Shown: one piece after another, positions 1 through 64,000 of the stretch
Layout of the letters: every line of letters begins with the position of its first letter
Numbering within the stretch: the first letter of the stretch is position 1
Origin: Candidatus Omnitrophota bacterium
GTDB taxonomy: Bacteria > Omnitrophota > Omnitrophia > Omnitrophales > Aquincolibacteriaceae
NCBI GenBank assembly: GCA_043821445.1
Contig: JBDRCT010000037.1
Coordinates: 49,703-113,702 of the forward strand
Direction: 5' to 3'
Length of the DNA stretch: 64,000 nt
Position numbers and translations under genes: made by a program
Notes under the pieces: generated by a model
The model's input: only the letters and a program-made list of their open reading frames with translations
What the model was told of the DNA's origin: nothing
Database searches by the model: none

Positions 1-354
1 TTCTATCAGTATCTTTTTGTCGGCATTTTCTTCGTTTTTGCGCTTGTTTTTGCCGCAATTCCTTTGGTCCTGGCCTGGTTCCTGGCCCCCAAGAAGCCAT
101 CGGCTGAGAAACAAGCCTCCTACGAATGCGGCCTGGCCTCCCAGGGTGACCCTTGGATGCAGTATCATGTGCAATATTATCTCTTTGCGTTGATCTTCGT
201 CATTTTTGATATCGAAACGGTCTTTATCTACCCGTGGGCCGTGGCCTTTAAAAAACTGGGCCTCTTCGCCTTCGTGGAAATGGCTATTTTTATCGCGATC
301 CTCGCTTTCGGCCTCATTTACGCCTGGAAGAAAAAAATGCTCGAGTGGGAATAA
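1..354 (+). CDS. nuoA: NADH-quinone oxidoreductase subunit A (5' end outside window)
   Basis: Frame 1 is open from base 1 (FYQYLFVGIFFVFALVFAAIPLVLAWFLAPKK...). Conserved NuoA core (ECGLASQGDPWMQYHVQYYLFALIFVIFDIETVFIYPWAV) is followed by nuoB. Confidence 0.9.
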   Translation, partial: FYQYLFVGIFFVFALVFAAIPLVLAWFLAPKKPSAEKQASYECGLASQGDPWMQYHVQYYLFALIFVIFDIETVFIYPWAVAFKKLGLFAFVEMAIFIAILAFGLIYAWKKKMLEWE

Positions 355-371
355 ACGGGGGCTGACCCCTT

Positions 372-1124
372 TTGGGGAACGCGGAAAATCTTATGACATT
401 CACAAAAAACACATCTTCGGTCGATGCATCGCTTCGCGCGGAACTCGCGAAAAATGGCGTGGTCTGGACAAGCCTTGATTTCCTCTACAATTGGGGCCGG
501 CGTTCGTCGATCTGGCCCATGCAGTTCGGCCTCGCTTGCTGCGCATTCGAGATGATCGCCGCGGCCTGCGCCCGTTATGACATTGCCCGGTTCGGCTCCG
601 AACTTTTCCGTGCCTCGCCGCGCCAAGCCGACCTCATGATCATTTCAGGGACCGTCACCAAAAAAATGGCGCCCCTGGTCGTCCGTCTTTATAATCAGAT
701 GCCGGAACCCAAGTACGTGCTCACGATGGGTGCCTGCGCAATCTCGGGTGGTCCTTTTATCGACGGTTATAATGTTTTGCGCGGGATCGACCGTTACATC
801 CCGGTCGATGTCCATCTCCCCGGTTGTCCTCCCCGGCCCGAAGCCCTGCTCCACGGCCTCATGGAACTTCAAAAAAAGATCGCCTCACAGGAGATCCGGA
901 AAACCGAATGGTATCAAAAAGGCCTGAAGCGAAAGTTCCCGATCCCGGAGCTTGGACCTAACGGTCTCATCCCAAAATTCAACCCGGAGGTTTGGCAACC
1001 GCTCGAAAAAGATCCTCGCCGGGAACATTACGGACCAACGATCCTTGTTGGGAAAAAACAGAAAGCCCCGGACTTGGAAGGGGTGGTGGCCGCCAAGCCC
1101 GCCGCGCCGGGAGCTACCGCCTGA
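372..1124 (+). CDS. nuoB: NADH-quinone oxidoreductase subunit B (20 kDa, Fe-S N2) with a ~70-aa K/P-rich C-terminal extension
   Basis: Motifs [16 protein letters not shown] and [12 protein letters not shown]. The ORF start at 372 is TTG; ATG at 393 is an alternative start. Confidence 0.9.
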
Positions 1125-1125
1125 T

Positions 1126-1797
1126 ATGAATCTCCCCATCGAAGAGATCAAAAAAGAACTTGAGGCCCGGCTGCCGGACGTCAAACTCCGCCGGATCCGG
1201 GATTCCCTTTTGATTGAGGACCCGGAAGATCTGCCGCAGGTTGCCTTGTTTTTGAAGGAAAGCCCGAAATTCCTTCTGGATTATCTCTCGTCCGTCACCG
1301 GCGCGGATTATTTGGATCATCTGGAATCGGTCTATCACCTTTACTCCATGGCTAAAAAACAAGGCCCCGTCGTGCTTCGCGTTCGCGTCACAAAAAGCCA
1401 TACGGCGGTCCCCTCGCCCATTGACGGCAGCAAAACAGAAACGGGGGCTGAGAAGAACGCCCCGGACGTAAAAAAAGTAAAAGCCGGGAAGATTCCTTCC
1501 CTCGTGTCGATCTACCGGAGCGCGGAACTTCAGGAGCGCGAGGCTTTTGATACCTTCGGCATTATTTATGAAGGGCATCCCGACCCGCGGCGGCTTTTCA
1601 TGTGGGAAGAATTCCAGGGTCATCCCCTGCGCAAGGATTACGAACAAGAAGACGCGGAGGTCCTGGAAACTGCGGATATCGCATGGCTTGAAGCCCGCGG
1701 GATCAAGGTCCCCGACGAAATGAAAGAAAAAGCAAAGGCGCTCCAGACGGCCGGTCGGCGCGCCGTGGCTCAAAAGCCGGAAAAACCGAGGAATTGA
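1126..1797 (+). CDS. nuoC: NADH-quinone oxidoreductase subunit C (30 kDa)
   Basis: ATG 1 nt after the nuoB stop. NuoC motifs (SIYRSAELQEREAFDTFGIIYEGHPDPRRLFM); carries an internal insert and a C-terminal extension. Confidence 0.88.
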   Translation: MNLPIEEIKKELEARLPDVKLRRIRDSLLIEDPEDLPQVALFLKESPKFLLDYLSSVTGADYLDHLESVYHLYSMAKKQGPVVLRVRVTKSHTAVPSPIDGSKTETGAEKNAPDVKKVKAGKIPSLVSIYRSAELQEREAFDTFGIIYEGHPDPRRLFMWEEFQGHPLRKDYEQEDAEVLETADIAWLEARGIKVPDEMKEKAKALQTAGRRAVAQKPEKPRN

Positions 1798-1804
1798 CGT
1801 TTTA

Positions 1805-1882
1805 TGTCATCGCGAGCCCGCATTTTGGGCGTGGCGATCTCGAAGCAAGATTGCTTCGCCGTCTTCGCGGCTCGCAATGACT
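1805..1882. repeat. MITE/REP-like palindromic element, family 1 (TIR GTCATYGCGAGC / GCTCGCAATGAC), short copy
   Basis: Nested inverted repeats (tgtcatcgcgagc ... gaagcaagattgcttcg ... gctcgcaatgac) in the nuoC-nuoD intergenic space. Related copies at 4965-5070 and 55376-55516. Confidence 0.7.
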
Positions 1883-1895
1883 CGATAAGGAAAGA

Positions 1896-3044
1896 ATGGA
1901 AGCAACGAATGTTCTAAAAAATACTGATAACGCCTCGCTTCTCGAGATCAATTTCGGGCCGCAGCACCCGTCTACCCACGGCGTTTTCCGCATGACAGTG
2001 CAGCTCGAGGGTGAAAAGATCTGCGGGCTGAAGCCCGTCTTCGGATACCTTCACCGCAACCATGAACAGATCGCGGAAAACCTTCCCTACGCGGCGATCA
2101 TGCCCTACACGGACCGTCTGGATTACGTGAACGCGCTCTCGAATAATTTCGGCTACGCGCTCACGGTCGAAAAACTCGCGGGGCTTGAAGTGCCCGAGCG
2201 GGCGCAATATATCCGCGTGATCATGGCGGAACTCGCGCGCATCGTGAACCATATCGCGGTCATCGGATTCATGCTCAACGACCTCGGCGCTTTTTTTACG
2301 CCGCTCCTCTACGCCTTCCGCGAACGGGAAAGGATCCTGGATCTTTTCGAACGGGTCACAGGTTCGCGCCTGATGAATAATTTTTTCTGTTTCGGCGGCG
2401 TGAAGCGCGATTTCACGGACGCGAATTTTACCGCCATCCGGAAGATCGTTTCAGGATTTCCGGCGTTCCTTAAAGAATTCGAGGCGCTCCTCACGAAAAA
2501 CGAGATCCTCTGTATGCGCTGCCAGAATATCGGCGTTCTGTCGGGGGAAACGGCAACGAACGCCGGCATCACCGGCCCCGTGCTCCGCGCCTCGGGCGTG
2601 AATTATGACATCCGTAAAGTGGACCGTTACGGCATTTACGACCGTTTTGATTTCAAGGTCCCGCTCGGGCAAAAAGGAGACGTCTACGACCGTTTTTATG
2701 TCCGTGTCCTCGAGATACGCGAGAGCCTGAAGATCCTTGATCAGGCCCTGACCCGGATCCCGCCCGGTGAGATCATGAATAAGAAATCGTCTTCGACCCT
2801 GAAAATACCGCGCAATTTCAAGCCGCCCGTGGGTGAAGCCTATGGACGCGTCGAATCCCCGAAAGGCGAACTGGGATTTTATGTCGTAAGCGACGGTACG
2901 CCGCAACCGTGGCGCTATCACGTGCGCGCCCCATCGCTTATCAACCTGACCGTCTTGGAAGAAATGTGTCTCGGCCAGAAGATCGCCGATGCGATCATTA
3001 TCCTGGGAAGCATCGATATCGTGCTCGGGGAGACGGACCGATGA
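1896..3044 (+). CDS. nuoD: NADH-quinone oxidoreductase subunit D (49 kDa)
   Basis: LEINFGPQHPSTHGVFRM; RASGVNYDIRK; C-terminal HVRAPS. Not fused to nuoC. Confidence 0.95.
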   Translation: MEATNVLKNTDNASLLEINFGPQHPSTHGVFRMTVQLEGEKICGLKPVFGYLHRNHEQIAENLPYAAIMPYTDRLDYVNALSNNFGYALTVEKLAGLEVPERAQYIRVIMAELARIVNHIAVIGFMLNDLGAFFTPLLYAFRERERILDLFERVTGSRLMNNFFCFGGVKRDFTDANFTAIRKIVSGFPAFLKEFEALLTKNEILCMRCQNIGVLSGETATNAGITGPVLRASGVNYDIRKVDRYGIYDRFDFKVPLGQKGDVYDRFYVRVLEIRESLKILDQALTRIPPGEIMNKKSSSTLKIPRNFKPPVGEAYGRVESPKGELGFYVVSDGTPQPWRYHVRAPSLINLTVLEEMCLGQKIADAIIILGSIDIVLGETDR

Positions 3045-3787
3045 CCAGCGCGGAATTCAATAAAAAAAGCTTGGAAACGAACGGCGAGAACCCTGCCCAG
3101 GCATCTTCTGTTCGAAACGCGGCCTCAAACCATGGGTTTGAGACTATTTTCGGATGGGGTGTTTGCAAAGGCATGGGGGTCACGCTTAAAAATTTCTTGA
3201 CCTCTTATTTCCGGAAACCCGACGAGGGCGGCATCTTCACGGTCCAGTATCCGGAGGAGCGAGAAAGGCTGGTCGAGAATTTCAGGAACTTCCCTTTTCT
3301 CGTGTATGACGGCACGCCCGAAAAGGTCCGCTGTGTGGCCTGCGGGATCTGCGAACGGGAGTGCCCGACCAAATGCATTCATATTGAGATGGAGTTCGAC
3401 GCCGCGGTCCCAATACCTGTCAATTTCAGCAAAGCTGAAATTGGGGCCGTCCCGGCTCCCATTGATCAAAAGAAAATCATAGCCGGGACGGGAAAGCCGG
3501 CTCGAAAGCCGGCCGTATTCGATATTAATTACGGGCTTTGTATGAATTGCGGCATGTGTGAAGAGGTCTGCCCGTTCGATTCGATCTTCATGGACCACGC
3601 TTTTGAGGTGACGGCCCCGGAACGTCAAAGCAGCCTCGTCCGGCACAAAAAAGAGCTTCTGAAATCGAATGAGTATTTCAGGGAAATACGGCCGTCTCTG
3701 GCGTCGGCCATTGATCAGAAACGGAAAGCGGCGGAAGAGAAGAAAAAGGCGGCCGTTCCGCCGCCTGTAACGCAAGGACCCCGATGA
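3041..3787 (+). CDS. nuoI: NADH-quinone oxidoreductase subunit I (2x[4Fe-4S] ferredoxin) with an insert between the cluster motifs and a K/E-rich C-terminal tail
   Basis: ATGA overlap with the nuoD stop. CVACGICERECP and CMNCGMCEEVCP motifs. Confidence 0.88.
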   Translation: MTSAEFNKKSLETNGENPAQASSVRNAASNHGFETIFGWGVCKGMGVTLKNFLTSYFRKPDEGGIFTVQYPEERERLVENFRNFPFLVYDGTPEKVRCVACGICERECPTKCIHIEMEFDAAVPIPVNFSKAEIGAVPAPIDQKKIIAGTGKPARKPAVFDINYGLCMNCGMCEEVCPFDSIFMDHAFEVTAPERQSSLVRHKKELLKSNEYFREIRPSLASAIDQKRKAAEEKKKAAVPPPVTQGPR

Positions 3788-4956
3788 TAAGAGGGATTGA
3801 ATTCTATGTCGACATGATCTTCGTGACGGCCAAGGCCTGGATCTTGACCCTTCTGGGCCGTTTCCTTCCGGACTGGCTGATCGTAGTCGCATCGATCACG
3901 ATCAGCGGCGTCGTGATCCTTGTTCTCGGCGTTGTCATCATGATGTACATGACGCTTCTTGAAAGAAAACTGATCGGCAGGATCCAGAACCGCTACGGCC
4001 CGAACCGTGTCGGAAAATGGGGCCTTTTGCAACCCATCGCTGATGCCATCAAGATGTTCACCAAAGAGGACATTGTCCCGGCGAAGGCCGATAAGATCGT
4101 CCACCTCCTCGCGCCCATCGCGATCGTCGTGCCCGCGCTGATGATCTTCCTGGTCGTACCCTTCGGCGACGGCATGACAGCGGTGAATTTGAATATCGGT
4201 CTTCTTTACTTTATCGCGGTATCGTCCGTCGCCATCCTGCCGATCTTCATGGCAAGCTGGGCTTCCCGCAATAAGTATTCGCTTTTGGGCGGCATGCGCA
4301 CGGCGGCCCAGATGATCTCCTATGAGATCCCGATGACCCTCGCCGTCGTCCCGGCCATCATGATGAGCCAGAGCCTTGCGACCAACACGATCGTCCTGGC
4401 GCAGACCGGCGACTACGACCTCCACTGGTTCATCTTCACGCCCTGGGGCATCGTGGGGTTTATTATTTTTTTCCTTTGTGCGACCGCCGAATGCAACCGC
4501 ACCCCGTTCGATCTTCCGGAAGCGGAATCCGAACTCGTGGCAGGCTTCCACACCGAATACAGCGGCATGAAATTCGCTCTCTTTTATATGGCGGAATATA
4601 TGAACACGTTCACGCTTTGCGGTATCGCGGCCACCCTGTTCCTGGGCGGCTGGCAGGGCCCCTTCCTTCCGTCCTGGCTGTGGTTCTTCGGAAAAACGCT
4701 CGCCCTTGTCTGCGTGATGTTCTGGTTCCGCGGCACCTTCCCGCGTTTTCGCGTCGACCATCTGATGGGATTCGCCTGGAAATTCCTTTTGCCGCTCACG
4801 CTCGTCAATATTCTTATCACCGCGCTCTGGTATTTCACGTCGAACCTCGCAGCGTGGGTCTGGTCGGTCCTGATCCTGGGCGTTTCGCTCTGGGTCCTGG
4901 TCAAGCTCAACCGTACTTTTGTTTCTGAAAAACGAACATACCTTTTTTCGGACTAG
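3784..4956 (+). CDS. nuoH: NADH-quinone oxidoreductase subunit H
   Basis: ATGA overlap with the nuoI stop. NuoH motifs (LLERKLIGRIQNRYGPNRVG, PFDLPEAESELVAGFHTEYSGMKFALFYMAEY). Confidence 0.95.
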   Translation: MIRGIEFYVDMIFVTAKAWILTLLGRFLPDWLIVVASITISGVVILVLGVVIMMYMTLLERKLIGRIQNRYGPNRVGKWGLLQPIADAIKMFTKEDIVPAKADKIVHLLAPIAIVVPALMIFLVVPFGDGMTAVNLNIGLLYFIAVSSVAILPIFMASWASRNKYSLLGGMRTAAQMISYEIPMTLAVVPAIMMSQSLATNTIVLAQTGDYDLHWFIFTPWGIVGFIIFFLCATAECNRTPFDLPEAESELVAGFHTEYSGMKFALFYMAEYMNTFTLCGIAATLFLGGWQGPFLPSWLWFFGKTLALVCVMFWFRGTFPRFRVDHLMGFAWKFLLPLTLVNILITALWYFTSNLAAWVWSVLILGVSLWVLVKLNRTFVSEKRTYLFSD

Positions 4957-4964
4957 GCTCATGG

Positions 4965-5070
4965 ATCATTGCGACCTTGCTGCTGTCTTGCGACAGCAAG
5001 ACGGCAAGGGAAGCAATCCCGTTTTAAAGAAAGATTGCCGCGCCCCAAAGAACGGGGCTCGCAATGACAC
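4965..5070. repeat. MITE/REP-like palindromic element, family 1, long copy
   Basis: atcattgcgac ... ggaagcaatcccgttttaaagaaagattgccgcgcc ... gctcgcaatgaca in the nuoH-nuoJ spacer. Shares core and termini with the 55376-55516 copy. Confidence 0.75.
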
Positions 5071-5085
5071 AAAGAAAGTGAAACT

Positions 5086-5598
5086 ATGGAAATATTAGAA
5101 ATGGCCGCAAAATTCGGAACGTACGCTGTGATGGCCGTGATCCTTGTGTTCGCCCTGGGCGTGGTCACACTCCGGAATCTTTTCCATTGCGCGCTTTGCC
5201 TCGCGGCCGCGCTGATCGGAACGGCGGTCATTTATGTCGTGCTCCAGGCGGAATACCTCGCCGCGATCCAGGTCCTTCTTTACGTCGGTGCCGTGGTCAC
5301 GCTCGTCATCTTTGCCATTATGCTGACAGAACACCTTGCGGGAAAGACCGTTCGCCAGAATAATTCCCAGAGCCTGCCGGCGATGGCGGGGCTGTTGGGC
5401 TTCGTGTTGCTCGTCACGGCTCTGATCTTGAAAACGCCCTGGCCGGTCACCCCGGCCGCGCTCAAAGCCAAGGTTTCGGTCATGGGGCTCGGCAAGGCCT
5501 TGATGGGAACTTATGTGTTCCCGTTCGAGGTCATCTCGATCGTCTTGATCGCGGCCTTGATCGGCACGGTGGTCATCGCCAAAAAGGATGATGTATGA
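5086..5598 (+). CDS. nuoJ: NADH-quinone oxidoreductase subunit J
   Basis: Hydrophobic NuoJ-like protein ([22 protein letters not shown]) in the expected operon position. Confidence 0.85.
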
Positions 5599-5909
5599 TC
5601 CTCCTCCCTTTGTCGCACATCCTGATCTTTTCTTTGCTTCTTTTCGCGATCGGCGTCTACGGCGCGCTCGTGCGGCGCAATATCATCGGCATTTTGATCT
5701 CGATCGAGCTCATGCTGAACGCCGCCAATATCAACCTGATCGCGTTCTCGAAATACACGTCCCTGGCCCCGGAGACCGGGCAGATCTTCGCCCTTTTTGT
5801 GATCGCGATCGCCGCGACCGCGGCCGCCGTGGGGCTCGCCATTGTCCTGGCCCTTTACCGCGTCCGGAAAACCGTTCAAGCCGATGAGGTTCATTTATTG
5901 AAATGGTAA
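5595..5909 (+). CDS. nuoK: NADH-quinone oxidoreductase subunit K
   Basis: Overlaps the nuoJ stop. Conserved [18 protein letters not shown] motif. Confidence 0.9.
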
Positions 5910-7849
5910 CGTCCGATCAGATCATCCTGGTTCCGTTGCTTCCTTTTTTCGCCTTCGTGGCCAATATCCTGGCCGGGCGGTGGCTCAAGGACCGCGCGGC
6001 GTGGCTTTCCATCGCCACGAGCTCCGTAGCCTGCGTGATCGCGCTCCCCGTCTGCTGGGCTGTCTTCCAGGGTGCCCGTTTCGCTCACCAAGGCACTTGG
6101 CTTATGCTCGGCGCGACACCGCTTAAATTCGGCTATCTGATGGACCCTCTTTCCGCGACGCTTCTTTTCATGGTCACGATCGTCGGCACCCTGATCCAGA
6201 TCTACGCCGCGGGTTACATGCACGGCGACCCGCGCTACAGCCGGTTCTTCGCGTACGTTTCGCTTTTCATGTCCGCCATGCTCACGCTCGTGGTCTCGGA
6301 CAACTACCTCCTCTTTTTCATGTCGTGGGAGATCATGGGGCTTTGCTCGTATCTTTTGATCGGTTTTTATTTCGAGAAAGCCTCCGCCGCCAGCGCCTCG
6401 CTGAAGGCCTTTCTCACTACGCGCGTCGGAGACGTCGGATTCCTCTTGGGGTTCCTCACGCTTTTCGCGGCGCTCGGGACCTTGAACTTCGCGGAAATGA
6501 ACGCCCTTCTGGCGGGGGCCCACAAAACTCATTTCGCGCTGAATACGGGTCTCCTTGCGATGGCGGCACTTTTCATTTTCTGCGGCACGATCGGCAAGTC
6601 CGCGCAGTTCCCGCTCCACGTGTGGCTCCCCGACGCCATGGAAGGCCCGACGCCCGTGAGCGCCCTCATCCACGCGGCGACGATGGTCGCGGCCGGAGTA
6701 TTCCTCGTCGCGCGTTCTTTCACCCTTTTCATGGCCGTCCCGAACGTGTTGCCCGTCGTCACCGCCATCGGCACGACCACCGCCTTCATGGCCGCCTTCA
6801 TCGCGCTGACCCAGAACGACATCAAACGTGTCCTCGCTTATTCGACGATCTCACAGCTCGGCTATATGGTGACCGCCCTCGGGCTTTCGGGCCTCGGCGC
6901 CGGGACCTTTCACCTGATCACGCACGCCTTCTTCAAGGCCCTGCTCTTCCTCAGCGCCGGCAGTGTGATCCACGGCGCGCACGTCCAGGACATCCGCGAG
7001 ATGGGCGGCCTTTTTAAGAAAATGCCGCACACCGCCGTCACTTTCATCATCGCAAGCCTGGCCCTTGCCGGGGTTCCGCCGCTTTCCGGGTTCTGGTCCA
7101 AAGACGAGATCCTACTGGCGGCCTTCGGGTCCGGTCATTTCCTGGTCTTCGGTATTCTTCTCCTCACAGCGCTCCTGACCGCCTTTTATATGTTCCGTCT
7201 TATTTTCCTGACCTTTTTCGGCGCGGCAAGAAATCCCGGGGTCCACGCGCACGAATCCCCGGCCCTCATGACCCTGCCGCTTTGGTGCCTGGCAGTGGGA
7301 TCGGTCGTGATCGGCATCCCCGGCTCGCCTTTCATGCATCACTGGTTCCAGAAATTCATCGCGCACATGGCCCATTGCCCGGAATATGAACCTTCCGCTT
7401 TCGTCATGGCCTGCTCGATCGCGGTGGCCGTCCTCGGGATCGCCCTCGCGGGGATCATGTACCTCAAGCAGAAGCACTGGGCCGCGGCGGTCGCCAGGGC
7501 CTTCCCTTTTCTTTATCGCCTCTCTTTCAACAAATTCTATTTTGACGAATTCTATTTCGCTTACATCGTGAAACCCTTTCAGTCCCTCGGCCGCGTCCTG
7601 TTCCGCTTTGACGAAACCGCGATCGACGGCACCGTGAATAACGCAGGCCGCGCCACTCTTTTCCTGAGCGGGATAAAGAATTGGATCGACCAATACATCG
7701 TGGACGGCGCCGTGAATTTTATGGGGACTGCGGTCTATTTCTTTAATTCGATCGTCAAACGCATTCAAACAGGTTTCGTGCAGAATTATCTTTTGATCGT
7801 ATTTCTGGTATTGATGGTTTTTCTTTTTTGGGAATTAAAGTTAGCATAA
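5903..7849 (+). CDS. nuoL: NADH-quinone oxidoreductase subunit L
   Basis: 648-aa antiporter-like subunit ([22 protein letters not shown]) with a long C-terminal extension. Overlaps the nuoK stop. Confidence 0.95.
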
Positions 7850-7947
7850 TCTTAAAGTATTGAGTTCAGAGTTCGGAGTTCGGAGTAAAACCATGGGCCT
7901 TTACTCCCGCCCCCGAACTCCTGGCTCCGTACTAAAAAGGAGTTTTT

Positions 7948-9411
7948 ATGACCTCTCATATCCTGTCCTGGATCATTTTTGCGCCATTGATCGGCGCGTT
8001 CGCAGTCCTCTTTGTGCCGAAAAGCGCGGCCTCCGCGATCAAATGGATCGCGCTTGTCACCACCGGCGCCGTGATGGCGCTCACCGGTTACGCCCTGATG
8101 ATCTTCCGGCCCGCCCAGGCCGGCTTTCAGATGGTGGAGCGTGCCTCGTGGATCCCGCAATTCGGTGTCCAGTATCTTCTGGGGATCGACGGGATCAGCC
8201 TTCCCATGGTGTTCCTCACCGCGATCATTTCGCTGGTAGCGTGCCTCGCCTCCTTCGGGATCAAGGAACGCCAGAAAGAATATTATTTCCTGTATCTCCT
8301 CCTTGAGACCGGCATGATGGGAACTTTCCTTGCGCTCGACCTTTTTCTTTTTTATGTGCTCTGGGAGGTCGTGCTGGTTCCGATGTATTTCCTGATCGGG
8401 ATCTGGGGTGGACCGCGTCGCGAATACGCCGCGATCAAATTTTTCCTTTATACCCTCGCGGGCAGTCTTTTCATGCTCCTGGGGATCCTCGGCGTTTACT
8501 TCGCCGCCGCGCCGCACACGTTCGATATGACGCAGCTGGTCGGCATGCCCCGCGGACTTCTTTTCCAGCAGATCGTCTTTATGGCCTTTTTCCTCGGCTT
8601 CGCGATCAAGGTGCCGATCTTTCCGTTCCACACCTGGCTTCCGGACGCGCACGTGGAGGCCCCGACCCCGATCAGCGTGATCCTCGCGGGAGTGCTTCTC
8701 AAAATGGGCACGTACGGATTTTTCCGTTTCAGTTATCCCCTCTTCCCGGAAGCCGCGCATTGGTTCCAGCCGGCCATGGCGGTCCTGGCCATTGTGGGCA
8801 TCATCTATGGCGGCTATGTCGCGCTCGCGCAAACAGACTTCAAAAAAATGGTCGCTTACTCGAGCGTCAGTCACATGGGCTTCGTTCTGCTCGGACTTGC
8901 TGCTTTAAACGCAAACGGTTTCCGCGGGGCCATGCTCCAGATGTTCACCCACGGCACCATCACGGGCGGGCTCTTCTTGCTGGTCGGCGTTCTCTACGAC
9001 CGGGCCCACAGCCGCGACCTGAACGGTTTTGGCGGACTCGGCGTCAAAATGCCGGCCTACGCGGGATTCCTGACCTTTTTCGCGCTCGCATCGCTCGGTC
9101 TCCCGGGCCTCTCCGGATTTATCAGCGAATTCCTGGCGCTCCTGGGCTCTTATCAATATTCCAAACTGGTGACCGGGCTTTCCACGATCGGCATTATCCT
9201 CGCGGCGACCTATCTTCTTTATATGGTCCAGCGCGTCCTGCTCGGGAAACTCAACCCGAAGTGGGCCGCTCTTCCGGACATCAGCACCCGCGAGGTGCTG
9301 ACGCTCGTCCCGCTCATGGTCTTTATCCTCGGGATCGGTCTGTACCCGCGGATCATCCTGGACTACATGGTCCCGACGCTCGATGCTTTGCTTAAAATGG
9401 TCAAGGTCTGA
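7948..9411 (+). CDS. nuoM: NADH-quinone oxidoreductase subunit M
   Basis: Antiporter-like subunit (WLPDAHVEAPTPISVILAGVLLKMG). AAAAGGAG RBS 7 nt upstream; an imperfect hairpin at 7856-7932 precedes it. Confidence 0.95.
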   Translation: MTSHILSWIIFAPLIGAFAVLFVPKSAASAIKWIALVTTGAVMALTGYALMIFRPAQAGFQMVERASWIPQFGVQYLLGIDGISLPMVFLTAIISLVACLASFGIKERQKEYYFLYLLLETGMMGTFLALDLFLFYVLWEVVLVPMYFLIGIWGGPRREYAAIKFFLYTLAGSLFMLLGILGVYFAAAPHTFDMTQLVGMPRGLLFQQIVFMAFFLGFAIKVPIFPFHTWLPDAHVEAPTPISVILAGVLLKMGTYGFFRFSYPLFPEAAHWFQPAMAVLAIVGIIYGGYVALAQTDFKKMVAYSSVSHMGFVLLGLAALNANGFRGAMLQMFTHGTITGGLFLLVGVLYDRAHSRDLNGFGGLGVKMPAYAGFLTFFALASLGLPGLSGFISEFLALLGSYQYSKLVTGLSTIGIILAATYLLYMVQRVLLGKLNPKWAALPDISTREVLTLVPLMVFILGIGLYPRIILDYMVPTLDALLKMVKV

Positions 9412-9428
9412 TAAAGGATAAGAAAATG

Positions 9429-9534
9429 AACCCCGTTAGACCTTTTGAAATCAGTCTCAATCGCATGGATGTAAAAGAAGCTATGAACAAAAGCAAAACG
9501 AAATTTATTATTAAAGTGGAGGTCTAACGGGGTG
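9429..9534 (+). promoter_or_regulatory. Inverted 13-nt arms (AACCCCGTTAGACC ... GGTCTAACGGGGTG) bracketing the SD and GTG start of nuoN
   Basis: Left arm 9429-9442, right arm 9521-9534. The right arm contains the nuoN GTG (9532) and lies just 3' of a GGAGG SD. A 33-codon sORF (9426-9527, MNPVRPFEISLNRMDVKEAMNKSKTKFIIKVEV) with its own AAGGA SD runs between the arms. The same arms recur at 29014-29124. Confidence 0.5.
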
Positions 9535-10938
9535 AACGCTGTTGAAAGTTTGAAATATTTTATCCCCGAGCTGGTGCTCTTGGGCGGCGCGGTCGCGACG
9601 TTCACGCTGGATTTTTTCCTGAAGCGAAAGAAGCTCGTGGGAGAATTCGCCCTGCTCGTGATCGTGCTTGCGCTCTGCCTTGTAAAAACGCCCGCACAGC
9701 CCCTGCATCTTTTCTTCGGCATGTTCGAGCTGGATACCTTCGCGCATTTTTTCCGCTACTTGGCGCTGGGCGCCGTCGGCGTGACGCTTCTCATCTCGCT
9801 CGGCTACTCGCCGCTCAAGGACCGTTATGACGGCGAGTTCTACGGCCTTTTTCTTTTTATGGCGTTCGCCCTTATCACGGTCGCGGCAGCGAACAATCTC
9901 CTGATGATCTTTATCAGCATCGAATTCGTTTCCCTGCTCTCGTACCTTCTTGTGGGATTTCTGAAGAACGACCCCAGATCCAAAGAAGCGGCCATCAAGT
10001 ATCTTCTCTTCGGAAGTGTTTGCTCGGCCGTCATGCTCTACGGGATGTCCTTTCTCTACGGCGTCGCCGGATCGCTCGAACTTCCCGCCATCGGGAACGC
10101 CCTCTTTGATGCCCCCTTTAAGCCGCTGGCGATCGCGGCCGTTCTTTTCTTTTTTGTCGGACTGGGTTTTAAGATCTCCATGGCGCCTTTCCATATGTGG
10201 GTGCCCGACGTTTACGAAGGCGCGCCGACCCCGGTCACGGCCTTCCTGACCGTCGCGCCCAAAGCGCTCGGCTTCGCGGTCCTGACGCGCGTGTTGGACA
10301 TGATCTTCCTCAATTTCTACAGCGTCTGGAGCCCCGTACTCGTCGTCCTCTCGATCCTGACCATGACGATCGGCAACATCACCGCCGTCTCCCAATCGAA
10401 CATCAAGCGATTCTTGGCCTATTCGAGCATCGCGCAGGCGGGCTATATCCTCATGGGCCTCGCGGTCTTTACCATGCTTGGCCGTGCCTCGACCCTGATC
10501 TATTTACTTGCTTATCTCTTGACGAACCTCGGCGCCTTCGCGGTCGTCCTCTTCGTCGGCGGAGAGACCGGGAGCGATTCCCTGGACGCCTACGCGGGCC
10601 TTTCCGAGCGTTCCCCCGCCGCCGCGGCCATGCTCACCGTCTTTTTGCTCTCGCTTGCCGGTCTTCCTCCGTTCGCGGGATTCATCGGAAAATATTATGT
10701 GTTCGCGGCGGCCATTCAGGCGAAGTTCATTACGCTTACGATCGTCGCCGCCATCAATAGCGTGATCGCGGCCTATTATTATTTCCGGATCGTCCGGCTC
10801 ATGTACCTGACACCTCCCACAGGCCCCGCCTTTCCCTCTCCCTCAAGGTCCCTCGCGATCGTTCTCTGGATCCTGTTCCTGGGCGTTCTTGCGATGGGCA
10901 TTTTCCCGGGCTTTTTCATCACCCGTATCCTGGGATAA
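9532..10938 (+). CDS. nuoN: NADH-quinone oxidoreductase subunit N (GTG start)
   Basis: Antiporter-like subunit (WVPDVYEGAPTPVTAFLTVAPKA); last gene of the operon. Confidence 0.93.
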   Translation: MNAVESLKYFIPELVLLGGAVATFTLDFFLKRKKLVGEFALLVIVLALCLVKTPAQPLHLFFGMFELDTFAHFFRYLALGAVGVTLLISLGYSPLKDRYDGEFYGLFLFMAFALITVAAANNLLMIFISIEFVSLLSYLLVGFLKNDPRSKEAAIKYLLFGSVCSAVMLYGMSFLYGVAGSLELPAIGNALFDAPFKPLAIAAVLFFFVGLGFKISMAPFHMWVPDVYEGAPTPVTAFLTVAPKALGFAVLTRVLDMIFLNFYSVWSPVLVVLSILTMTIGNITAVSQSNIKRFLAYSSIAQAGYILMGLAVFTMLGRASTLIYLLAYLLTNLGAFAVVLFVGGETGSDSLDAYAGLSERSPAAAAMLTVFLLSLAGLPPFAGFIGKYYVFAAAIQAKFITLTIVAAINSVIAAYYYFRIVRLMYLTPPTGPAFPSPSRSLAIVLWILFLGVLAMGIFPGFFITRILG

Positions 10939-11037
10939 AAGTGCGCCGTTTTTCAGCCTGCCCCGTACTACGGGTTCCCGATCATGGTCGTAAGAAAAAC
11001 TCTTTGCAAAATAGACCCCATTGTTTTTTCACCCTTG

Positions 11038-11931
11038 ATGAATAAGCCTTGCCGTTGGTACGGGGTCCCGGAAAAAGCGCTTCTTCAGGATTTCCTCTTC
11101 ACGGTCCTGAAGGACCTCAAGAAAACAAAGATCAAGCAGATCCTGAAATTCGGCTCCGTCCACGTCAACGGCCGCGAGGTCACTTGGTACCGGCACCCCT
11201 TGAAGCCCGGCGACAAGGTCGAGATCCTGGGGAAAGAACGCGCTTCCGCGGAAAGATCCAAATCAGAGCTGGGCCTTGTGATCGTCTATGAGGACGAGGA
11301 TCTCCTGGTCGTGGAAAAACCTGCGGGGCTTCTGACCATGGGGACGGAACGCGAAAAAGAGGCGACGCTTTATTTTATGCTGGGCGAATACGAACGCTCT
11401 AAAGCCAAGGGCGGCCGGGACCGTGTTTTTATCGTGCATCGCCTGGACCGGGACGCTTCGGGATTGATCGTCTTCGCGAAAAACGACGCCGCAAAGCACG
11501 TGCTCCAGGGCCACTGGGAACTCGTCACCAAGAAATACTATGCGATCACGGAAGGGACTCCGGAGAAAAGATCGGGAACGATCGAGAACTATCTCAGGGG
11601 AGACGATTTCAAACGGGTCTACAGCGTTCCTAAAAACCACCCCGAAGCCCGACATGCCGTCACGCATTACCGCGTGCTCCGCGAGAACGGGGGCTACGCC
11701 CTCCTGGAAGTCCAGCTCGAGACCGGCCGCAAGAACCAGATCCGGGTGCATCTCTCCGGCCTCGGGTGCCCCATCATGGGCGATGAGAAATACGGCGCCA
11801 AGTCCGACCCTTTTCGCCGCCTGGCGCTCCACGCCTGTTTTCTCTCATTTCCCCACCCCGCCACGGGTGAGCTCAAGACCTTCCGGTCCTCTCTCCCCGC
11901 TCCTTTCAAAAAGATTTTCCCGACTACGTAA
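11038..11931 (+). CDS. RluA/RluD-family pseudouridine synthase with N-terminal S4-like domain
   Basis: VVEKPAGLLTM, HRLDRDASGLIVFAKN, NQIRVHL motifs. An in-frame upstream start at 10984 is possible. Confidence 0.8.
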   Translation: MNKPCRWYGVPEKALLQDFLFTVLKDLKKTKIKQILKFGSVHVNGREVTWYRHPLKPGDKVEILGKERASAERSKSELGLVIVYEDEDLLVVEKPAGLLTMGTEREKEATLYFMLGEYERSKAKGGRDRVFIVHRLDRDASGLIVFAKNDAAKHVLQGHWELVTKKYYAITEGTPEKRSGTIENYLRGDDFKRVYSVPKNHPEARHAVTHYRVLRENGGYALLEVQLETGRKNQIRVHLSGLGCPIMGDEKYGAKSDPFRRLALHACFLSFPHPATGELKTFRSSLPAPFKKIFPTT

Positions 11932-11935
11932 CAAC

Positions 11936-11975
11936 AAAAGGGGACAGGCATTGAGTGACTGCCTGTCCCCTTTTG
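11936..11975 (+). terminator. Rho-independent terminator after the pseudouridine synthase gene
   Basis: aaaaggggacaggca-ttgagtgac-tgcctgtcccctttt: perfect GC-rich stem followed by a T run, 5 nt after the stop. Confidence 0.8.
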
Positions 11976-11992
11976 TTTGACCAACCTAAAAG

Positions 11993-12083
11993 TGTCAGAG
12001 TATCAGAGTGTCAAAGTATCAGTGTTGACTCGTTGATACTATGACACGAGTTTGTTCCTGGCGAACGGTGACACTTTGATACT
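11993..12083. repeat. MITE-like element, family 2 (GTGTCAGAGTATCAGAGTGTCA ... TGACACTTTGATACT), copy 1
   Basis: Near-identical ~90-bp element with internal inverted repeats also at 24963-25054 in the same orientation. The two copies bracket the signalling island. Confidence 0.8.
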
Positions 12084-12130
12084 TAAGAATTCAGGGTTTA
12101 GTGTTTCTGGTTGCGGGGTTCTTGGCACTG

Positions 12131-12493
12131 CTAACCGATATACTTCTTGATCGTGGCGACCAACTCGTCGGATTTGAACGGCTTGGTGAGACAGCCGGCG
12201 GCCCCACATGTCGTGAACTTATCCTCAAGAAATTTGGCATTCGCAGAGATCAAAATAATGGGGATGTTTTTTGTTGCTTCTTCTTTCGATAATATTTTGG
12301 CGACTTCATCGCCATTCATGACCGGCAGGAGAACGTCCATAAGGATCAGGTTCGGCATCTTTTGACGCGCGAGATCAAGGGCCTCCCGGCCATTCGCGGC
12401 CCCAAAGGTCTCATAACCTACATGCCTGAGCCTGAGCAACGTCACCAGAAGGAGATCGCTTTCATCATCCACCACGAGGATTTTTTTTGTCAT
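12131..12493 (-). CDS. Single-domain response regulator (CheY-like receiver)
   Basis: KILVVDDE ... LMDVLLPVMNGDEV ... K-P receiver signature. Confidence 0.85.
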   Translation of the reverse strand: MTKKILVVDDESDLLLVTLLRLRHVGYETFGAANGREALDLARQKMPNLILMDVLLPVMNGDEVAKILSKEEATKNIPIILISANAKFLEDKFTTCGAAGCLTKPFKSDELVATIKKYIG

Positions 12494-12505
12494 AGGAGGT
12501 TCATT

Positions 12506-15500
12506 TTACAACGGTAAAGTAAAATGAAAAGAACTTCCTTTTCCGACGGTGGATTCCGCCCATATTTTTCCATGATGCGCAAGAATGATCTTTTTGGAGA
12601 TCGCGAGTCCCAAACCCGTGCCGCCTTTCTGCCTGTTCATGAGACCGCCTACCTGCTCAAAGGGCTGAAAAAGTTTAGGGAGATCTTCGGGGAGAATCCC
12701 CTCTCCTGTGTCCTGTACCCTTACATGCACGACGTCCTTCTCCTTTTGGACGGCAAGAGTGATGTCGCCGTTTTGGGTGTGACGGATAGCATTATTCACC
12801 AGATTCGTTATGACCTGGACCAGTTTGTCCCGGTCGAATTTTATTTTAGGGAGCCCCTTCTCCATCTCCACCTTGAGATCTAAACCTTTTCCTTTCACTA
12901 AAACGCTCATGCTTTGCCGGATCTCCTCCATTACCTCATGGAGATCATTTTGCAAAATGAGATATTCCATTTTTCCCGATTCTATTTTCTGGAAATCCAG
13001 AACATTGCTGATCAAGCCGATCAACCGCTCGCTATTCTTTTTCGCTATCGCTAATACCTCCTTGAGTTCGTCATCGACCTTGTCCGGCAAACCTTCCAAA
13101 GCAATTTCCAAAGCTCCAAGGATCACCGCGATCGGACTTCTAAGCTCGTGAGAGATCATCGAGATAAACTTTGTTTTTGCCTCCGTAGCGGCCGCCATAA
13201 CCTCCACGCGGTTCTTTTCTGCTGCCAGTATTTTTTGCTCGGTGATATCCTCGGAAATACCCAACAGGTATTTCGTGACCCCATCGGCCCCTCGAACGCA
13301 GACCTTCCGTGTGTGAAGCAACCGCTCGCCTTTCTTGGCCGTTAAAATAGGCTCTTCGGGAATGTCCACCATGCCGGCCTTGCCATCGAGCACTTCGCGG
13401 TCCTTGGCCGCAAAGAACGCCGCCTGTTCGGGAGGAAAAAGATCCAGGTTGTTCTTGCCAAGCACTGCCTTGCGGTCATAGCCCAGGAGTTCCTCTCCCG
13501 CACGATTGAATATGATGAAACGCAGGTCTTTCGCCTCTTTCAGGAAGATCATGAGCGGAACATTTTCCACGACCGCCTCGGTGAGTTCTTTCGATTCCCT
13601 GAGTTCCTGCTCGGTCTTCATGCGATCGGTGATATCCCGGGCAATGCCCAGCACGCCAATGATTTTTTGGTGGGTATCAAAGAGAGGCATTTTTAAAGTA
13701 TCGAATATCCGGATCCCTTCCGGTGTGTTCGCCGGATCATGAGTATTATGGATCACGTTTCCGTTCAAGACGTCCCGGTCATCATTTTCAAACCCGCGTA
13801 TCCCCTTAAGCGGATTCCCATGAACAAGTTCCGGATCCCATCCGTTCTCGACGTCCGTATGCCCGATCATATCCTTCGGTGCCTTACCGACAGCTCTGGC
13901 GTAAGCCTTGTTGGCAAGTATCGTGCGCAGTTCAGTGTCTTTTGCAAAAATAAAGTCCGGCGTAGAATCAATGATCTCTTTTAATACTTCGCCTTGCTGT
14001 TTTAACTCTTCCTGTATTTTTTTCCGCTCGGTAATGTCCCAGAAAAAGCCGAGGAGCCCCGTTACGTGACCCGCCCCATCGCGGACAGGCACCTTGACGA
14101 TATGGACATAAGACTTCCGAGAGCCTGAGAGATAATCCCGGATCCCATGGTATTCCTCTTCCCGGTCTTCCGGCATCCCCGATTCCATGATCTGCTTATC
14201 TTCATCCCTTTGTTTTTCCGCCAGATGCGTAGGAAAAAAATCATAGTCTGTTTTTCCCACGATCTCTTCCGACCGGATCCCAAGGTCCTTTGCGTAATTC
14301 TCATTGCAGGATAAATAGACGGAGTTCTTGTCTTTAAGGAACACCTTGGAGGGCAAAGTCTCGATGAGTGTTCTGAACTGCAGTTCCTTGGCTTCTGCCA
14401 ATTCTTTTTTCAACCGCTTGCGCTCGGTGATGTCGCGGATATTGCACTGGATCACTTTGCGATGGTCCACCTGATAGACATTACTCACGAACTCCACTTC
14501 GATCTTCCGGCCATCTGCCGTCTCCAAGGGCAGATCTTCATAGCGGGCGTATTTTTCCTGTTGCAGTTTCAGGAAATTATTCTTATTCGCAATGATATCC
14601 TTGAGACATCCGACATCCCAGATCGCTTTTCCGAGGAATTCTTTGTGCGAATATCCTAACATCTCGATCAAATACGGGTTGGCATCCAGGATCATGCCTG
14701 TCCCGGCATCGAGGATCAAGATGCCGTCTTTCGCTGCCTCAAAAAGGCGACGGTATCGCGTTTCTGAATCTAGAAGCAATGCTTCCGTCCGTTTGCGCGC
14801 TTCAAGCTGTAGAGTGCGGTACCAAAAGGCCATTCCACCTGCAACACAAAGGATCAAGATAAGAACCGCGAGGGAAACCGCCACAGCACGCAAACGCACC
14901 TCTCCTCGGATCTCCGCTTCGTCTTCCTTAGTCACCAGGAACCAGTCCGTCCCGGGTATAGGCTGCAGATCTGCGACAACCGCCTTCCCAAGGTAATCCT
15001 TACCGTAGAAGATCCCTCTCCTCCCGAGGACCGCCTGAACGGCCGGTAACGTGTTCAGAGAAAGCAGAAAGCTCAGCCTCAGGGCTGTGTTTTTCCGGTG
15101 CCTGAGTTCGTTTAGAAAAAGCACTTCGTCACCGTCCCGGCGCACCAGCAAAGTCTCGCCGCTTTGGCTGGATGTCGGCCAGGCCTCGATCATCGGGAAA
15201 AGGTATTCTTGCACATTTGTAGTCAACACAAGAACCGCCAGTGTTTGGTTCGCATCGTCCCTGATAGCCGCTGCGATATCGATATGGATCCCACCGGAGA
15301 CAGTATAGTGCAACTGGCTCAGCACCGGACGACGTTCCGTTAAAGCCTTCTTCACCGCCACCCAGCTTTCTTTCTCCATCTCCACAGGCCGAGAAGCACC
15401 GGAAAGCAGGATCTTCCCGCCCGCGTCCACCAGAAGTGCCTGGAAATAAATGCCGAGTTCCTGTTCAAGCTGCAGGCGTTCGACCAGATCCTCTCTGTCG

Positions 15501-15820
15501 GCAAGCCGCTCCGGATCGCGAAGCCATTCGGCCAAGATTCTTTTAACCGCCGGAGAATCTGAGATCCTTCTCGCGTCATTGCTCCGCTCCTGGCACCAAC
15601 GCTGGATCTGTTTTATCTTGATCTGATTAATGGCGCCCAGCCCAGAGATCCTCAGTTGCCGGATCCGGTCCAGGTCGGAAAAATAATAAAACGAACCGCA
15701 CGCAATAAATAATACCGCGATCAGGAAGAACCATAGCATCATCTTGTGCCCGGGTACCCGGGCGGCCGCTTCCCAATGACCGTTGCTCGTTCTTGCCGGC
15801 TTGTCTGGACTCATATCCAC
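12506..15820 (-). CDS. Sensor histidine kinase: periplasmic sensor domain + TM + multiple PAS + HisKA + HATPase_c
   Basis: HELRSPIAVILG (H-box); GTGLGLAISKKIILAHHGKIWAESTVGKGSSFHFTLP (G2 box); repeated PAS blocks. The N-terminal sensor domain is paralogous to that of 22372-24927. Confidence 0.9.
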   Translation of the reverse strand: MDMSPDKPARTSNGHWEAAARVPGHKMMLWFFLIAVLFIACGSFYYFSDLDRIRQLRISGLGAINQIKIKQIQRWCQERSNDARRISDSPAVKRILAEWLRDPERLADREDLVERLQLEQELGIYFQALLVDAGGKILLSGASRPVEMEKESWVAVKKALTERRPVLSQLHYTVSGGIHIDIAAAIRDDANQTLAVLVLTTNVQEYLFPMIEAWPTSSQSGETLLVRRDGDEVLFLNELRHRKNTALRLSFLLSLNTLPAVQAVLGRRGIFYGKDYLGKAVVADLQPIPGTDWFLVTKEDEAEIRGEVRLRAVAVSLAVLILILCVAGGMAFWYRTLQLEARKRTEALLLDSETRYRRLFEAAKDGILILDAGTGMILDANPYLIEMLGYSHKEFLGKAIWDVGCLKDIIANKNNFLKLQQEKYARYEDLPLETADGRKIEVEFVSNVYQVDHRKVIQCNIRDITERKRLKKELAEAKELQFRTLIETLPSKVFLKDKNSVYLSCNENYAKDLGIRSEEIVGKTDYDFFPTHLAEKQRDEDKQIMESGMPEDREEEYHGIRDYLSGSRKSYVHIVKVPVRDGAGHVTGLLGFFWDITERKKIQEELKQQGEVLKEIIDSTPDFIFAKDTELRTILANKAYARAVGKAPKDMIGHTDVENGWDPELVHGNPLKGIRGFENDDRDVLNGNVIHNTHDPANTPEGIRIFDTLKMPLFDTHQKIIGVLGIARDITDRMKTEQELRESKELTEAVVENVPLMIFLKEAKDLRFIIFNRAGEELLGYDRKAVLGKNNLDLFPPEQAAFFAAKDREVLDGKAGMVDIPEEPILTAKKGERLLHTRKVCVRGADGVTKYLLGISEDITEQKILAAEKNRVEVMAAATEAKTKFISMISHELRSPIAVILGALEIALEGLPDKVDDELKEVLAIAKKNSERLIGLISNVLDFQKIESGKMEYLILQNDLHEVMEEIRQSMSVLVKGKGLDLKVEMEKGLPKIKFDRDKLVQVITNLVNNAIRHTQNGDITLAVQKEKDVVHVRVQDTGEGILPEDLPKLFQPFEQVGGLMNRQKGGTGLGLAISKKIILAHHGKIWAESTVGKGSSFHFTLPL

Positions 15821-15879
15821 TCCGTCAGATGGACGATACGTTAAAATCTATGAAACCCCAAATCCCTGCCTGACCGGCC

Positions 15880-16030
15880 GGCAGGCGAAACCCTGAACTC
15901 GACAAACCCTAAATCCAAAACTCTAAATAAATCCAAAACCTAAAATCCAAAATTCGACAAATTTTATACACTAAATATTAAATCTAAAATTCCAAACCCT
16001 AAATCCAAAAAGTTTCGGTTTTCAAAAAGT
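15880..16030. promoter_or_regulatory. AT-rich degenerate (C)TAAATCCAAAA repeat tract upstream of the 12506-15820 kinase
   Basis: Repeated ccctaaatccaaaa, aaatccaaaacctaaaatccaaaattcgacaaa and ctaaatattaaatctaaaattccaaaccctaaatccaaaaag. A similar tract lies at 21240-21330. Confidence 0.4.
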
Positions 16031-16053
16031 GTGCGCTCGTCGTCGATCGTTCG

Positions 16054-16440
16054 TCAAACACCTCTTGGACCCAGACGTTCTTCAATGCAATCCATCAGTT
16101 GTTTGATGTCTACCGGTTTAGCCAGAAAGAACTGGCCGCCTATTTCTCCTCCGGTTCGCGCTAATTCTTGAGCACTCACAGCTCCTGTTAAGAAAACGAT
16201 GGGCACTTGAGCCAAAGCAGGGTCCGATCTGATCTCAAAAGCTAAAGCCGACCCTTCCATTTCAGGCATCATGATATCGATGAAAATAATCTGGGGTTTG
16301 AAATCACGGGCTTTTTGTAATGCTAATTTAGCGTTTTGCTCCACCGCGACCTCGTAGCCGCCTTTCTGTTCCAAAACCCTCTTAAACATGCGAAGCAGCG
16401 CCTCTTCGTCGTCGACGAAAAGAATCCTCTTTTTTTCCAT
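16054..16440 (-). CDS. Single-domain response regulator (receiver)
   Basis: ILFVDDEEALL ... FIDIMMPEMEGSALAF ... receiver fold. Stop is 1 nt from the upstream kinase start. Confidence 0.85.
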   Translation of the reverse strand: MEKKRILFVDDEEALLRMFKRVLEQKGGYEVAVEQNAKLALQKARDFKPQIIFIDIMMPEMEGSALAFEIRSDPALAQVPIVFLTGAVSAQELARTGGEIGGQFFLAKPVDIKQLMDCIEERLGPRGV

Positions 16441-19424
16441 TAAACACCCCCCTTTTTCCGTTCATCCAATATTTCGTTAACTTTTTTCAACAGAGAGAGC
16501 GAAGAAAATGGCTTGGGAATGAGCCCGGCATCAGGACCCAGCACATCAAACCCATCCAAAGCATCCCCCATATAGCCGGACATAAAAAGCACTTTAAGAT
16601 CCGGTTGGATTTTTTTGATCCTCTCCGCGGTTTCTCTGCCGCCTATCTGAGGCATAATAACGTCCGTTAACAAAAGATCGACTTTTACATGCTTGCGTGA
16701 AAGCTCCTCCAACAGGTTAATGGCATCGACGCCGCTTTGCGCTACGAAAAGAGTATAACCTTGTCCACTTAAGATCTTGGAGCAAAACTGGCGGATCATC
16801 GGCTCATCTTCGACCAATAGGATGGTCTCCGATCTTTGAGGCAGGATCTCCTTCTCCTTCTCCTTCTCCTTCTCCTTCTCCTTCTCCTTCTCCTTCTCCT
16901 TCTCCTTCTCCTTCTCCTTCTCCTTCTCCTTCTCCTTCTCCTTTTCGCTGATATCTAATTCTGTGGCAGAAGGCAATAAGACTTTAAATGCGGTCCCCTT
17001 TCCCGGCTCACTTTGAACAGAAATGTGACCCTCCATCCGCTTAATGATCCCGTAACACGTCGCAAGACCCAGCCCTGTCCCTTTATCTTTAGATTTCGTG
17101 GTAAAAAAGGGTTCGAACAGATGGCGTTTAGTCTCTTCATCTATACCAACGCCTGTGTCAGTCACAGACAGTTGGACGTACGCTCCGGGCTTTAGGCCTG
17201 GATCGTTCATGACATCCGCTTCATTCAGAATAATATTTGTGATTTCAAAAACTATTTTTCCTTTGCCCGACATAGCATCCCGCGCATTCACCGCGAGATT
17301 CATGATGACTTGTTCCATCTGGTCCGGATCGATCTTAGTCCTCTTCAATAAACTATCTGTGAACATTACGACTTCAATGCCTGCGCCCAGAAGACGCTTG
17401 AGCATCTGGCTCATGTCCATCACGAGAGCGCTCAGATCGACGAGAATGGGTTTCACCGGTTGGCGGCGCGAAAAAGCGAGAAGTTGATTCGTAAGATTCT
17501 GCGCGCGCTTGCCGGCTTTGAAAATTTCCTCTAGATCATCATGAAGCGGATTATCAGGAGCCAGGGATCCCAGTGTCAGGTCAGCATAGCCATTGATCAC
17601 GGTCAGGAGATTATTAAAATCATGGGCAATGCCACCGGCCAGTATGCCGACGGCTTTCATCTTTTCGGCGTGGGCAATCTGGGCCTGAACCCTTTCTAAT
17701 TCCGCCAAGTTCTTTTCCAATCTTTCCCTGATCTGGTTGTTATCAGCCAGCATGCTGGTCATGATCTCGCGGGATTTCATCTCTTCCTTCAAAACCTGAT
17801 TCATCTTCTCTTCCGCCCGCTTGCGCTCGGTGATATCATGGGCTACGTACACCGCCCCCAGGATCTTTTCGCAATGCTCGCCTTTTTCTTTAAATGACGG
17901 GTAATCGTCCTTTGGCTCTTTTTGAGGACAGTCTTTTTCCCTTAGTATTGCTCTGCTTAAAATAACCGGCATTTTCTTTCCATCCTTAGCTTTGTAATTG
18001 ATCTCATAATCCTTCGAAACTCCCCCCTTGAGAAGCTTCTTAAGTTTTGCTCCCTGAAGTGGAATTTCTTCTTCTGAAAATAAAAGACTTATATCTTTCC
18101 CGATCAGTTCTTTTTTCTCATAGCCTAAAAGCGCGTATGTCGCTTTATTAACAATTGAAATTTTTGAATCGGGATCAATGACTACCAGGCTATCGACCAT
18201 GTTCTCCATGATATTATCGAGATAATCCCTTGAAACGGTGGTCTTCCCCAACTGCCTGGTCATCGCATTGAAAGCATCGGCCAGGTCTTCGATTTCATCC
18301 CCGGTTTTCAAGTCTATTGTGTGATCCCATTCTCCCTGAGAGAAACGCTGTATCCCATCCCGGATCTTTTGTAGCGGAGAAATAAAAACGGCTTTGATCC
18401 TCTTTTGCAGGCTCCTTATGAGCAAAAGAGAAAAAAATATTATCATAATGAAGCCCACGGCAGAGATCACATAGAACGGAAAAAAGATCTCCTTCATCTC
18501 TTGCGTCACAACAGTGATCCAATGGATATCATTCCTCTTAAGATATTGGCTATTAACCTCTGCCGCGGTTACAAGAGAATTTCCATCCTGCTTGCCTAGA
18601 TTCAAAATCAAAAAATCACGCTTGCTGTTCAAGAGCTCCCCTATCATAATGCTCGTCAGCGGCGATTGGCTCATCGGATCCATGCCGGCGTGATAAATCA
18701 CCATTCCTTGTTCATTAAGCAGCGCCGAACGGCCGGTTCTGCCGAATTTATACCGTTTCATCATCTTAAAAAATACATCAATATCTACTATGGCTTTTGC
18801 AATACCGATGATCCGGCCCTTCTCATCCTTGATCGGAACCGCAATAGCGCTGCTTATTTTCCCGCTGGATTCATCTATCGTAACTTCGCCAAAATAATTA
18901 TCGCCTTTGCCGTTATCATAGGCGCGTTGCCACCACCGTTCATCCGCCTGATAGAAATCACTCGTTTTGTTTGACGCAGCCACCAATCCGCCATATTGGT
19001 CCGTAAGAAATATTTCCGCTATAACATCATCGCCTTCCGCCAAGACCTTCAGCCTCTGACCTATGCGGGAACCCAGCCATTCCTGTAGCTGGCTATCCGC
19101 CATAGCGGCCCACTGCTTATCCATGTGCGCCATATACTCCTGGATGGCTTTGGGTTCCAAATCTTTATAGCGCAGGTTCGCTTCTTGAACCGCATCGCGC
19201 CACCACTGACTTTCCACGTAAAATCTTATTTCGTCCACTTGACGATCAATGAGACTCGCGATGAATCCCGAGAATAACCGCGCATCTTGTTTTTGCCTGC
19301 TGCCGATGGTGTCAAAGCGCATTTTCCAGACGCTGCCGAAACCTGCGATCAGCAGACATGCGACCGCTATGCCGATACTGAAGACTATGAATCGTGAAAT
19401 TTTTTTACTGACACTTGCTTTCAT
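16440..19424 (-). CDS. Hybrid sensor histidine kinase: double-Cache-like sensor + HAMP + PAS + HisKA + HATPase_c + (EK)16 linker + receiver
   Basis: [16 protein letters not shown] (H-box); [37 protein letters not shown]; a long EKEKEK... run; C-terminal [13 protein letters not shown] receiver. Confidence 0.9.
16848..16943 (-). repeat. Perfect hexanucleotide SSR (CTCCTT)16 on the + strand = (AAGGAG)16 on the coding strand, encoding the (EK)16 linker
   Basis: 16 uninterrupted 6-bp units counted directly. The unit is the Shine-Dalgarno consensus on the mRNA. Confidence 0.95.
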
Positions 19425-19430
19425 CGTAGT

Positions 19431-20343
19431 TCAAGTCCCTTGATCTTTGAGCTTTTTCTCCAGATCTGCCACCTGCTCTTTCAATTCCAAGATCCGCTCT
19501 TCCCTGCCGATGCTTGCTTTATAAAAAACTTCCAGTTCCTGCAGGCGTTTCTGCAATTCCTTCTCGGCTTTCTTATACCCCGTGATATCCTCCACCATCT
19601 CGATGACGGCGACAACCTTGCCATGCTCGTCTTTGATCGGAGAAGCGACGATCCTGTAATTAAACACTTGGCCGCCCATAGGCGTTTCCGTCACATCTTC
19701 GTGCACGAGTCCGTCTTTCAATGTCTTGGCTGTCGGGCAATAAGAACAAATTTCATCTCTCGGCGGTTGGTTAAAGGCGCGGTAACAAATAGGTTTGTCT
19801 TCAAGATCAATGCGCGGATTCCATTTCTTCATTTGCTTGTTTAAAGACAAAATTTGCATATCCGGAGAGACCACTGCCACGCCGATACTGATGTTGTCCA
19901 GAATGCCTCGAAGCTTTTCCTCACTTTCACGCAAGGCATTATCCGCCTTTTTGTGGTCGGTGCGCTCCTGCCTCTCTTTAAGTGCGCGTTGGATGGCCGG
20001 AACAAGTCTGGAAAGCTTGTCTTTCATGACGTAATCCACCGCCCCGGACTTCATCATCTCGACGGCGATGTCCTCGCCGATGGTTCCCGAAACAACGATG
20101 AAAGGTGTTTCCGGAAAGCGCTCCTTGACGATATCGAGAGCCTTGAAAGCATCGAATGACGGCATCTTATAGTCGCAGAGGATCATGTCAGGAACAAATT
20201 CGCCAAGCGCCGAAAGAAACTCCTCCTTCGACTGCACCCATTTCACGGTATGAGTGAAGTCCCTCTTGCCGAGCTCTCTTTTGATGAGCTCGGCATCAAC
20301 GGCGGAATCTTCTACGGCGAGGATATGTATTTTTTGAGCCATA
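19431..20343 (-). CDS. Response regulator: receiver + PAS + coiled-coil C-terminus
   Basis: GGAGG RBS then ATG (MAQKIHILAVEDSAVD...). The ORF extends further 5' in frame but lacks an RBS there. PAS block after the receiver. Confidence 0.8.
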
Positions 20344-20368
20344 AAACCTCCCAACCAGCCTTCAGTCG

Positions 20369-20734
20369 TCAGCTGGCAGCTTTCAGTTTCTTTTTGAAGC
20401 CCGTTATCATTGCCGACAATTCGTCCGATCTTTCGAGAAGAGGATCCGATTCGTTTGACCTCAGGTACTCTAATCTTTTTGCGATCTCTAACCCGCACAT
20501 GACTTCGTGATTCGACCTATGTGCAATACTCAGGAATCTGTTAAATTCGTTATCAGAACCCGCGGCGCTACCTTCCGCGATATTTAAAGCCACAGAAGTT
20601 GCCGCTTGCCTTAATTGACTGGTTAAGCCATAAACTTCTTTTGCCGGGAATTTTTCCGTGACTCGATAGATCTCTTCAATGAGATCCATTGATTTGTTCC
20701 AAATCTCTAATTTCCTAAATTTCTGATTTTTCAC
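20369..20734 (-). CDS. Four-helix-bundle protein (TIGR02436, 23S rRNA IVS-protein family)
   Basis: KFPAKEVYGLTSQLRQAATSVALNIAEGS signature typical of the family. A paralogue lies at 21907-22260. Confidence 0.75.
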   Translation of the reverse strand: MKNQKFRKLEIWNKSMDLIEEIYRVTEKFPAKEVYGLTSQLRQAATSVALNIAEGSAAGSDNEFNRFLSIAHRSNHEVMCGLEIAKRLEYLRSNESDPLLERSDELSAMITGFKKKLKAAS

Positions 20735-20840
20735 TTTCGAGCCCTCTGCTTTCAGCTATCAGTTTTTAGCCTAAAAGCTTTTGCCGATGGCTGTCGGCTG
20801 AAGGCTGATCGCTGACGTCTGTAAGCTCACGCCCCACATC

Positions 20841-21227
20841 CTACGTCCCACGCTCCGGTGCATACTTCTCCAGGACCACTTTAAGCACTTCCGGATCGAT
20901 GGGTTTCTCCACATATTCATCTGCGCCGATCATCTTAGAAAACTTCTCATTCAGGTCCGGATAACCGGTCAAGATAACGACTTTCTCAGCCCTGTGGTTT
21001 TTCTTGATATGTTCGGCTATCTCCAGACCCGTAGGCCCCGGCATGTTCTCGTCCAAAAAAAGGATGTCGTAAGCTTTCTCTTTGATCGACCGCATGGCCT
21101 CTTCCCCGTCCAGAACATACTTCGCAGACGATACTTTGGTCTTCATAAACGGGCGCATCGCCCTTTGGAAAAGCTCCATATCCGTGGGAGAATCTTCGGC
21201 GACCAGGATCCGCATTTTCTTATTCAT
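20841..21227 (-). CDS. Single-domain response regulator (receiver)
   Basis: MRILVAEDSPTDMELF ... LFLDENMPGPTGLEI ... receiver fold. Confidence 0.85.
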   Translation of the reverse strand: MNKKMRILVAEDSPTDMELFQRAMRPFMKTKVSSAKYVLDGEEAMRSIKEKAYDILFLDENMPGPTGLEIAEHIKKNHRAEKVVILTGYPDLNEKFSKMIGADEYVEKPIDPEVLKVVLEKYAPERGT

Positions 21228-21239
21228 ATCTTCTCCTAA

Positions 21240-21330
21240 TGAACATTTTAAAATACTAAATCCGAAATTCTAAACAAATTTAAAACCCAAATTTCAAATT
21301 CAAACTTTTTTCAGATCTCGTCTTTTGAAT
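21240..21330. promoter_or_regulatory. AT-rich TAAATCC/AAAATT degenerate repeat tract upstream of the 20841-21227 receiver gene
   Basis: tactaaatccgaaattctaaacaaatttaaaacccaaatttcaaattcaaa. Same flavour as 15880-16030. Confidence 0.35.
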
Positions 21331-21401
21331 TTATTTTGACTTTAGAGTTAAAAAAATGAGCCCTTTCATTTTTGAACAGCGGACAGTTTATTGATAAAAA
21401 C

Positions 21402-21845
21402 TCAGTACCAGCCAAGTTCGGCGATCATCGTGCTGAACTTTTCAAAATCGACCGGCTTCACGATGTAGCTGTTCGCTCCGAGCTCATAACTTGCGACCAA
21501 GTCGCTTTCTTCCTGAGAAGACGTCAGGATCACGACTGGGATGGACCGTGTCCTCTCATCCGCCTTGATCCTTTTCAGGACCTCCTTACCTTCCACCCTG
21601 GGAAGCTTCAGGTCGAGAATGATGATCTTAGGCGGCACCCTGATGTCCCGGTCCGAATAGATCCCTTTGCAAAATACGAAATCGAGCGCCGCGGCTCCGT
21701 CTGTGATCACATGGATTTTGTTTGTGAGATTCTTCTTTTTGAATGCCCGAAGTATAAGCTCGACGTCGTCCGGATTATCTTCTACCAACAGAATCTCGAC
21801 CAGTTCACCGTTTGTCATGCGAATCTCCTTTTTTCCATAGTTCAC
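21402..21845 (-). CDS. Single-domain response regulator (receiver)
   Basis: ILLVEDNPDDVELILRAF ... IIILDLKLPRVEGKEVL ... receiver fold. Confidence 0.85.
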   Translation of the reverse strand: MNYGKKEIRMTNGELVEILLVEDNPDDVELILRAFKKKNLTNKIHVITDGAAALDFVFCKGIYSDRDIRVPPKIIILDLKLPRVEGKEVLKRIKADERTRSIPVVILTSSQEESDLVASYELGANSYIVKPVDFEKFSTMIAELGWY

Positions 21846-21906
21846 AGTTCGTTGTTATTGGTTCATTGATCATAGTTCAGCGTTGGTTGTTCATCGTTAA
21901 GTGTGT

Positions 21907-22260
21907 TCAGCAAATCAAAGCCCTCTTCAAGCCACTCAGCATCTTTGAAAGATCTGTTAGCCTATTTTCTAGATCTTTATATTTTTCTATTTGAAAATAA
22001 TTTTGTCTGGAAGCTATTTGCAAAATAGCTAGGCATTCATAAATGGAGCCACGAGACATGTCTATAAAGCGTGCAAAATCTTTCTTACTCCTCGCAGATC
22101 CCTCCGATATATTAGCCGCAATAGATACAGCCGCTCTTCTTAGTTGGCTGGTTAATCCGAACTGTTCATCTTTAGGAAAAGCCCTTGTTAAAACATAAAT
22201 TTCGTTCATAAACTCTAACGCTTTTTGGTAAACCTCTAACTTTTCGAATCCAAACCCCAT
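21907..22260 (-). CDS. Four-helix-bundle protein (TIGR02436 family), paralogue 2
   Basis: AFPKDEQFGLTSQLRRAAVSIAANISEGSAR signature. Flanked on both sides by GTTCA/TGAAC direct-repeat tracts. Confidence 0.75.
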   Translation of the reverse strand: MGFGFEKLEVYQKALEFMNEIYVLTRAFPKDEQFGLTSQLRRAAVSIAANISEGSARSKKDFARFIDMSRGSIYECLAILQIASRQNYFQIEKYKDLENRLTDLSKMLSGLKRALIC

Positions 22261-22371
22261 ATTTTCGCCTTCTTGCCTTGTTCCGTGTTTTGTGTTCGTG
22301 GTTCATTGTAACTACGAACTATGAACTACTCACTATTCACACAATAAACAACGAACTACCGACAATGAACG

Positions 22372-24927
22372 TCACCTCGGAAGCGTGAAATAAAATGTTG
22401 CCCCTTGACCGACCTCACCCTCCGCCCACACCCTGCCTCCGTGGCGCAAGACGGCACTTTTAACGATCGCAAGACCTATCCCGGTGCCTTTGAACTCGTC
22501 CTGCGTATGAATTCTCTGGAAGATCCCAAAAAGCTTATCTGCGTACTTCATGTCGAATCCCACCCCGTTATCCTTGACGTAATAAACACGTTCTCCCTCC
22601 TTATCGTAACTCCCGATCTCGATCACGGCCTTTTTTTGGCGAGCGGTGAATTTTATCGCATTCAAAATGAGGTTCGTGAATATTTGCCTGACAAGCATCA
22701 AGTCCGCTCGGACGGCCGGTAACGGCTTTACGACCACGTCAATGGCCCTGTCGGCAGGGGCCCCCACTTTCAACTCTTGCTCTATAGAACATACAAGCGT
22801 CGTCAAGTCGATATCGACCAACTGAATCGCGATTCTTCCAAAGTGAGCGAGTTTGAGAAGATCCTCGATCATCATTCCCATATTTCTCACGTTGTCGTTG
22901 ATAACGCCGATCACGCGCCGGCCATTATCATCGAGCTTAGAAGCATAATCCTCGAAGAGAATACCCGCGAACCCCCCTATCGCTCTGAGCGGGGCCTTCA
23001 GATCGTGCGCGACCGAATAGCTAAAAGCATCCAGCTCTTTGACCGCTGCGGTAAGATCCGCCGTGCGCAATCTGACGCGATCTTCAAGCTCTATATTGAT
23101 CTGCCGGATCTTCTCCTCCATCTTCTTACGGTCGGTGATATCACGGGCAAAACTGTTGATCTCCTTGACCTCGCCGGAGTCATCGAAATACAAGTTGATA
23201 TCCCAAAGCATATCAAAAACCTGGCCGCTCTTATGGACTTGACGATTCTCAAAGCTGATCCGTTTCTCTTTGCCCGTGACCCAACCTTCAAAAGCCTTCT
23301 TTGTCCTTTCTCGGTCATCCGGATGAATAAAGTCAAACGCCGACCGGCCGGCGCATTCTTTGGGTTTGATGCCGAAAAATCTTTCCGCGCTATGATTCAC
23401 AAAGGAAAAACGGCCTTCTTTGTCCACAATGGTGATCAGATCGTCGGTCCCTTCCACTAGATCGCGGTAGCGTTCATTGGCCAGGCGTAAGGTCTCTTCC
23501 GTCCGTTTGCGTTCGGTGATGTCGGTCAAGATACAATGGGTTTGCCTGAACGTCCCGTCCGGCTTATATCCGATACGCCCCTCAAAGACAATGAACCGTC
23601 TGTCGCCGTTCTTATGAAGCATTTGAAATTCGGAATGTATTTTCCCGTCTTTTTTAAAAAGGGGAAAACGTTCGCGAAAGGCGTCCACGAATTCAGGGGC
23701 CAGAAAATCACCGAACCACTTCCCCACGACTTCTTCGCGACGGTAACCAAGCGTCTCGATCCATATTTGATTCACATCAAGAAAGCGGCCCTCTTCATCC
23801 AGGGACTGGTAACCCACCGGCGCGTATTCGAAAAGAGAGCGATAGCGCGCCTCGTTCTCCCCCAGTATCTTATCCGACCGTGCTTTTTCTGCCCTGCGCC
23901 GGATCCGGTAATGGTAGGCGATCGCTCCTGCGACACCCAGGATCATCATGAAAACAAGCCCAAAGATCACAAAAGCGCGAAAGCGAAGTTCCGCTAGTAT
24001 TTCCGCAGTATCTACCTTGCTCACGAGATGCCAGGGGGTCCCCGGGACCGGACGAAGATCAGCCAACACCTCCGTCCCGCGATAATCCGAACCGAGGAAT
24101 GCGCCTATCCTGCCCTTCGCTGCCTGAACCGCCGGGAGATCGGTCTTAGAAAATGGAAAGCTTAAAACAAGGGCTGTATTCTCGTGGTGCCTCAAATCGT
24201 TCAAGAAGATCGCACTATCCCCGTTTCTCCGGATCAGAAGCGTTTCCGCACTGCGATTCGGTACCGGCCAACTCTGGATCATCGGAAAAAGGTATTCTTC
24301 CGCATAGGAAGAAAGGACGGCCACGGCCAGCACTTTTCCTGTAGTGTCCAACACAGAGGCTGCGATATTTTGATAGATCTTTCCGGATGCTGTTCGGGTC
24401 AATTCGCCTATGACCGGCACAGGACTTTTCAAAGCAAGATCCACCACCTCCCAGTCCTCTGTTCGTATTTCAACGGGATCAGGCTCGGAAAAAAGAACAC
24501 GGTGGGCGGAATCCGTTATGAATGCCCGAAAATAAAAATCAGACTTAACCTCGACCTCCAACCTCTGTTGCAAAATCTTTTTAACATCAGCGTCGTCAGG
24601 CCCGGAGATCCATTGCTCGAACACAAAAGCCAGGGCTGAAGATCCGAAAAGGCGGGAGATGTCGTTTATCCGCTCTTTTCGCCAACGCAGGATCTGATCC
24701 ACCTTCATTTGTCCGATGGCCGCGAGCTCATTGGATTTTTCCGTTTTGATCCGGCTCGCCTCGGCCTCGTAATAAAGGAAACCGAAAACGACGAGGATGG
24801 CCGCCACCAAACAGAAGAGCGCGACTCCGCGCCACGGAAGAACGAAAGACCTTTCACCGGTCGCGGCCGGGAGCTCCGCTCCTTCGCGGTCCCCTTTACT
24901 TTTTTCCGTCTTTTTTTCCAGGTTCAT
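22372..24927 (-). CDS. Sensor histidine kinase: periplasmic sensor + TM + 3 PAS + HisKA + HATPase_c
   Basis: AHDLKAPLRAIGGFAGIL H-box; GTGIGLAIVKSAVLRHGGRVWAEGEVGQGATFYFTLP. N-terminal sensor paralogous to 12506-15820 (LPAVQA..G..YRG..V.ADL.P.PGT.W.LV.K). Confidence 0.9.
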   Translation of the reverse strand: MNLEKKTEKSKGDREGAELPAATGERSFVLPWRGVALFCLVAAILVVFGFLYYEAEASRIKTEKSNELAAIGQMKVDQILRWRKERINDISRLFGSSALAFVFEQWISGPDDADVKKILQQRLEVEVKSDFYFRAFITDSAHRVLFSEPDPVEIRTEDWEVVDLALKSPVPVIGELTRTASGKIYQNIAASVLDTTGKVLAVAVLSSYAEEYLFPMIQSWPVPNRSAETLLIRRNGDSAIFLNDLRHHENTALVLSFPFSKTDLPAVQAAKGRIGAFLGSDYRGTEVLADLRPVPGTPWHLVSKVDTAEILAELRFRAFVIFGLVFMMILGVAGAIAYHYRIRRRAEKARSDKILGENEARYRSLFEYAPVGYQSLDEEGRFLDVNQIWIETLGYRREEVVGKWFGDFLAPEFVDAFRERFPLFKKDGKIHSEFQMLHKNGDRRFIVFEGRIGYKPDGTFRQTHCILTDITERKRTEETLRLANERYRDLVEGTDDLITIVDKEGRFSFVNHSAERFFGIKPKECAGRSAFDFIHPDDRERTKKAFEGWVTGKEKRISFENRQVHKSGQVFDMLWDINLYFDDSGEVKEINSFARDITDRKKMEEKIRQINIELEDRVRLRTADLTAAVKELDAFSYSVAHDLKAPLRAIGGFAGILFEDYASKLDDNGRRVIGVINDNVRNMGMMIEDLLKLAHFGRIAIQLVDIDLTTLVCSIEQELKVGAPADRAIDVVVKPLPAVRADLMLVRQIFTNLILNAIKFTARQKKAVIEIGSYDKEGERVYYVKDNGVGFDMKYADKLFGIFQRIHTQDEFKGTGIGLAIVKSAVLRHGGRVWAEGEVGQGATFYFTLPR

Positions 24928-24962
24928 ATGAGGTCGGAGTCCAAGGTTCCCAGTGCTCTGAG

Positions 24963-25054
24963 GTGTCAGAGTATCAGAGTGTCAGGGGGTCAGAGTTGAC
25001 ACGCTGACACTATGACACTCGTTCGCCTCTGGCGAACGATGACACTTTGATACT
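24963..25054. repeat. MITE-like element, family 2, copy 2
   Basis: gtgtcagagtatcagagtgtcagggggtcagagttgacacgctgacactatgacactcgttcgcctctggcgaacgatgacactttgatact. Direct copy of 11993-12083. Confidence 0.8.
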
Positions 25055-25145
25055 CTTGCGCTTTGGCACTTAAAAATTTGAGTTTGCTTTTTGATGTTCT
25101 TCAGGCGGGCCGCCCCGCAATAGCGGGCGAGCCTCATCCTGTTCT

Positions 25146-26795
25146 TCAGGCGGGTTCTCCCCAGAGGAACCCCTGTCCGTACGGAACGCCTAATTCTTTG
25201 AGCGTCTCCAGATCCTCCCGGCTCTCGATCCCCTCGGCAATGATCCGGGCATGAAGACTTTCCACAACGGCCAGAAGCCTCCGGAGCATTTCTTTTTGGT
25301 TTTTATCATGGCTGATATTCTGTACAAGCCGCTTGTCGAGCTTGATCACGTCGGGCTGAAGGAGGATCAGGCTCTCAAGACAGCTGCGGCCGAAACCCAC
25401 GTCGTCGATCGCGACGCCGATCTTTCTTTTTTTGAGTTCCTGGACCACGCGGACAAGATAAGAGGGATCGCCCAGGATCTGTTGCTCGCTGACTTCGACG
25501 CAATAAGCGCCGCAAAGTCTGGCCGGCGGAAAGAGCCTTGAAAATTGTTCGCTCCGGAGTCCCGCCATGGTCGACGGGAAAAGATTCACATGTTTTTCGG
25601 ACGCCGGAGAGACGCCTTGCGCGGCCACGAGCGCGATCTCGAGACACCGCTCGTCCACCATGGAAAGGATGTTATTCTCCATGCTGAAACCGAAGAATTC
25701 GTCCGGCATTTCAAAGCCGCCGATATCGGTGCGTGTAAGAAACTCATAGCCGACCGTTTTTTCCGTGAAAAGATCCAGGATCGGCTGTTTGACCGACCGG
25801 AAACAGGTACCGGAGCGGAGCGTGTCCGCCACACTGTCCGATCTCGGTTCCCAACCTTCCCCCGCGCTCACCTTATTTTTTCCCGATTGTTTACTTTTCG
25901 CCAAGGCCGCATGGGTCTCCTCCAAGAGCGAATCGATCGAAACCATTCGTTTATTTACACTCATGACGCCCAGACTGGCCGTGACCTTGACCGTCTCTCC
26001 TCCGGCCACCACGAAAGGCGTTTGGCTGATCGCGACCCTTATCCGCTCGGAAAAGTGGATGCCCTCGGCCAAACGGGTGTTCGGCAGAAGGACAATGAAC
26101 TCATCCCCGCCTACGCGGGATACGTAATCGGCGGCGCGCACCGTGCGCTTCAGGATCTTTGAGAGCTCCTGAAGAACGATGTCGCCGACCGCGTGGCCGA
26201 ACGTGTCGTTGATGGGTTTGAAGTTATCCAGGTCCAGAAGGATCACGGAAAGATTCGTGCCCTCGCGGCCTGAGATCTCCATTTCGCGGGAAAGCATCCG
26301 TTGGAGACCGCGACGATTGAGCAACTGGGTTAGGGGATCCAGAAAGGAAAGTTTCTCGAGGTGCTCGTTCAGCTCTTCGATCCGTTGTTTCTGATGTTGC
26401 CGTTCCAAAGCATACGAGAGGATCCTGGCGAGCATTCCCGCGCGGACTTCCCCCTTCACCACATAATCCTGGGCCCCTTTTTTGACCGCTTCAAGCGATA
26501 GGGCCTCGTCATCGGTGCCGCTTAAAATGACGCAGGCGATCCCGGGATAAGCCCCGGCGATCTTCTCGAAAGTGGCCAGGCCCTGGCTGTCGGGAAGTCC
26601 CAGATCAAGAAGGATCAGCTGGAATGTTTCTTCCCCGAGCATTTTGAGAGCGGACTCAAGCGTGTGCGCCGTTTCGACCTCAAATGGGGTTCGTTTTTCG
26701 CTCCGTAGGGAGATCTGAGAAATCCTCGTAAAATCAGTGTCGTCGTCCACCAGGAGCATCCTTACCGGAGATGCCGTACGCCTTTCTTCCTCCAA
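25146..26795 (-). CDS. Response regulator with GGDEF and EAL domains (c-di-GMP turnover)
   Basis: N-terminal receiver (MLLVDDDTDF); RVGGDEFIVLL GGDEF motif; C-terminal EAL-type domain (YEFLTRTD ..., ESLILLQPDVIKLD). Confidence 0.88.
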   Translation of the reverse strand: MEEERRTASPVRMLLVDDDTDFTRISQISLRSEKRTPFEVETAHTLESALKMLGEETFQLILLDLGLPDSQGLATFEKIAGAYPGIACVILSGTDDEALSLEAVKKGAQDYVVKGEVRAGMLARILSYALERQHQKQRIEELNEHLEKLSFLDPLTQLLNRRGLQRMLSREMEISGREGTNLSVILLDLDNFKPINDTFGHAVGDIVLQELSKILKRTVRAADYVSRVGGDEFIVLLPNTRLAEGIHFSERIRVAISQTPFVVAGGETVKVTASLGVMSVNKRMVSIDSLLEETHAALAKSKQSGKNKVSAGEGWEPRSDSVADTLRSGTCFRSVKQPILDLFTEKTVGYEFLTRTDIGGFEMPDEFFGFSMENNILSMVDERCLEIALVAAQGVSPASEKHVNLFPSTMAGLRSEQFSRLFPPARLCGAYCVEVSEQQILGDPSYLVRVVQELKKRKIGVAIDDVGFGRSCLESLILLQPDVIKLDKRLVQNISHDKNQKEMLRRLLAVVESLHARIIAEGIESREDLETLKELGVPYGQGFLWGEPA

Positions 26796-26928
26796 AGAAT
26801 ATCGCCCCCTTTCTCTCGTCCTGGTCTTTATTTTAGACCCTTTAAAATACAGGGTAAAGGGAAGTTTTGCCTGGGTTTTTGCCTGGATTTCCGTGGGGTC
26901 TATTTTGGGTATGCCAAGAAAGGCGGTT

Positions 26929-27525
26929 TTAAAACGTCAGGTCGATCAGAAAAAGAGCCCCGAGAAGAACGCCTTTTTCCGTCGTGTCGGCGGCAAACGG
27001 GAATACGATACCGAAGTGATCTTTCCGCGATATTCCCTCTTCTACGAGCGGGGTCGGCCGCTTGCTGATCCTCCCCACGGCAACGATGCCCTTAACGGTG
27101 CCCTTCAGGATATGAAAGGTCTCCAGGTCCTCGGGGCGGCCTTCAATGCCGTAAAGGACCTTCCCTCCGGCATCCAGCGTCTGAAATTGTATTTTTATTT
27201 TCGAGGACCCTTGTTTCCGGACGGAACCGAGCAGATTCTCGGATGCATCAAAGATCTCCAATTTATCCGCAAACAGCCCGACGTGTTTCTTGAAATAAAG
27301 AACTTCCTCCCCTTTCTTGTTGAGAAGATAAATCGCAAAGGCCTTCGGTTGGCGCAAAACGGCCCAGTCCGGACCTTTATCGCCCTCTAGGGCCGCGTAA
27401 TAAACTTCCTCTTCCGAGATGTCCGAAAGACAGCAAAGGGGCTGGAGCTTCCAATTCTCCGGCATCTCGGAGTATTTTTTCTTTTCGCGCAGGCTCAGCG
27501 AATCAAGGGATTCTAATTGCTCCAT
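26929..27525 (-). CDS. Hypothetical protein, possibly a tubby/LURP-one-related-like (DUF567) fold
   Basis: 198-aa ORF with no clear catalytic motif. The family assignment is a weak impression only. Confidence 0.35.
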   Translation of the reverse strand: MEQLESLDSLSLREKKKYSEMPENWKLQPLCCLSDISEEEVYYAALEGDKGPDWAVLRQPKAFAIYLLNKKGEEVLYFKKHVGLFADKLEIFDASENLLGSVRKQGSSKIKIQFQTLDAGGKVLYGIEGRPEDLETFHILKGTVKGIVAVGRISKRPTPLVEEGISRKDHFGIVFPFAADTTEKGVLLGALFLIDLTF

Positions 27526-27531
27526 AAGTTC

Positions 27532-28155
27532 CTAGGAGAGTGGCGGGACCTGCGGAAAATCGATCGCCGTATCCGCCACGTGGTTGACATAATTGGTAAA
27601 GAGATTAAGCGAAACGGCCGTGATGATCTCGAGGACCTCTTCGTCCGAACAACCCGCCTTACGGACTTCCGCCCAGGCCGCATCCGTGATGTTTCCCCGG
27701 TTCGCCGAAAGCCTTTGGGCGAACTTGAGGATCGCGTCCGTCTTAGGGTTCGGGGACCGGGCCCGGCGGCCTCCCTCGATCTCTTCCGGTGTAAGTCCCG
27801 CGTGCTTTCCGATTGCCGAATGCGCCGCGACGCAATAATGACATTGATTGTCCTCTCCCACGGCAAGCGCGATCTGTTCCCGGACCTTAAGCGGCAGCTT
27901 GGCGTCGGCAAAAGCACCGCTCAGGCCCAGATAGGCCTGAAGCGCCGCGGGCGAATGGGCCATGGTCTTCAAAATATTTGAGACCCGTCCCGACTTGCCC
28001 TGGCCTCCTTTTTCTTCTGAATCAAGGTTGCCAGGACTAGTCCCATTAACCCTTGATCCTTTTGATGGAGAATGGGACTTGGCCTTGATCGCGGCCAGGA
28101 GTTCCTGGGTCTTGCCCTGCGCTTTTTCGGGATCCAACGGTTGTATGCGGCTCAT
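27532..28155 (-). CDS. Carboxymuconolactone decarboxylase / AhpD-like family protein
   Basis: CHYCVAAH (CxxH) motif in a helical domain. Starts MSRIQPLDPEKAQGKTQELLAAIKAKS. The ORF tracker extends the frame 5' to 28410, but no convincing start exists there. Confidence 0.65.
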   Translation of the reverse strand: MSRIQPLDPEKAQGKTQELLAAIKAKSHSPSKGSRVNGTSPGNLDSEEKGGQGKSGRVSNILKTMAHSPAALQAYLGLSGAFADAKLPLKVREQIALAVGEDNQCHYCVAAHSAIGKHAGLTPEEIEGGRRARSPNPKTDAILKFAQRLSANRGNITDAAWAEVRKAGCSDEEVLEIITAVSLNLFTNYVNHVADTAIDFPQVPPLS

Positions 28156-28184
28156 AAAATTTTCTCCTGGGTGTGGGGTGCGCG

Positions 28185-29015
28185 CTACCGCATCCTGAGA
28201 TAGTGACGGGTCAGTGCGATCAGGAAAAGCGGTGTGAGTAAAATCCCCGAGAGGGCTTCGACCGCCGCGACGCCGCGGACCCAGCCCATCGGAAGATAAT
28301 CCCCATACCCCACGGTCGTGTAAGTCATAATGCTCAGATAAAACGATTCGAAAAGATCGATCTTCTGAACAAAACTTCCGGTCAGGACCGTTCCGGACAT
28401 ATGATAACAAAGCGCGCTCAGGATGATCACGGTGCAGGCGATCATGAAGGTGCGGAACGGCAGTTCCCCGTAACCCCAGATCAGACGGTTCAGAGAACCG
28501 AAAAACCAGCTAAAAAAAGTCCGGACCCTTCCTTTCCGGGAGGCCCGTTCGAGACCGACCGCTTCCGGAAGACTTGTCTTCGTTTGCGTGAAAGTTCTCC
28601 ATAAACGCACGAGCCGGGCGTCCTTGGCGCGTTGGTAGCAATAGGAAAATTTCGTGAAATCCCCCTCTTTTTCATAGAGGAGCGCGGCTTCGCTGAAGAG
28701 CGTTTCCGCGTAAGCATGGTCTTGAGCCACGAGGGCCTGGATCGCGGCGGATTCATTGCGCGTCGCGGCGTTACGGAGCGGCTGCCAGCCGGTGTGAATA
28801 TTCCAGCATGTCGCGGCGGAGGAAAAACAGACTGCGGCTTTGAGGGGTTCGTTCGCCTCCTGAAAAAGCTTGGCCGCCCGGTCAAAGGTCTGGAACGCCT
28901 GGTCGATCTTGCTTTCGCCGCGAAGGCGGTGCGCCTCGCGCTCCAGAGCGATCGCTTGCTCGATCTTGCTGGTGGCTGCGGCTGACTCCGCATGAAGAAG
29001 CGTTTTCGGATCCAC
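28185..29015 (-). CDS. Two-TM potassium channel with an N-terminal TPR-like cytoplasmic domain (GTG start)
   Basis: TTVGYGD selectivity filter between two hydrophobic helices at the C-terminus. Alpha-helical, repeat-like N-terminal ~150 aa. Confidence 0.8.
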   Translation of the reverse strand: MDPKTLLHAESAAATSKIEQAIALEREAHRLRGESKIDQAFQTFDRAAKLFQEANEPLKAAVCFSSAATCWNIHTGWQPLRNAATRNESAAIQALVAQDHAYAETLFSEAALLYEKEGDFTKFSYCYQRAKDARLVRLWRTFTQTKTSLPEAVGLERASRKGRVRTFFSWFFGSLNRLIWGYGELPFRTFMIACTVIILSALCYHMSGTVLTGSFVQKIDLFESFYLSIMTYTTVGYGDYLPMGWVRGVAAVEALSGILLTPLFLIALTRHYLRMR

Positions 29016-29124
29016 CCCGTTAGATCTCCTATACCCTCGGAAGAGTTCTCTTCTTAATTAAAAAGACCAACCCGTCTTACCTCGGAAACCTCTCCTCCCA
29101 ATTGCATCAGAGATCTAACGGGGT
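29014..29124 (-). promoter_or_regulatory. Inverted 13-nt arms (ACCCCGTTAGATC ... GATCTAACGGGGTG) bracketing the SD and GTG of the K+ channel gene
   Basis: Same arm sequence and same position relative to SD/GTG as at 9429-9534. The interior sequence is unrelated. Confidence 0.5.
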
Positions 29125-29653
29125 CCATGGCGAGCATTCTACTCAATTTGTCCCGCGTCCTCCAGCGAAGTTTCTGCTTCGGGCACATCTCAGCTTAGAT
29201 TATTATATTTTCTCATGGCTTAAGAACTCCGCCGGGAAGTGTGTTTCGCCAACGTTTGCCATGCCCCACCGAGGCATGGCTGCACTCGCAAGCGTCGGCC
29301 TCGATGAGAAACCCTGGCTCTCGGCCTCCTTAGCGCGTCTCAACACACTTCCCACCTCCGCGGTTCTCAAGAGAAGGCGAAGGGTTGAGACGAGGCACGC
29401 TGGAAGGACGAGCGGGCAGGGACTTCTCGAAGAGAAGGAGCGAGGACTGGAGGGCGAACAAGGGAATCCACGCCGGGGATTCCCGAGTGGTGACGAGACG
29501 CAAACCTTAAGCCTTCTCTTGCGTAAACGCATGGAATCAAGATCGAGGTGTTGGAAATCCGGGTGGGATTTTTACTGCCCAATTCTTTATCTTCTTTTCC
29601 ATATGGTGAATTGGACTGTCCTGATTACCCGTTATTTTTTAAATGAAAGAGAA

Positions 29654-31201
29654 TCAGGACTGCCAGGCCTCGCGGCGGAGGAGGGCCTTTTGGTAAACAT
29701 CTTCATACTGCTTGGCGGCATCAAGCCAAGAGAAATGCTGAAGCATCGCGCGCTTGCGCATCAATTCTATGTGCTCGGGCCTGTCATAATAGGTGCTCAC
29801 CGCCCAGCCGATCGTATCATAGACCGCAGACGGGGCCTCTTGATAATAAAGGAACCCGGTCCCAAAACCGCTTTTTTCCTCATACGGAATGATCGTGTCC
29901 TTTAACCCGCCGGTCGCGTGCGCGATCGAAAGTGTCCCGTATTTCAAGCTGTAGATCTGATTGAGGCCGCACGGCTCATAAAGCGACGGCATCAGGAAAA
30001 AATCAGATCCGGCTTCGATCAAATGCGCCTTGCGTTCGCTGTAGCCGATCCAGGCGCCCACCTTGCCGGGATAAAGCGCGGGAAGCCCCCCGAAGAAGTC
30101 CTCCTGCCCCTTGTCCCCGCTTCCGACAATCGCGAACTGCACGGCCATATCGCGGAGGATACGGTGCATGACGAGCATCAAATGCTGGAAGCCTTTCTGC
30201 TCCGCGAACCGTGAGACAATGCCCACGATGGGAAGATCTTCATGGGGACTCAGAAGAAATTCTTCCCGGAGGGCTTTTTTACAAAGCTTTTTTCCTGACA
30301 TGCTCTGAGAAGAGTAATTCGCCGGAATGAGAAGGTCCGTCTCGGGATCCCAATGGTCATAGTCGGCGCCGTTCAGGATCCCGAAGAGATCGTCTTTGCG
30401 CCGCTGAATGTAGGTGGAAAGCCCGTTCGCGCCGGGTTCGCCGAGGATCTCCTTAGCATAAGTGGGACTGACGGTCGTAATGGCGTCGGCGTAAAAGATC
30501 GAGCCCTTCATGAAATTGATGCCTCCGAAATTCTCGAACTTGGTATCCGTAAAATTATCGCGCCCGAGCCCCAGAAATCCGTACGCGTCGGCCTTGAAGG
30601 TCCCCTGGTAGGCGATATTGTGGATCGAAAAAACGCTCGCAGTTTCGGCGAAAAAGGGATTGTGCTGTTCCCAGATCTTCAGATAAGGAGCGACGAGCGC
30701 CGTCTGCCAGTCGTGACAATGGATGATATCGGGCCGGAATTTCAGGTCCTGGCAAAGCTGGAGGCAGGCACGCGAAAAAAAGCCGAAACGCTCGGGATTG
30801 TCCGCAAATTCCCAGTTCCCGTCGTCATAAAGCCCGGCCCGCCCGAAATAACTTTCGTGCTCGATGAAATAAACCGGAAATCCGTCGGACTTCCCCTCGA
30901 AGACTTGGCACCAAACGATGCCGTTACCGGTCGGAACACCCATCGGCCCCAGCACGGGTTTGAGCCCGTATTTTTCTTTGCTGATGGACCAGTAACGCGG
31001 CAAGACAAGACGGACGTCATGACCGAGTTTCTTCAGGGCCTTGGGCAGCGCGCCGCAAACATCTCCGAGACCTCCGGTCTTGATGAACGGTGTCGCCTCA
31101 GAGGCCGCGAAAAGGATCGCGTATTTTTTTCCGTTCTTTCCGTTCTTTTTTTTCACTCCCCGAGATCTCCGCTTCGGTTGAAGTTTTTTGAAAAACCGCA
31201 C
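29654..31201 (-). CDS. glgA: Glycogen synthase (GT5), with a K/R-rich N-terminal extension
   Basis: KYAILFAASEATPFIKTGGLGDV; overall GlgA architecture. The true start may be internal. Confidence 0.88.
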   Translation of the reverse strand: MRFFKKLQPKRRSRGVKKKNGKNGKKYAILFAASEATPFIKTGGLGDVCGALPKALKKLGHDVRLVLPRYWSISKEKYGLKPVLGPMGVPTGNGIVWCQVFEGKSDGFPVYFIEHESYFGRAGLYDDGNWEFADNPERFGFFSRACLQLCQDLKFRPDIIHCHDWQTALVAPYLKIWEQHNPFFAETASVFSIHNIAYQGTFKADAYGFLGLGRDNFTDTKFENFGGINFMKGSIFYADAITTVSPTYAKEILGEPGANGLSTYIQRRKDDLFGILNGADYDHWDPETDLLIPANYSSQSMSGKKLCKKALREEFLLSPHEDLPIVGIVSRFAEQKGFQHLMLVMHRILRDMAVQFAIVGSGDKGQEDFFGGLPALYPGKVGAWIGYSERKAHLIEAGSDFFLMPSLYEPCGLNQIYSLKYGTLSIAHATGGLKDTIIPYEEKSGFGTGFLYYQEAPSAVYDTIGWAVSTYYDRPEHIELMRKRAMLQHFSWLDAAKQYEDVYQKALLRREAWQS

Positions 31202-31318
31202 GTCAGACTTACCGCCGGCGCGTTGAGAGAGGGATTATACCTAAGAATCAAAAATAAACCACCCCGAACCCTCGCGGGGAGCGCCCTCTCTTGCTTGGGA
31301 GTCCGTCGTCCTGAAAGT

Positions 31319-32737
31319 TCAGATCCCGAAATAGATGAACGGCAAATTCGCGCTGCTGCCCGAGCTCAAAAAAAGCCAGAATGTAAGCCAGTAAAAAACC
31401 ACCTTAAAAACAATGTTCGTTTTTAAGAGGACGAATTCTTCTTTTCTGGCCGCCTGCCATACCTGCACCAACACAAGTATGAAGATGTACATGAATAAAA
31501 TGCGGAGATTCGTGATGAAAACGTCGAATTGAAAATCCGAAAAGATCTTTGCCACCTGCGTCACCGCGTGCCTGATACTTATCGGGTAAAAGAACAGCCA
31601 TCCCAGACACACGATGTGGAATGTCGCGAACCATGAAGCGAAGCCGGTCACGGCCCGCACCCATTTCGGGGCTGTGTCCGGTCCGGAAGACGCCCTGTTC
31701 GTTTTGTACCAATGAAAGATCGCTACCGCGATGCCGAAATACACCCCGCGGAAAATACTGCTGAGAGAAATGCTGTGCCATAAGCTAATGCATAAGAGCG
31801 TCACAAAAGAAGCGAGGTAAGCATTGCCTTTGTGATACGCCAGCACGGGGAAAAAAACGTAATCCCTGAACCAATATGTCATGGACATGTGCCACCGCCG
31901 CCAGAAATCCGAGATATTCCTTGCAAAGTAGGGCTGCCGGAAATTGATGGTCAGGTCAAACCCCATCAATTTCGCCGTTCCCCTGGCGATATCCGTGTAA
32001 CCGGAGATGTCGCAGTAGATTTGAAAAGCGAACGCATAAAGAGCCACCAGGACCCCCGCGCCGGAAGACCCGGCGGGATCCGAAAGGAGTTTTTCCGACA
32101 AAACAGCGCAATGGTTCGCGATAAAGATCTTCTGAAAAAGCCCCCAGTAGATCAGATAAACCCCTGTTCTGATATGGCTCCAGGAAATGATCCTTTGATT
32201 CTCGATCTGGTGGTAAAGATGCTTCGCTCTTTCGATGGGGCCGGCGATCAACTGCGGGAAAAAAGAAACATACAACAGATAGTCGGTAAAGTGCCTCACC
32301 GGTTTGACGCCTCCCCGGTAAACGTCGATCAAGTAGCCCATGGTTTGAAAGGTATAAAAAGAGATCCCTAAGGGAAGGATCACCTGAAGATGAAGGGTGT
32401 GCGCGCTCAGCCCGAAGAAAGCAAGGATGGGGTTCAGGCTTGAAATGAAAAAATTGAAAGATTTAAAAAACAGCAGGATGCTGAGATTGATCGACAAGCC
32501 TAATATCAAATACCGTTTTTTGATTCCCGGGCCGTGATTCCGGTCGATCGCCAGGCCGCAAAGGTAATCCGTCGTGCTGGAAATGAAGAGGAGTGAAAGA
32601 AAACGCCAATCCCACCACGCATAAAAGAAATAACTCGCTGCTAGAAGAAAGAGATTCTGTTGACGGTGTTTGAGGAGGACATAGATCAAAAATACGATCA
32701 AAAAGAATACCCAGAACTCGGGGGTGACGAATGACAT
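31319..32737 (-). CDS. MBOAT-family membrane O-acyltransferase (DltB/AlgI-like)
   Basis: Polytopic MBOAT protein with the conserved His region (WRRWHMSMTYWFRDYVF). Starts 1 nt after the ligase stop. Confidence 0.85.
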   Translation of the reverse strand: MSFVTPEFWVFFLIVFLIYVLLKHRQQNLFLLAASYFFYAWWDWRFLSLLFISSTTDYLCGLAIDRNHGPGIKKRYLILGLSINLSILLFFKSFNFFISSLNPILAFFGLSAHTLHLQVILPLGISFYTFQTMGYLIDVYRGGVKPVRHFTDYLLYVSFFPQLIAGPIERAKHLYHQIENQRIISWSHIRTGVYLIYWGLFQKIFIANHCAVLSEKLLSDPAGSSGAGVLVALYAFAFQIYCDISGYTDIARGTAKLMGFDLTINFRQPYFARNISDFWRRWHMSMTYWFRDYVFFPVLAYHKGNAYLASFVTLLCISLWHSISLSSIFRGVYFGIAVAIFHWYKTNRASSGPDTAPKWVRAVTGFASWFATFHIVCLGWLFFYPISIRHAVTQVAKIFSDFQFDVFITNLRILFMYIFILVLVQVWQAARKEEFVLLKTNIVFKVVFYWLTFWLFLSSGSSANLPFIYFGI

Positions 32738-34279
32738 CTATTTGCCCTTTTCCAAATATTGTTTTCTGAGGCTCTCGACCTTGACCTTCCCCGTGGCCCC
32801 CCGCGGAAAATCCTTCGGAAAGAACAGGTCTTGGGGCACCAGGAAAGCCGGGAGCTTTTTCATGGCATGCCGGTAATATTTCTCTTTGGATTTTTTCGGA
32901 CCGCGGACCTTCAAGGCGGTAATGATCGCTTCTCCGTAACGCTCATCCGGAATTCCAAAACTGATCGCCTCTTTGACATCGGGATGCTCTAAGAATGCCT
33001 GGTCGATCTCCAAAGGATAAACATTGATCCCGTTCTTGATAATGATCTGCTTGATCCTGTCCAAAAAGAAAATTTTTCCCTTGGGATCGATAGACCCCGT
33101 GTCCCCCGTTTTGAGAAATCCCCCTCCGGCCATGCAGGATCTTGTCTCTTTCTGATTCCTGAAATACCCCAGCATGTTATAGGGACTTTTCACGCGGAAT
33201 TCTCCGGTCTCGTTAGGCCCTAGCCTTCTTCCTTTCCCGTCAAAAACCCCTATCTCGGCTCCCAAAGCCTTTCCGACACAATGGGCCTTTTCCCCTTTGC
33301 CGGCGCTCTTAGGGACGCTGATCCAACTGGCTGTTTCGGTTAGGCCGTAGCAATTACGGATATAAATGCCCAGATGACCGGCATACCAATCATAAACAGC
33401 TTGCGGCAGTTGAGAGGAAGCCGAAAAAACGGTCCGCAGGCACTTCAAATCCTTTTTCCGGAAACCGCCGGTGTGTTCCTTCAAGAGTGCCAAAATGCCC
33501 GGCACCGCGGTAAAATAACGGATCCGGTATTTTTTCACCATGTTCCAGAATTGGACAGCCAGGAAAGGGTCGAATCTTGCGATATATATTCTGCAGCCGG
33601 ACAAGAACGGGACAAGCATTCCGGGGATCATGCCATGACCGGAAAAAAAAGGCAGGAAACTGAAAAAAGCGGTGCGGGGCCTGAAATTCAAAAGATCGAT
33701 AAGGTTCAAAATTTTCAGCCTTACGGATTCCATGGAAAGCATCACGCCTTTGGGACTTCCGATTGTCCCGGAGGTATACAGGATGAACTTAAGGCCTTTT
33801 TTAGGGATCTGACATTTGCGGACCGGGCGCGATGCTTCGTCCGGTTCCGGGGCAGACCGGAAGATTTCATCCGTAAGCACCGTCCGGCAAGGAAGCTCTT
33901 TGAGCCATGCGTTGCGACCCAAGATCGCTTGGGATGTGATGAGGAATTTTGACCGTGAATGGCGCGCAAGATAGGCCGTCTTTGTTTGATTCAGCCGGGG
34001 GTTCAGGGGAACGAGGACCAGGTCGACGTCCAGGAGGGCCAACAAGACCGCCATGGAATCGATGGAGTTGTCCAAAAAGAGGACTGCCTTATCCCCCGGA
34101 GAGTGCGGGATCGCGCTGAAATAGTGATAGGCCGAATGGACTTTCTTTTTAAAGCCGGCGAGATCGATCGAACTCTTGTCTTGAACGTCCGTGATGAGCT
34201 TCCCGTTTTGGGGAAAGCGATGGGAAAATTCTTCAAAGAACATTTTGGGCGCTACCATAGGCGCGGATGGCCCCGCCAT
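32738..34279 (-). CDS. ANL-superfamily adenylating enzyme (DltA / acyl-CoA ligase-like)
   Basis: YTSGTIGSPKGV (A3 P-loop), GYFRNQKET, TGDTG ... IKNGINVYPLEIDQAF core motifs. Confidence 0.85.
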   Translation of the reverse strand: MAGPSAPMVAPKMFFEEFSHRFPQNGKLITDVQDKSSIDLAGFKKKVHSAYHYFSAIPHSPGDKAVLFLDNSIDSMAVLLALLDVDLVLVPLNPRLNQTKTAYLARHSRSKFLITSQAILGRNAWLKELPCRTVLTDEIFRSAPEPDEASRPVRKCQIPKKGLKFILYTSGTIGSPKGVMLSMESVRLKILNLIDLLNFRPRTAFFSFLPFFSGHGMIPGMLVPFLSGCRIYIARFDPFLAVQFWNMVKKYRIRYFTAVPGILALLKEHTGGFRKKDLKCLRTVFSASSQLPQAVYDWYAGHLGIYIRNCYGLTETASWISVPKSAGKGEKAHCVGKALGAEIGVFDGKGRRLGPNETGEFRVKSPYNMLGYFRNQKETRSCMAGGGFLKTGDTGSIDPKGKIFFLDRIKQIIIKNGINVYPLEIDQAFLEHPDVKEAISFGIPDERYGEAIITALKVRGPKKSKEKYYRHAMKKLPAFLVPQDLFFPKDFPRGATGKVKVESLRKQYLEKGK

Positions 34280-35040
34280 TGCAGCTTCAGAAGAAGCAGG
34301 TCAAAAAACGAGAATACCGCCAATCCCATCATGGAAAAAACGGCAAGGCCCACATACACGTCCAGGATGCGGAACTGGTCCCAGGCATTCCACATGAAGA
34401 AACCTATTCCGTTCTTTGCGGCAAAGAATTCACCGGCCACGACCATCACCAAGCCGTAACCTATCCCTATCTTGCAGCCGTATAAAATATCGGGAAGAAT
34501 GCCTTTCAGGACGATCGAGTAAATTTTTTTAAAGAAAGGGATCCTGTAGATCTGGGCGATATAAGAATAAATTTCCGGAAACCTCCGGATCCCGTGGATC
34601 ACGCTGAGCAGGACAAGATAGAATATCCCGATGGCGATAATGGCTACTTTTGAAGCGTCCCCTATCCCCAGCAGGATCATCAAAAGCGGCAGGACCGACA
34701 ACTTAGGGATCGGATAGGTAATGGAGATAAGCGGATTAAAAAAACGGGCCGCCCTTTGATTCAGGCCCATGATCAATCCGAGTACGACGGCCAAGGGAAC
34801 GGCCAAGACCGTCCCGAGGGCCAATCGCTTCAGGCTGAATGAAAGGTCGCTTAAAAATTTCGGGTCATGCAACAAAAGCCCGGCCAGCCTCCGGAGAATG
34901 GCGACCGGAGCGGGAAAATAGCGGCTATCGATGATTTGGAAATACGCGAGCAATTCCCAAAGCACCAGAAGGACTACCGGCGCATTGAAAAGGGCGCCGG
35001 ATCGTTTGTTTAAAGGACCGAATGTTTGTTTTTTATCCAT
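34252..35040 (-). CDS. ABC transporter permease, NitT/TauT (SsuC-like) family
   Basis: Binding-protein-dependent transport inner-membrane signature (EFFAAKNGIGF). Overlaps both neighbouring genes. Confidence 0.8.
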   Translation of the reverse strand: MDKKQTFGPLNKRSGALFNAPVVLLVLWELLAYFQIIDSRYFPAPVAILRRLAGLLLHDPKFLSDLSFSLKRLALGTVLAVPLAVVLGLIMGLNQRAARFFNPLISITYPIPKLSVLPLLMILLGIGDASKVAIIAIGIFYLVLLSVIHGIRRFPEIYSYIAQIYRIPFFKKIYSIVLKGILPDILYGCKIGIGYGLVMVVAGEFFAAKNGIGFFMWNAWDQFRILDVYVGLAVFSMMGLAVFSFFDLLLLKLQWRGHPRLW

Positions 35041-35840
35041 TGTTGGAACTGCCGCTGGGTTCTTTCGACTTCTACCGTTAATAGTTCCGTGATCTCACGG
35101 ACCAGATCGAGATAACGCCTGTCCTCCCTGATCTGATTAACATCTCTGGGCCGCGGGATATCCACCAAAAACTCCTTCACATTTTTTCCGGGTCTTGAAG
35201 ACATCAGCACGACCCTGTCGGAAAGAGTGACCGCTTCATGGATATTATGCGTGATAAAAAAAACGGTCCTCAATTCGCCTGCCAATATCTCCAAGGTCAG
35301 CTGTTGGAGCTGGATCCTGCTCAGGAAATCCAGATGGACGAAAGGCTCGTCCATCAGGATGACTTTGGAACAAGAGGCCAAGGCGCGTGCAACATTCGCC
35401 CGCTGGATCATGCCTTCCGAAAGGTCGCCCGGAAAATAATCTTTAAAATCCGATAACCTGACCCGCTCCAGATAGCTCGATACTAAACGGTTTTTTTCCG
35501 GGTCCGGCAGAGGGCCATTGAGGCAGATCTTGATGTTGTCGAAAATGTTCAGCCAGGGGAAAAACGCGAAATCCTGAAAGACCACCGACGCGAATAATTC
35601 GGATCCATCGTGCGGCTGGCACTCCAGCTCTCCGGAGAAGTCCTTCGTAAGCCCGGCAAGGATCTTGAGCAGGGTGGTCTTCCCGCACCCGCTGGGGCCG
35701 ATCAAGGAAACGAACTCGCCCTGCCGCAGCGACAGATTGAAATGATCCAGGACCGCCAATTCTCCGAACGCCTTGCAAATGTTGGCGGCTTTTAAAACAA
35801 CGTCCCCGGGCTTGCGTGCGTGATTATTCGAATTTTCCAA
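35010..35840 (-). CDS. ABC transporter ATP-binding protein, NitT/TauT family
   Basis: GPSGCGKTT Walker A, LSEGMIQRANVARAL signature, ILMDEPFVHLD Walker B. Confidence 0.88.
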   Translation of the reverse strand: MENSNNHARKPGDVVLKAANICKAFGELAVLDHFNLSLRQGEFVSLIGPSGCGKTTLLKILAGLTKDFSGELECQPHDGSELFASVVFQDFAFFPWLNIFDNIKICLNGPLPDPEKNRLVSSYLERVRLSDFKDYFPGDLSEGMIQRANVARALASCSKVILMDEPFVHLDFLSRIQLQQLTLEILAGELRTVFFITHNIHEAVTLSDRVVLMSSRPGKNVKEFLVDIPRPRDVNQIREDRRYLDLVREITELLTVEVERTQRQFQQWIKNKHSVL

Positions 35841-36846
35841 GACGGGCCAACGCTTTTTCTACGAAGGTGTGGTCCACGGCTTTTTCGATGTCGCAGGGCA
35901 CATCAAGGTATCCATGCTCCCGGTACCATTGTGTATCTTCAGCCAGGGACTCTTTATTGAGGTAGCCGTCCGGATTGATCCCTGCGGGGATCATGTTACT
36001 CCAAATGTCATTCGCTTCGATCTTAACATGTTTCTTGAGCAGAAAAATGGCTTCCTCTTTATTTTTGCCTTTGATAAATGCGTCGTAATAGTCCCGGACC
36101 CCTTTCAGATAGGCGATCATGAATTTTTCCGCCAGATCAGGCCGTCCGGTGATGAATGGGAAGGAATACAGGATGGCCGCGCTCTGCTGTCCGGGATAGA
36201 CTTCATTGACCCCCGCAACCTTGACCGCGATGCCTTTTGACTCGGCCTCGGTAAGATACGGCTCAAGCTGGATGGTCGCATCGAGGGCCTTGTTCCCCAA
36301 AGCAACGTTCATGGCCGCATAATCCATCTTTTCAAAAACTACATCGTTCACGCTCAATCCCGCGGTCTTCAAGAATTTATCGGCCGCGATTTGCTGGGAA
36401 ACTCCGAACGCGGTCACCGCCATCTTAAAGCCTTTCAGATCGCCGAATCTCTGGTATCGCTTGCTGTCGACATGGTCTTTCCTGACCAGCAATCCTATGT
36501 AATCACATGCTTTGCTGACGCTCCCTTTATCGGCCACCAGTTTTATGTTGAGCCCGCTGTTGATGGCATTCCATAACCCCGCGCTGATATTCCCCGCGCC
36601 GACGTCCAGACTGCCGTTCCCCAGTAAGGCTGTCATGGGCGCTCCTGAGCCCTTAAAATAGGTCAAGTCGGCTTCGATCCCCTCTTTCTTAAAATATCCC
36701 TTTTCGTAAGCAAGAAAAATGCCCGAGGAACTGACCACGGGAGAAACCCCGATCTTGACCTTAGAATCTTTGCCGTCACTGGCGCTCGCTACCGACACAG
36801 AGAGGCCTATGCAAGCGACCATCCCTACGATCCATGTTTTTCTCAT
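35824..36846 (-). CDS. ABC transporter periplasmic substrate-binding protein (NMT1/SsuA-like) with signal peptide
   Basis: Signal peptide MRKTWIVGMVACIGLSVSVASA; NitT/TauT SBP-like fold. Confidence 0.75.
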   Translation of the reverse strand: MRKTWIVGMVACIGLSVSVASASDGKDSKVKIGVSPVVSSSGIFLAYEKGYFKKEGIEADLTYFKGSGAPMTALLGNGSLDVGAGNISAGLWNAINSGLNIKLVADKGSVSKACDYIGLLVRKDHVDSKRYQRFGDLKGFKMAVTAFGVSQQIAADKFLKTAGLSVNDVVFEKMDYAAMNVALGNKALDATIQLEPYLTEAESKGIAVKVAGVNEVYPGQQSAAILYSFPFITGRPDLAEKFMIAYLKGVRDYYDAFIKGKNKEEAIFLLKKHVKIEANDIWSNMIPAGINPDGYLNKESLAEDTQWYREHGYLDVPCDIEKAVDHTFVEKALARLGKFE

Positions 36847-37112
36847 TTTCGCTCTCCTTCTTTTTGTTTGTTGGATATAAAGGCCGTTAAATTTTCGATC
36901 GTTTCCAGGTTTCCGGGGTGAATATCGCCCTTCTTGATCTTGATATGAAACCGGGCCTCGAGCGCGTGGACAAAAGGAAAGATGCCGAAAGAATCGACGA
37001 TCCCCCGTAAAAAAAGCGACTCACCGGCGGAAAAATCCCTTGGCACTTTAATGCCGTGATTATTCTTTGCCAGGATGTCCCTGACCGCGTTCTCGATTTC
37101 TTCGCGTTGCAT
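36843..37112 (-). CDS. Small carrier protein, DltC/ACP-like (89 aa)
   Basis: GIVDSFGIFPFVHALE resembles the DltC phosphopantetheine attachment site (GIIDSFQTV). Size and helix pattern fit a carrier protein. Confidence 0.6.
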   Translation of the reverse strand: MQREEIENAVRDILAKNNHGIKVPRDFSAGESLFLRGIVDSFGIFPFVHALEARFHIKIKKGDIHPGNLETIENLTAFISNKQKEGERK

Positions 37113-37160
37113 TGGTTCTATTCTATAAGCCCTTATGGATATCGAGCAATCCTTTTTGTA

Positions 37161-38918
37161 TCAATTTTCCGTTAATTGGCGGAAGATCTCCTGGGCTATA
37201 ATTTTGTGCCCATATCGGTTAGGATGAGAATGAGCTTCCGCGAGGAGAAAATTTTTATTTTTGTTAAATATACCTTCCAGGTTCAAATAGTAGATTTCCG
37301 GATGTTCCCGGCGCAAATTCGCCAGAAAAATTTCTGTTCGCTCATCATTCAAGCCCGTTGAAAAGTCAAGCTGCGGGATGAAAACCACCTTGATCCCCTT
37401 TTCTTTACATAAGGTTATCACTTCTTTAAAAAGAAAGTCCGGGTTCTCAATGGACGTCGCTCGGTCGCCGGAGTGCCATGCACCCAGGAACCTTTTTCTG
37501 ATGTTTTCCACAGCCATGAATAAATAACTTTTACATAAAAAGTCGTACAGGTACACGATCTCTTTGATCGGCTCCTTGAATTTAAGGGCGGCATACAAGA
37601 GCCGGCCGTTCTTGATCCAGTCGGAATTCTTTTCCATCACCCTCTTGGCTCTCTGGTATAAAGCATAATCCTTCTCAAGCCGTCCTTTGTTATTCTCCTC
37701 TTTCGGATAGGCTAGCCTTCCATAAAATAATATGAAGTCAGGGTTCATTTTGTTCAATACTTCTTTCAAATATATGTTCATCTCTACGCTGTAAAAGTTA
37801 TTCATCCCGGGAAGGACTAGGGGAATGACCATGTTTTTCTTTTGATTCCACGCATTCAATTTCTTTTCCAAAAGGGCCGGGAAAACTTGGGCCAGGGAAA
37901 GAGCTCCGATCTCAAGGGGGGAAGATCCCGCGCAGAGGATCCGCGTGGCGTGTTCGGAATTCGCTATCAGGTATTTGTTCGGCCGGTCACCAAAGTAAGA
38001 CTTGATCGTGAGCTCCTTCGGATCGTTGAAGGCCCCAAAAAAATTAGTGGATATCTCGAATCGCCATTTGGGTTTCAGTTGACCGATGTCCAGACCCGGA
38101 TCATGGGGGTAAGCCACTCTTAGAAATGCTTCCAGGAAAAACAGGGGGAAGACAAAAAAGAGTAACTTTCTGAAGAAGCGCTTTTCAGAACATCCCAGGG
38201 CAAGAAAGATCAGCACTCCGAGGGAAAGGAACATTTGCGAGATGAATTTGTAAAAATAGAGCAGGGCAAAATCAGCGTTGAATAAAATTCTCCCCGCAGG
38301 ACCCAAAATTTCCAGCCTGTTAAGCGTCACTTCTTTTTGCGACGGGAGGAACAAGCCGAAGTTATAATTTACGGGCTCAGGACCCAGCGGGATCTTTTCC
38401 ATGAATTTTCCGTTCATATAAACAAGGACCGTTTTTTCTGTCAGATTGCATTTCAAACGCGATTGGAAACCTTCCGATCGATTAAACCCTGGTATCATGC
38501 ACAAAGGTGAGAGTGGATATTTTATCGTTGAGACATATTCTTCCTGACCCTGCCCATCCTTACAATAAACCCCCGAGGGGCTGCTATATCCGGATAGAAT
38601 GAAGCTGCATCGATCACAAAATCGTATTTCGACCCTTCGGCAGGCCAACCGTGTCAGGTTGACTTCGATGTCGTACCGGGTCGGGTCACGGGGTTGACCC
38701 GCGTCCGTCGCCTTAGGATGTTCATATCCCCATACCTCATTGAGTTCATAGAGCGACCGCCACTTTTTTCCCAGGGCTGGGATTTCTTTTTCGCAGAATA
38801 GGATCGAAGAAGCTGCGACGATCATAAGGACGAGCGAATAGATTGCGGTGCGTGATTTGTTTTTATGTAATGCTTCTGTAAGGGATGCGACTGAAGATCT
38901 TTTCATAATGTTGATCAA
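37161..38918 (-). CDS. Membrane protein, paralogue A: TM + Cys-rich ecto-domain + 2 TM + DltD/AlgJ-like SGNH domain
   Basis: TM at aa ~22-42 and 2 TM at aa ~220-270. C-terminal ILCAGSSP (SGNH block I-like) and HSHPNRYGHKIIAQEI (block V-like). 585 aa. Confidence 0.7.
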   Translation of the reverse strand: MINIMKRSSVASLTEALHKNKSRTAIYSLVLMIVAASSILFCEKEIPALGKKWRSLYELNEVWGYEHPKATDAGQPRDPTRYDIEVNLTRLACRRVEIRFCDRCSFILSGYSSPSGVYCKDGQGQEEYVSTIKYPLSPLCMIPGFNRSEGFQSRLKCNLTEKTVLVYMNGKFMEKIPLGPEPVNYNFGLFLPSQKEVTLNRLEILGPAGRILFNADFALLYFYKFISQMFLSLGVLIFLALGCSEKRFFRKLLFFVFPLFFLEAFLRVAYPHDPGLDIGQLKPKWRFEISTNFFGAFNDPKELTIKSYFGDRPNKYLIANSEHATRILCAGSSPLEIGALSLAQVFPALLEKKLNAWNQKKNMVIPLVLPGMNNFYSVEMNIYLKEVLNKMNPDFILFYGRLAYPKEENNKGRLEKDYALYQRAKRVMEKNSDWIKNGRLLYAALKFKEPIKEIVYLYDFLCKSYLFMAVENIRKRFLGAWHSGDRATSIENPDFLFKEVITLCKEKGIKVVFIPQLDFSTGLNDERTEIFLANLRREHPEIYYLNLEGIFNKNKNFLLAEAHSHPNRYGHKIIAQEIFRQLTEN

Positions 38919-39023
38919 GCGGTATCAGGCCCCTGGTCCAACAGGTTCATTATAAAAAACGTCCGTTCGAGAACGTCAGTGAACTTACCGATCATTTGTG
39001 GATATCGAGCGATCCTTTTTCTG

Positions 39024-40784
39024 TCAATTTTCCGTTAATTGGCGGAAGATCTCCTGGGCCATCACCTCATTTCCATAGTTATTAGCATGAGCCCTATCTC
39101 TCGCGATGAGAAAATTTTCATACCGTTTAAATATACCTTCCAGGCTTAGATAATAGATCTCCGGATATTTTTGGCGGAAATTCACCAAAAAATTTTCTGT
39201 GAGCTTGTGATTCGAACGCGTTAAAAAGTTAAGCTGCGGAATGAAAACCACCTTGATCCCCTTTTCTTTACATAAGGTTATCAAGGCTTCAAAAAGAAAG
39301 TTCGGGTTCTCAATGGACGTCACTCGATCGCCGGAGTGCCATGCACCCAGGAACCTTTTTCTGATGTTTTCCACGGCCATGAATAAATAACTTTTACATA
39401 GAAAGTCGTATAGATACACGATCTCTTTGACCGGCTCCTTGAATTCAAGGGCGGCATATAAGAGCCGGTCGTTCTTGATCCAGCCGGAATTCTTTTCCAT
39501 CACCCTCTTGGCTCTCTGGTATAAAGCATAATCCTCCTCGAACTGTGCTTTATCATACTCCTCATAAAAGGGGCTCAGCGTGCCATAAAATAACATGAGG
39601 TCAGGATTGATTTTTTTCAATACTTCTCTCAAATAGACATTCATTTCTACATTCCTAAAGTTATCGCTCCAGGGAATGATGATGGGGATCACGATGTTTT
39701 TCTTTTGATTCCACGCATTCAATTTCTTTTCCAAAAGGGCCGGGAAATCTTGGTCAAACAAAGGGGGTCCGGCCATAAGAGGGGAAGAGCCTGCGCAGAG
39801 GATCCGCGTGGTGTGTTCGGGACTCGCTATCAGGTATTTGTTCGGCCGGTCACCAAAGTAAGACCTGATCGTAAGCTCCTTCGGATCGTTGAAGGCCCCA
39901 AAGAAATTAGTGGATATTTCGAATCGCCATTTGGGTTTCAGCCGATCGATATCCAGACCCGGGTCATGGGGGTAAGTCACTCTTAGAAATATTTCTATGA
40001 ATACCAGGGGAAAAACAAAAAGCAGGACCTTTCTGAAAAAGCGTCTCTCAGAACATGCCAGGGCAAGAAAGATCAGGACGCCGAGGGAAAGGAACACTTG
40101 CGAGATAAATTTATAAAAATAGAGCAGGGGAAAGTTGACATGGAATAAAACTCTTCCTTTTGGGTCGGAAATTTTTAGCTTATCAAGTATCACTTCTTCT
40201 CCTGCCGGGGGGATAGCCAAACCGAAACTATCATGGAGGGACTCAGGACCTAGCGGGATCTTTTCCGCGAATTTTCCGTTCACGTAAACAAGAACCGTTT
40301 TTTCTATCAGATCGCATTTCAAACGCAATTGGAAACCTTCCGATCGTTTAAACCCTGGTATCACGCACAAAGGTGAGAGCGGATACTTTATCGTTGAGAC
40401 ATATCCTTCCCGGCCCTGTTCATCCTTACAATAAACTCCCGAGGAGCTGCTATATTTGGACAGAATGAAGCTGCATCGATCACAAAATCGTATTTCGGCC
40501 CTACGGCAAGCAGACCGTGTCAGGCTGACTTCGATGTCGTACCGGGTCAAGTTACGAAGCTGACCTTCTTCCATCGCCTTAGGGTCCTCATATCCCCACA
40601 CTTCGTTTAATGCATAGAGTGATCGCCACTTTTTCCCCTGGGCTGCTATCTCTTTTTCACAGAATAGGATCGAAGAAGCTGCGACGATCATAAGGACGAG
40701 CGAAAATACGGCGATGGGTAATCTGCTTTTGCTTAATATTTCCGTGAGGGATGCGACTGAAAATCTTTTCATAACGTTGATCAA
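39024..40784 (-). CDS. Membrane protein, paralogue B of the tandem SGNH-like array
   Basis: Same architecture as A. The C-terminal ~100 aa and the spacer are nearly identical to the other copies. Confidence 0.7.
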   Translation of the reverse strand: MINVMKRFSVASLTEILSKSRLPIAVFSLVLMIVAASSILFCEKEIAAQGKKWRSLYALNEVWGYEDPKAMEEGQLRNLTRYDIEVSLTRSACRRAEIRFCDRCSFILSKYSSSSGVYCKDEQGREGYVSTIKYPLSPLCVIPGFKRSEGFQLRLKCDLIEKTVLVYVNGKFAEKIPLGPESLHDSFGLAIPPAGEEVILDKLKISDPKGRVLFHVNFPLLYFYKFISQVFLSLGVLIFLALACSERRFFRKVLLFVFPLVFIEIFLRVTYPHDPGLDIDRLKPKWRFEISTNFFGAFNDPKELTIRSYFGDRPNKYLIASPEHTTRILCAGSSPLMAGPPLFDQDFPALLEKKLNAWNQKKNIVIPIIIPWSDNFRNVEMNVYLREVLKKINPDLMLFYGTLSPFYEEYDKAQFEEDYALYQRAKRVMEKNSGWIKNDRLLYAALEFKEPVKEIVYLYDFLCKSYLFMAVENIRKRFLGAWHSGDRVTSIENPNFLFEALITLCKEKGIKVVFIPQLNFLTRSNHKLTENFLVNFRQKYPEIYYLSLEGIFKRYENFLIARDRAHANNYGNEVMAQEIFRQLTEN

Positions 40785-40889
40785 GCGGTATCAGGCCCCT
40801 GGGCTAACAGGTTTATTATAAAAAACGTCCGTTCGAGAACGTCAGTGAACTTACCGATCATTTGTGGATATCGAGCGATCCTTTTTCTG

Positions 40890-42647
40890 TCAATTTTCCG
40901 TTAATTGGCGGAAGATCTCCTGGGCTATCACTTCATGCCCATAATTGTTAGTATGAGAGTTATCTATCGCGATGAGAAAATTTTCATACCGTTCAAATAT
41001 ACCTTCCAGGCTTAGATAATAGATCTCCGGATATTTTTGGCGGAAATTCACCAAAAAATTTTCTGTGAGCTTGTGATTCGAACGCGTTAAAAAGTCGAGC
41101 TGCGGGATGAAAACCACCTTGATCCCCTTTTCTTTACATAAGGTTATCAATGCTTCAAAAAGAAAGTCCGGGTTCTCAATGGACGTCGCTCGGTCGCCGG
41201 AGTGCCATGCGCCCAGGAACCTTTTTCTGATGTTTTCCACGGCCATGAATAAATAACTTTTACATAAAAAGTCGTATAGATACACGATCTCTTTGACCGG
41301 CTCCTTGAATTCAAGGGCGGCATACAAGAGCCGGTCGTTCTTGATCCAGCCGGAATTCTTTTCCATCACCCTCTTGGCTCTCTGGTATAAAGCATAATCC
41401 TCCTCGAACTGTGCCTTGCTGCGCTCGTCTCTAAAGGGAACCAGCATGCCATAGAATAATATGAGATCAGGATTCATTTTGTTTAATACTTCTTTCAAAT
41501 ATATGTTCATCCCTAAGCTGTAAAAACTAGCCATCCCGGGAAGGACTAGGGGAATGACCATGTTTTTCTTTTGATTCCAGGCATTCAATTTCCTTTCCAA
41601 AAGGGCCGGGAAAGCTTGGGCCAGGGAAAGGGCTCCGCCTTCCAGGGGGGAAGCTCCTGCGCAGACGATCCGCATAGCGTGGTCGGGGTTCGCTACCCGG
41701 TATGTGCGCAATTCGCCAGAGCCAGACTCGAGCGTGAGCTCCTTCGGATCGTTGAAGGCCCCAAAAAAATTAGTGGATATCTCGAATCGCCATTTGGGTT
41801 TCAGTTGACCGATGTCCAGACCCGGATCATGCGGGTAAGCCACTCTTAAAAATGCTTCCAGGAAAAACAGGGGGAAGACAAAAAAGAGTAACTTTCTGAA
41901 AAAGCGCTTTTCAGAACATGCCAGGGCAAGAAAGATCAGCACTCCGAGGGAAAGAAACCCTTGCGAGATAAGCCTGAAAAAAATGAGCGGGACGAAATTA
42001 ATGCTGGATAAAACCTTCCCCTTTGGGTCGGAAATTTCCAGCCTGTTAAGTATCACTTCTTTTCCCACCGGGTGGATCACTAAACCAAAACTATCATGGA
42101 CGGGCTCAGGACCCAGCGGGATCTTTTCCATGAATTTTCCGTTCATGTAAACAAGGACTGTTTTTTCTACCAAATCGCACTTCAAAAGCAGCTTGACGCC
42201 TCCTAACCGTTCATGCCACGCCATCACGCGCGTCGATGGGTACGGATACTCTGCCGTCGAGACATATGTTTCCCGGCCTTGTTCATCCTTATAATAAACT
42301 CCTGAGAGTTTGCTATCTCCGGACAGAACAAAACTGTATTTATCGCAAAATCGTATGGCGATCCTATGGTAGGCAAACCGTGTCAGGCTGACTTTGATGT
42401 CATACCGGGTCAAGTTACGAAGCTGTCCCTCTTCCATCGCCTTAGGGTCCTCATATCCCCACACCTCTTTCAGCTCATAGAGCGATCGCCACTTTTTTTC
42501 CAAGACTGGGATCTTTTGATCGCAGAATAGGATCGAAGAAGCTGCAATGATCATAAAGAGCAATGAAAATACGGCGATGAGTAGTCTGCTCTTGCTTAAT
42601 ATTTCCGTGAGGGATGCGACTGAAGATCTTTTCATAATGTTGATCAA
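40890..42647 (-). CDS. Membrane protein, paralogue C of the tandem SGNH-like array
   Basis: Same architecture; most divergent ecto-domain (Cys pattern partly lost). Confidence 0.7.
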   Translation of the reverse strand: MINIMKRSSVASLTEILSKSRLLIAVFSLLFMIIAASSILFCDQKIPVLEKKWRSLYELKEVWGYEDPKAMEEGQLRNLTRYDIKVSLTRFAYHRIAIRFCDKYSFVLSGDSKLSGVYYKDEQGRETYVSTAEYPYPSTRVMAWHERLGGVKLLLKCDLVEKTVLVYMNGKFMEKIPLGPEPVHDSFGLVIHPVGKEVILNRLEISDPKGKVLSSINFVPLIFFRLISQGFLSLGVLIFLALACSEKRFFRKLLFFVFPLFFLEAFLRVAYPHDPGLDIGQLKPKWRFEISTNFFGAFNDPKELTLESGSGELRTYRVANPDHAMRIVCAGASPLEGGALSLAQAFPALLERKLNAWNQKKNMVIPLVLPGMASFYSLGMNIYLKEVLNKMNPDLILFYGMLVPFRDERSKAQFEEDYALYQRAKRVMEKNSGWIKNDRLLYAALEFKEPVKEIVYLYDFLCKSYLFMAVENIRKRFLGAWHSGDRATSIENPDFLFEALITLCKEKGIKVVFIPQLDFLTRSNHKLTENFLVNFRQKYPEIYYLSLEGIFERYENFLIAIDNSHTNNYGHEVIAQEIFRQLTEN

Positions 42648-42752
42648 GCGGTATCAGGCCCCTGGGCTAACAGGTTTATTATAAAAAACGTCTGTTCAAG
42701 AATGTCGGTGAACTTATCGATTACTTATTGATATCGAGCAATCCTTTTTGTA

Positions 42753-44499
42753 TCAATTTTCCGTTAATTGGCGGAAAATCTCTTCAGCTATGACCTCGTG
42801 CCCATAGCTGCTCAGGTGAAACCGGTCTTTCATGATGGTAAAATGTTCATTCCTTTCAAATATGCTTTCCAGGCTTAAATAATAAGTCTCCGGATGTTTC
42901 CGGCGCAAATTCGCCAACGGATCCCCCGTTTGCCTGTCATTCGAGCGCGTTAAAAAGTCGAGCTGCGGAATGAAAACCACCTTGATCCCCTTTTCTTTAC
43001 ATAAGGTTATCAAGGCTTCAAAAAGAAAGTCCGGGTTCTCAATGGACGTCGCTCGGTCGCCGGAGTACCATGCGCCCAGGAACCTTTTCCTGATGTTTTC
43101 CACGGCCATGAATAAATAACTTTTACATAGAAAGTCGTATAGATACACGATCTCTTTGACCGGCTCCTTGAATTCAAGAGCGGCATAGAGTAACCGGTCG
43201 TTCTTGATCCAGCCGGAGTTCTTTTCCATCACCTTCTTTGCTCTCTGGTACAGGACATAATCCTTCTCGAACTGTGCTTCGTCATACCCCTTACTAGCAG
43301 ACAGTAACTTGCCATAAAATAATATGAGGTCAGGATTCATTTTATTTAATACTTCTTTCAAATAAATATTCATTTCTACATTGTTAAGGCGTTCAAACCA
43401 GGGAACGATTATGGGGATCACTACATTTTTCTTTTCACTTCGTGCATTTAATTTCCTTTCCAAAATGGCCGGAAAAGCTTGATCGGGGAAAGGGGCTCCC
43501 GCAAAAAGAGGGGAAGAGCCTGCGCAGAGAATCCGCATCGCGTGCTCGGGGTTCGCTACCTGGTAGGTGCGTGGAGGGCACCCGTAAGAATGAATCGTGA
43601 GTTCCCTCGGATCGTTGAAGGCCCCAAAGAAATTAGTGGATGTCTCGAATCGCCATTTGGGTTTCAGTTGACCGATGTCCAGACCCGGGTCATGGGGGTA
43701 AGTCACTCTTAGAAATATTTCTATGAATACCAGGGGGAAAGCAAAAAGTAGCACCTTTCTGAAGAGGCGCTTTTCAGAACATCCCAGGGCAAAAAGGATC
43801 AGCACTCCCAGGGAAAGAAACACTTGCGAGATGAGTTTAAAAAAAAAGGAGCGGAAAAAAATTAACGCTGTATAACACTCTCCCCTTTGGGCCGGAAATT
43901 TCCAGTTTGTCAAGCATTGCTTCTCTCCTCCACGGAGGGATGGCCAAGCCAAAGTTATTATTGACGGGCTCGGGACCCAGGAGGATCTTTTCCATGAATT
44001 CCCCGTTCATGTAAACGAGGACCGTTTTTGCCACTAGATCACATTTAAAAAGAAAATGGTAGTTTTTGGGTTGTTGATGCCCTGTCATCGCGCGCATAGG
44101 TGCGCACGGATACTCTACCTTCGAAACATATTCTTCCCGACCCTGCCCATCCTTATAATAAACTCCCGAGGGTTTGTTATTTTCCGTCATAATAAAGCTG
44201 TATTTATCACAAAACAGTATTTCCACCCTGCGTTGGTCACTCCGTGTCAGACTGACTTTGATGTCATACCGGGTTGGGTCACGGGCCGGACCCGCGTCCG
44301 TCGCCTTAGGGTCCTCATATCCCCACACCTCATTTAACTGACAGAGCGATCGCCACTTTTTTTCCAGCTTTCTTATCTCTCCTTCGCAAAATAGGATTGA
44401 AGAAGCTGCGACGATCATAAGGACGAGCGAAAATACGGCGATAGGTGATCTGTTTTTGCGTAATATTTCCGTGAGGGATGCAGCTGAGAATTTTTTCAT
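42753..44499 (-). pseudogene. Paralogue D of the array, split by a +1 frameshift near A9/A7 homopolymer tracts (ORFs 43837-44742 and 42753-43952)
   Basis: The N-terminal and C-terminal halves lie in different frames. Alignment with copy A shows one extra base in gcggaaaaaaattaac (43850-43865). The true start is MKKFSAASLTE at 44499. Confidence 0.65.
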
Positions 44500-44582
44500 G
44501 ATGTCAATGAAGCGGCAACAGGCGATGGACCCCATTGATTGATTATAAAAATGCTCGTTCGAGAGAGAAGGATCGGAGGCTT

Positions 44583-45716
44583 TTAGACCGCGGGCAAGGT
44601 GAAAAAGAAAGTCGAGCCAACCCCGGATTTGCCCGCCGTACTGTCTTGAACGTCTACCGCTGAGCCGGACGGATCCGTTGTGCGGTGGGTCGAAGATTCT
44701 ACCCAAATGCGCCCGCCGCAACGCTCCACGATCTTCTGGCACGTCGCCAAACCGATCCCCGACCCCGGATATTTTTGCCGCGTCGCCAATTTTTCAAACA
44801 TGAGAAAAATGCGTTCCCGGAGCGCTTCGGGGACCCCGATCCCGTTGTCTTGGACAGAAAAAAGCCATTCTTTTTCTTTGCGGACGGCCGAAATATGGAC
44901 GCGCGGTTCTTTTTCGCAGTATTTGATCGCGTTGCCGATCAGGTTTTGAAAAAGCAATCCCGCGAGGCCCGGATCGATCGGTAAGGCCGGTAAGGGATCG
45001 CAGATCACTTCCGCTTTTTTTTGGAGTATCAAAAAATGGAAGTCCTTGATCACTTCCTTGACGACCTTTTCCAATTCCAAGGGGGACTGCGGGGCCTTGG
45101 ATTTTTGAACATTGGCGTAATTCAAAAGCGCTTTGATAAAAAGGATCATCCGGTTCACGGTGGTGATAATACGTTCCATGAAATCTTTCGCCGTCTCATC
45201 TCCTGAATCCTGATACTTGTCTTTCAAGAGCTCCGCAAAACCCAAAATAGTCGCCAAAGGGGATTGAAGATCGTGGGCCGCCTTCGATGCGAACAATTCG
45301 AGCTCGAGATTGGAACGGGCTAGTTCGTCCGATTTTATTTTAAGCTGTTCTTCCTTGCTCCGGATGATGCCGGTCATCATGCAGACGACTGTAAATGTTA
45401 GGACACGCACGAGGCCATTCACGAGCAAAAAAGGCGAATCCTTTTGGGCGATAGACCACAGGATCGATGACAGAACCACCATAAGCCAACCCGGCCGGTC
45501 CCCCCAATACCAAGTCACGGCCATGATGGAAGGGATATAAAAAATATAAAAGGCGACTTCGTCGCCGGTCATTACATCCAGATTAAAAATAAGAAGCGTG
45601 GCGCAAAGGATAAGGAGGCCCTCAAGCATTTCCAGGGCCTTGCTTTTTTTAGGCGGTCTCTTTTGAGAAGTGATCTTCATCAAGGAATAGTATAAACTTG
45701 CATCCCGAACTGTCAA
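44583..45716 (-). CDS. Intramembrane-sensing histidine kinase (multi-TM N-terminus + HisKA + HATPase_c)
   Basis: AHDLQSPLATILGFAELL H-box; GSGIGLATCQKIVERCGGRIWVES. No cognate receiver gene adjacent. Confidence 0.85.
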   Translation of the reverse strand: MTVRDASLYYSLMKITSQKRPPKKSKALEMLEGLLILCATLLIFNLDVMTGDEVAFYIFYIPSIMAVTWYWGDRPGWLMVVLSSILWSIAQKDSPFLLVNGLVRVLTFTVVCMMTGIIRSKEEQLKIKSDELARSNLELELFASKAAHDLQSPLATILGFAELLKDKYQDSGDETAKDFMERIITTVNRMILFIKALLNYANVQKSKAPQSPLELEKVVKEVIKDFHFLILQKKAEVICDPLPALPIDPGLAGLLFQNLIGNAIKYCEKEPRVHISAVRKEKEWLFSVQDNGIGVPEALRERIFLMFEKLATRQKYPGSGIGLATCQKIVERCGGRIWVESSTHRTTDPSGSAVDVQDSTAGKSGVGSTFFFTLPAV

Positions 45717-45814
45717 CGCGCATCCTGCTTTAAACGGCTATTTTTTATTATTGGGATGCGTCATCACTTGGATTACGGCTTTCCCCCAGCTTTGATCTCT
45801 TGCTATAATCTTCC

Positions 45815-46753
45815 ATGACTTTGATCAGCGTCATCATCCCCACCTACAACCGCAAAACGGTCCTGCCCCGCGCGATCGGCTCCGTCCTCGCGCAATCCGC
45901 CACAAAGCGCTGGACGGATCCGTCCTTTGGCGGAAAAGGCGCAGACCTTGAACTTATCGTTGTCGATGACGGTTCCACAGACAATACGTGCGCAACGGTC
46001 AACGCTCAACGTTCAACGAAAGATAATTCCCGCGAAAACGGCGATCTGAACGGACCAGAAACACGCTGTGCGTTGCACGTCGTGCGTTGCGCGGAAAATA
46101 AAGGCCCCGCCGCCGCCCGGAACCTCGGGATCCGGGAAGCGAAGGGCGAGTGGATCGCGTTCCTGGATTCGGATGATGAATGGAAACCCGGCAAGCTTAG
46201 GGCCCAGCTGGAATTCTTCGGGAAAAATCCGGACCACCTCATTTGCCAGACCGAGGAGATCTGGGTGCGCAACGGCACGCGCGTCAACCCGATGAAGAAG
46301 CACAAAAAATCCGGCGGATGGATCTTTGAAAAATGTCTGCCGCTTTGCATCGTAAGCCCTTCAGCTGTGATGATGCACCGGAGCCTCTTCGATGAGGTCG
46401 GGTTTTTCGACGAATCGCTTCCAGCTTGCGAGGACTATGACCTCTGGCTTCGGATCGCCGCAAAATATCCCATCGGCTTAATCGAAAAACCTTATCTTAT
46501 CAAATACGGCGGCCATGCGGACCAGCGCTCCCGTGAATTCCCGGCCATGGACCTCTTCAGGATCCAATCGCTCGTTAAGATCCTTTCTCAAAATATCCTC
46601 ACCCCCGAACAAACTTGCGCCGCGCGGCGAATGTTGGAAGAAAAATCGAGGATCTTCATCGCAGGGGCGCTCAAACGCGGAAGAGAGGAAGAAGCGGAAG
46701 AAATCCAAAAGCTCGCGCAAAGCGCAACGGTCAACGCTCAACGGCTAAGCTAG
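45815..46753 (+). CDS. Family-2 glycosyltransferase carrying MITE-derived sequence
   Basis: VIIPTYNR ... LIVVDDGSTDNT ... AARNLGIREAKGEWIAFLDSDDEW (GT2 DXD region). Contains a 35-aa in-frame insert and a MITE-encoded C-terminus. Confidence 0.85.
   Translation: MTLISVIIPTYNRKTVLPRAIGSVLAQSATKRWTDPSFGGKGADLELIVVDDGSTDNTCATVNAQRSTKDNSRENGDLNGPETRCALHVVRCAENKGPAAARNLGIREAKGEWIAFLDSDDEWKPGKLRAQLEFFGKNPDHLICQTEEIWVRNGTRVNPMKKHKKSGGWIFEKCLPLCIVSPSAVMMHRSLFDEVGFFDESLPACEDYDLWLRIAAKYPIGLIEKPYLIKYGGHADQRSREFPAMDLFRIQSLVKILSQNILTPEQTCAARRMLEEKSRIFIAGALKRGREEEAEEIQKLAQSATVNAQRLS
45989..46093. repeat. MITE-like element, family 3 (TIR GCGCAACGGTCAACGCTCAACG), 105 bp, in-frame inside the GT2 CDS
   Basis: tgcgcaacggtcaacgctcaacgttcaacg ... 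cgctgtgcgttgcacgtcgtgcgttgcgcgg. Length 105 = 35 codons with no stop. Sits between the DGSTD and NKG..AARN blocks. Confidence 0.7.
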
Positions 46754-46790
46754 GTTTTTATGTTGTCCGTTGCGCGTTGAACGTTGCGCT
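46721..46790. repeat. MITE-like element, family 3, minimal ~70-bp hairpin copy spanning the stop codons of two convergent genes
   Basis: agcgcaacggtcaacgctcaacgg-ctaagctaggtttttatgttgt-ccgttgcgcgttgaacgttgcgct. The GT2 TAG (46751) and the permease stop (46789-46791) both fall inside the element. Confidence 0.75.
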
Positions 46791-47838
46791 AGAACTTGTT
46801 GAAGATCCATCCCAGCAGCACCACCTGCGGCAAACTGACTGCGAGCATCCAAAGCGCGGTCCTGGGCCCAAGATTTTTCCACACCAGACCGATCTCGGTG
46901 AGGTCCGTCACGACGCCCCCCATCAGGAACGCGAACGCATTGCCGAAAGCACCCGTCTGCTGATAGATCGTGAAAGCCAAGGGCGACGTCCCTTCGGAAC
47001 AGACCTCAAGGACCGTCGCGAGGGCCATGGTGATCAAAAGCCCGAGCAGGGTCGGCCCGAAATAATGGTGGAAAGTATGCCCCGGCACAAAGGTGGTGAC
47101 CAGGCCTCCCAGGACGATGCCGACCAGGATCCACGGCAACACCATTCCGGCAAGACTGATCGCGCCGACGGACACTCCACGGAACGCCTTCCAGAAGTTC
47201 TCATGGCTGAACTCGTGTTCCTTGAAACGGCGCAGGATATCCCGCCAGATCGAAAATCCTTCTTCCACTTCGACGGAGTTGCGATTCCTTTCGATCCATC
47301 CCAAACGGTCCAGTCCCTGCAAGATAGATCCGGTGGTCACCGCGACGAGAAGCGCTCCCCCCACGATCAAAAACGCCTTGGCCCCGAAGAACCCGAAGAG
47401 AAGGATCGTGATGGGAAGGTTCGCCCAGGGGCTCGCGAGAAGGAAGCTCACGACGGCGGGGCCGGAGGCCCCTTTTTTATGGATCTCCATCGAGATTGCG
47501 AGGATCCCGTGACAGCAGGCGCTCATGAGGAACCCTAACCCGACGGAATAAAGGATCGTCCGCTTCCTCGGGACCGAGAGATGTTTCGAAATGTAAGTTT
47601 TTGGAACGTAATGGTCGATCAACCCGCCCACAAAAAAACCGATCACGACGGGCCAAAACATCATCCCGACATATTCGCGAAAAGTCCGGTGGAAACCCGC
47701 CATTGCGGGAAAAAGAAAAGATGCGCCTAAGAGCGCGAGCGTCAGGGCGATGACAAAAAAAAGCCCCGTTTTATACCACGGCCTTTTTTTGCTATCTTTC
47801 TCGCAGCAGGTCTCTGTGCTCACTATACTGTTCTCCAT
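46789..47838 (-). CDS. COG0701/DUF318-family predicted permease
   Basis: Polytopic membrane protein with paired Cys motifs (MSACCHGIL). Family assigned by overall similarity only. Confidence 0.6.
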   Translation of the reverse strand: MENSIVSTETCCEKDSKKRPWYKTGLFFVIALTLALLGASFLFPAMAGFHRTFREYVGMMFWPVVIGFFVGGLIDHYVPKTYISKHLSVPRKRTILYSVGLGFLMSACCHGILAISMEIHKKGASGPAVVSFLLASPWANLPITILLFGFFGAKAFLIVGGALLVAVTTGSILQGLDRLGWIERNRNSVEVEEGFSIWRDILRRFKEHEFSHENFWKAFRGVSVGAISLAGMVLPWILVGIVLGGLVTTFVPGHTFHHYFGPTLLGLLITMALATVLEVCSEGTSPLAFTIYQQTGAFGNAFAFLMGGVVTDLTEIGLVWKNLGPRTALWMLAVSLPQVVLLGWIFNKF

Positions 47839-47901
47839 TTGATTTTAAGGGTTAACAGTATTGCCCAAGTCTTTATTTCTTTTTATGAATGGAGACTTGG
47901 A

Positions 47902-48204
47902 CTAGAGACTCCCCTGCTCCATATCGCGTTCCATTTCCGCCGATGCCGCGGCATCCGCCTTGGCGGCATATTGAGCCGGATCGCTTAGAAAAGTCTTTTC
48001 GCACATGGGGCAACAAAGACCGTAGCGCTTGCCTTCATAAACCACGAAATTTTGCCCGCTCACCGGTCCGCCCATCACCGGGCACATCTTATTGCCCACA
48101 TCCACGATCCCTGTTTGTGCCGTATCTTCCGTCGCAAAAACCTGCGGCAGCGCGAACGGCATCAGAAACAGCACGAGCATCGCAACGACCAATAGTTTTT
48201 TCAT
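47902..48204 (-). CDS. Secreted YHS/TRASH-type metal-binding domain protein
   Basis: Signal peptide, then CPVMGGPV ... YEGKRYGLCCPMCEKTF (YHS-like Cys pattern). Sits next to the cus genes. Confidence 0.65.
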   Translation of the reverse strand: MKKLLVVAMLVLFLMPFALPQVFATEDTAQTGIVDVGNKMCPVMGGPVSGQNFVVYEGKRYGLCCPMCEKTFLSDPAQYAAKADAAASAEMERDMEQGSL

Positions 48205-48223
48205 GTTGATCCTCCTTAAGTGA

Positions 48224-51200
48224 TCAGACCGTCTGGATCCAATCTGCTTTTCCTTGTTTCATTTCGAACCGCCATTTCCAGATGAAATAAATGACGGGAT
48301 ATACCAATAATTCCAGGATAAAAGAGGTCGTGAGCCCGCCGATCATCGGCGCCGCGATCCGTTTCATGGCGTCCGAACCCGCGCCCGCGGCCCACATGAT
48401 CGGTAAAAGGCCCATGAACGCGGCCATGACGGTCATCATCTTGGGCCGCACGCGCTTGACCGCGCCATGAATGATCGCTTCCTCAAGGTCTTGTTCCGTG
48501 CGCATTTTCTTTTTATCGACGGCCTCGTGATACGCAAGGTCGAGGAAAAGGAGCATGAAGACGCCCGTTTCGGCATCGAGACCCATGAGCGCGATCATGC
48601 CGACCCAGACCGCGATCGAAACATGATAGCCCAGGGCCCACAGGAGCCAGACGGCCCCGACCAGCGAAAAGGGAACGGCCAGAAGCACAATCCCGGTCTT
48701 TACCGCGGATCTTGTGTTCATGTAAAGCAAAAGGCAGATCAGAAAAAGCGTGAGCGGAAGAACAACTTTGAGCCGTTCTTTGACGCGGATCATGTTCTCG
48801 TACTGGCCGCTCCATACAAGCGCATACCCTTGCGGGAGCCTGAGCTCTTTCGCCACGATCTTTTTGGCTTCTTCGACGTAGCTGCCGATGTCGCGGCCGA
48901 TCATGTCCACGTACACGTAGCCCGCCAGGAGACCGTTCTCATTGCGGATCATCGCGGGGCCTGAAACTTTTTTGATGTTCGCGAGCTCCGCGATCGGGAT
49001 CTGCTGCCCCGCGGCCGTGGGAACGAGCACGCGCTTCAATTTTTCGATGTCGTTACGGAATTCCCGGGAATAACGGACATTCACGGGATACCGCTCGCGG
49101 CCTTCGATCGTGGTCGTAATGTTCTCCCCGCCGATGGCCGAATTGATGACCGCCTGGACATCCGCGACGGAAAGACCGTAGCGCGCCAGGGCTTCGCGCT
49201 TGATATCGAAATCGATGAAATAACCGCCGGCCACGCGTTCCGCATAAATGCTCCGGGTCCCCGGGACATCCTTCAGGATCATTTCGATATGCGTCCCGAT
49301 CTCCTCGATCTTTTGGATGTCCGCGCCGAGCACCTTGATCCCGATCGGCGTACGGACGCCGGTGGAAAGCATATCAATGCGGTTTTTGATCGGCATGGTC
49401 CATGCGTTCGTCGTGCCCGGGATCTTGAGGGCCTGGTCCATTTTTTGAACAAGTGCTTCGCGCGAGATATGCTCCGGCCAGATCCACTGAAGCGGCCCTT
49501 TGAACCATCCGGGGATCCATGAGGAATACCACCGTTCTTTCCGGGTCCATTCTTTTTCCGGTTTCAGGAGAATGACGGTCTCCATCATGGAAAAAGGCGC
49601 GGGGTCCGTGGAACTTTCCATGCGTCCCGATTTCCCGAAAACCCGTTCGACCTCCGGAAAGGACATCAGGATCTGATCCTGCTTTTGCAAAAGCTTCTGG
49701 GCCTCGGTCACCGAGATCCCCGGCAATGTCGTCGGCATATAAAGGAGGTTCTGTTCCCAAAGAGGCGGCATGAACTCGGAGCCTAATTTCAAATAAACGG
49801 GAATGGCGGTCAGGACGAGGAGAAGGGCCGTGACGAGCGTCGCCTTCCGGTATTTCAGAACGAAGCGGCAGGCCGGCTCATAGATCTTGAAAAGCACCTT
49901 GCTGACCGGATGTTTTTCCTCCGGATAATAGGTCCCGACCGCAAGGGCCGTCGCAGCTTTAGAAAGCCCCTCCTCGACCTTCTTCGGGAAGAACGGCAAT
50001 TTGAACTTGATCGGGTCCATCCGCGCGAAAAGCATCCGCATCGCAGGATCCAGGGTTACGGCCAGGATCGCCGCCGCGGCCATCGCGAGGGTTTTCGCCC
50101 ACGCGAGCGGCCGGAAGAGACGACCTTCCTGGTCCAGGAGCGTGAAGACCGGCAGGAACGACACCGCGATCACAAGGAGAGAAAAGAAAACCGCCGGTCC
50201 GACCTCTTTGAGGGCCTGGAGCCGGATCAAGTGAAAATCCCCTTTGCGCCCGCCCTCGATCCATTGCTCAAGGCGTTTATAGGCATTTTCCACCTCCACG
50301 ATCGCGCCGTCCACGAGCACGCCGATCGAAATGGCAATGCCGGAAAGCGACATGATGTTGGAAGTAAGATGCATTTGATGAAGGAAAATAAAGGAAAGCA
50401 GGACCGAGATCGGGATCGTCACGATCGGCACGATGGCGGACGGAAAATGCCAGAGGAAAAGGAGGATCACGAAGCTCACGATCAGCATTTCTTCAAAAAG
50501 CTGGTGCTTCAGCGTGTCCATAGCGTGAAGGATCAGTTCCGAGCGGTCGTAGGTCACCACCAGTTCCACGCCCGCGGGGAACGAGGACTTGAGCTCTTCA
50601 ATTCTTTTTTTGACGCGTTTGATCACATTAAGCGCGTTCTCGCCGGAGCGCATCACCACCGTCCCGGACACCACGTCCCCTTCCCCGTTCAGATCGGCCA
50701 GCCCGCGGCGCATGTCGGGACCGATCACCACACTGCCGAGATTTTTGATAAGGACAGGCGTTCCGTTGGGATCGACGCCCACCACGATATCCTCGAAATC
50801 TTTAACGGATTTCGCGTAACCGCGGCCGCGCACCATATATTCAACGCCGGAAAATTCCAGCACACGGCCGCCCGTTTCCTGGTTGCCGCTCCGGACCGCG
50901 TCCATGACCTTGGTGATCGGGATGTTGTAACTGAGAAGTTTGTTCGGATCGATCGTGACCTGGTACTGTTTGACGAACCCGCCGAGCGAGGCGACCTCCG
51001 CGACCCCCGGGACGCTTTGAAGATAATAACGCAAATACCAGTCCTGGAAACTCCGGAGTTCCTGAAGATCATGCTTGCCGGTCTTGTCCACAAGAGCATA
51101 TTGAAAGACCCAGCCCACGCCGGTAGCGTCCGGCCCGAGCTCGGTCTGGACGCCTTCCGGGAGCCGCGGGATGATCTTGCTCAGGTATTCCAGCGTCCGG

Positions 51201-51547
51201 CTCCGCGCCCAATAAAGGTCCGTCCCGTCCTTGAAGATCACGTAAACATAAGAAAACCCGAAGTCCGAGAACCCGCGCACCGCTTTGACGTTCGGAGCGC
51301 CGAGCATGGCCGTCACGATCGGATAGGTTACCTGGTCTTCGATGATGTCGGGGCTGCGGTCCCATTTGGAATAAATAATGACCTGCGTGTCGGAAAGATC
51401 GGGAATCGCATCGAGGGGGATATTCTTCAGGGACCAGACCGCCGTAGCGATCGCGACGGCCGTGAGAACGAAAATGAGAAGTTTGTTATGGGCCGAGAAC
51501 TCAATGACCTTTTCGATCCAGCCGCCCTGCCGTAATTTAGGGTCCAT
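48224..51547 (-). CDS. cusA: CusA/CzcA-family heavy-metal efflux RND transporter
   Basis: 1107-aa HME-RND protein (MDPKLRQGGWIEKVIEFSAHNKLLIFVL ...) with 12-TM architecture and a methionine-rich periplasmic domain. Confidence 0.92.
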   Translation of the reverse strand: MDPKLRQGGWIEKVIEFSAHNKLLIFVLTAVAIATAVWSLKNIPLDAIPDLSDTQVIIYSKWDRSPDIIEDQVTYPIVTAMLGAPNVKAVRGFSDFGFSYVYVIFKDGTDLYWARSRTLEYLSKIIPRLPEGVQTELGPDATGVGWVFQYALVDKTGKHDLQELRSFQDWYLRYYLQSVPGVAEVASLGGFVKQYQVTIDPNKLLSYNIPITKVMDAVRSGNQETGGRVLEFSGVEYMVRGRGYAKSVKDFEDIVVGVDPNGTPVLIKNLGSVVIGPDMRRGLADLNGEGDVVSGTVVMRSGENALNVIKRVKKRIEELKSSFPAGVELVVTYDRSELILHAMDTLKHQLFEEMLIVSFVILLFLWHFPSAIVPIVTIPISVLLSFIFLHQMHLTSNIMSLSGIAISIGVLVDGAIVEVENAYKRLEQWIEGGRKGDFHLIRLQALKEVGPAVFFSLLVIAVSFLPVFTLLDQEGRLFRPLAWAKTLAMAAAAILAVTLDPAMRMLFARMDPIKFKLPFFPKKVEEGLSKAATALAVGTYYPEEKHPVSKVLFKIYEPACRFVLKYRKATLVTALLLVLTAIPVYLKLGSEFMPPLWEQNLLYMPTTLPGISVTEAQKLLQKQDQILMSFPEVERVFGKSGRMESSTDPAPFSMMETVILLKPEKEWTRKERWYSSWIPGWFKGPLQWIWPEHISREALVQKMDQALKIPGTTNAWTMPIKNRIDMLSTGVRTPIGIKVLGADIQKIEEIGTHIEMILKDVPGTRSIYAERVAGGYFIDFDIKREALARYGLSVADVQAVINSAIGGENITTTIEGRERYPVNVRYSREFRNDIEKLKRVLVPTAAGQQIPIAELANIKKVSGPAMIRNENGLLAGYVYVDMIGRDIGSYVEEAKKIVAKELRLPQGYALVWSGQYENMIRVKERLKVVLPLTLFLICLLLYMNTRSAVKTGIVLLAVPFSLVGAVWLLWALGYHVSIAVWVGMIALMGLDAETGVFMLLFLDLAYHEAVDKKKMRTEQDLEEAIIHGAVKRVRPKMMTVMAAFMGLLPIMWAAGAGSDAMKRIAAPMIGGLTTSFILELLVYPVIYFIWKWRFEMKQGKADWIQTV

Positions 51548-51573
51548 AGTCCACCGTCCTCAGTCGACCAGTA

Positions 51574-52692
51574 TCATCCGCCATGGACGTGCTCTCCGCC
51601 TCCGGCACCTTCCAGAGCTGACCTGAGCCGGCTCTCCGAATCGATCAGGAAATTGCCGCTTGTCACGACTTGCTCGCCTTCCAGAAGCCCGCTCTTGATC
51701 TCGTAAAAACCGTCCGCTTTCGCGCCAAGGACCACTTCATGCGGATCGAAAATATTTTTCTCCCGGACCACGAAAACGATGTTCTTTTCTCCGGTCATGA
51801 ACACGGCCTCTTCCGGCACCGCGAGTTGTTCCCCAAGATCGGTCTTGAGCACCGCGTTCACATACATCTCGGGCTTCAATATGCCGTCCGGATTTTCAAG
51901 CTGCGCGCGGACACGGATGGAACGCGTCACCGGGTCCACCACGGAATCCAGGGCCCGCACAACCCCCCGGTACTTCTTGTCCGAGATCGCCGGCACATCG
52001 ACCTCCACCGCGTCCCCCATGTGCACAAACGGCGTTTCATACTCGTAGATGGGCGCGTAAAGCCAGACCTTACCGCCCGGATCGGAATAAAGAAGCGAAC
52101 GGTCCGGCTTCCCGGCCTCTTCGATCTCCTGAACGATCGCGTCATTTAAACCCAAAAGCCGCAGTTTGATCTTGGAGGAATCCACGAGCTTCGCGGCCTG
52201 CTCCCGGATCTCCGGGTCCGCGGTCTCAGCTTTCTTTAAAGCTTGAGCGGCCTGAAGGTATTCTTCCTCGGCTTGGTAAAGTTCGGGGTCATACGCGATC
52301 CGGCCGCTGGCCCGGATCGTTTTCGTCAACGCCATTTTCCGGACCGGCGCGGTCCTCACCCCGATCGCCTGTTGCTTTTCGGCGCCCAGTTGCAGGGACG
52401 TATAGCCCTGCGGGAATGCGTCCTTCACGATCACGCCGAGGTCTTCCCCGCAATGCGGGCATTTCCCAAGCCGGGCGAATTCCGGCGTCATGGCGATCAT
52501 GCAAGTTCCCATTTTGCATTTATGAAGCAGGCAGATCTCGCCCGGTTTCATGGCCACGAGCTGCGCGACCGTAAAAACCTTCGGTTGGTCCACAGTCGAC
52601 AGTCCATGGTCCATAGTTTTTTTGTCCGTGGTCTGCGGTCTGTGGTCTGATTCGTTTCGCGCTTCACAAGCGACATGTTGCAGATAGGACAA
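51574..52692 (-). CDS. cusB: CusB-like RND periplasmic adaptor (membrane fusion protein), main ORF
   Basis: MFP beta-barrel and lipoyl-like regions. Has an internal Cys/His metal site (CLLHKCKMGTCMIAM ... CPHCGEDL). Lacks an N-terminal signal or anchor in this frame. Confidence 0.8.
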   Translation of the reverse strand: MSYLQHVACEARNESDHRPQTTDKKTMDHGLSTVDQPKVFTVAQLVAMKPGEICLLHKCKMGTCMIAMTPEFARLGKCPHCGEDLGVIVKDAFPQGYTSLQLGAEKQQAIGVRTAPVRKMALTKTIRASGRIAYDPELYQAEEEYLQAAQALKKAETADPEIREQAAKLVDSSKIKLRLLGLNDAIVQEIEEAGKPDRSLLYSDPGGKVWLYAPIYEYETPFVHMGDAVEVDVPAISDKKYRGVVRALDSVVDPVTRSIRVRAQLENPDGILKPEMYVNAVLKTDLGEQLAVPEEAVFMTGEKNIVFVVREKNIFDPHEVVLGAKADGFYEIKSGLLEGEQVVTSGNFLIDSESRLRSALEGAGGGEHVHGG

Positions 52693-52868
52693 GTCCCCGG
52701 CCGGTCGGAGGTGTAATTCGGATGCATGGGACAGTAATAAACCGATTTTTCGGCATGTTTTGCCGTGTGAGTTGAAAGATGCCCCAAGGACCGGAACGCC
52801 ATGGCGCCCGCTACGATCACGATCGTTAAAAGAATTCCGAGGGATAAAAAACGATTCCTTTGGATCAT
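52548..52868 (-). CDS. Membrane-anchored heavy-metal-binding domain (HMBD) segment, probably the authentic N-terminus of cusB in another frame
   Basis: Signal-anchor LSLGILLTIVIVAGAMAF then YYCPMHP ... GTCPICNMSL (CusB-type HMBD). Overlaps the cusB ORF by 145 bp across a cagaccacagaccgcagaccac short tandem repeat. Confidence 0.55.
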   Translation of the reverse strand: MIQRNRFLSLGILLTIVIVAGAMAFRSLGHLSTHTAKHAEKSVYYCPMHPNYTSDRPGTCPICNMSLVKRETNQTTDRRPRTKKLWTMDCRLWTNRRFLRSRSSWP

Positions 52869-54169
52869 GGCTGTAACTCCGCTTTTTGATTATTCAGATC
52901 AAGACCGGTCGCCCAGGACAGGTCGGCATAAGATTTGAGCGCTTCGGCGTGAAATTGGACCTCCGAAAGTTTGGCGTTCAGGAAAACGCGTTCACTGTCC
53001 AGAAAATCAAGAAACTCCGTCTTCCCCGATTCATAGCCGGCCTGATCCGCAGAAAGCGCGAGTTTCGCTTGCGGAACGATCGCCGCTTCATAAAGGTCTG
53101 CGATCTTCGAGGCCGTTTCGAAACGGTAATAAGCGTCCTTCACTTCAAAAAAGGTCTGGTTCTTCACCGCGATCAATTTCGCCGCTTGGGCTTCTTCAAG
53201 CTTCTTGGCTTCCTGGATCTCCGGGATGATGCGGTTCTGCCAGACCGGAAGGTTCACCGCCAGCGGGAACATCCAGGTATTTTTCCCGTCCATGGGACTT
53301 GTCGTACTGCCGGAACCCACCCGCGTGTATTGAAAACCGACGTTCACATCCGGGAAATAAGCCAACTGCGCCAACCGTTTCGCATAGTGAGTTTTTGAGG
53401 CCATCGCCTCCGATCCCTTGATCTCCTGCCGGTTCTGAACGGCCAGATTGATCAATTCGACAAGCGACCGGTCCAGGGCGGGCTTGGAAGGAAGCGTTGC
53501 TTTCCCGATCACGGTCATGGGGTCCTGGTCCAGAAGCGCGTTCATCTGCGCGGTCACGCTCTCGCGTTGCTGCTGAAGCGTGTAAAGCTTTTCGAGATTT
53601 AACGAAAATTCCGTTTGCGCCTTGGCGACATCGCGCTGAGCGCCCGAGAGATTGGAATAACGCGCCTGGGCCACTCCTTCGATCTTTTTCAGGAGTGCTT
53701 TGACCTCCGCGAGCGTGTCCAGCGAAGCATCAATGTAGTAAAGCTGGTAATAAAGCTGCGTGAGTTTGTTGGTAATGTCCCGTTCGAGCGCCTGAAAACG
53801 GGCCCGGGAAGCTTCCGCTTCTGCTTTCGCGACCTTTCTTTTTTCCCAGAGCTTCCCCGGAAAAAGCACCTCTTGGGAGATCATGAACCGGTTCTTCTGA
53901 GGACCGGTCCGTGTCTCGACCATGGAACCCATAATGTCATAGCCCCCCACGGGGTCCGGGAGCGCCCAGGAAGCCATGATGGCTTTCTTGGAGGCAAGCC
54001 ATTCGGCCTTGGCGGCGGCGATCTCGGGATTTTTTTCAAGAGCTTGCAGGATCAGGTCTTGAAGGCGCAAGGTTTGACCCGCCTGGAACATTTCTTCTGC
54101 GAGGGCGAGGCGCGTAACTGAAAGAAAGGGAAGGGTTAAGATCAGGATCGCTACGAACATTTTTTTCAT
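52865..54169 (-). CDS. cusC: TolC/CusC-family outer membrane efflux protein
   Basis: Signal peptide and OEP-family repeats. Its stop overlaps the start of the HMBD ORF. Confidence 0.85.
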   Translation of the reverse strand: MKKMFVAILILTLPFLSVTRLALAEEMFQAGQTLRLQDLILQALEKNPEIAAAKAEWLASKKAIMASWALPDPVGGYDIMGSMVETRTGPQKNRFMISQEVLFPGKLWEKRKVAKAEAEASRARFQALERDITNKLTQLYYQLYYIDASLDTLAEVKALLKKIEGVAQARYSNLSGAQRDVAKAQTEFSLNLEKLYTLQQQRESVTAQMNALLDQDPMTVIGKATLPSKPALDRSLVELINLAVQNRQEIKGSEAMASKTHYAKRLAQLAYFPDVNVGFQYTRVGSGSTTSPMDGKNTWMFPLAVNLPVWQNRIIPEIQEAKKLEEAQAAKLIAVKNQTFFEVKDAYYRFETASKIADLYEAAIVPQAKLALSADQAGYESGKTEFLDFLDSERVFLNAKLSEVQFHAEALKSYADLSWATGLDLNNQKAELQP

Positions 54170-54223
54170 CGCGTGGCCCTCTTTTGAGGTTTCATTTTAC
54201 CCCTCCCGTCTTTGATTAAAAAT

Positions 54224-54504
54224 TCATTTTTTAATGCGCTCGAGCAGCTTGTAGATCTCCTGGATCTTCCGGCTTTTTTCCGCTAAAGACTTTCCGGTAA
54301 AAGCGGTCTTCACGCAGGCGTTCAAATGATCTTTGAGGATCTTCGATTCCACGTTCCGCAGGGCCCCGATCGCCGCGCCCACGGCATAAAGGATATCCAC
54401 GCAGTAGCGCCGGTCCTCGATCATCTTGTGGATGCCGCGGACCTGGCCCTCGATCCTCCGGAGTGATACCAGTTTGTCCTGATGGTCCATGCCCTTTTTC
54501 ATAC
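54224..54504 (-). CDS. csoR: CsoR/RcnR-family metal-sensing transcriptional repressor
   Basis: DUF156 helical-bundle signature (RRIEGQVRGI ... YCVDILYAVGAAIGAL ... DHLNAC). Likely start at MKKGMDHQ; the ORF extends in frame to 54538. Confidence 0.8.
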
Positions 54505-54514
54505 CCCAAGCATA

Positions 54515-54534
54515 GCATACCCCATGGGGGTATG
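54515..54534. promoter_or_regulatory. Putative CsoR operator: GC-rich palindrome gcATACCCCATGGGGGTATg
   Basis: Near-perfect 17-bp palindrome ATACCCC-ATG-GGGGTAT directly upstream of the csoR start. Known CsoR operators are ATACCC ... GGGTAT-type pseudo-palindromes. A half-site-like cataccccaag lies at 54500-54510. Confidence 0.55.
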
Positions 54535-54544
54535 TCAATGCCCG

Positions 54545-54690
54545 CGCGACGGGTAACGCTCAACGGAAAAGCGACAAAAAGACGCCCCGCAAGCTCCGTT
54601 GACTCGTTCAAACAGCTCCGATAGAATGCCCCGCATTAAGAATGCCCTTCATTCACTGAACGTTGTGCGTTGCGCTTTGCGCGTTGAGCG
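54545..54690. repeat. MITE-like element, family 3, long copy
   Basis: gggtaacgctcaacgg ... gaacgttgtgcgttgcgctttgcgcgttgagcg between csoR and tsaB. Termini match the copies at 45989 and 46721. Confidence 0.7.
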
Positions 54691-54696
54691 GATCTT

Positions 54697-55374
54697 ATGA
54701 ACCTTCTAGCCATAGAGACCTCCGGCCCGGTCCTGAGCGTTGCGGTCCAAAAAAGCGGCGCCGGGCTCCGCCACGCCGTGGTCCGGGGCTATATGAAGCA
54801 CGCCGAAAACCTCCTCCCCGTGATCGACCGGCTTCTCAAAAAGGAACGCCTGAAGATCGGGGACATCGATGCCTTCCTGATCGGCCGCGGACCCGGGTCC
54901 TTCACGGGATTGCGTGTTGGTTTCGCCACGCTCAAGGGACTGATCGCGACCCGTCCCAAACCCTGTTACGGCGCTTTTTCCCTCGATCTGATCGCGGCCG
55001 GCATAAAACCCGGAAAACACACAAATCTCACGGTATGTTTGGACGCAAGACGTGGTAAACTTTACATTCGTTCGTACCGTTATTATTATAAGGAAGGATG
55101 GAGCCCGCAAGGGCCGTCCCGCGTCCTCCCCATCAACAAAATAGTTACTCAACTTCCCGCGGGAAGTTGGATCGCGGGCGACGGGGTCAAAAAATTCGAG
55201 GCAAGGGGATCTCGGATCGCGCCGGAAAAGAGCTGGCACCCGAAGGCCTCCGCCTTGATCGCGTTATTCGAGACGAAGAGTCCGCTTCTTAAGAGGCTCC
55301 TCGCCCCCAAAGAATTTTTACCTGTTTACTTGCGAAGTTCCGAGGCGGAAGAAAGACTGAAGGATAAAAAATGA
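54697..55374 (+). CDS. tsaB: tRNA threonylcarbamoyladenosine biosynthesis protein TsaB
   Basis: MNLLAIETSGPVLSVAV ... FLIGRGPGSFTGLRVG (inactive Kae1/YeaZ paralogue signature). Confidence 0.85.
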   Translation: MNLLAIETSGPVLSVAVQKSGAGLRHAVVRGYMKHAENLLPVIDRLLKKERLKIGDIDAFLIGRGPGSFTGLRVGFATLKGLIATRPKPCYGAFSLDLIAAGIKPGKHTNLTVCLDARRGKLYIRSYRYYYKEGWSPQGPSRVLPINKIVTQLPAGSWIAGDGVKKFEARGSRIAPEKSWHPKASALIALFETKSPLLKRLLAPKEFLPVYLRSSEAEERLKDKK

Positions 55375-55375
55375 C

Positions 55376-55516
55376 GATTTTTTGTCATTGCGGACCGTGC
55401 GTCCGCCGAAGGCGGATCCGCCTCTGGCGGAAAGCAATCTCGTTTTAAACACAGATTGCCACGCCCCTGCTGTTTTCTTGCGAAAGCAAGAGGCAGGTCC
55501 TCGCAATGACGTCATA
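55376..55516. repeat. MITE/REP-like palindromic element, family 1, long copy
   Basis: tgtcattgcggacc ... gaaagcaatctcgttttaaacacagattgccacgcc ... cctcgcaatgacgtcat between tsaB and alr. Confidence 0.75.
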
Positions 55517-55530
55517 GGAAAATTATTAAC

Positions 55531-56664
55531 ATGACCGAACTCACTAAAGAAAAATCGAAGGTCCAGCATAGTTCGTGGATCGAGATCCGCGCAGACCGTC
55601 TTCTCAGGAACCTCGAAACCCTTCGGAACGGATCGGGGCAGACGGATGTTTTAGCGGTGATCAAAGCGAACGCCTACGGCCACGGCCTCCGGGAGACCGC
55701 AGGCATTCTTGCCGGAAAAGTCACCTACTTCGGCGTCGCCACTCTTAAGGAGGCCCTGGAACTTAAAGAGAACCATCCTCAGACCCCGGTCTTCCTTTTC
55801 GGGCATTTGCTCTCGCCTGAGCTCCCGGCGGCGCTCTTGGGCGGCATCACTTTGAGCGTTTCGAACCTCGAAAAAGCGCGGGAGATCTCGGACCTGTCGG
55901 AGGGCCTGGACCGTAAGACCTCCGTCCATGTGAAGATCGACACGGGCATGGGCCGCATGGGGATCCCGGTCCGCGAAGCCGCGGCTTCCATCGAGGAAAT
56001 GGCAAAGCTCAAAGGGCTCATGCTGGACGGTATTTACATGCATTTTCCCACCGCCGAAAAGGATGATGCGTTTCGCGAGAAACAGGTGCGAAAATTCGGG
56101 ATCCTGCTCCAGGAGCTCGAAGAAAAGAATATTGTATTCCGGTTCCGTCATGCCACCAATAGCGCCGCGACGCTGACCCTGAAAACCCTGTTCTTTAATA
56201 TGATCCGCCCGGGTCTCGCGCTCTACGGCGCTTATCCGGACCCGGAGTTGAAAAGCGTCGCTCACTTCGAGCCGGTCCTTTCACTCAAAAGCCGTATGGT
56301 CCTTATCAAAAAAGTCCGTGCGGGAGAATCGGTCGGATACGGCCGGGAATTTATCGCCCGGCGCGATACCACGATCGCGGTGCTTCCTTTCGGATACAGC
56401 CATGGCTACCCCTACACGGCATGGAAAAATGCCTCCGTACTTTTCCAAGGCAGGCGCTATCCCCTTGCGGGCAAGGTTTCCATGGATTATATCGCCGTGG
56501 ATCTCGGAAACACCAATGCCAAGGAAGGCGATACGGTCACACTGATCGGAGAGGAACAAACGGAGCGCATCACGGCCGAAGATATCGCGGGCTGGGCCGG
56601 AACGATCCCCTATGAGATCCTGACGCGCCTGAATCCCAATTTACCGAGAATTGTTATCCCGTAA
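55531..56664 (+). CDS. alr: Alanine racemase
   Basis: VLAVIKANAYGHGL PLP-lysine motif; two-domain Alr length (377 aa). Confidence 0.9.
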   Translation: MTELTKEKSKVQHSSWIEIRADRLLRNLETLRNGSGQTDVLAVIKANAYGHGLRETAGILAGKVTYFGVATLKEALELKENHPQTPVFLFGHLLSPELPAALLGGITLSVSNLEKAREISDLSEGLDRKTSVHVKIDTGMGRMGIPVREAAASIEEMAKLKGLMLDGIYMHFPTAEKDDAFREKQVRKFGILLQELEEKNIVFRFRHATNSAATLTLKTLFFNMIRPGLALYGAYPDPELKSVAHFEPVLSLKSRMVLIKKVRAGESVGYGREFIARRDTTIAVLPFGYSHGYPYTAWKNASVLFQGRRYPLAGKVSMDYIAVDLGNTNAKEGDTVTLIGEEQTERITAEDIAGWAGTIPYEILTRLNPNLPRIVIP

Positions 56665-56706
56665 ACATTCCAACAACGCCCCGGAACCGGGACTCAACCG
56701 TCGCCT

Positions 56707-57249
56707 ATGATCCAATTCACGATACGCCGCATCGCCGAAGTTTCGTCGACCAATACCGTGGCCTTGGATGCGGCAAAACAAGGCTCCCCGGAAGGACTTG
56801 TGATCGTTGCCGACCACCAAACCGCGGGACGCGGCAAGCCCGGACGGCAGTGGCTTTCTCCCCCGGGAAAGAACCTCCTTTGTTCGGTCCTTCTCAGACC
56901 GACGCTCAGTCCGGCGCAGGCCCCGATGCTCACCCAGATCGCCTGCCGGGCGGTTGCCAAGGTCCTGAAAGAGAAGTATGATATCGCCTCGGAATTCAAG
57001 CGGCCCAACGATGTCATGGTGGGTTCACAGAAGATCTGCGGTACTTTAGTGGAAACTTTTTCCTCCTCTTCGAAGCTGGAGGCTGCCGTCATCGGCATTG
57101 GGTTGAATGTGAACGCGGAAGCCTCGGAGCTTCCCCCCGAGGGGATCTCCATGAGGATCTTGAAGAATGTCGAGTATTCGATCGATGAGGTCCTTGGGCA
57201 TCTTCTTTGTGAATTGGGACATAAGTGTAGTGAATTATATAAAAAATAG
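56707..57249 (+). CDS. birA: Biotin--protein ligase catalytic domain (short BirA, no HTH)
   Basis: ADHQTAGRGKPGRQWLSPPG (GRGRRGR-type motif). 180 aa, immediately followed by coaX (Baf-type arrangement). Confidence 0.75.
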   Translation: MIQFTIRRIAEVSSTNTVALDAAKQGSPEGLVIVADHQTAGRGKPGRQWLSPPGKNLLCSVLLRPTLSPAQAPMLTQIACRAVAKVLKEKYDIASEFKRPNDVMVGSQKICGTLVETFSSSSKLEAAVIGIGLNVNAEASELPPEGISMRILKNVEYSIDEVLGHLLCELGHKCSELYKK

Positions 57250-57350
57250 GCTATATAACGATCATCACCCTATAATGAACGATTTTTTAGCCTTAAGTGG
57301 TAAATTGAGCATCACTTTTATCATCAAAAGATCGAAGGATTCACGAAAGG

Positions 57351-58112
57351 TTGAGAGGCATGATCAAGCGAATATTGGCTATTGACGTCGGGAATACAGC
57401 CGCTACGGTTGGATTCTATCAAGGCGGCCGCTTGATGTATTTTGGATCTATGAAATATAGCGATATCCCAAAATTTGCCATAAAACTTACTCGAAGTGGT
57501 AAAAATTGTCATCTAGACATCATTATTAGCTCTGTTTTCCCAAAAATAACTCGTTTTTTGAGATGCAGATTACAAAGAATTAAAGGTGTGCTAATTCGCA
57601 CAGTTGGCGGAAATTTAGCTATAAAAATAAGGCATAACTATATTAATTACAATAGCTTAGGTGTAGACAGAAAGGTCAATATCTATGGCGCTGTACAGAT
57701 GTATCGCCTTCCCTTACTTGTGATCGACTATGGAACTGCCATCACTTTCGACTATATTGATCCAAAAGGCGTCTTCCGCGGAGGCATGATCATTCCTGGG
57801 CCTGAGACGTCCTATAGAGCTCTGGGTCAGAAGGCCGCCCTGCTCCCCAAGGGACTCTCCCTCCCTAAAAAGGCCCGCTCTTTCCTCGGAAGGAGCGCCC
57901 GTGAATGCATGGAATCGGGGATCCTCGAGGGCTACGGCGCCATGACCGATGAGTTGATCCTGAGGTTCCGGCAGCGATATGGGAAGAACCTCAGGATCCT
58001 GGCCACGGGCGGCTTTGCCGGGTTGATTTCCCCCTACGCCAAGCGCATTGACATCGTCGACCCCAAGCATTCCATTAAGTCCCTCCTTGCTCTTTGGAGA
58101 AATGAAAAATAG
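57351..58112 (+). CDS. coaX: Type III pantothenate kinase
   Basis: ILAIDVGNTAATVGFY N-terminal ASKHA motif; ~250 aa. Confidence 0.85.
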   Translation: MRGMIKRILAIDVGNTAATVGFYQGGRLMYFGSMKYSDIPKFAIKLTRSGKNCHLDIIISSVFPKITRFLRCRLQRIKGVLIRTVGGNLAIKIRHNYINYNSLGVDRKVNIYGAVQMYRLPLLVIDYGTAITFDYIDPKGVFRGGMIIPGPETSYRALGQKAALLPKGLSLPKKARSFLGRSARECMESGILEGYGAMTDELILRFRQRYGKNLRILATGGFAGLISPYAKRIDIVDPKHSIKSLLALWRNEK

Positions 58113-58193
58113 TACGGCGTACGGTGCGACGGATGACCGCTTTTGCGCCGTACACCGTACTTCTTACTCCGTATTGCTTTTTTAAAAATTCTC

Positions 58194-58221
58194 TTGATTT
58201 TTTTTGCCTGCCGACTAGAAT
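58194..58221 (+). promoter_or_regulatory. Putative sigma70-type promoter of the groEL1 operon (TTGATT-16 nt-TAGAAT)
   Basis: -35 TTGATT (58194-58199), 16-nt spacer, -10 TAGAAT (58216-58221). The CIRCE begins 10 nt downstream. Confidence 0.5.
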
Positions 58222-58231
58222 AACGCCTCGC

Positions 58232-58258
58232 TTGGCACTCTGAATTGCTGAGTGCCAG
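58232..58258 (+). promoter_or_regulatory. CIRCE (HrcA operator): TTGGCACTC-N9-GAGTGCCAG
   Basis: Close match to the TTAGCACTC-N9-GAGTGCTAA consensus with the correct 9-nt spacer, ~120 nt upstream of groEL1. Confidence 0.8.
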
Positions 58259-58316
58259 CGCCTCGAAATGAATCTTCTCATCAAATAGATTCGTCATTCT
58301 GAAGCCAAAGAGCTGA

Positions 58317-60035
<1,719 letters not shown>

Positions 60036-60044
60036 TGACGACAT

Positions 60045-60080
60045 CACTTAGCGAAGCTGCCAAGGACAGCGAGCTAAGTG
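60045..60080 (+). other. Inverted repeat CACTTAGC-N20-GCTAAGTG between groEL1 and groES (not CIRCE), followed by a CCCCGC/GCGGGG hairpin at 60094-60125
   Basis: Read directly from sequence. The half-sites are not the CIRCE half-sites. Confidence 0.5.
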
Positions 60081-60170
60081 ATCCGTCGGAATTAACCCCG
60101 CGAAGCCGCAAGGTGTAGCGGGGTTGAGAAAACCGAAATCAAATACCAAATAAATAAAGGAGATCCAAAC

Positions 60171-60464
60171 ATGAAAGTCAGACCGTTAGCAGACAGAGTG
60201 CTCGTGGAAGTTCTTGAAGCGGAAGCGAAAACCAAGGGCGGCATCATCCTGCCGGACACCGCAAAGGAAGAAAAGACCGAGGGCAAGGTCATCGCCGTCG
60301 GCGCCGGGAAAATGCTCGAATCGGGCAAGATCCAGGCCATTGAAGTCAAAAAAGGCGATCGCGTGCTTTTCGGGAAATATTCCGGTGATGATCTCGTGAT
60401 CGACGGCGTCAAGCACAAGATCGTCAAAGAGAACGAGATCCTCGCCGTTTATGAAAAAGATTAG
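60171..60464 (+). CDS. groES: Co-chaperonin GroES
   Basis: MKVRPLADRVLVE ... GGIILPDTAKEK ... typical 97-aa GroES, with an AAAGGAG RBS. Confidence 0.97.
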   Translation: MKVRPLADRVLVEVLEAEAKTKGGIILPDTAKEEKTEGKVIAVGAGKMLESGKIQAIEVKKGDRVLFGKYSGDDLVIDGVKHKIVKENEILAVYEKD

Positions 60465-60585
60465 AAACAAGATGCAAGAAGCCGGAAGCAAAGAGGCGAA
60501 AAAAGTCTTTGCCTCTTGTTTCTCTGCTTCTCGCTTCTGCGCTGCAGACAAAACGGTCTAATCAATTGAAAGAAGGAGAAAAATC

Positions 60586-62217
60586 ATGAGCGCTAAGTTA
60601 ATCTCGTACTCAGAAGAAGCGCGCCAGCGGATCAAACGCGGCGTCGACATCCTCGCAAGGGCTGTCAGCGTCACGCTCGGTCCCCGCGGCCGTAATGTCG
60701 TGATCGACAAGAAATTCGGCGCACCGCTTGTCACCAAAGACGGTGTCACGGTCGCCAAAGAGATCGACCTCAAGGACCCGTATGAGAATATGGGCGCCCA
60801 AATGGTCCGCGAAGTTGCCGAAAAGACCTCGGACACGGCCGGGGACGGCACCACGACCGCGACGGTCCTGGCCCAGTCCATCGTTGCCGAAGGCTTGAAG
60901 AACGTCACCGCAGGCGCCAATCCGATGGCACTGAAGCGCGGTATCGACAAGGCCTCCGCGAAGATCGTCGAAACGATCAAGAAAATGTCCAAAGCCGTGA
61001 AGGGCAAGGAAGACATCACCGCCGTCGGCGCGATCAGTGCCAATAACGATGAGTCGATCGGTCAGCTTTTGGCGGACGCCCTGGAAAAGGTCGGCAAAGA
61101 AGGCGTGATCACGGTCGAGGAGGCAAAGGGCCTTAAGACCGAGCTGGACGTGGTCGAGGGCATGCAATTCGATCGCGGCTATCTCTCGCCCTATTTCGTG
61201 ACCGATGCCGAGCGGATGGAAGTGGTCTTGAAGGAACCTTACATCCTTCTTTATGAAAAGAAGGTCAGTACGGTGAAGGACCTCGTCCCGGTGCTTGAGA
61301 AGGTGGCGCGCCTCGGGAAACCCCTCCTCATCATCTCCGAGGATATCGAAGGCGAAGCGCTCGCGACCCTGGTGGTCAATAAGATCCGCGGCGTGCTTCA
61401 GATCGCGGCCGTCAAGGCCCCCGGGTTCGGGGACCGCCGTAAGGCCCTGATGGAAGACATCGCGATCATCACCAAGGGCAAGTTCATCTCCGAGGACCTC
61501 GGCGTGAAGCTCGAGAACGTGGACCTTGAGATGCTCGGCACGGCCCAGCGGGTCGTGATCGATAAGGACAACACCACGATCGTGGGAAGCGCCGGCACCC
61601 AGAAGGACATCAAGGGACGCTGCGACCAGATCAAGGCGGAAATTGAACGGTCCGATTCCGATTATGACAAAGAAAAGCTCCAGGAACGTCTCGCGAAACT
61701 TTCCGGCGGCGTGGCCGTCGTAAAAGTCGGCGCGGCAACGGAGACGGAGATGAAAGAAACAAAGGCCCGCATCGAAGACGCGCTCCACGCGACCCGCGCG
61801 GCCATCGAAGAAGGCATCGTCCCGGGCGGCGGCGTGGCGCTTTTGCGCTCCATCGCATCACTCGACGACGTCAAAGTATCGGGGGATGAAGCCACCGGCC
61901 TTCAGATCGTGCGCCGGGCGCTTCAGGAACCCGCCCGCAAGATCGCCCACAACGCCGGCGCCGACGGATCGGTGGTCGTGAAAAAGATCCTCGAAGGCAA
62001 GGGCGCCTTCGGGTTCAACGCGCAGACCTGCGAGTACAGTGACCTCGTGGAAGACAAGGTCATTGACCCCGCCAAGGTCGTCCGCATCGCGGTGGAGAAC
62101 GCCTGCAGTATCGCGGGACTTATCGTCACGACCGAATGCGTGATCGCGGATAAGCCGAAGGAAGTCAAAGACGAGGACAAGAAGAAATCCTCGAACTACT
62201 CGGGCAGCATCGAATAG
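60586..62217 (+). CDS. groEL: Chaperonin GroEL, copy 2 (no GGM tail; ends [11 protein letters not shown])
   Basis: [19 protein letters not shown]. About 70% identical by eye to copy 1, with some near-identical nucleotide stretches. Confidence 0.97.
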
Positions 62218-62235
62218 TCCGAAGAGCACCCTAAC

Positions 62236-62276
62236 AAAAAAAGGGGCAGGCGTTAACCGCCTGCCCCTTTTTTTAT
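62236..62276. terminator. Bidirectional rho-independent terminator between groEL2 (+) and the tsaC-PTP gene (-)
   Basis: aaaaaaaggggcaggcg-ttaa-ccgcctgcccctttttttat: perfect stem with A and T runs on both sides. Confidence 0.85.
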
Positions 62277-62305
62277 TGTGACCGATCTCTTATTTCTCAA
62301 GGGTC

Positions 62306-63394
62306 CTAATGAAGGATCCTGTCCAGATACCGTTCGAGTTTTGTCTCGAGGTCCAGCAGGGTCTTTTCAAAAACATCCAGCCCCTTTCCGATCGGGTCCT
62401 CCACATGGAGCGTGATCGTCCTCTCCCTGACCGAAGGTAGCCTCTTGGTGATATCATGGGCGTGTTGCGGCGCCATCGCGATCACCAGGTCCGCACTCCA
62501 CAGGTCCCCGCCGCGGCAGAGACGGCTGCGGAACTTGCTCAGATCGATCGCTAAGCTCCGCATCACGGTTTCCGCTTCGAGCGTGCAGGGGAGTCCGTCC
62601 CGGGCGCGCGTCCCGCAGGAAGCCACCTCGATCTCGCCGGCCAATCCCCTCTCTTCGATCTTTCGCTTGAGCCACCCTTCCGCCATCGGCGAACGGCAGA
62701 CGTTCCCCGTGCAAACGATCAGGATGCGTTTCCGGGGGCACTTCCCGGCGTGGATCTTTTCAACGGCCTTTTCCACGTCCGTGCTCTGCGCTCCCCTGCG
62801 AAGAATGGCCGGCATTTCGCCCGTCAGGTCCACGATCGTTGAAGTCATTTTAAATTCCGTCTTGCCGCCGTCAATCAGGCAGTCAAAACCGTCCGGCAGA
62901 CCCTCCAGCACCTGATGGGCCGTATGGGCCGACGGCTTCCCGCTTACGTTGGCGCCTGCCGTGATCAGCGGTTCTCCGGTCTCCCGGATCAGCGCGAGCG
63001 CGATCTTGTTCCTCGGGAGCCGGATCCCCATCTTCCGCCCGGCAAGATTGGACACGATCAAGGTGACCGGCCCCGGCCAGAACTGCTGCGCCATGAGGCG
63101 GAGGGACGGCGTTTTCTTGATCCCCAGCGCATCGAGCATCGCCCAGTCGCCGACATGATACATGAAAGGCGCCATTTCCGACCGCCCCGTGATCTCACAA
63201 AGCCGCTTTTCGGTCCCGGCCAAGCTCATCCGTCCGCCGACGATGTAGACCGTCTCCGTGGGGAACGCGATCACCTTGCCCTTTTTACAGGCTCCCGCCG
63301 CTTTCCGGATGCGCCCCTTCTCCGGGTCCCGGGCATTGATCTTCAAAATGGAAGGTTTTTTGTTCATAGCTTGATCTCTAACAGGCTGCAGCAA
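62306..63394 (-). CDS. Fusion protein: TsaC/YrdC-like threonylcarbamoyl-AMP synthase domain + low-molecular-weight protein tyrosine (or arginine) phosphatase domain
   Basis: N-terminal AFPTETVYIVGG (YrdC fold). C-terminal ILIVCTGNVCRSPMAEG (C-X5-R P-loop of LMW-PTP) with a DPIG region. Start may be at MNKKPS. Confidence 0.75.
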   Translation of the reverse strand: MLQPVRDQAMNKKPSILKINARDPEKGRIRKAAGACKKGKVIAFPTETVYIVGGRMSLAGTEKRLCEITGRSEMAPFMYHVGDWAMLDALGIKKTPSLRLMAQQFWPGPVTLIVSNLAGRKMGIRLPRNKIALALIRETGEPLITAGANVSGKPSAHTAHQVLEGLPDGFDCLIDGGKTEFKMTSTIVDLTGEMPAILRRGAQSTDVEKAVEKIHAGKCPRKRILIVCTGNVCRSPMAEGWLKRKIEERGLAGEIEVASCGTRARDGLPCTLEAETVMRSLAIDLSKFRSRLCRGGDLWSADLVIAMAPQHAHDITKRLPSVRERTITLHVEDPIGKGLDVFEKTLLDLETKLERYLDRILH

Positions 63395-63439
63395 AGGTCC
63401 CGAAAAACATTTTAGATCCGGCTTGCGCCAAGAACGACG

Positions 63440-63838
63440 TCATTTATTTTTTGCACGCTTAAAAACGCGCTGCACGAAAACCAGGTATTCGGCGGATTCT
63501 TTCTCACTGATCAGCTGCCCCGCCCCGTAGAGGTCCTGATTCCGTTTCATTCGCATGGCATTCCCAAGAGTCAGGATATCCGGATCATCAAGCGCCGCGC
63601 TCATGCGTTCAAGGATCTTCACGTGATGGCCCGGAATACTGCGGACCTTCAGCCCTTCCGACGCAAGGATGGCGATGCCGGTCTTGATCAGAGCTTGAAA
63701 AGCGTAACTGAAGCGGACTTCCGGGAATGGATCCTTCTCGGCGATCACAAGGTCCCTGCGGGCGTTCTCAAACCGCGCGTTGATTTCTTCGACGGCAAAT
63801 GCGAACTTCTGAAAGAATTTTTTTTCCGGCCCTTTCAT
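63440..63838 (-). CDS. HEPN-like helical protein (possible HEPN/MNT toxin-antitoxin component)
   Basis: All-alpha 132-aa protein with a RMKRNQDLYG region. The HEPN call is weak (no clear Rx4-6H motif). ATGA overlap with the upstream partial ORF. Confidence 0.4.
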   Translation of the reverse strand: MKGPEKKFFQKFAFAVEEINARFENARRDLVIAEKDPFPEVRFSYAFQALIKTGIAILASEGLKVRSIPGHHVKILERMSAALDDPDILTLGNAMRMKRNQDLYGAGQLISEKESAEYLVFVQRVFKRAKNK

Positions 63839-64000
63839 AAAAGGCGGACCTTTTTCTTTTTCGCGAGAGACTTGAGGAAAGGGTCCTTCTTGATTTTCTC
63901 TCTATACTCCTTCGTCCCTATGCTGATCACATTGATCTCGCGGTCGCTCTCCTTCTGCAGCGCCCCCACGGCCCTTTGAAGCGCGAGAGTGTCGTGCCCT
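63835..64000 (-). CDS. Partial ORF (3' end only), possible minimal nucleotidyltransferase partner of the HEPN protein
   Basis: Open frame from the window edge (... GHDTLALQRAVGALQKESDREINVISIGTKEYREKIKKDPFLKSLAKKKKVRLL*). Its stop overlaps the HEPN ATG. Assignment is by context only. Confidence 0.3.
   Translation of the reverse strand, partial: GHDTLALQRAVGALQKESDREINVISIGTKEYREKIKKDPFLKSLAKKKKVRLL

Follow-up and report, generated by a model that had tools for sequence, protein, structure and literature searches.

A tandem array of four mosaic SGNH-domain genes heads a putative envelope-acylation module in an Omnitrophota bacterium

Why would a bacterium keep four tandem copies of one membrane-protein gene, and what made these copies a patchwork of one another? 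The question is raised by a locus in a 64,000-nucleotide stretch of Omnitrophota DNA (the window). The Omnitrophota considered here are very small and possibly host-dependent; to our knowledge, the phylum lacks a genetic system, and very few of its members are in culture. The array consists of four head-to-tail direct repeats on the minus strand, with start-to-start distances of 1863, 1866 and 1863 bp, as the first-pass annotation had described. The four units share 79-85% pairwise identity. Intact ORFs were found in three of the four copies, and copy D contains a +1 frameshift. The elements of the array are as follows:

37161..38906, minus strand: copy A, intact ORF of 581 aa, last in the array (P0001, 100%)
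39024..40772, minus strand: copy B, intact ORF of 582 aa (P0002)
40890..42635, minus strand: copy C, intact ORF of 581 aa (P0003)
42753..44499, minus strand: copy D, full-length with one +1 frameshift; first copy, in the ancestral 5' position, adjoining the histidine kinase
43839..43847, minus strand: homopolymer T9 (coding strand; A9 on the plus strand), in which a 1-nt insertion splits copy D
38907..39023, minus strand: B-A spacer; the first ~28 nt past the stop codon are native 3' flank
40773..40889, minus strand: C-B spacer, 96.6% identical to the B-A spacer
42636..42752, minus strand: D-C spacer, 87-89% identical to the B-A and C-B spacers
44500..44582, minus strand: native sequence upstream of the array, lying between the stop of the histidine kinase gene and the copy D ATG; homologous sequence lies upstream of the single-copy orthologues

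These identities agree with the conserved spacers reported at first pass. The other ~89 nt of the B-A spacer correspond to the sequence that natively precedes the single-copy orthologues, and contain TTTTTTATAAT. All four copies are full-length, each with ~89 nt of native upstream sequence. The native far-upstream sequence is retained by the first copy, and the native downstream sequence by the last. The limits originally given to the array, 37113-44499, extend from the base after the carrier gene start through the copy D ATG. TRF gave no output for the array, because its longest period was 500. Removal of one T from copy D yields an intact ORF of 581 aa; the splitting of this copy by the 1-nt homopolymer insertion had been overlooked. 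All of the sequences compared are MAG assemblies, and each protein is found on one contig only.

The genes that follow the array, together with the amplified gene, form a module. They are:

36843..37112, minus strand: carrier protein of 89 aa, ACP/DltC-like only below the curated cut-offs
34252..36846, minus strand: ABC importer, with an SsuA/NMT1-family binding protein (35824-36846), an ATPase (35010-35840) and a permease (34252-35040)
32738..34279, minus strand: AMP-forming ligase, best matches FadD-like fatty-acid ligases
31319..32737, minus strand: DltB/AlgI-like MBOAT (PF03062 at 2e-19)

The carrier protein has a serine motif (VDSFG), which is kept in its orthologues; it scored 19 bits against DltC, for a cut-off of 68. 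The top NCBIfam matches of the ligase are long-chain fatty-acid-CoA ligase families (NF004837, 1.6e-80), and DltA is missing among the best 25 matches listed. The best NCBIfam match of the MBOAT is DltB (1e-45), with 156 bits against a cut-off of 375. Its extreme C-terminus reads ...LPFIYFGI*, and the FIYFGI codons (31322-31339) encode an FxYxxF-like acyl-shuttle hexapeptide. The acyl-shuttle motif is defined as FxYxxF, in which the Tyr is invariant, and is carried either by the MBOAT or by DltX (PMC12148441). The ending PFIYFG(I/F)* is conserved among relatives: the MBOAT also ends in FIYFGI* in L001, L003, and L010, and in FIYFGF* in L005; the last residue is Ile, not Phe, in most members. 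The profile search at the locus gave no DltD family match, and there is no separate DltX microprotein, the motif being fused to the MBOAT. The order of the module (amplified gene, carrier, binding protein, ATPase, permease, ligase, MBOAT) is kept in every relative with a spanning contig, including those with unrelated flanks. Co-occurrence of the MBOAT with the SGNH protein is conserved in L001, L002, L003, L005, and L010, and the array gene is the only SGNH gene in the module. The neighbouring genes encode a kinase, a GT2 glycosyltransferase, and transporters.

The product of the amplified gene would be a three-TM membrane protein, with a ConA/galectin-like β-sandwich and an SGNH domain that carries a Ser-His(-Asp) centre, both facing outward. 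The predicted layout and the catalytic codons of copy A are:

Copy A protein: TM1 at residues ~20-38; β-domain at ~76-212; TM hairpin at ~221-266; SGNH domain at ~298-581
37920-37922, minus strand: codon of Ser329
37224-37226, minus strand: codon of His561

No copy matched any Pfam family at E<=0.01 or any NCBIfam family at E<=1. The curated Lipase_GDSL, Lipase_GDSL_2, and SGNH models were likewise unmatched by all copies, and the homology was detected by profile methods only. Comparison by hhalign with Pfam-GDSL_2 relatives assigned the protein to the SGNH fold (probability 100%, E 7e-44), and the α/β/α fold typical of SGNH enzymes was found. SGNH blocks I and V align to solved esterases. In block I (G-S/A-S329-P), Ser329 occupies the aligned position of the GDS Ser in a solved esterase; it is invariant in 16/16 family members and in 54/54 extended sequences, as is His561 in the latter. 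Block I of copy C reads GASP, so that the nucleophile Ser is retained. The block V Asp558 is present in at least 90% of sequences; it is kept in copies B, C, and D, and is replaced by Ala558 in copy A. The canonical block III Asn (GxND) is absent, with FYGxL (YGxL) aligned to the LYxGxND of remote relatives. SGNH transferases with non-canonical oxyanion holes have been described (PMC12148441). All four copies depart from the orthologue consensus SHPxEYGH around the catalytic His; these degenerate residues imply that some copies may be impaired rather than re-specialised.

The N-terminal domain was modelled as a ConA/galectin-like β-sandwich, which matches galectin, LNS, and BoNT lectin-like folds (Foldseek E ~1e-4; the model is moderate, with an overall pLDDT of 61.8). 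There are three hydrophobic segments, and K+R enrichment is seen at two places, the N-tail (5) and the loop between TM2 and TM3 (4). The positive-inside rule predicts that the β-domain and the SGNH domain are both outside the cytoplasm. An acyl-transfer enzyme with an ecto-domain had been proposed at first pass. This is broadly right, given the operon with an MBOAT, a carrier, and a ligase, and the N-terminal β-sandwich model.

The four copies are mosaics. There are 137 quartet-informative sites, of which 50 support AD|BC, 45 support AB|CD, and 42 support AC|BD. Adjacent informative sites share the same pattern 91 times, compared with 44.8 +/- 5.4 in permutations (p<=1e-4). The PHI test across the four copies was also significant (p<=5e-4). 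Segmentation by BIC divided the alignment into 4 segments, where permutations averaged 1.02, and there are at least 3 breakpoints. GENECONV-like tracts were significant for the pairs A-B, A-C, B-C, and B-D. The main tracts and blocks are:

A 38010..38220 and C 41736-41946, minus strand: recent A-C conversion tract, 211 nt, 98.1% identical (GENECONV-like)
B 39101..39223 and C 40967-41089, minus strand: recent B-C conversion tract, 123 nt, 99.2% identical (GENECONV-like)
A 38448..38513 and B 40314-40379, minus strand: core of an A-B conversion tract, in the β-domain (GENECONV-like)
A 37413..37662, B 39276-39525, C 41142-41391, and D 43005-43254, minus strand: homogenised block, all pairs at least 92% identical; part of the SGNH helical insert

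Recombination among the paralogues, as suggested by the first-pass annotation, is therefore upheld by these breakpoint-type tests, and the peptides quoted as shared were all found in the copies named. The proposed division into homogenised 3' halves and diversifying 5' halves did not hold, as the mosaic spans the whole unit. The sole block with all pairs at least 92% identical covers alignment columns 1351-1600 (~codons 413-512). The last ~100 codons had been called almost identical; the last ~300 nt are 92-99% identical for B-C only, and 68-86% identical for the other pairs. Codons 319-412 are diverged like the N-terminal domain (dN 0.14-0.25, dS 0.40-0.83). Patchiness equal to that of the 5' half is also seen in the last ~70 codons and over the first half of the catalytic domain. 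The identity of the closest pair ranges from 66% to 99% among segments. The units differ at 31% of sites, and every unit is unique in sequence.

Between residues 413 and 500, identity is 90-97% among the paralogues but only 75-86% between them and the orthologues, indicating concerted evolution; in residues 83-215 and 501-581, they are no nearer to each other than to the orthologues. These alignments show that patchy gene conversion between the copies, after the duplication, produced the mosaic, with each of the three topologies dominating another part of the gene. They also show repeated homogenisation by gene conversion of codons ~413-512, where the protein is under the strongest constraint. 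The mosaic by itself amounts to ordinary gene conversion within a tandem family.

For the whole gene, paralogue pairs have dN of 0.135-0.188, dS of 0.33-0.49, and omega of 0.34-0.46. Flanking single-copy genes, compared between the array genome and L003/L001, have dS of 0.31-0.56 and omega of 0.08-0.24. The paralogue dS resembles the species-level dS of these flanking genes, and sequence comparison dates the duplication to about the split from the nearest sequenced relatives. Most of the divergence between copies is old, and recent tracts are few. Diversifying selection, which had been suggested for the ecto-domain, is not borne out by the whole-gene omega. The pairwise omega of the β-domain is 0.39-0.58. 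In the loop at residues 124-150, pN/pS is ~0.85-1.66 among the paralogues and ~0.3 among single-copy orthologues; pN>pS was significant nowhere (p>=0.2 for this loop, with low power from four recombining sequences). The omega of the array gene exceeds that of its neighbours, which is compatible with relaxed constraint too. Fast evolution is a property of the gene and not only of the duplicates, since single-copy orthologues also evolve fast (omega 0.25-0.34).

Most of the relatives carry one copy of the amplified gene. A second assembly (L007/L008) has an array whose duplication junctions differ from those described here; the first copy of that array, next to the kinase in L008, has a homopolymer frameshift (G8). 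In L010, three in-frame N-terminal modules precede one SGNH domain. In L014, the same carrier-importer module adjoins two simpler SGNH paralogues. Three independent amplifications, one of the N-terminal part only, fit selection for multiplicity of the N-terminal module. Amplification in three related lineages also suggests that several terminal transferases might have real selective value.

We read the module as a putative carrier-dependent MBOAT-SGNH system for envelope acylation. The array is probably, in our judgement, the result of a lineage-specific tandem amplification, to four copies, of the gene that heads a seven-gene module for envelope acylation. Its paralogues would be acceptor-specific terminal transferases that share one donor line and have been patched by gene conversion. 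We infer the mechanism from PatAB and Dlt as analogues, including which acyl group and acceptor are involved and which way the reaction runs. A small acid would be imported by the SsuA-type ABC importer, and the FadD-like ligase would charge the 89-aa carrier protein with it. The MBOAT would then pass the acyl group across the membrane to the Tyr of its own C-terminal FIYFGI. From there, Ser329 of the SGNH domain might take the acyl group to an extracytoplasmic glycopolymer held by the β-domain. The four paralogues may serve as alternative terminal transferases, which share the donor line and differ in acceptors or positions. We speculate that the homogenised codons ~413-512 form the surface that must fit the single MBOAT.

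Other explanations were weighed against these data. The copies might be redundant or dosage duplicates drifting under relaxed constraint, with the dose once useful, the copies now decaying, and the mosaic a passive by-product of conversion. The higher omega than in operon neighbours, the frameshift in copy D, the loss of the triad Asp in copy A, the degenerate surroundings of the catalytic His in all four copies, and the lack of any significant pN>pS are in line with drift. However, three copies have stayed open across 581 codons at dS 0.33-0.49 and copy D is one base from intact; omega is well under 1, and single-copy orthologues are fast too. The amplification also arose independently in three lineages, once of the N-terminal module alone. 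We therefore regard drift as unlikely. An assembly artefact would make the array a collapsed, expanded, or chimeric repeat, with topology switches as mis-joins at shared k-mers. The sequence comes from a MAG, stretches of up to ~250 nt with 92-99% identity would allow an assembler to switch copies, and copy D has its homopolymer frameshift. An artefact is nevertheless highly improbable, as each unit is unique and differs at 31% of sites, native sequence is kept at both ends, and independent arrays occur in other assemblies. Segment permutation of a tree-like family would also not yield closest-pair identities from 66% to 99%.

The SGNH proteins might instead be esterases that remove acyl groups, like Ape1, so that the array would diversify de-acylation or nutrient-scavenging specificity. 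The fold by itself cannot tell hydrolases from transferases. However, if the array SGNH protein were an esterase, the MBOAT, which bears an acyl-shuttle peptide, would be left without a transferase partner, as no other SGNH gene is in the module. The strictly conserved gene order with carrier, ligase, and MBOAT, and an oxyanion hole that is non-canonical as described for transferases (PMC12148441), also make an esterase distinctly improbable. The first-pass annotation had likened the locus to antigenic-variation loci and immunity cassettes. This analogy is not supported, given the full-length copies, the lack of partial silent cassettes, the inverted repeats at the array (only short imperfect ones), and the lack of any PADLOC match. 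In a related form, frequent recombination between copies, together with slippage at the homopolymer of the first copy, would allow a population to switch or reshuffle the specificity of its surface modification. Recent conversion tracts at 98-99% identity, the frameshifted kinase-adjacent first copy in both arrays (T9 here; G8 in L008), and the loop pN/pS of ~1 in paralogues against ~0.3 in single-copy orthologues point this way. However, the copies are complete with native upstream sequence, no recombinase gene was found among the neighbouring genes examined, and an invertible element is absent. The divergence is mostly as old as the species split, each protein is known from one contig only, and homopolymer indels are the commonest assembly or sequencing error. 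Such switching is quite improbable. A broader version, which we hold to be improbable, would make the array a contingency locus of an undescribed surface-acylation class (carrier-dependent, importer-fed, MBOAT-SGNH, with a lectin-guided transferase), in which conversion and promoter-proximal homopolymer slippage reshuffle the acylated glycans. This would be enzymatic antigenic variation of the envelope rather than surface-protein variation.

If the acceptor-specific transferase reading holds, the array is a natural experiment on which part of an SGNH protein sets acceptor choice (the variable β-domain and the block V surroundings) and which part stays compatible with the MBOAT (the homogenised helical block). 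A conceptually similar protein is the alginate O-acetyltransferase AlgX, which has an SGNH-like transferase domain joined to a β-sandwich carbohydrate-binding module that would hold the polymer acceptor; its domain order is reversed, and it is a soluble periplasmic, single-copy protein. MBOAT-SGNH pairs are the general bacterial route for the acylation of envelope polymers. PatA/PatB, AlgI/AlgJ/AlgX, and WssH/WssI (PMC12148441), like the array module, encode an MBOAT together with an SGNH-fold protein, whose SGNH domain is extracytoplasmic in those systems and predicted to be so in the array module. The PatA/PatB-type systems also share the FxYxxF-like hexapeptide at the end of the MBOAT (FIYFGI here; FIYFGF in L005), and the SGNH Ser/His(/Asp) centre with a non-canonical oxyanion hole. 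They use acyl-CoA donors and have no carrier protein or ligase (PMC12148441), whereas the array module includes both, the ligase being FadD-like, and an ABC importer in addition. Its SGNH protein also differs in its three TM helices, N-terminal lectin-like domain, lack of a Pfam match, and four tandem copies.

The Dlt system (DltA-DltC-DltB-DltX-DltD) for teichoic acid D-alanylation shares the logic of an adenylating ligase that loads a carrier, an MBOAT that passes the group across the membrane, and a membrane-anchored SGNH-fold protein, which in the array module is predicted to act outside the cell. In contrast to Dlt, the ligase here is FadD-like rather than DltA, the carrier and the MBOAT are far under the Dlt equivalog cut-offs, the shuttle motif is on the MBOAT with no DltX microprotein, an ABC importer and a lectin-like domain are added, and the host is an Omnitrophota bacterium rather than a Firmicute. 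Two types of system are known: acyl-CoA-fed, with the shuttle peptide fused to the MBOAT, and carrier-fed (Dlt), with the peptide on DltX (PMC12148441). The array module mixes both, having a carrier and a ligase yet a shuttle motif fused to the MBOAT; it also has a dedicated ABC importer and a terminal enzyme that bears a lectin-like domain. Diverged tandem paralogues that homologous recombination between copies has made into mosaic genes are also reported for the T7SS immunity genes esaG/tsaI (PMC9484751) and for a tandem paralogue cluster of S. aureus (PMC2568036). On those accounts, the array resembles both clusters in this respect; it differs in encoding an envelope acyl-transfer enzyme rather than immunity proteins or lipoproteins, and in the much older divergence of its copies.

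The array consists of four direct repeats, with start-to-start distances of 1863, 1866, and 1863 bp in the window. Each repeat carries one copy of the membrane-protein gene X; copy D lies first, beside a histidine kinase, and copy A lies last:

37161-38906, minus strand, copy A
39024-40772, minus strand, copy B
40890-42635, minus strand, copy C
42753-44499, minus strand, copy D

No fifth copy was found within the window. The array was not reported by TRF, for which the longest period was 500. Whole units share 79-85% identity, and 574 of the 1847 aligned sites are polymorphic among the four. Copies A, B, and C (ABH891_07825/30/35 of a Candidatus Omnitrophota MAG) are intact ORFs of 581-582 aa. 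One surplus T in a T9 run (43839-43847) breaks copy D into two ORFs; deletion of one T restores a full 581-aa ORF with no other stops.

Segmental mosaicism among the copies, as described in the first-pass annotation, was borne out by quartet-pattern clustering, PHI, GENECONV-like tracts, and BIC segmentation; the peptide motifs quoted there were all found in the copies named. The 137 quartet-informative sites are divided among AD/BC (50), AB/CD (45), and AC/BD (42). Adjacent sites share the same pattern 91 times, vs 44.8 ± 5.4 after permutation (p≤1e-4), and PHI gave p≤5e-4 for the four copies. A GENECONV-like permutation test detected significant tracts for A-B, A-C (211 nt, 98.1%), B-C (123 nt, 99.2%), and B-D, and none for A-D or C-D. 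The BIC segmentation returned four segments, vs a permutation mean of 1.02:

Upstream to codon 75, dominant topology AD/BC
Codons 78-246, dominant topology AB/CD
Codons 249-386, dominant topology AC/BD
Codon 400 to the 3' spacer, dominant topology AD/BC

The closest pair along the unit was taken from sliding pairwise identity over alignment columns:

Columns 351-550, A-B closest, 85-92%
Columns 801-950, A-C closest, 97-99%
Columns 1601-1850, B-C closest, 89-99%
Columns 1351-1600 only, all pairs at least 92%

These partner switches and the four topology segments indicate that the mosaic spans the whole unit. The earlier observation is thereby confirmed only in part: it assigned the homogenisation wrongly, to the 3' halves and the final ~100 codons. 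The block that is homogenised covers codons ~413-512; divergence in codons 319-412 and over the last ~70 codons matches that of the N-terminal domain. Patchy gene conversion is significant, the central block has been repeatedly homogenised, and gene conversion of the ordinary kind for a tandem family accounts for the mosaic.

Pairwise dN, dS, and ω were calculated by NG86. The paralogue pairs have dN of 0.135-0.188, dS of 0.33-0.49, and ω of 0.34-0.46. The flanking single-copy genes, compared between the window genome and the syntenic loci of two relatives (L003 and L001), have dS of 0.31-0.56 and ω of 0.08-0.24; by dS, therefore, the duplication dates from about the time of the split from these relatives. 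The repeat gene gave dS of 0.49-0.70 and ω of 0.32-0.47 against its orthologues, and the single-copy orthologues gave ω of 0.25-0.34 one against another. From the ω comparisons, the repeat gene is intrinsically the fastest-evolving in its operon, and its copies are under purifying selection, weaker than that on the neighbour genes. The four-copy tandem family is real, old, and under such selection. In residues 83-215 and 501-581, paralogues are no more similar to each other than to orthologues. Residues 413-500 share 90-97% between paralogues vs 75-86% to orthologues, with dS depressed to 0.07-0.31, which marks concerted evolution in addition to strong constraint on the protein.

Diversifying selection was not demonstrated; the first-pass annotation had called the 5' halves diversifying. 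The ω of the β-domain is 0.39-0.58 among paralogues, and no domain exceeds 1 for all pairs. Loop residues 124-150 have pN/pS of 0.85-1.66 in non-converted paralogue pairs, 0.58-0.90 in a second array, and 0.22-0.38 in single-copy orthologues; pN>pS is never significant in this loop (p≥0.2). The contrast between the loop and the rest of the gene reaches nominal significance only, and only for pairs involving D. A claim of positive selection, based on the sliding pN/pS peak at residues 121-150, was dropped because pN>pS was not significant.

The four copies have no match in Pfam, NCBIfam, PADLOC, or PDB (single-sequence search), and the family is rare, with 16 proteins in a 5.8-billion collection. 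An exhaustive profile search found ~24 cluster representatives at E<1e-30, and ~2400 weaker matches confined to the C-terminal 330 residues; those sampled were Pfam Lipase_GDSL_2 proteins. Profile-profile comparison with twelve Lipase_GDSL_2 relatives gave a probability of 100% (E 7e-44) over residues 250-581. The family profile segments RIICvGSSP and eDrSHPseYGH pair with RIVVLGDSL and EDGIHPNARG of solved SGNH esterases, respectively. In a 54-sequence alignment, Ser329 and His561 (copy A numbering) are invariant and Asp558 is at least 90% conserved; the canonical block III Asn is absent from the family. The full-length model was moderate (pLDDT 61.8), with a TM helix, an all-β domain (77-212), a TM hairpin, and an α/β domain. 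The C-domain was then re-modelled with a deeper alignment, and the model on the 54 sequences was confident (pLDDT 87.9, pTM 0.86). Foldseek matched the β-domain to galectins, LNS domains, and BoNT/NTNH lectin-like domains (E ~1e-4). X thus combines an SGNH-fold catalytic domain with a lectin-like domain, and both soluble domains are predicted, from hydropathy and the positive-inside rule, to lie outside the cytoplasm. This architecture was previously unannotated, and is less ordinary than the mosaic.

X heads a seven-gene module, with the following genes downstream on the same strand:

89-aa carrier protein
SsuA/NMT1-type ABC importer
FadD-like AMP-ligase
DltB/AlgI-like MBOAT, followed by an unrelated glgA

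The module, with X first, is kept in every relative whose contig spans it, including locus L005, despite the otherwise unrelated flanks there. In MBOAT-SGNH systems, the acyl group passes via the Tyr of an FxYxxF hexapeptide, which is located at the MBOAT C-terminus in the PatA-like, acyl-CoA-fed systems; the Dlt system, which is carrier-fed, has it on the microprotein DltX (PMC12148441). The window MBOAT terminates in ...PFIYFGI (stop), an ending kept in orthologues (FIYFGF, stop, in L005). Since this ending lies beside a carrier and a ligase, the module joins a carrier/ligase donor arm with a fused shuttle motif, and the operon partnership of X with the carrier, ligase, importer, and shuttle-motif MBOAT is conserved. 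The module differs from Dlt in several components: its ligase resembles FadD, its carrier and MBOAT score far under the equivalog cut-offs, and it has neither DltX nor a DltD match. A DltD-like identity of X was the first hypothesis, and was rejected on these comparisons. The module was filed as an MBOAT-SGNH system of a new hybrid form (importer-fed, carrier-dependent), not Dlt. Literature searches found neither a carrier-dependent MBOAT-SGNH system other than Dlt nor any account of this array.

Scans of species genomes and JGI metagenomes yielded only five further loci, and the collection scans revealed no other strain of the source organism. Among the relatives, L001/L002, L003, L004, L005, L009, L012, and L013 have one copy; one copy is visible in L006 and L011, where the contigs stop close to the gene. 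A second tandem array, with at least three copies at 67-69% protein identity, was found in GCA_041643255.1 (L007, L008). The window spacers consist of ~28 nt of native 3' flank and the native upstream sequence from -89 to -1, including TTTTTTATAAT; the second-array spacer enters the carrier gene start (AATGCAGCGGGAAG), with no more than about 25 nt of the upstream sequence retained. These duplication junctions differ, and therefore the two arrays arose independently. The syntenic MAG locus L010 has one 1123-aa ORF (9200-12571), in which three N-terminal modules (TM1, β-domain, TM hairpin), in tandem and in frame, precede a single SGNH domain. L014 has a simpler relative that lacks the β-domain and adjoins the same carrier-importer module, plus a second SGNH paralogue. 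Together with the second array, these loci indicate that a multiplied terminal enzyme is recurrent in the clade, once as the N-terminal module alone, by independent amplifications in related lineages. The hybrid module and the repeated amplification of X are less ordinary than the mosaic.

At the junction of L010 modules 2 and 3, TM3 merges with TM1, which would preserve topology; between modules 1 and 2 there are three hydrophobic segments, which would invert the second module. In L014 (1-7729), a radical-SAM gene and a methyltransferase gene lie between the SGNH paralogues (329 and 355 aa, both without the β-domain), which are next to the carrier-SBP-ABC module in divergent orientation. From this arrangement, importer-fed acylation loci with several terminal enzymes would seem to form a wider family. 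In both arrays, the promoter-proximal copy beside the histidine kinase is broken by a 1-nt homopolymer indel, in T9 here and in a frameshifted G8 run in L008 (~2135-2145). Possible sources of these indels are an assembly error, recent pseudogenisation, and slipped-strand phase variation.

We infer that the X proteins are terminal acyltransferases on an envelope glycopolymer, that the copies would differ in acceptor specificity, and that the homogenised helical block would be the part obliged to fit the single MBOAT. The main rival to this reading is redundancy of the copies under relaxed constraint. An esterase role is less likely for proteins kept beside a ligase, a carrier, and an MBOAT. Block V is strongly conserved in orthologues (D-x-S-H-P-x-E-Y-G-H); all four copies depart from the consensus SHPxEYGH around the catalytic His, with Ala at 558 in copy A:

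37224-37250, copy A, AHSHPNRYGH, no Asp
Copy B, DRAHANNYGN
Copy C, DNSHTNNYGH
Copy D, DRFHLSSYGH

The change in every window paralogue may reflect either changed specificity or relaxed constraint near the catalytic His. Broken copy D would suit redundancy, and purifying selection on the copies would suit retained function. An assembly artefact might produce the T9 indel, and is a less likely source of four units this divergent. Programmed variation, the sense of the antigenic-variation analogy drawn earlier, is also less likely: possible slippage at the first copies could be read in its favour, but the inverted repeats across the array are only short, chance-like pairs. The earlier interpretation is partly supported.

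The sequence TTTTT(T)ATAAT is kept ~45 nt upstream of the ATG in all four copies (approximately 38950-38960, 40816-40826, 42679-42689, and 44540-44550), and the same element lies upstream of single-copy orthologues, as TTTTTTATAAC in L003 and L006 and as TTTCTTATAAC in L001 and L009. A -10-like element of its own may thus precede each copy; a consensus promoter scan did not call it. Rfam gave only sub-threshold noise on the array and spacers, spacer folding was not better than that of shuffled sequence, and promoter and terminator counts equalled the shuffled expectation; therefore, no terminator or structured RNA is claimed. Antisense ORFs of 92-93 aa, opposite codons ~262-355, are common to A, B, and C on the plus strand (37842-38123, 39705-39986, and 41571-41849), and are probably a by-product of sense-strand conservation.

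The more distant SGNH-domain relatives in L016/L017 are 818-aa proteins. The genes around them and around the L005 module encode PMT_2/ArnT-like glycosyltransferases, carbamoyltransferases, B12-radical-SAM enzymes, a polysaccharide deacetylase, and a sulfatase, which fits a surface-glycan modification role. The window flanks (22372-31201 and 44583-54169) are syntenic with L001, L003, and L010. One flank carries a GT2, the histidine kinase, an ArsP-type permease, a YHS-domain protein, and an RND efflux pump; the other carries glgA, a K+ channel, a CMD-family protein, a scramblase-like protein, and a GGDEF + EAL response regulator. Along this conserved backbone, no copy-number difference other than the array was seen.

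Follow-up and report, generated by a model that had tools for sequence, protein, structure and literature searches.

In a tandem array of four paralogous genes from an uncultured member of the Omnitrophota, the copy that adjoins a histidine kinase gene (c4) is split by one extra base at a run of nine Ts (T9). Our explanation, which we hold with moderate confidence, is a slipped-strand +1 frameshift of very recent origin in a redundant paralog: we find only one lesion, constraint on the protein has been kept, there are three intact paralogs, and the site appears to have been T-rich ancestrally. An earlier note on this DNA had read the break as a pseudogene, a sequencing error, or phase variation at an A tract, with a leaning towards the last. 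The single net +1 base and the plausible link of the array to the envelope both stand, while the evolved switch is not supported.

Results

The array and the break in c4

We refer to the whole 64-kb stretch of DNA that we analysed as the window. It contains four tandem paralogs on the minus strand (37161-44499), each of about 581 amino acids, with conserved spacers of 105 nt between them. The features of the array, in the coordinates of the window, are:

37161-38906, minus strand: c1, intact, 581 aa (P0003, ABH891_07825), directly upstream of a carrier-protein gene
39024-40772, minus strand: c2, intact, 582 aa (P0001, ABH891_07830)
40890-42635, minus strand: c3, intact, 581 aa (P0002, ABH891_07835)
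42753-44499, minus strand: c4, the kinase-adjoining copy, read as two overlapping ORFs in different frames
42753-43838, minus strand: C-terminal part of c4, in the +1 frame, with TM2, TM3, and the predicted SGNH-fold domain; GSSP and D..H are retained
43837-43839, minus strand: premature TAA stop, made of the ninth T plus AA, which ends the N-terminal fragment
43839-43847, minus strand: T9 run on the coding strand (A9 on the plus strand), net +1 base; T8 would be in frame as CTT TTT TTT AAA (L F F K)
43855-43861, minus strand: T7 run (A7 on the plus strand), eight bases from the A9, encoding Phe-Phe in frame
43840-44499, minus strand: N-terminal part of c4, 220 codons, with TM1 and a galectin/ConA-like beta-sandwich
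44583-45680, minus strand: histidine kinase, directly upstream of c4 and syntenic in relatives

The earlier note had placed the two halves of c4 in different frames, with one net extra base in the A9/A7 region, and we confirm both points. The ORFs at 42753-43952 and 43837-44742 overlap by 116 nt and are in different frames, and the four-way DNA alignment has a lone one-base gap, at column 760, opposite CCGCTCC-TTTTTTTTT-AAACTC in c4. From the conserved AAT (Asn) to ATCTCG (Ile-Ser), c4 has 28 nt and c1-c3 have 27 nt. The A9 at 43839-43847 is the longest homopolymer in the window. If one T is deleted, c4 has an uninterrupted frame of 582 codons (581 aa), with no further stop or indel; with T9, there is a stop at codon 221. 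Downstream of T9, the +1 frame is open for 362 codons, up to the normal stop of the family. The extra base must lie within C-T9 and not in the T7 run (43855-43861), because the CCG CTC (Pro-Leu) that follows T7 has not left the upstream frame and is identical to c3. On mechanistic grounds, a change from T8 to T9 is more likely than the insertion of a C ahead of an in-frame T9 (CTC-C).

The N-terminal half had been given as 43837-44742. It does occupy a separate frame, but its true start is the ATG at 44499 (MKKFSAASLTEIL), which matches the MKR(S/F)SVASLTE start of the other copies; the GTG at 44742 gives a spurious upstream extension that overlaps the kinase gene.

The intact copies c1-c3 are ABH891_07825, ABH891_07830, and ABH891_07835 on a 119-kb contig of a Candidatus Omnitrophota metagenome bin. 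The public record does not flag the frameshift and lists the halves of c4 as two unrelated hypothetical proteins. The 5' half is ABH891_07845 (232 aa, 43837-44535, from an ATG at 44535), and of the 3' half only 42753-43706 is called (ABH891_07840, 317 aa). Neither protein is among the homology matches with the repaired c4 protein, even though both are in the collection that was searched. The annotated 317-aa version has no TM or signal sequence, and the SGNH part of c4 has no convincing start of its own. The break lies where the lectin-like domain gives way to TM2.

The copies also differ in how they resemble each other. Across c1-c3 (37161-42647), c1 and c2 are the closest pair at alignment columns 341-580, c1 and c3 at columns 821-980, and c2 and c3 at columns 1621-1780, while a stretch of about 240 nt (columns 1381-1620) is 88-99% identical across all four copies. 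This mosaic of identity blocks indicates gene conversion among c1-c3, with c4 little involved. The spacers c2/c1 and c3/c2 contain the same hairpin, GACGTTCTCGAACGGACGTT, followed by TTTTTATAAT (38958-38977 and 40824-40843, minus strand). In a scan for promoters and terminators, counts were at the level of shuffled sequence, and only this conserved hairpin plus T-run in two inter-copy spacers deserves mention. A weak terminator together with a -10 box is one possible reading of it, in which case the copies would perhaps be separate transcription units.

Protein family and conserved cassette

The family is small (18 proteins in the database), and neither Pfam nor NCBIfam has a model for it. The AlphaFold model (pLDDT 67) predicts TM1, a beta-sandwich, two TM helices with a short basic loop, and a C-terminal alpha/beta domain. 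The best PDB matches of the beta-sandwich are galectin CRDs, pentraxins, and sialidase lectin domains. When the C-terminal domain was modelled alone (pLDDT 60, i.e., of modest quality), its top Foldseek matches were all SGNH enzymes (TesA, acetyl xylan esterases, and PatB of N. gonorrhoeae), with TM scores of up to 0.67 on the target; the model thus points to an SGNH fold. Profile matches with Lipase_GDSL and Lipase_GDSL_2 were found in 6 and 3 of 17 members, respectively, with a best E value of 3.7e-4, below the Pfam cut-offs. In a weak profile alignment (E 0.5-0.9), RIicvGsSP pairs with RIVVLGDSL and drsHPteYGH with DRVHPSVAGH, which would put the invariant GSSP opposite the GDS(L) nucleophile block and D-x-x-H-P-x-x-Y-G-H opposite block V.

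In nine related loci, the family gene is single-copy and heads a conserved cassette in the order lectin-SGNH gene, carrier of 88/89 aa, SsuA-type binding protein, ABC ATPase, permease, AMP-binding ligase, and MBOAT. The cassette is seen, for example, in the loci L001, L009, and L012-L014, with the histidine kinase upstream in closer relatives. The same cassette genes come after c1 in the window:

36843-37112, minus strand: acyl carrier protein, 89 aa, with a GIVDSFG motif; candidate for a DltC-like role
34252-36846, minus strand: SsuA/NMT1-type substrate-binding protein, ABC ATPase, and permease of the conserved cassette
32738-34279, minus strand: AMP-binding acyl ligase; candidate for a DltA-like role
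31319-32737, minus strand: MBOAT, whose only NCBIfam match is DltB, below cut-off

There is thus a candidate for each of the four roles of a Dlt-type pathway (DltA, DltC, DltB, and DltD-like), but the Dlt cut-offs are missed: the MBOAT scores 156 bits against the DltB cut-off of 375 bits, generic ACP models score better than DltC for the carrier, and the best match of the ligase is to fatty-acyl ligases. MBOAT-SGNH pairs are standard machinery for acylating envelope polymers (PMC12148441). Because an SGNH and a lectin-like domain are encoded next to a carrier protein, an acyl-AMP ligase, and an MBOAT, the suggestion in the earlier note of a surface-modification array is a fair one, and the proteins of the array plausibly serve in acyl transfer to envelope polymers. 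As in PatA/PatB and DltB/DltD, a predicted extracytoplasmic SGNH-fold domain is encoded with an MBOAT, a small carrier, and an acyl-AMP ligase. Unlike those systems, the SGNH protein has an N-terminal galectin-like domain, three TM helices, and a large helical insert, and it falls outside the Pfam and NCBIfam families; the ligase is closer to fatty-acyl ligases than to DltA, and the cassette includes an SsuA-type ABC importer.

The array is not the only expansion at this locus. A 1,123-aa homolog (L004:9206-12577) has three tandem N-terminal modules (TM, lectin-like domain, TM-TM) and one SGNH domain, which appears to be a different mode of expansion.

Constraint on c4 and the age of the break

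The earlier note had allowed for a plain pseudogene with additional lesions; we looked for such lesions in c4 and found none. Downstream of the break, dN/dS is 0.30-0.35 between c4 and c1-c3 and 0.29 between c4 and its ortholog in L001, no higher than among the intact copies (0.40-0.48). c4 has reached a synonymous divergence of about 0.47 from its paralogs with only one disabling change. An alignment of 19 family members has 41 invariant columns, including G327, S329, P330, and H561, and c4 keeps the invariant residues upstream and downstream of the break, the putative catalytic Ser and Asp/His among them; the alignment was built with repaired c4 first, so invariant columns are kept in c4 by definition. 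On these grounds (one lesion, low dN/dS downstream, invariant residues kept), we rule out an old, decayed pseudogene. If about 4-5% of random substitutions create stops and indels are taken to be about 15% as frequent as substitutions, then, as a rough estimate, neutral decay cannot have gone much beyond about 1% divergence, since 1.7 kb contain no further lesion. Since there is no second lesion, the break in c4 must be very recent, harmless, or not real. As a point against a young frameshift, a low dN/dS would be expected of a functional phase-variable or recoded gene as well.

Is the break an assembly error?

If the true sequence is T8, then c4 is intact and the extra T came from base calling or from the consensus. 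We consider this unlikely, but several observations fit it: the window has a single 9-mer, its longest homopolymer, and this is where the lesion is; the normal constraint and lack of a second lesion are what an intact gene would have; the source is a metagenome bin; and another gene, 8 kb away, is also frameshifted. The position in the longest homopolymer and the second frameshifted gene also count against a young frameshift. Against an artefact, 40 of the 42 intragenic A/T runs of at least 7 bases are in frame, including all five 8-mers (31146, 33643, 35256, 45015, and 47755), so homopolymer miscalling is not pervasive in this assembly. Only c4 and the second frameshifted gene are demonstrably split. 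A scan in which one base was added or removed at 494 runs of at least 5 bases gave mostly false positives at gene junctions. A gene map based on codon usage has three same-strand overlaps of more than 100 nt; those at NuoB/NuoC and at CMD are not frameshifts and trace to spurious 5' ORF extensions, as judged from Pfam or synteny, and the third is at 1896-3044/2909-3787.

The second split gene encodes a CusB-like RND adaptor (51574-52868, minus strand). The HMBD lies in one frame, from 52868 down to about 52550, and the HlyD barrel-sandwich domains lie in the -1 frame, at 51574-52692. The L001 ortholog is a single protein of 431 aa, and the public record has only a truncated protein of 346 aa. 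The frame changes within a non-conserved linker (52590-52660) that contains an A7 run (the heptamer A_AAA_AAA, 52617-52623) and two 12-nt repeats, CAGACCAC[A/G]GAC, 14 nt apart, each encoding Q-T-T-D in a different frame. This arrangement suggests the loss of one base between the repeats rather than at A7, which is not a typical homopolymer error and so argues further against an artefact at c4. Of about 51 genes, two are broken, and either real lesions or sporadic indel errors could account for this; the adaptor could equally reflect either.

Is the T tract special?

Under another explanation, the T tract is an evolved contingency locus, a slipped-strand ON/OFF switch in an envelope-modifying array, and the bin was caught in the OFF state. 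This, too, seems to us unlikely, though parts of the case are sound. An intragenic mononucleotide run is present at which a change of one base switches the reading frame of c4 (T8 would be ON, T9 OFF), and c4 is otherwise sound. The gene plausibly modifies the envelope, given its predicted SGNH and lectin-like domains beside an MBOAT (PMC12148441), and the lectin-like domain is where these mosaic paralogs differ most. In other bacteria, short homopolymers can serve as reversible switches (PMC10334774, PMC9941203).

The tract itself argues otherwise. In 12 other homologous copies or modules, the runs at this site are T5-T7 and a Tyr codon interrupts them (F-Y-K), and a change from Tyr to Phe in c4 merges the T runs; a T-rich patch of Phe and Tyr codons thus appears to be ancestral at the break site. 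Neither the T9 tract nor the frame split is found in any homolog compared, so the tract is conserved in 0 of those 12. With the codon usage of this genome, the probability of CTT TTT TTT given Leu-Phe-Phe is about 0.05, i.e., T8 is a roughly 5% outcome of codon choice. The numbers of A/T runs of lengths 4 to 9 in the window fall smoothly (541, 274, 101, 44, 8, and 1): there is no excess at length 9 and no second run of at least 9 in the 64 kb, and G or C runs of at least 7 are absent from the window. The tract is therefore no longer and no more conserved than composition and codon usage predict. Also, the site is mid-gene, and A/T runs of 8-9 would count among the shorter of the known switches. 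We see no sign of a selected tract, and T9 is probably not special; the evidence for an evolved phase switch there appears weak.

The earlier note had proposed a comparison with other isolates or metagenome bins. When we sought a closer ortholog of c4 among 5.8 billion proteins, the best matches were its own paralogs, and a c4-specific scan of JGI metagenomes gave zero matches. Scans with the family profile found 2 distant loci in GTDB genomes and 3 in JGI metagenomes. The homologs that could be compared lack the tract.

Contingency loci such as the homopolymer-tract variants of M. tuberculosis (PMC10334774) share with c4 an intragenic run at which one base toggles the full-length ORF, and c4 belongs to a paralog family that likely acts on the envelope. 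Unlike them, the c4 tract is short (8/9 A:T), is not conserved, and is explicable by Phe codons; furthermore, c4 comes from an uncultured environmental bacterium and is known from one assembled sequence.

A parallel in another Omnitrophota genome

In L008 (GCA_041643255.1, contig JBGGGX010007323.1, Omnitrophota), a kinase is followed by a family copy (885-2704) that is split at a G8 run (2133-2140), where G9 would be in frame, and then by a second copy that starts at 2856, so that this is an array of two or more copies. The kinase-proximal copy is therefore frameshifted at a homopolymer in both multi-copy arrays that we found, and in 0 of 9 single-copy loci. With two arrays only, this is an anecdote. 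It fits decay that is permitted by redundancy, and it also fits a switch or a sequencing error that depends on the tract. As a point for a switch, the G8/G9 frameshift in L008 is independent of T9, and our window has no comparable run of G or C; as a point for an artefact, it is another break at a homopolymer. It also counts against a young frameshift in c4, as it hints at something more systematic than chance decay. For example, T9 and the G8 of L008 might be slippage sites that set the ratio of lectin-only to full-length lectin-SGNH acyltransferase, or ON/OFF switches. We regard this as an improbable idea.

Could c4 be decoded as it stands?

The earlier note did not raise the routes by which c4 might be rescued without mutation, i.e., transcriptional slippage or a +1 ribosomal slip. 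In the strongest form of this idea, recoding is programmed: standard decoding gives a 220-aa lectin-only protein, and slippage on T9 or a +1 shift gives the full-length lectin-SGNH protein. Slippage on 9A/9T is documented (Baranov 2005, PMC1088944), and sites are recognised by a run of about 9 or more A or T with an open alternative frame (PMC1088944). The T9 of c4 has exactly this length and an open frame downstream, the UUU just before its 0-frame stop is able to re-pair in +1, the break coincides with a domain boundary, and L004 uses the N-terminal module alone as a repeat unit. There are precedents for two-length products: the A9 of T. thermophilus dnaX, Shigella mxiE, and C. rodentium tssM1 (PMC1088944, PMC4256274). 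Like the dnaX A9, mxiE, and the tssM1 A11, c4 has a run of nine A:T with a stop at once after it, and the downstream frame is the rest of a bona fide protein. But in those genes the run is conserved among orthologs and both products have been shown (PMC1088944, PMC4256274), whereas the run in c4 occurs in one paralog of one bin and is known from sequence alone.

Moreover, any +1 insertion in a T run gives this geometry automatically. The prfB-type site for a +1 programmed ribosomal frameshift is CUU UGA C, and c4 resembles it in that a slippery codon with the potential for +1 re-pairing (UUU to UUU) immediately precedes the 0-frame stop (UUU UAA A). Unlike prfB, c4 has no Shine-Dalgarno-like stimulator about 3 nt upstream, where the sequence is UUCCGCUCC and the nearest GGGGAG is about 37 nt away, and it has neither conservation nor autoregulatory logic. 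There is no stable RNA structure at the break site (z = +1.4), there is no Rfam match anywhere in the window, and the frameshift and the tract occur in no homolog. We consider programmed recoding very improbable.

Discussion

Our preferred explanation, a young slippage frameshift, would run as follows. The family gene is single-copy in relatives, and c4 is the kinase-proximal member of what appears to be a lineage-specific tandem expansion to four copies. Replication slippage on T8 most likely produced T9, so that translation would now stop at a UAA after 220 codons, and standard decoding would give a TM-anchored, lectin-like fragment of 220 aa. With three intact paralogs after c4, there is redundancy for the loss of one copy. 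The result would be a loss-of-function allele that all, or most, of the sampled population carries, and that is too young to have acquired a second lesion or to show relaxed constraint.

With its nine Ts, the allele is probably leaky: this is the length at which slippage by RNA polymerase becomes significant in many bacteria (PMC1088944), and slippage is known to restore the split genes mxiE and tssM1 (PMC1088944; PMC4256274). From this published work, RNA polymerase slippage on 9T, or +1 re-pairing of tRNA-Phe on UUU_UAA, might bypass the stop, and it seems plausible that the T9 allele yields some full-length c4 protein. Also, the same slippage that would have created T9 could revert the allele.

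If c4 carries merely a young frameshift or an assembly error, then the main use of this result is to correct the annotation of c4 and of the RND adaptor. If T9 and the G8 of L008 are slippage sites, then uncultured Omnitrophota would gain stochastic variation in which envelope glycan gets acylated. If the length of the tract varies, this would add to a small number of hints that simple-sequence phase variation occurs in this candidate phylum, whose members are nanobacteria, mostly uncultured and in part host-dependent, and it would mark an unstudied family of lectin-SGNH proteins as a variable envelope determinant. And the frameshift aside, the seven-gene cassette is worth attention as an uncharacterised, carrier-dependent MBOAT-SGNH acylation system.
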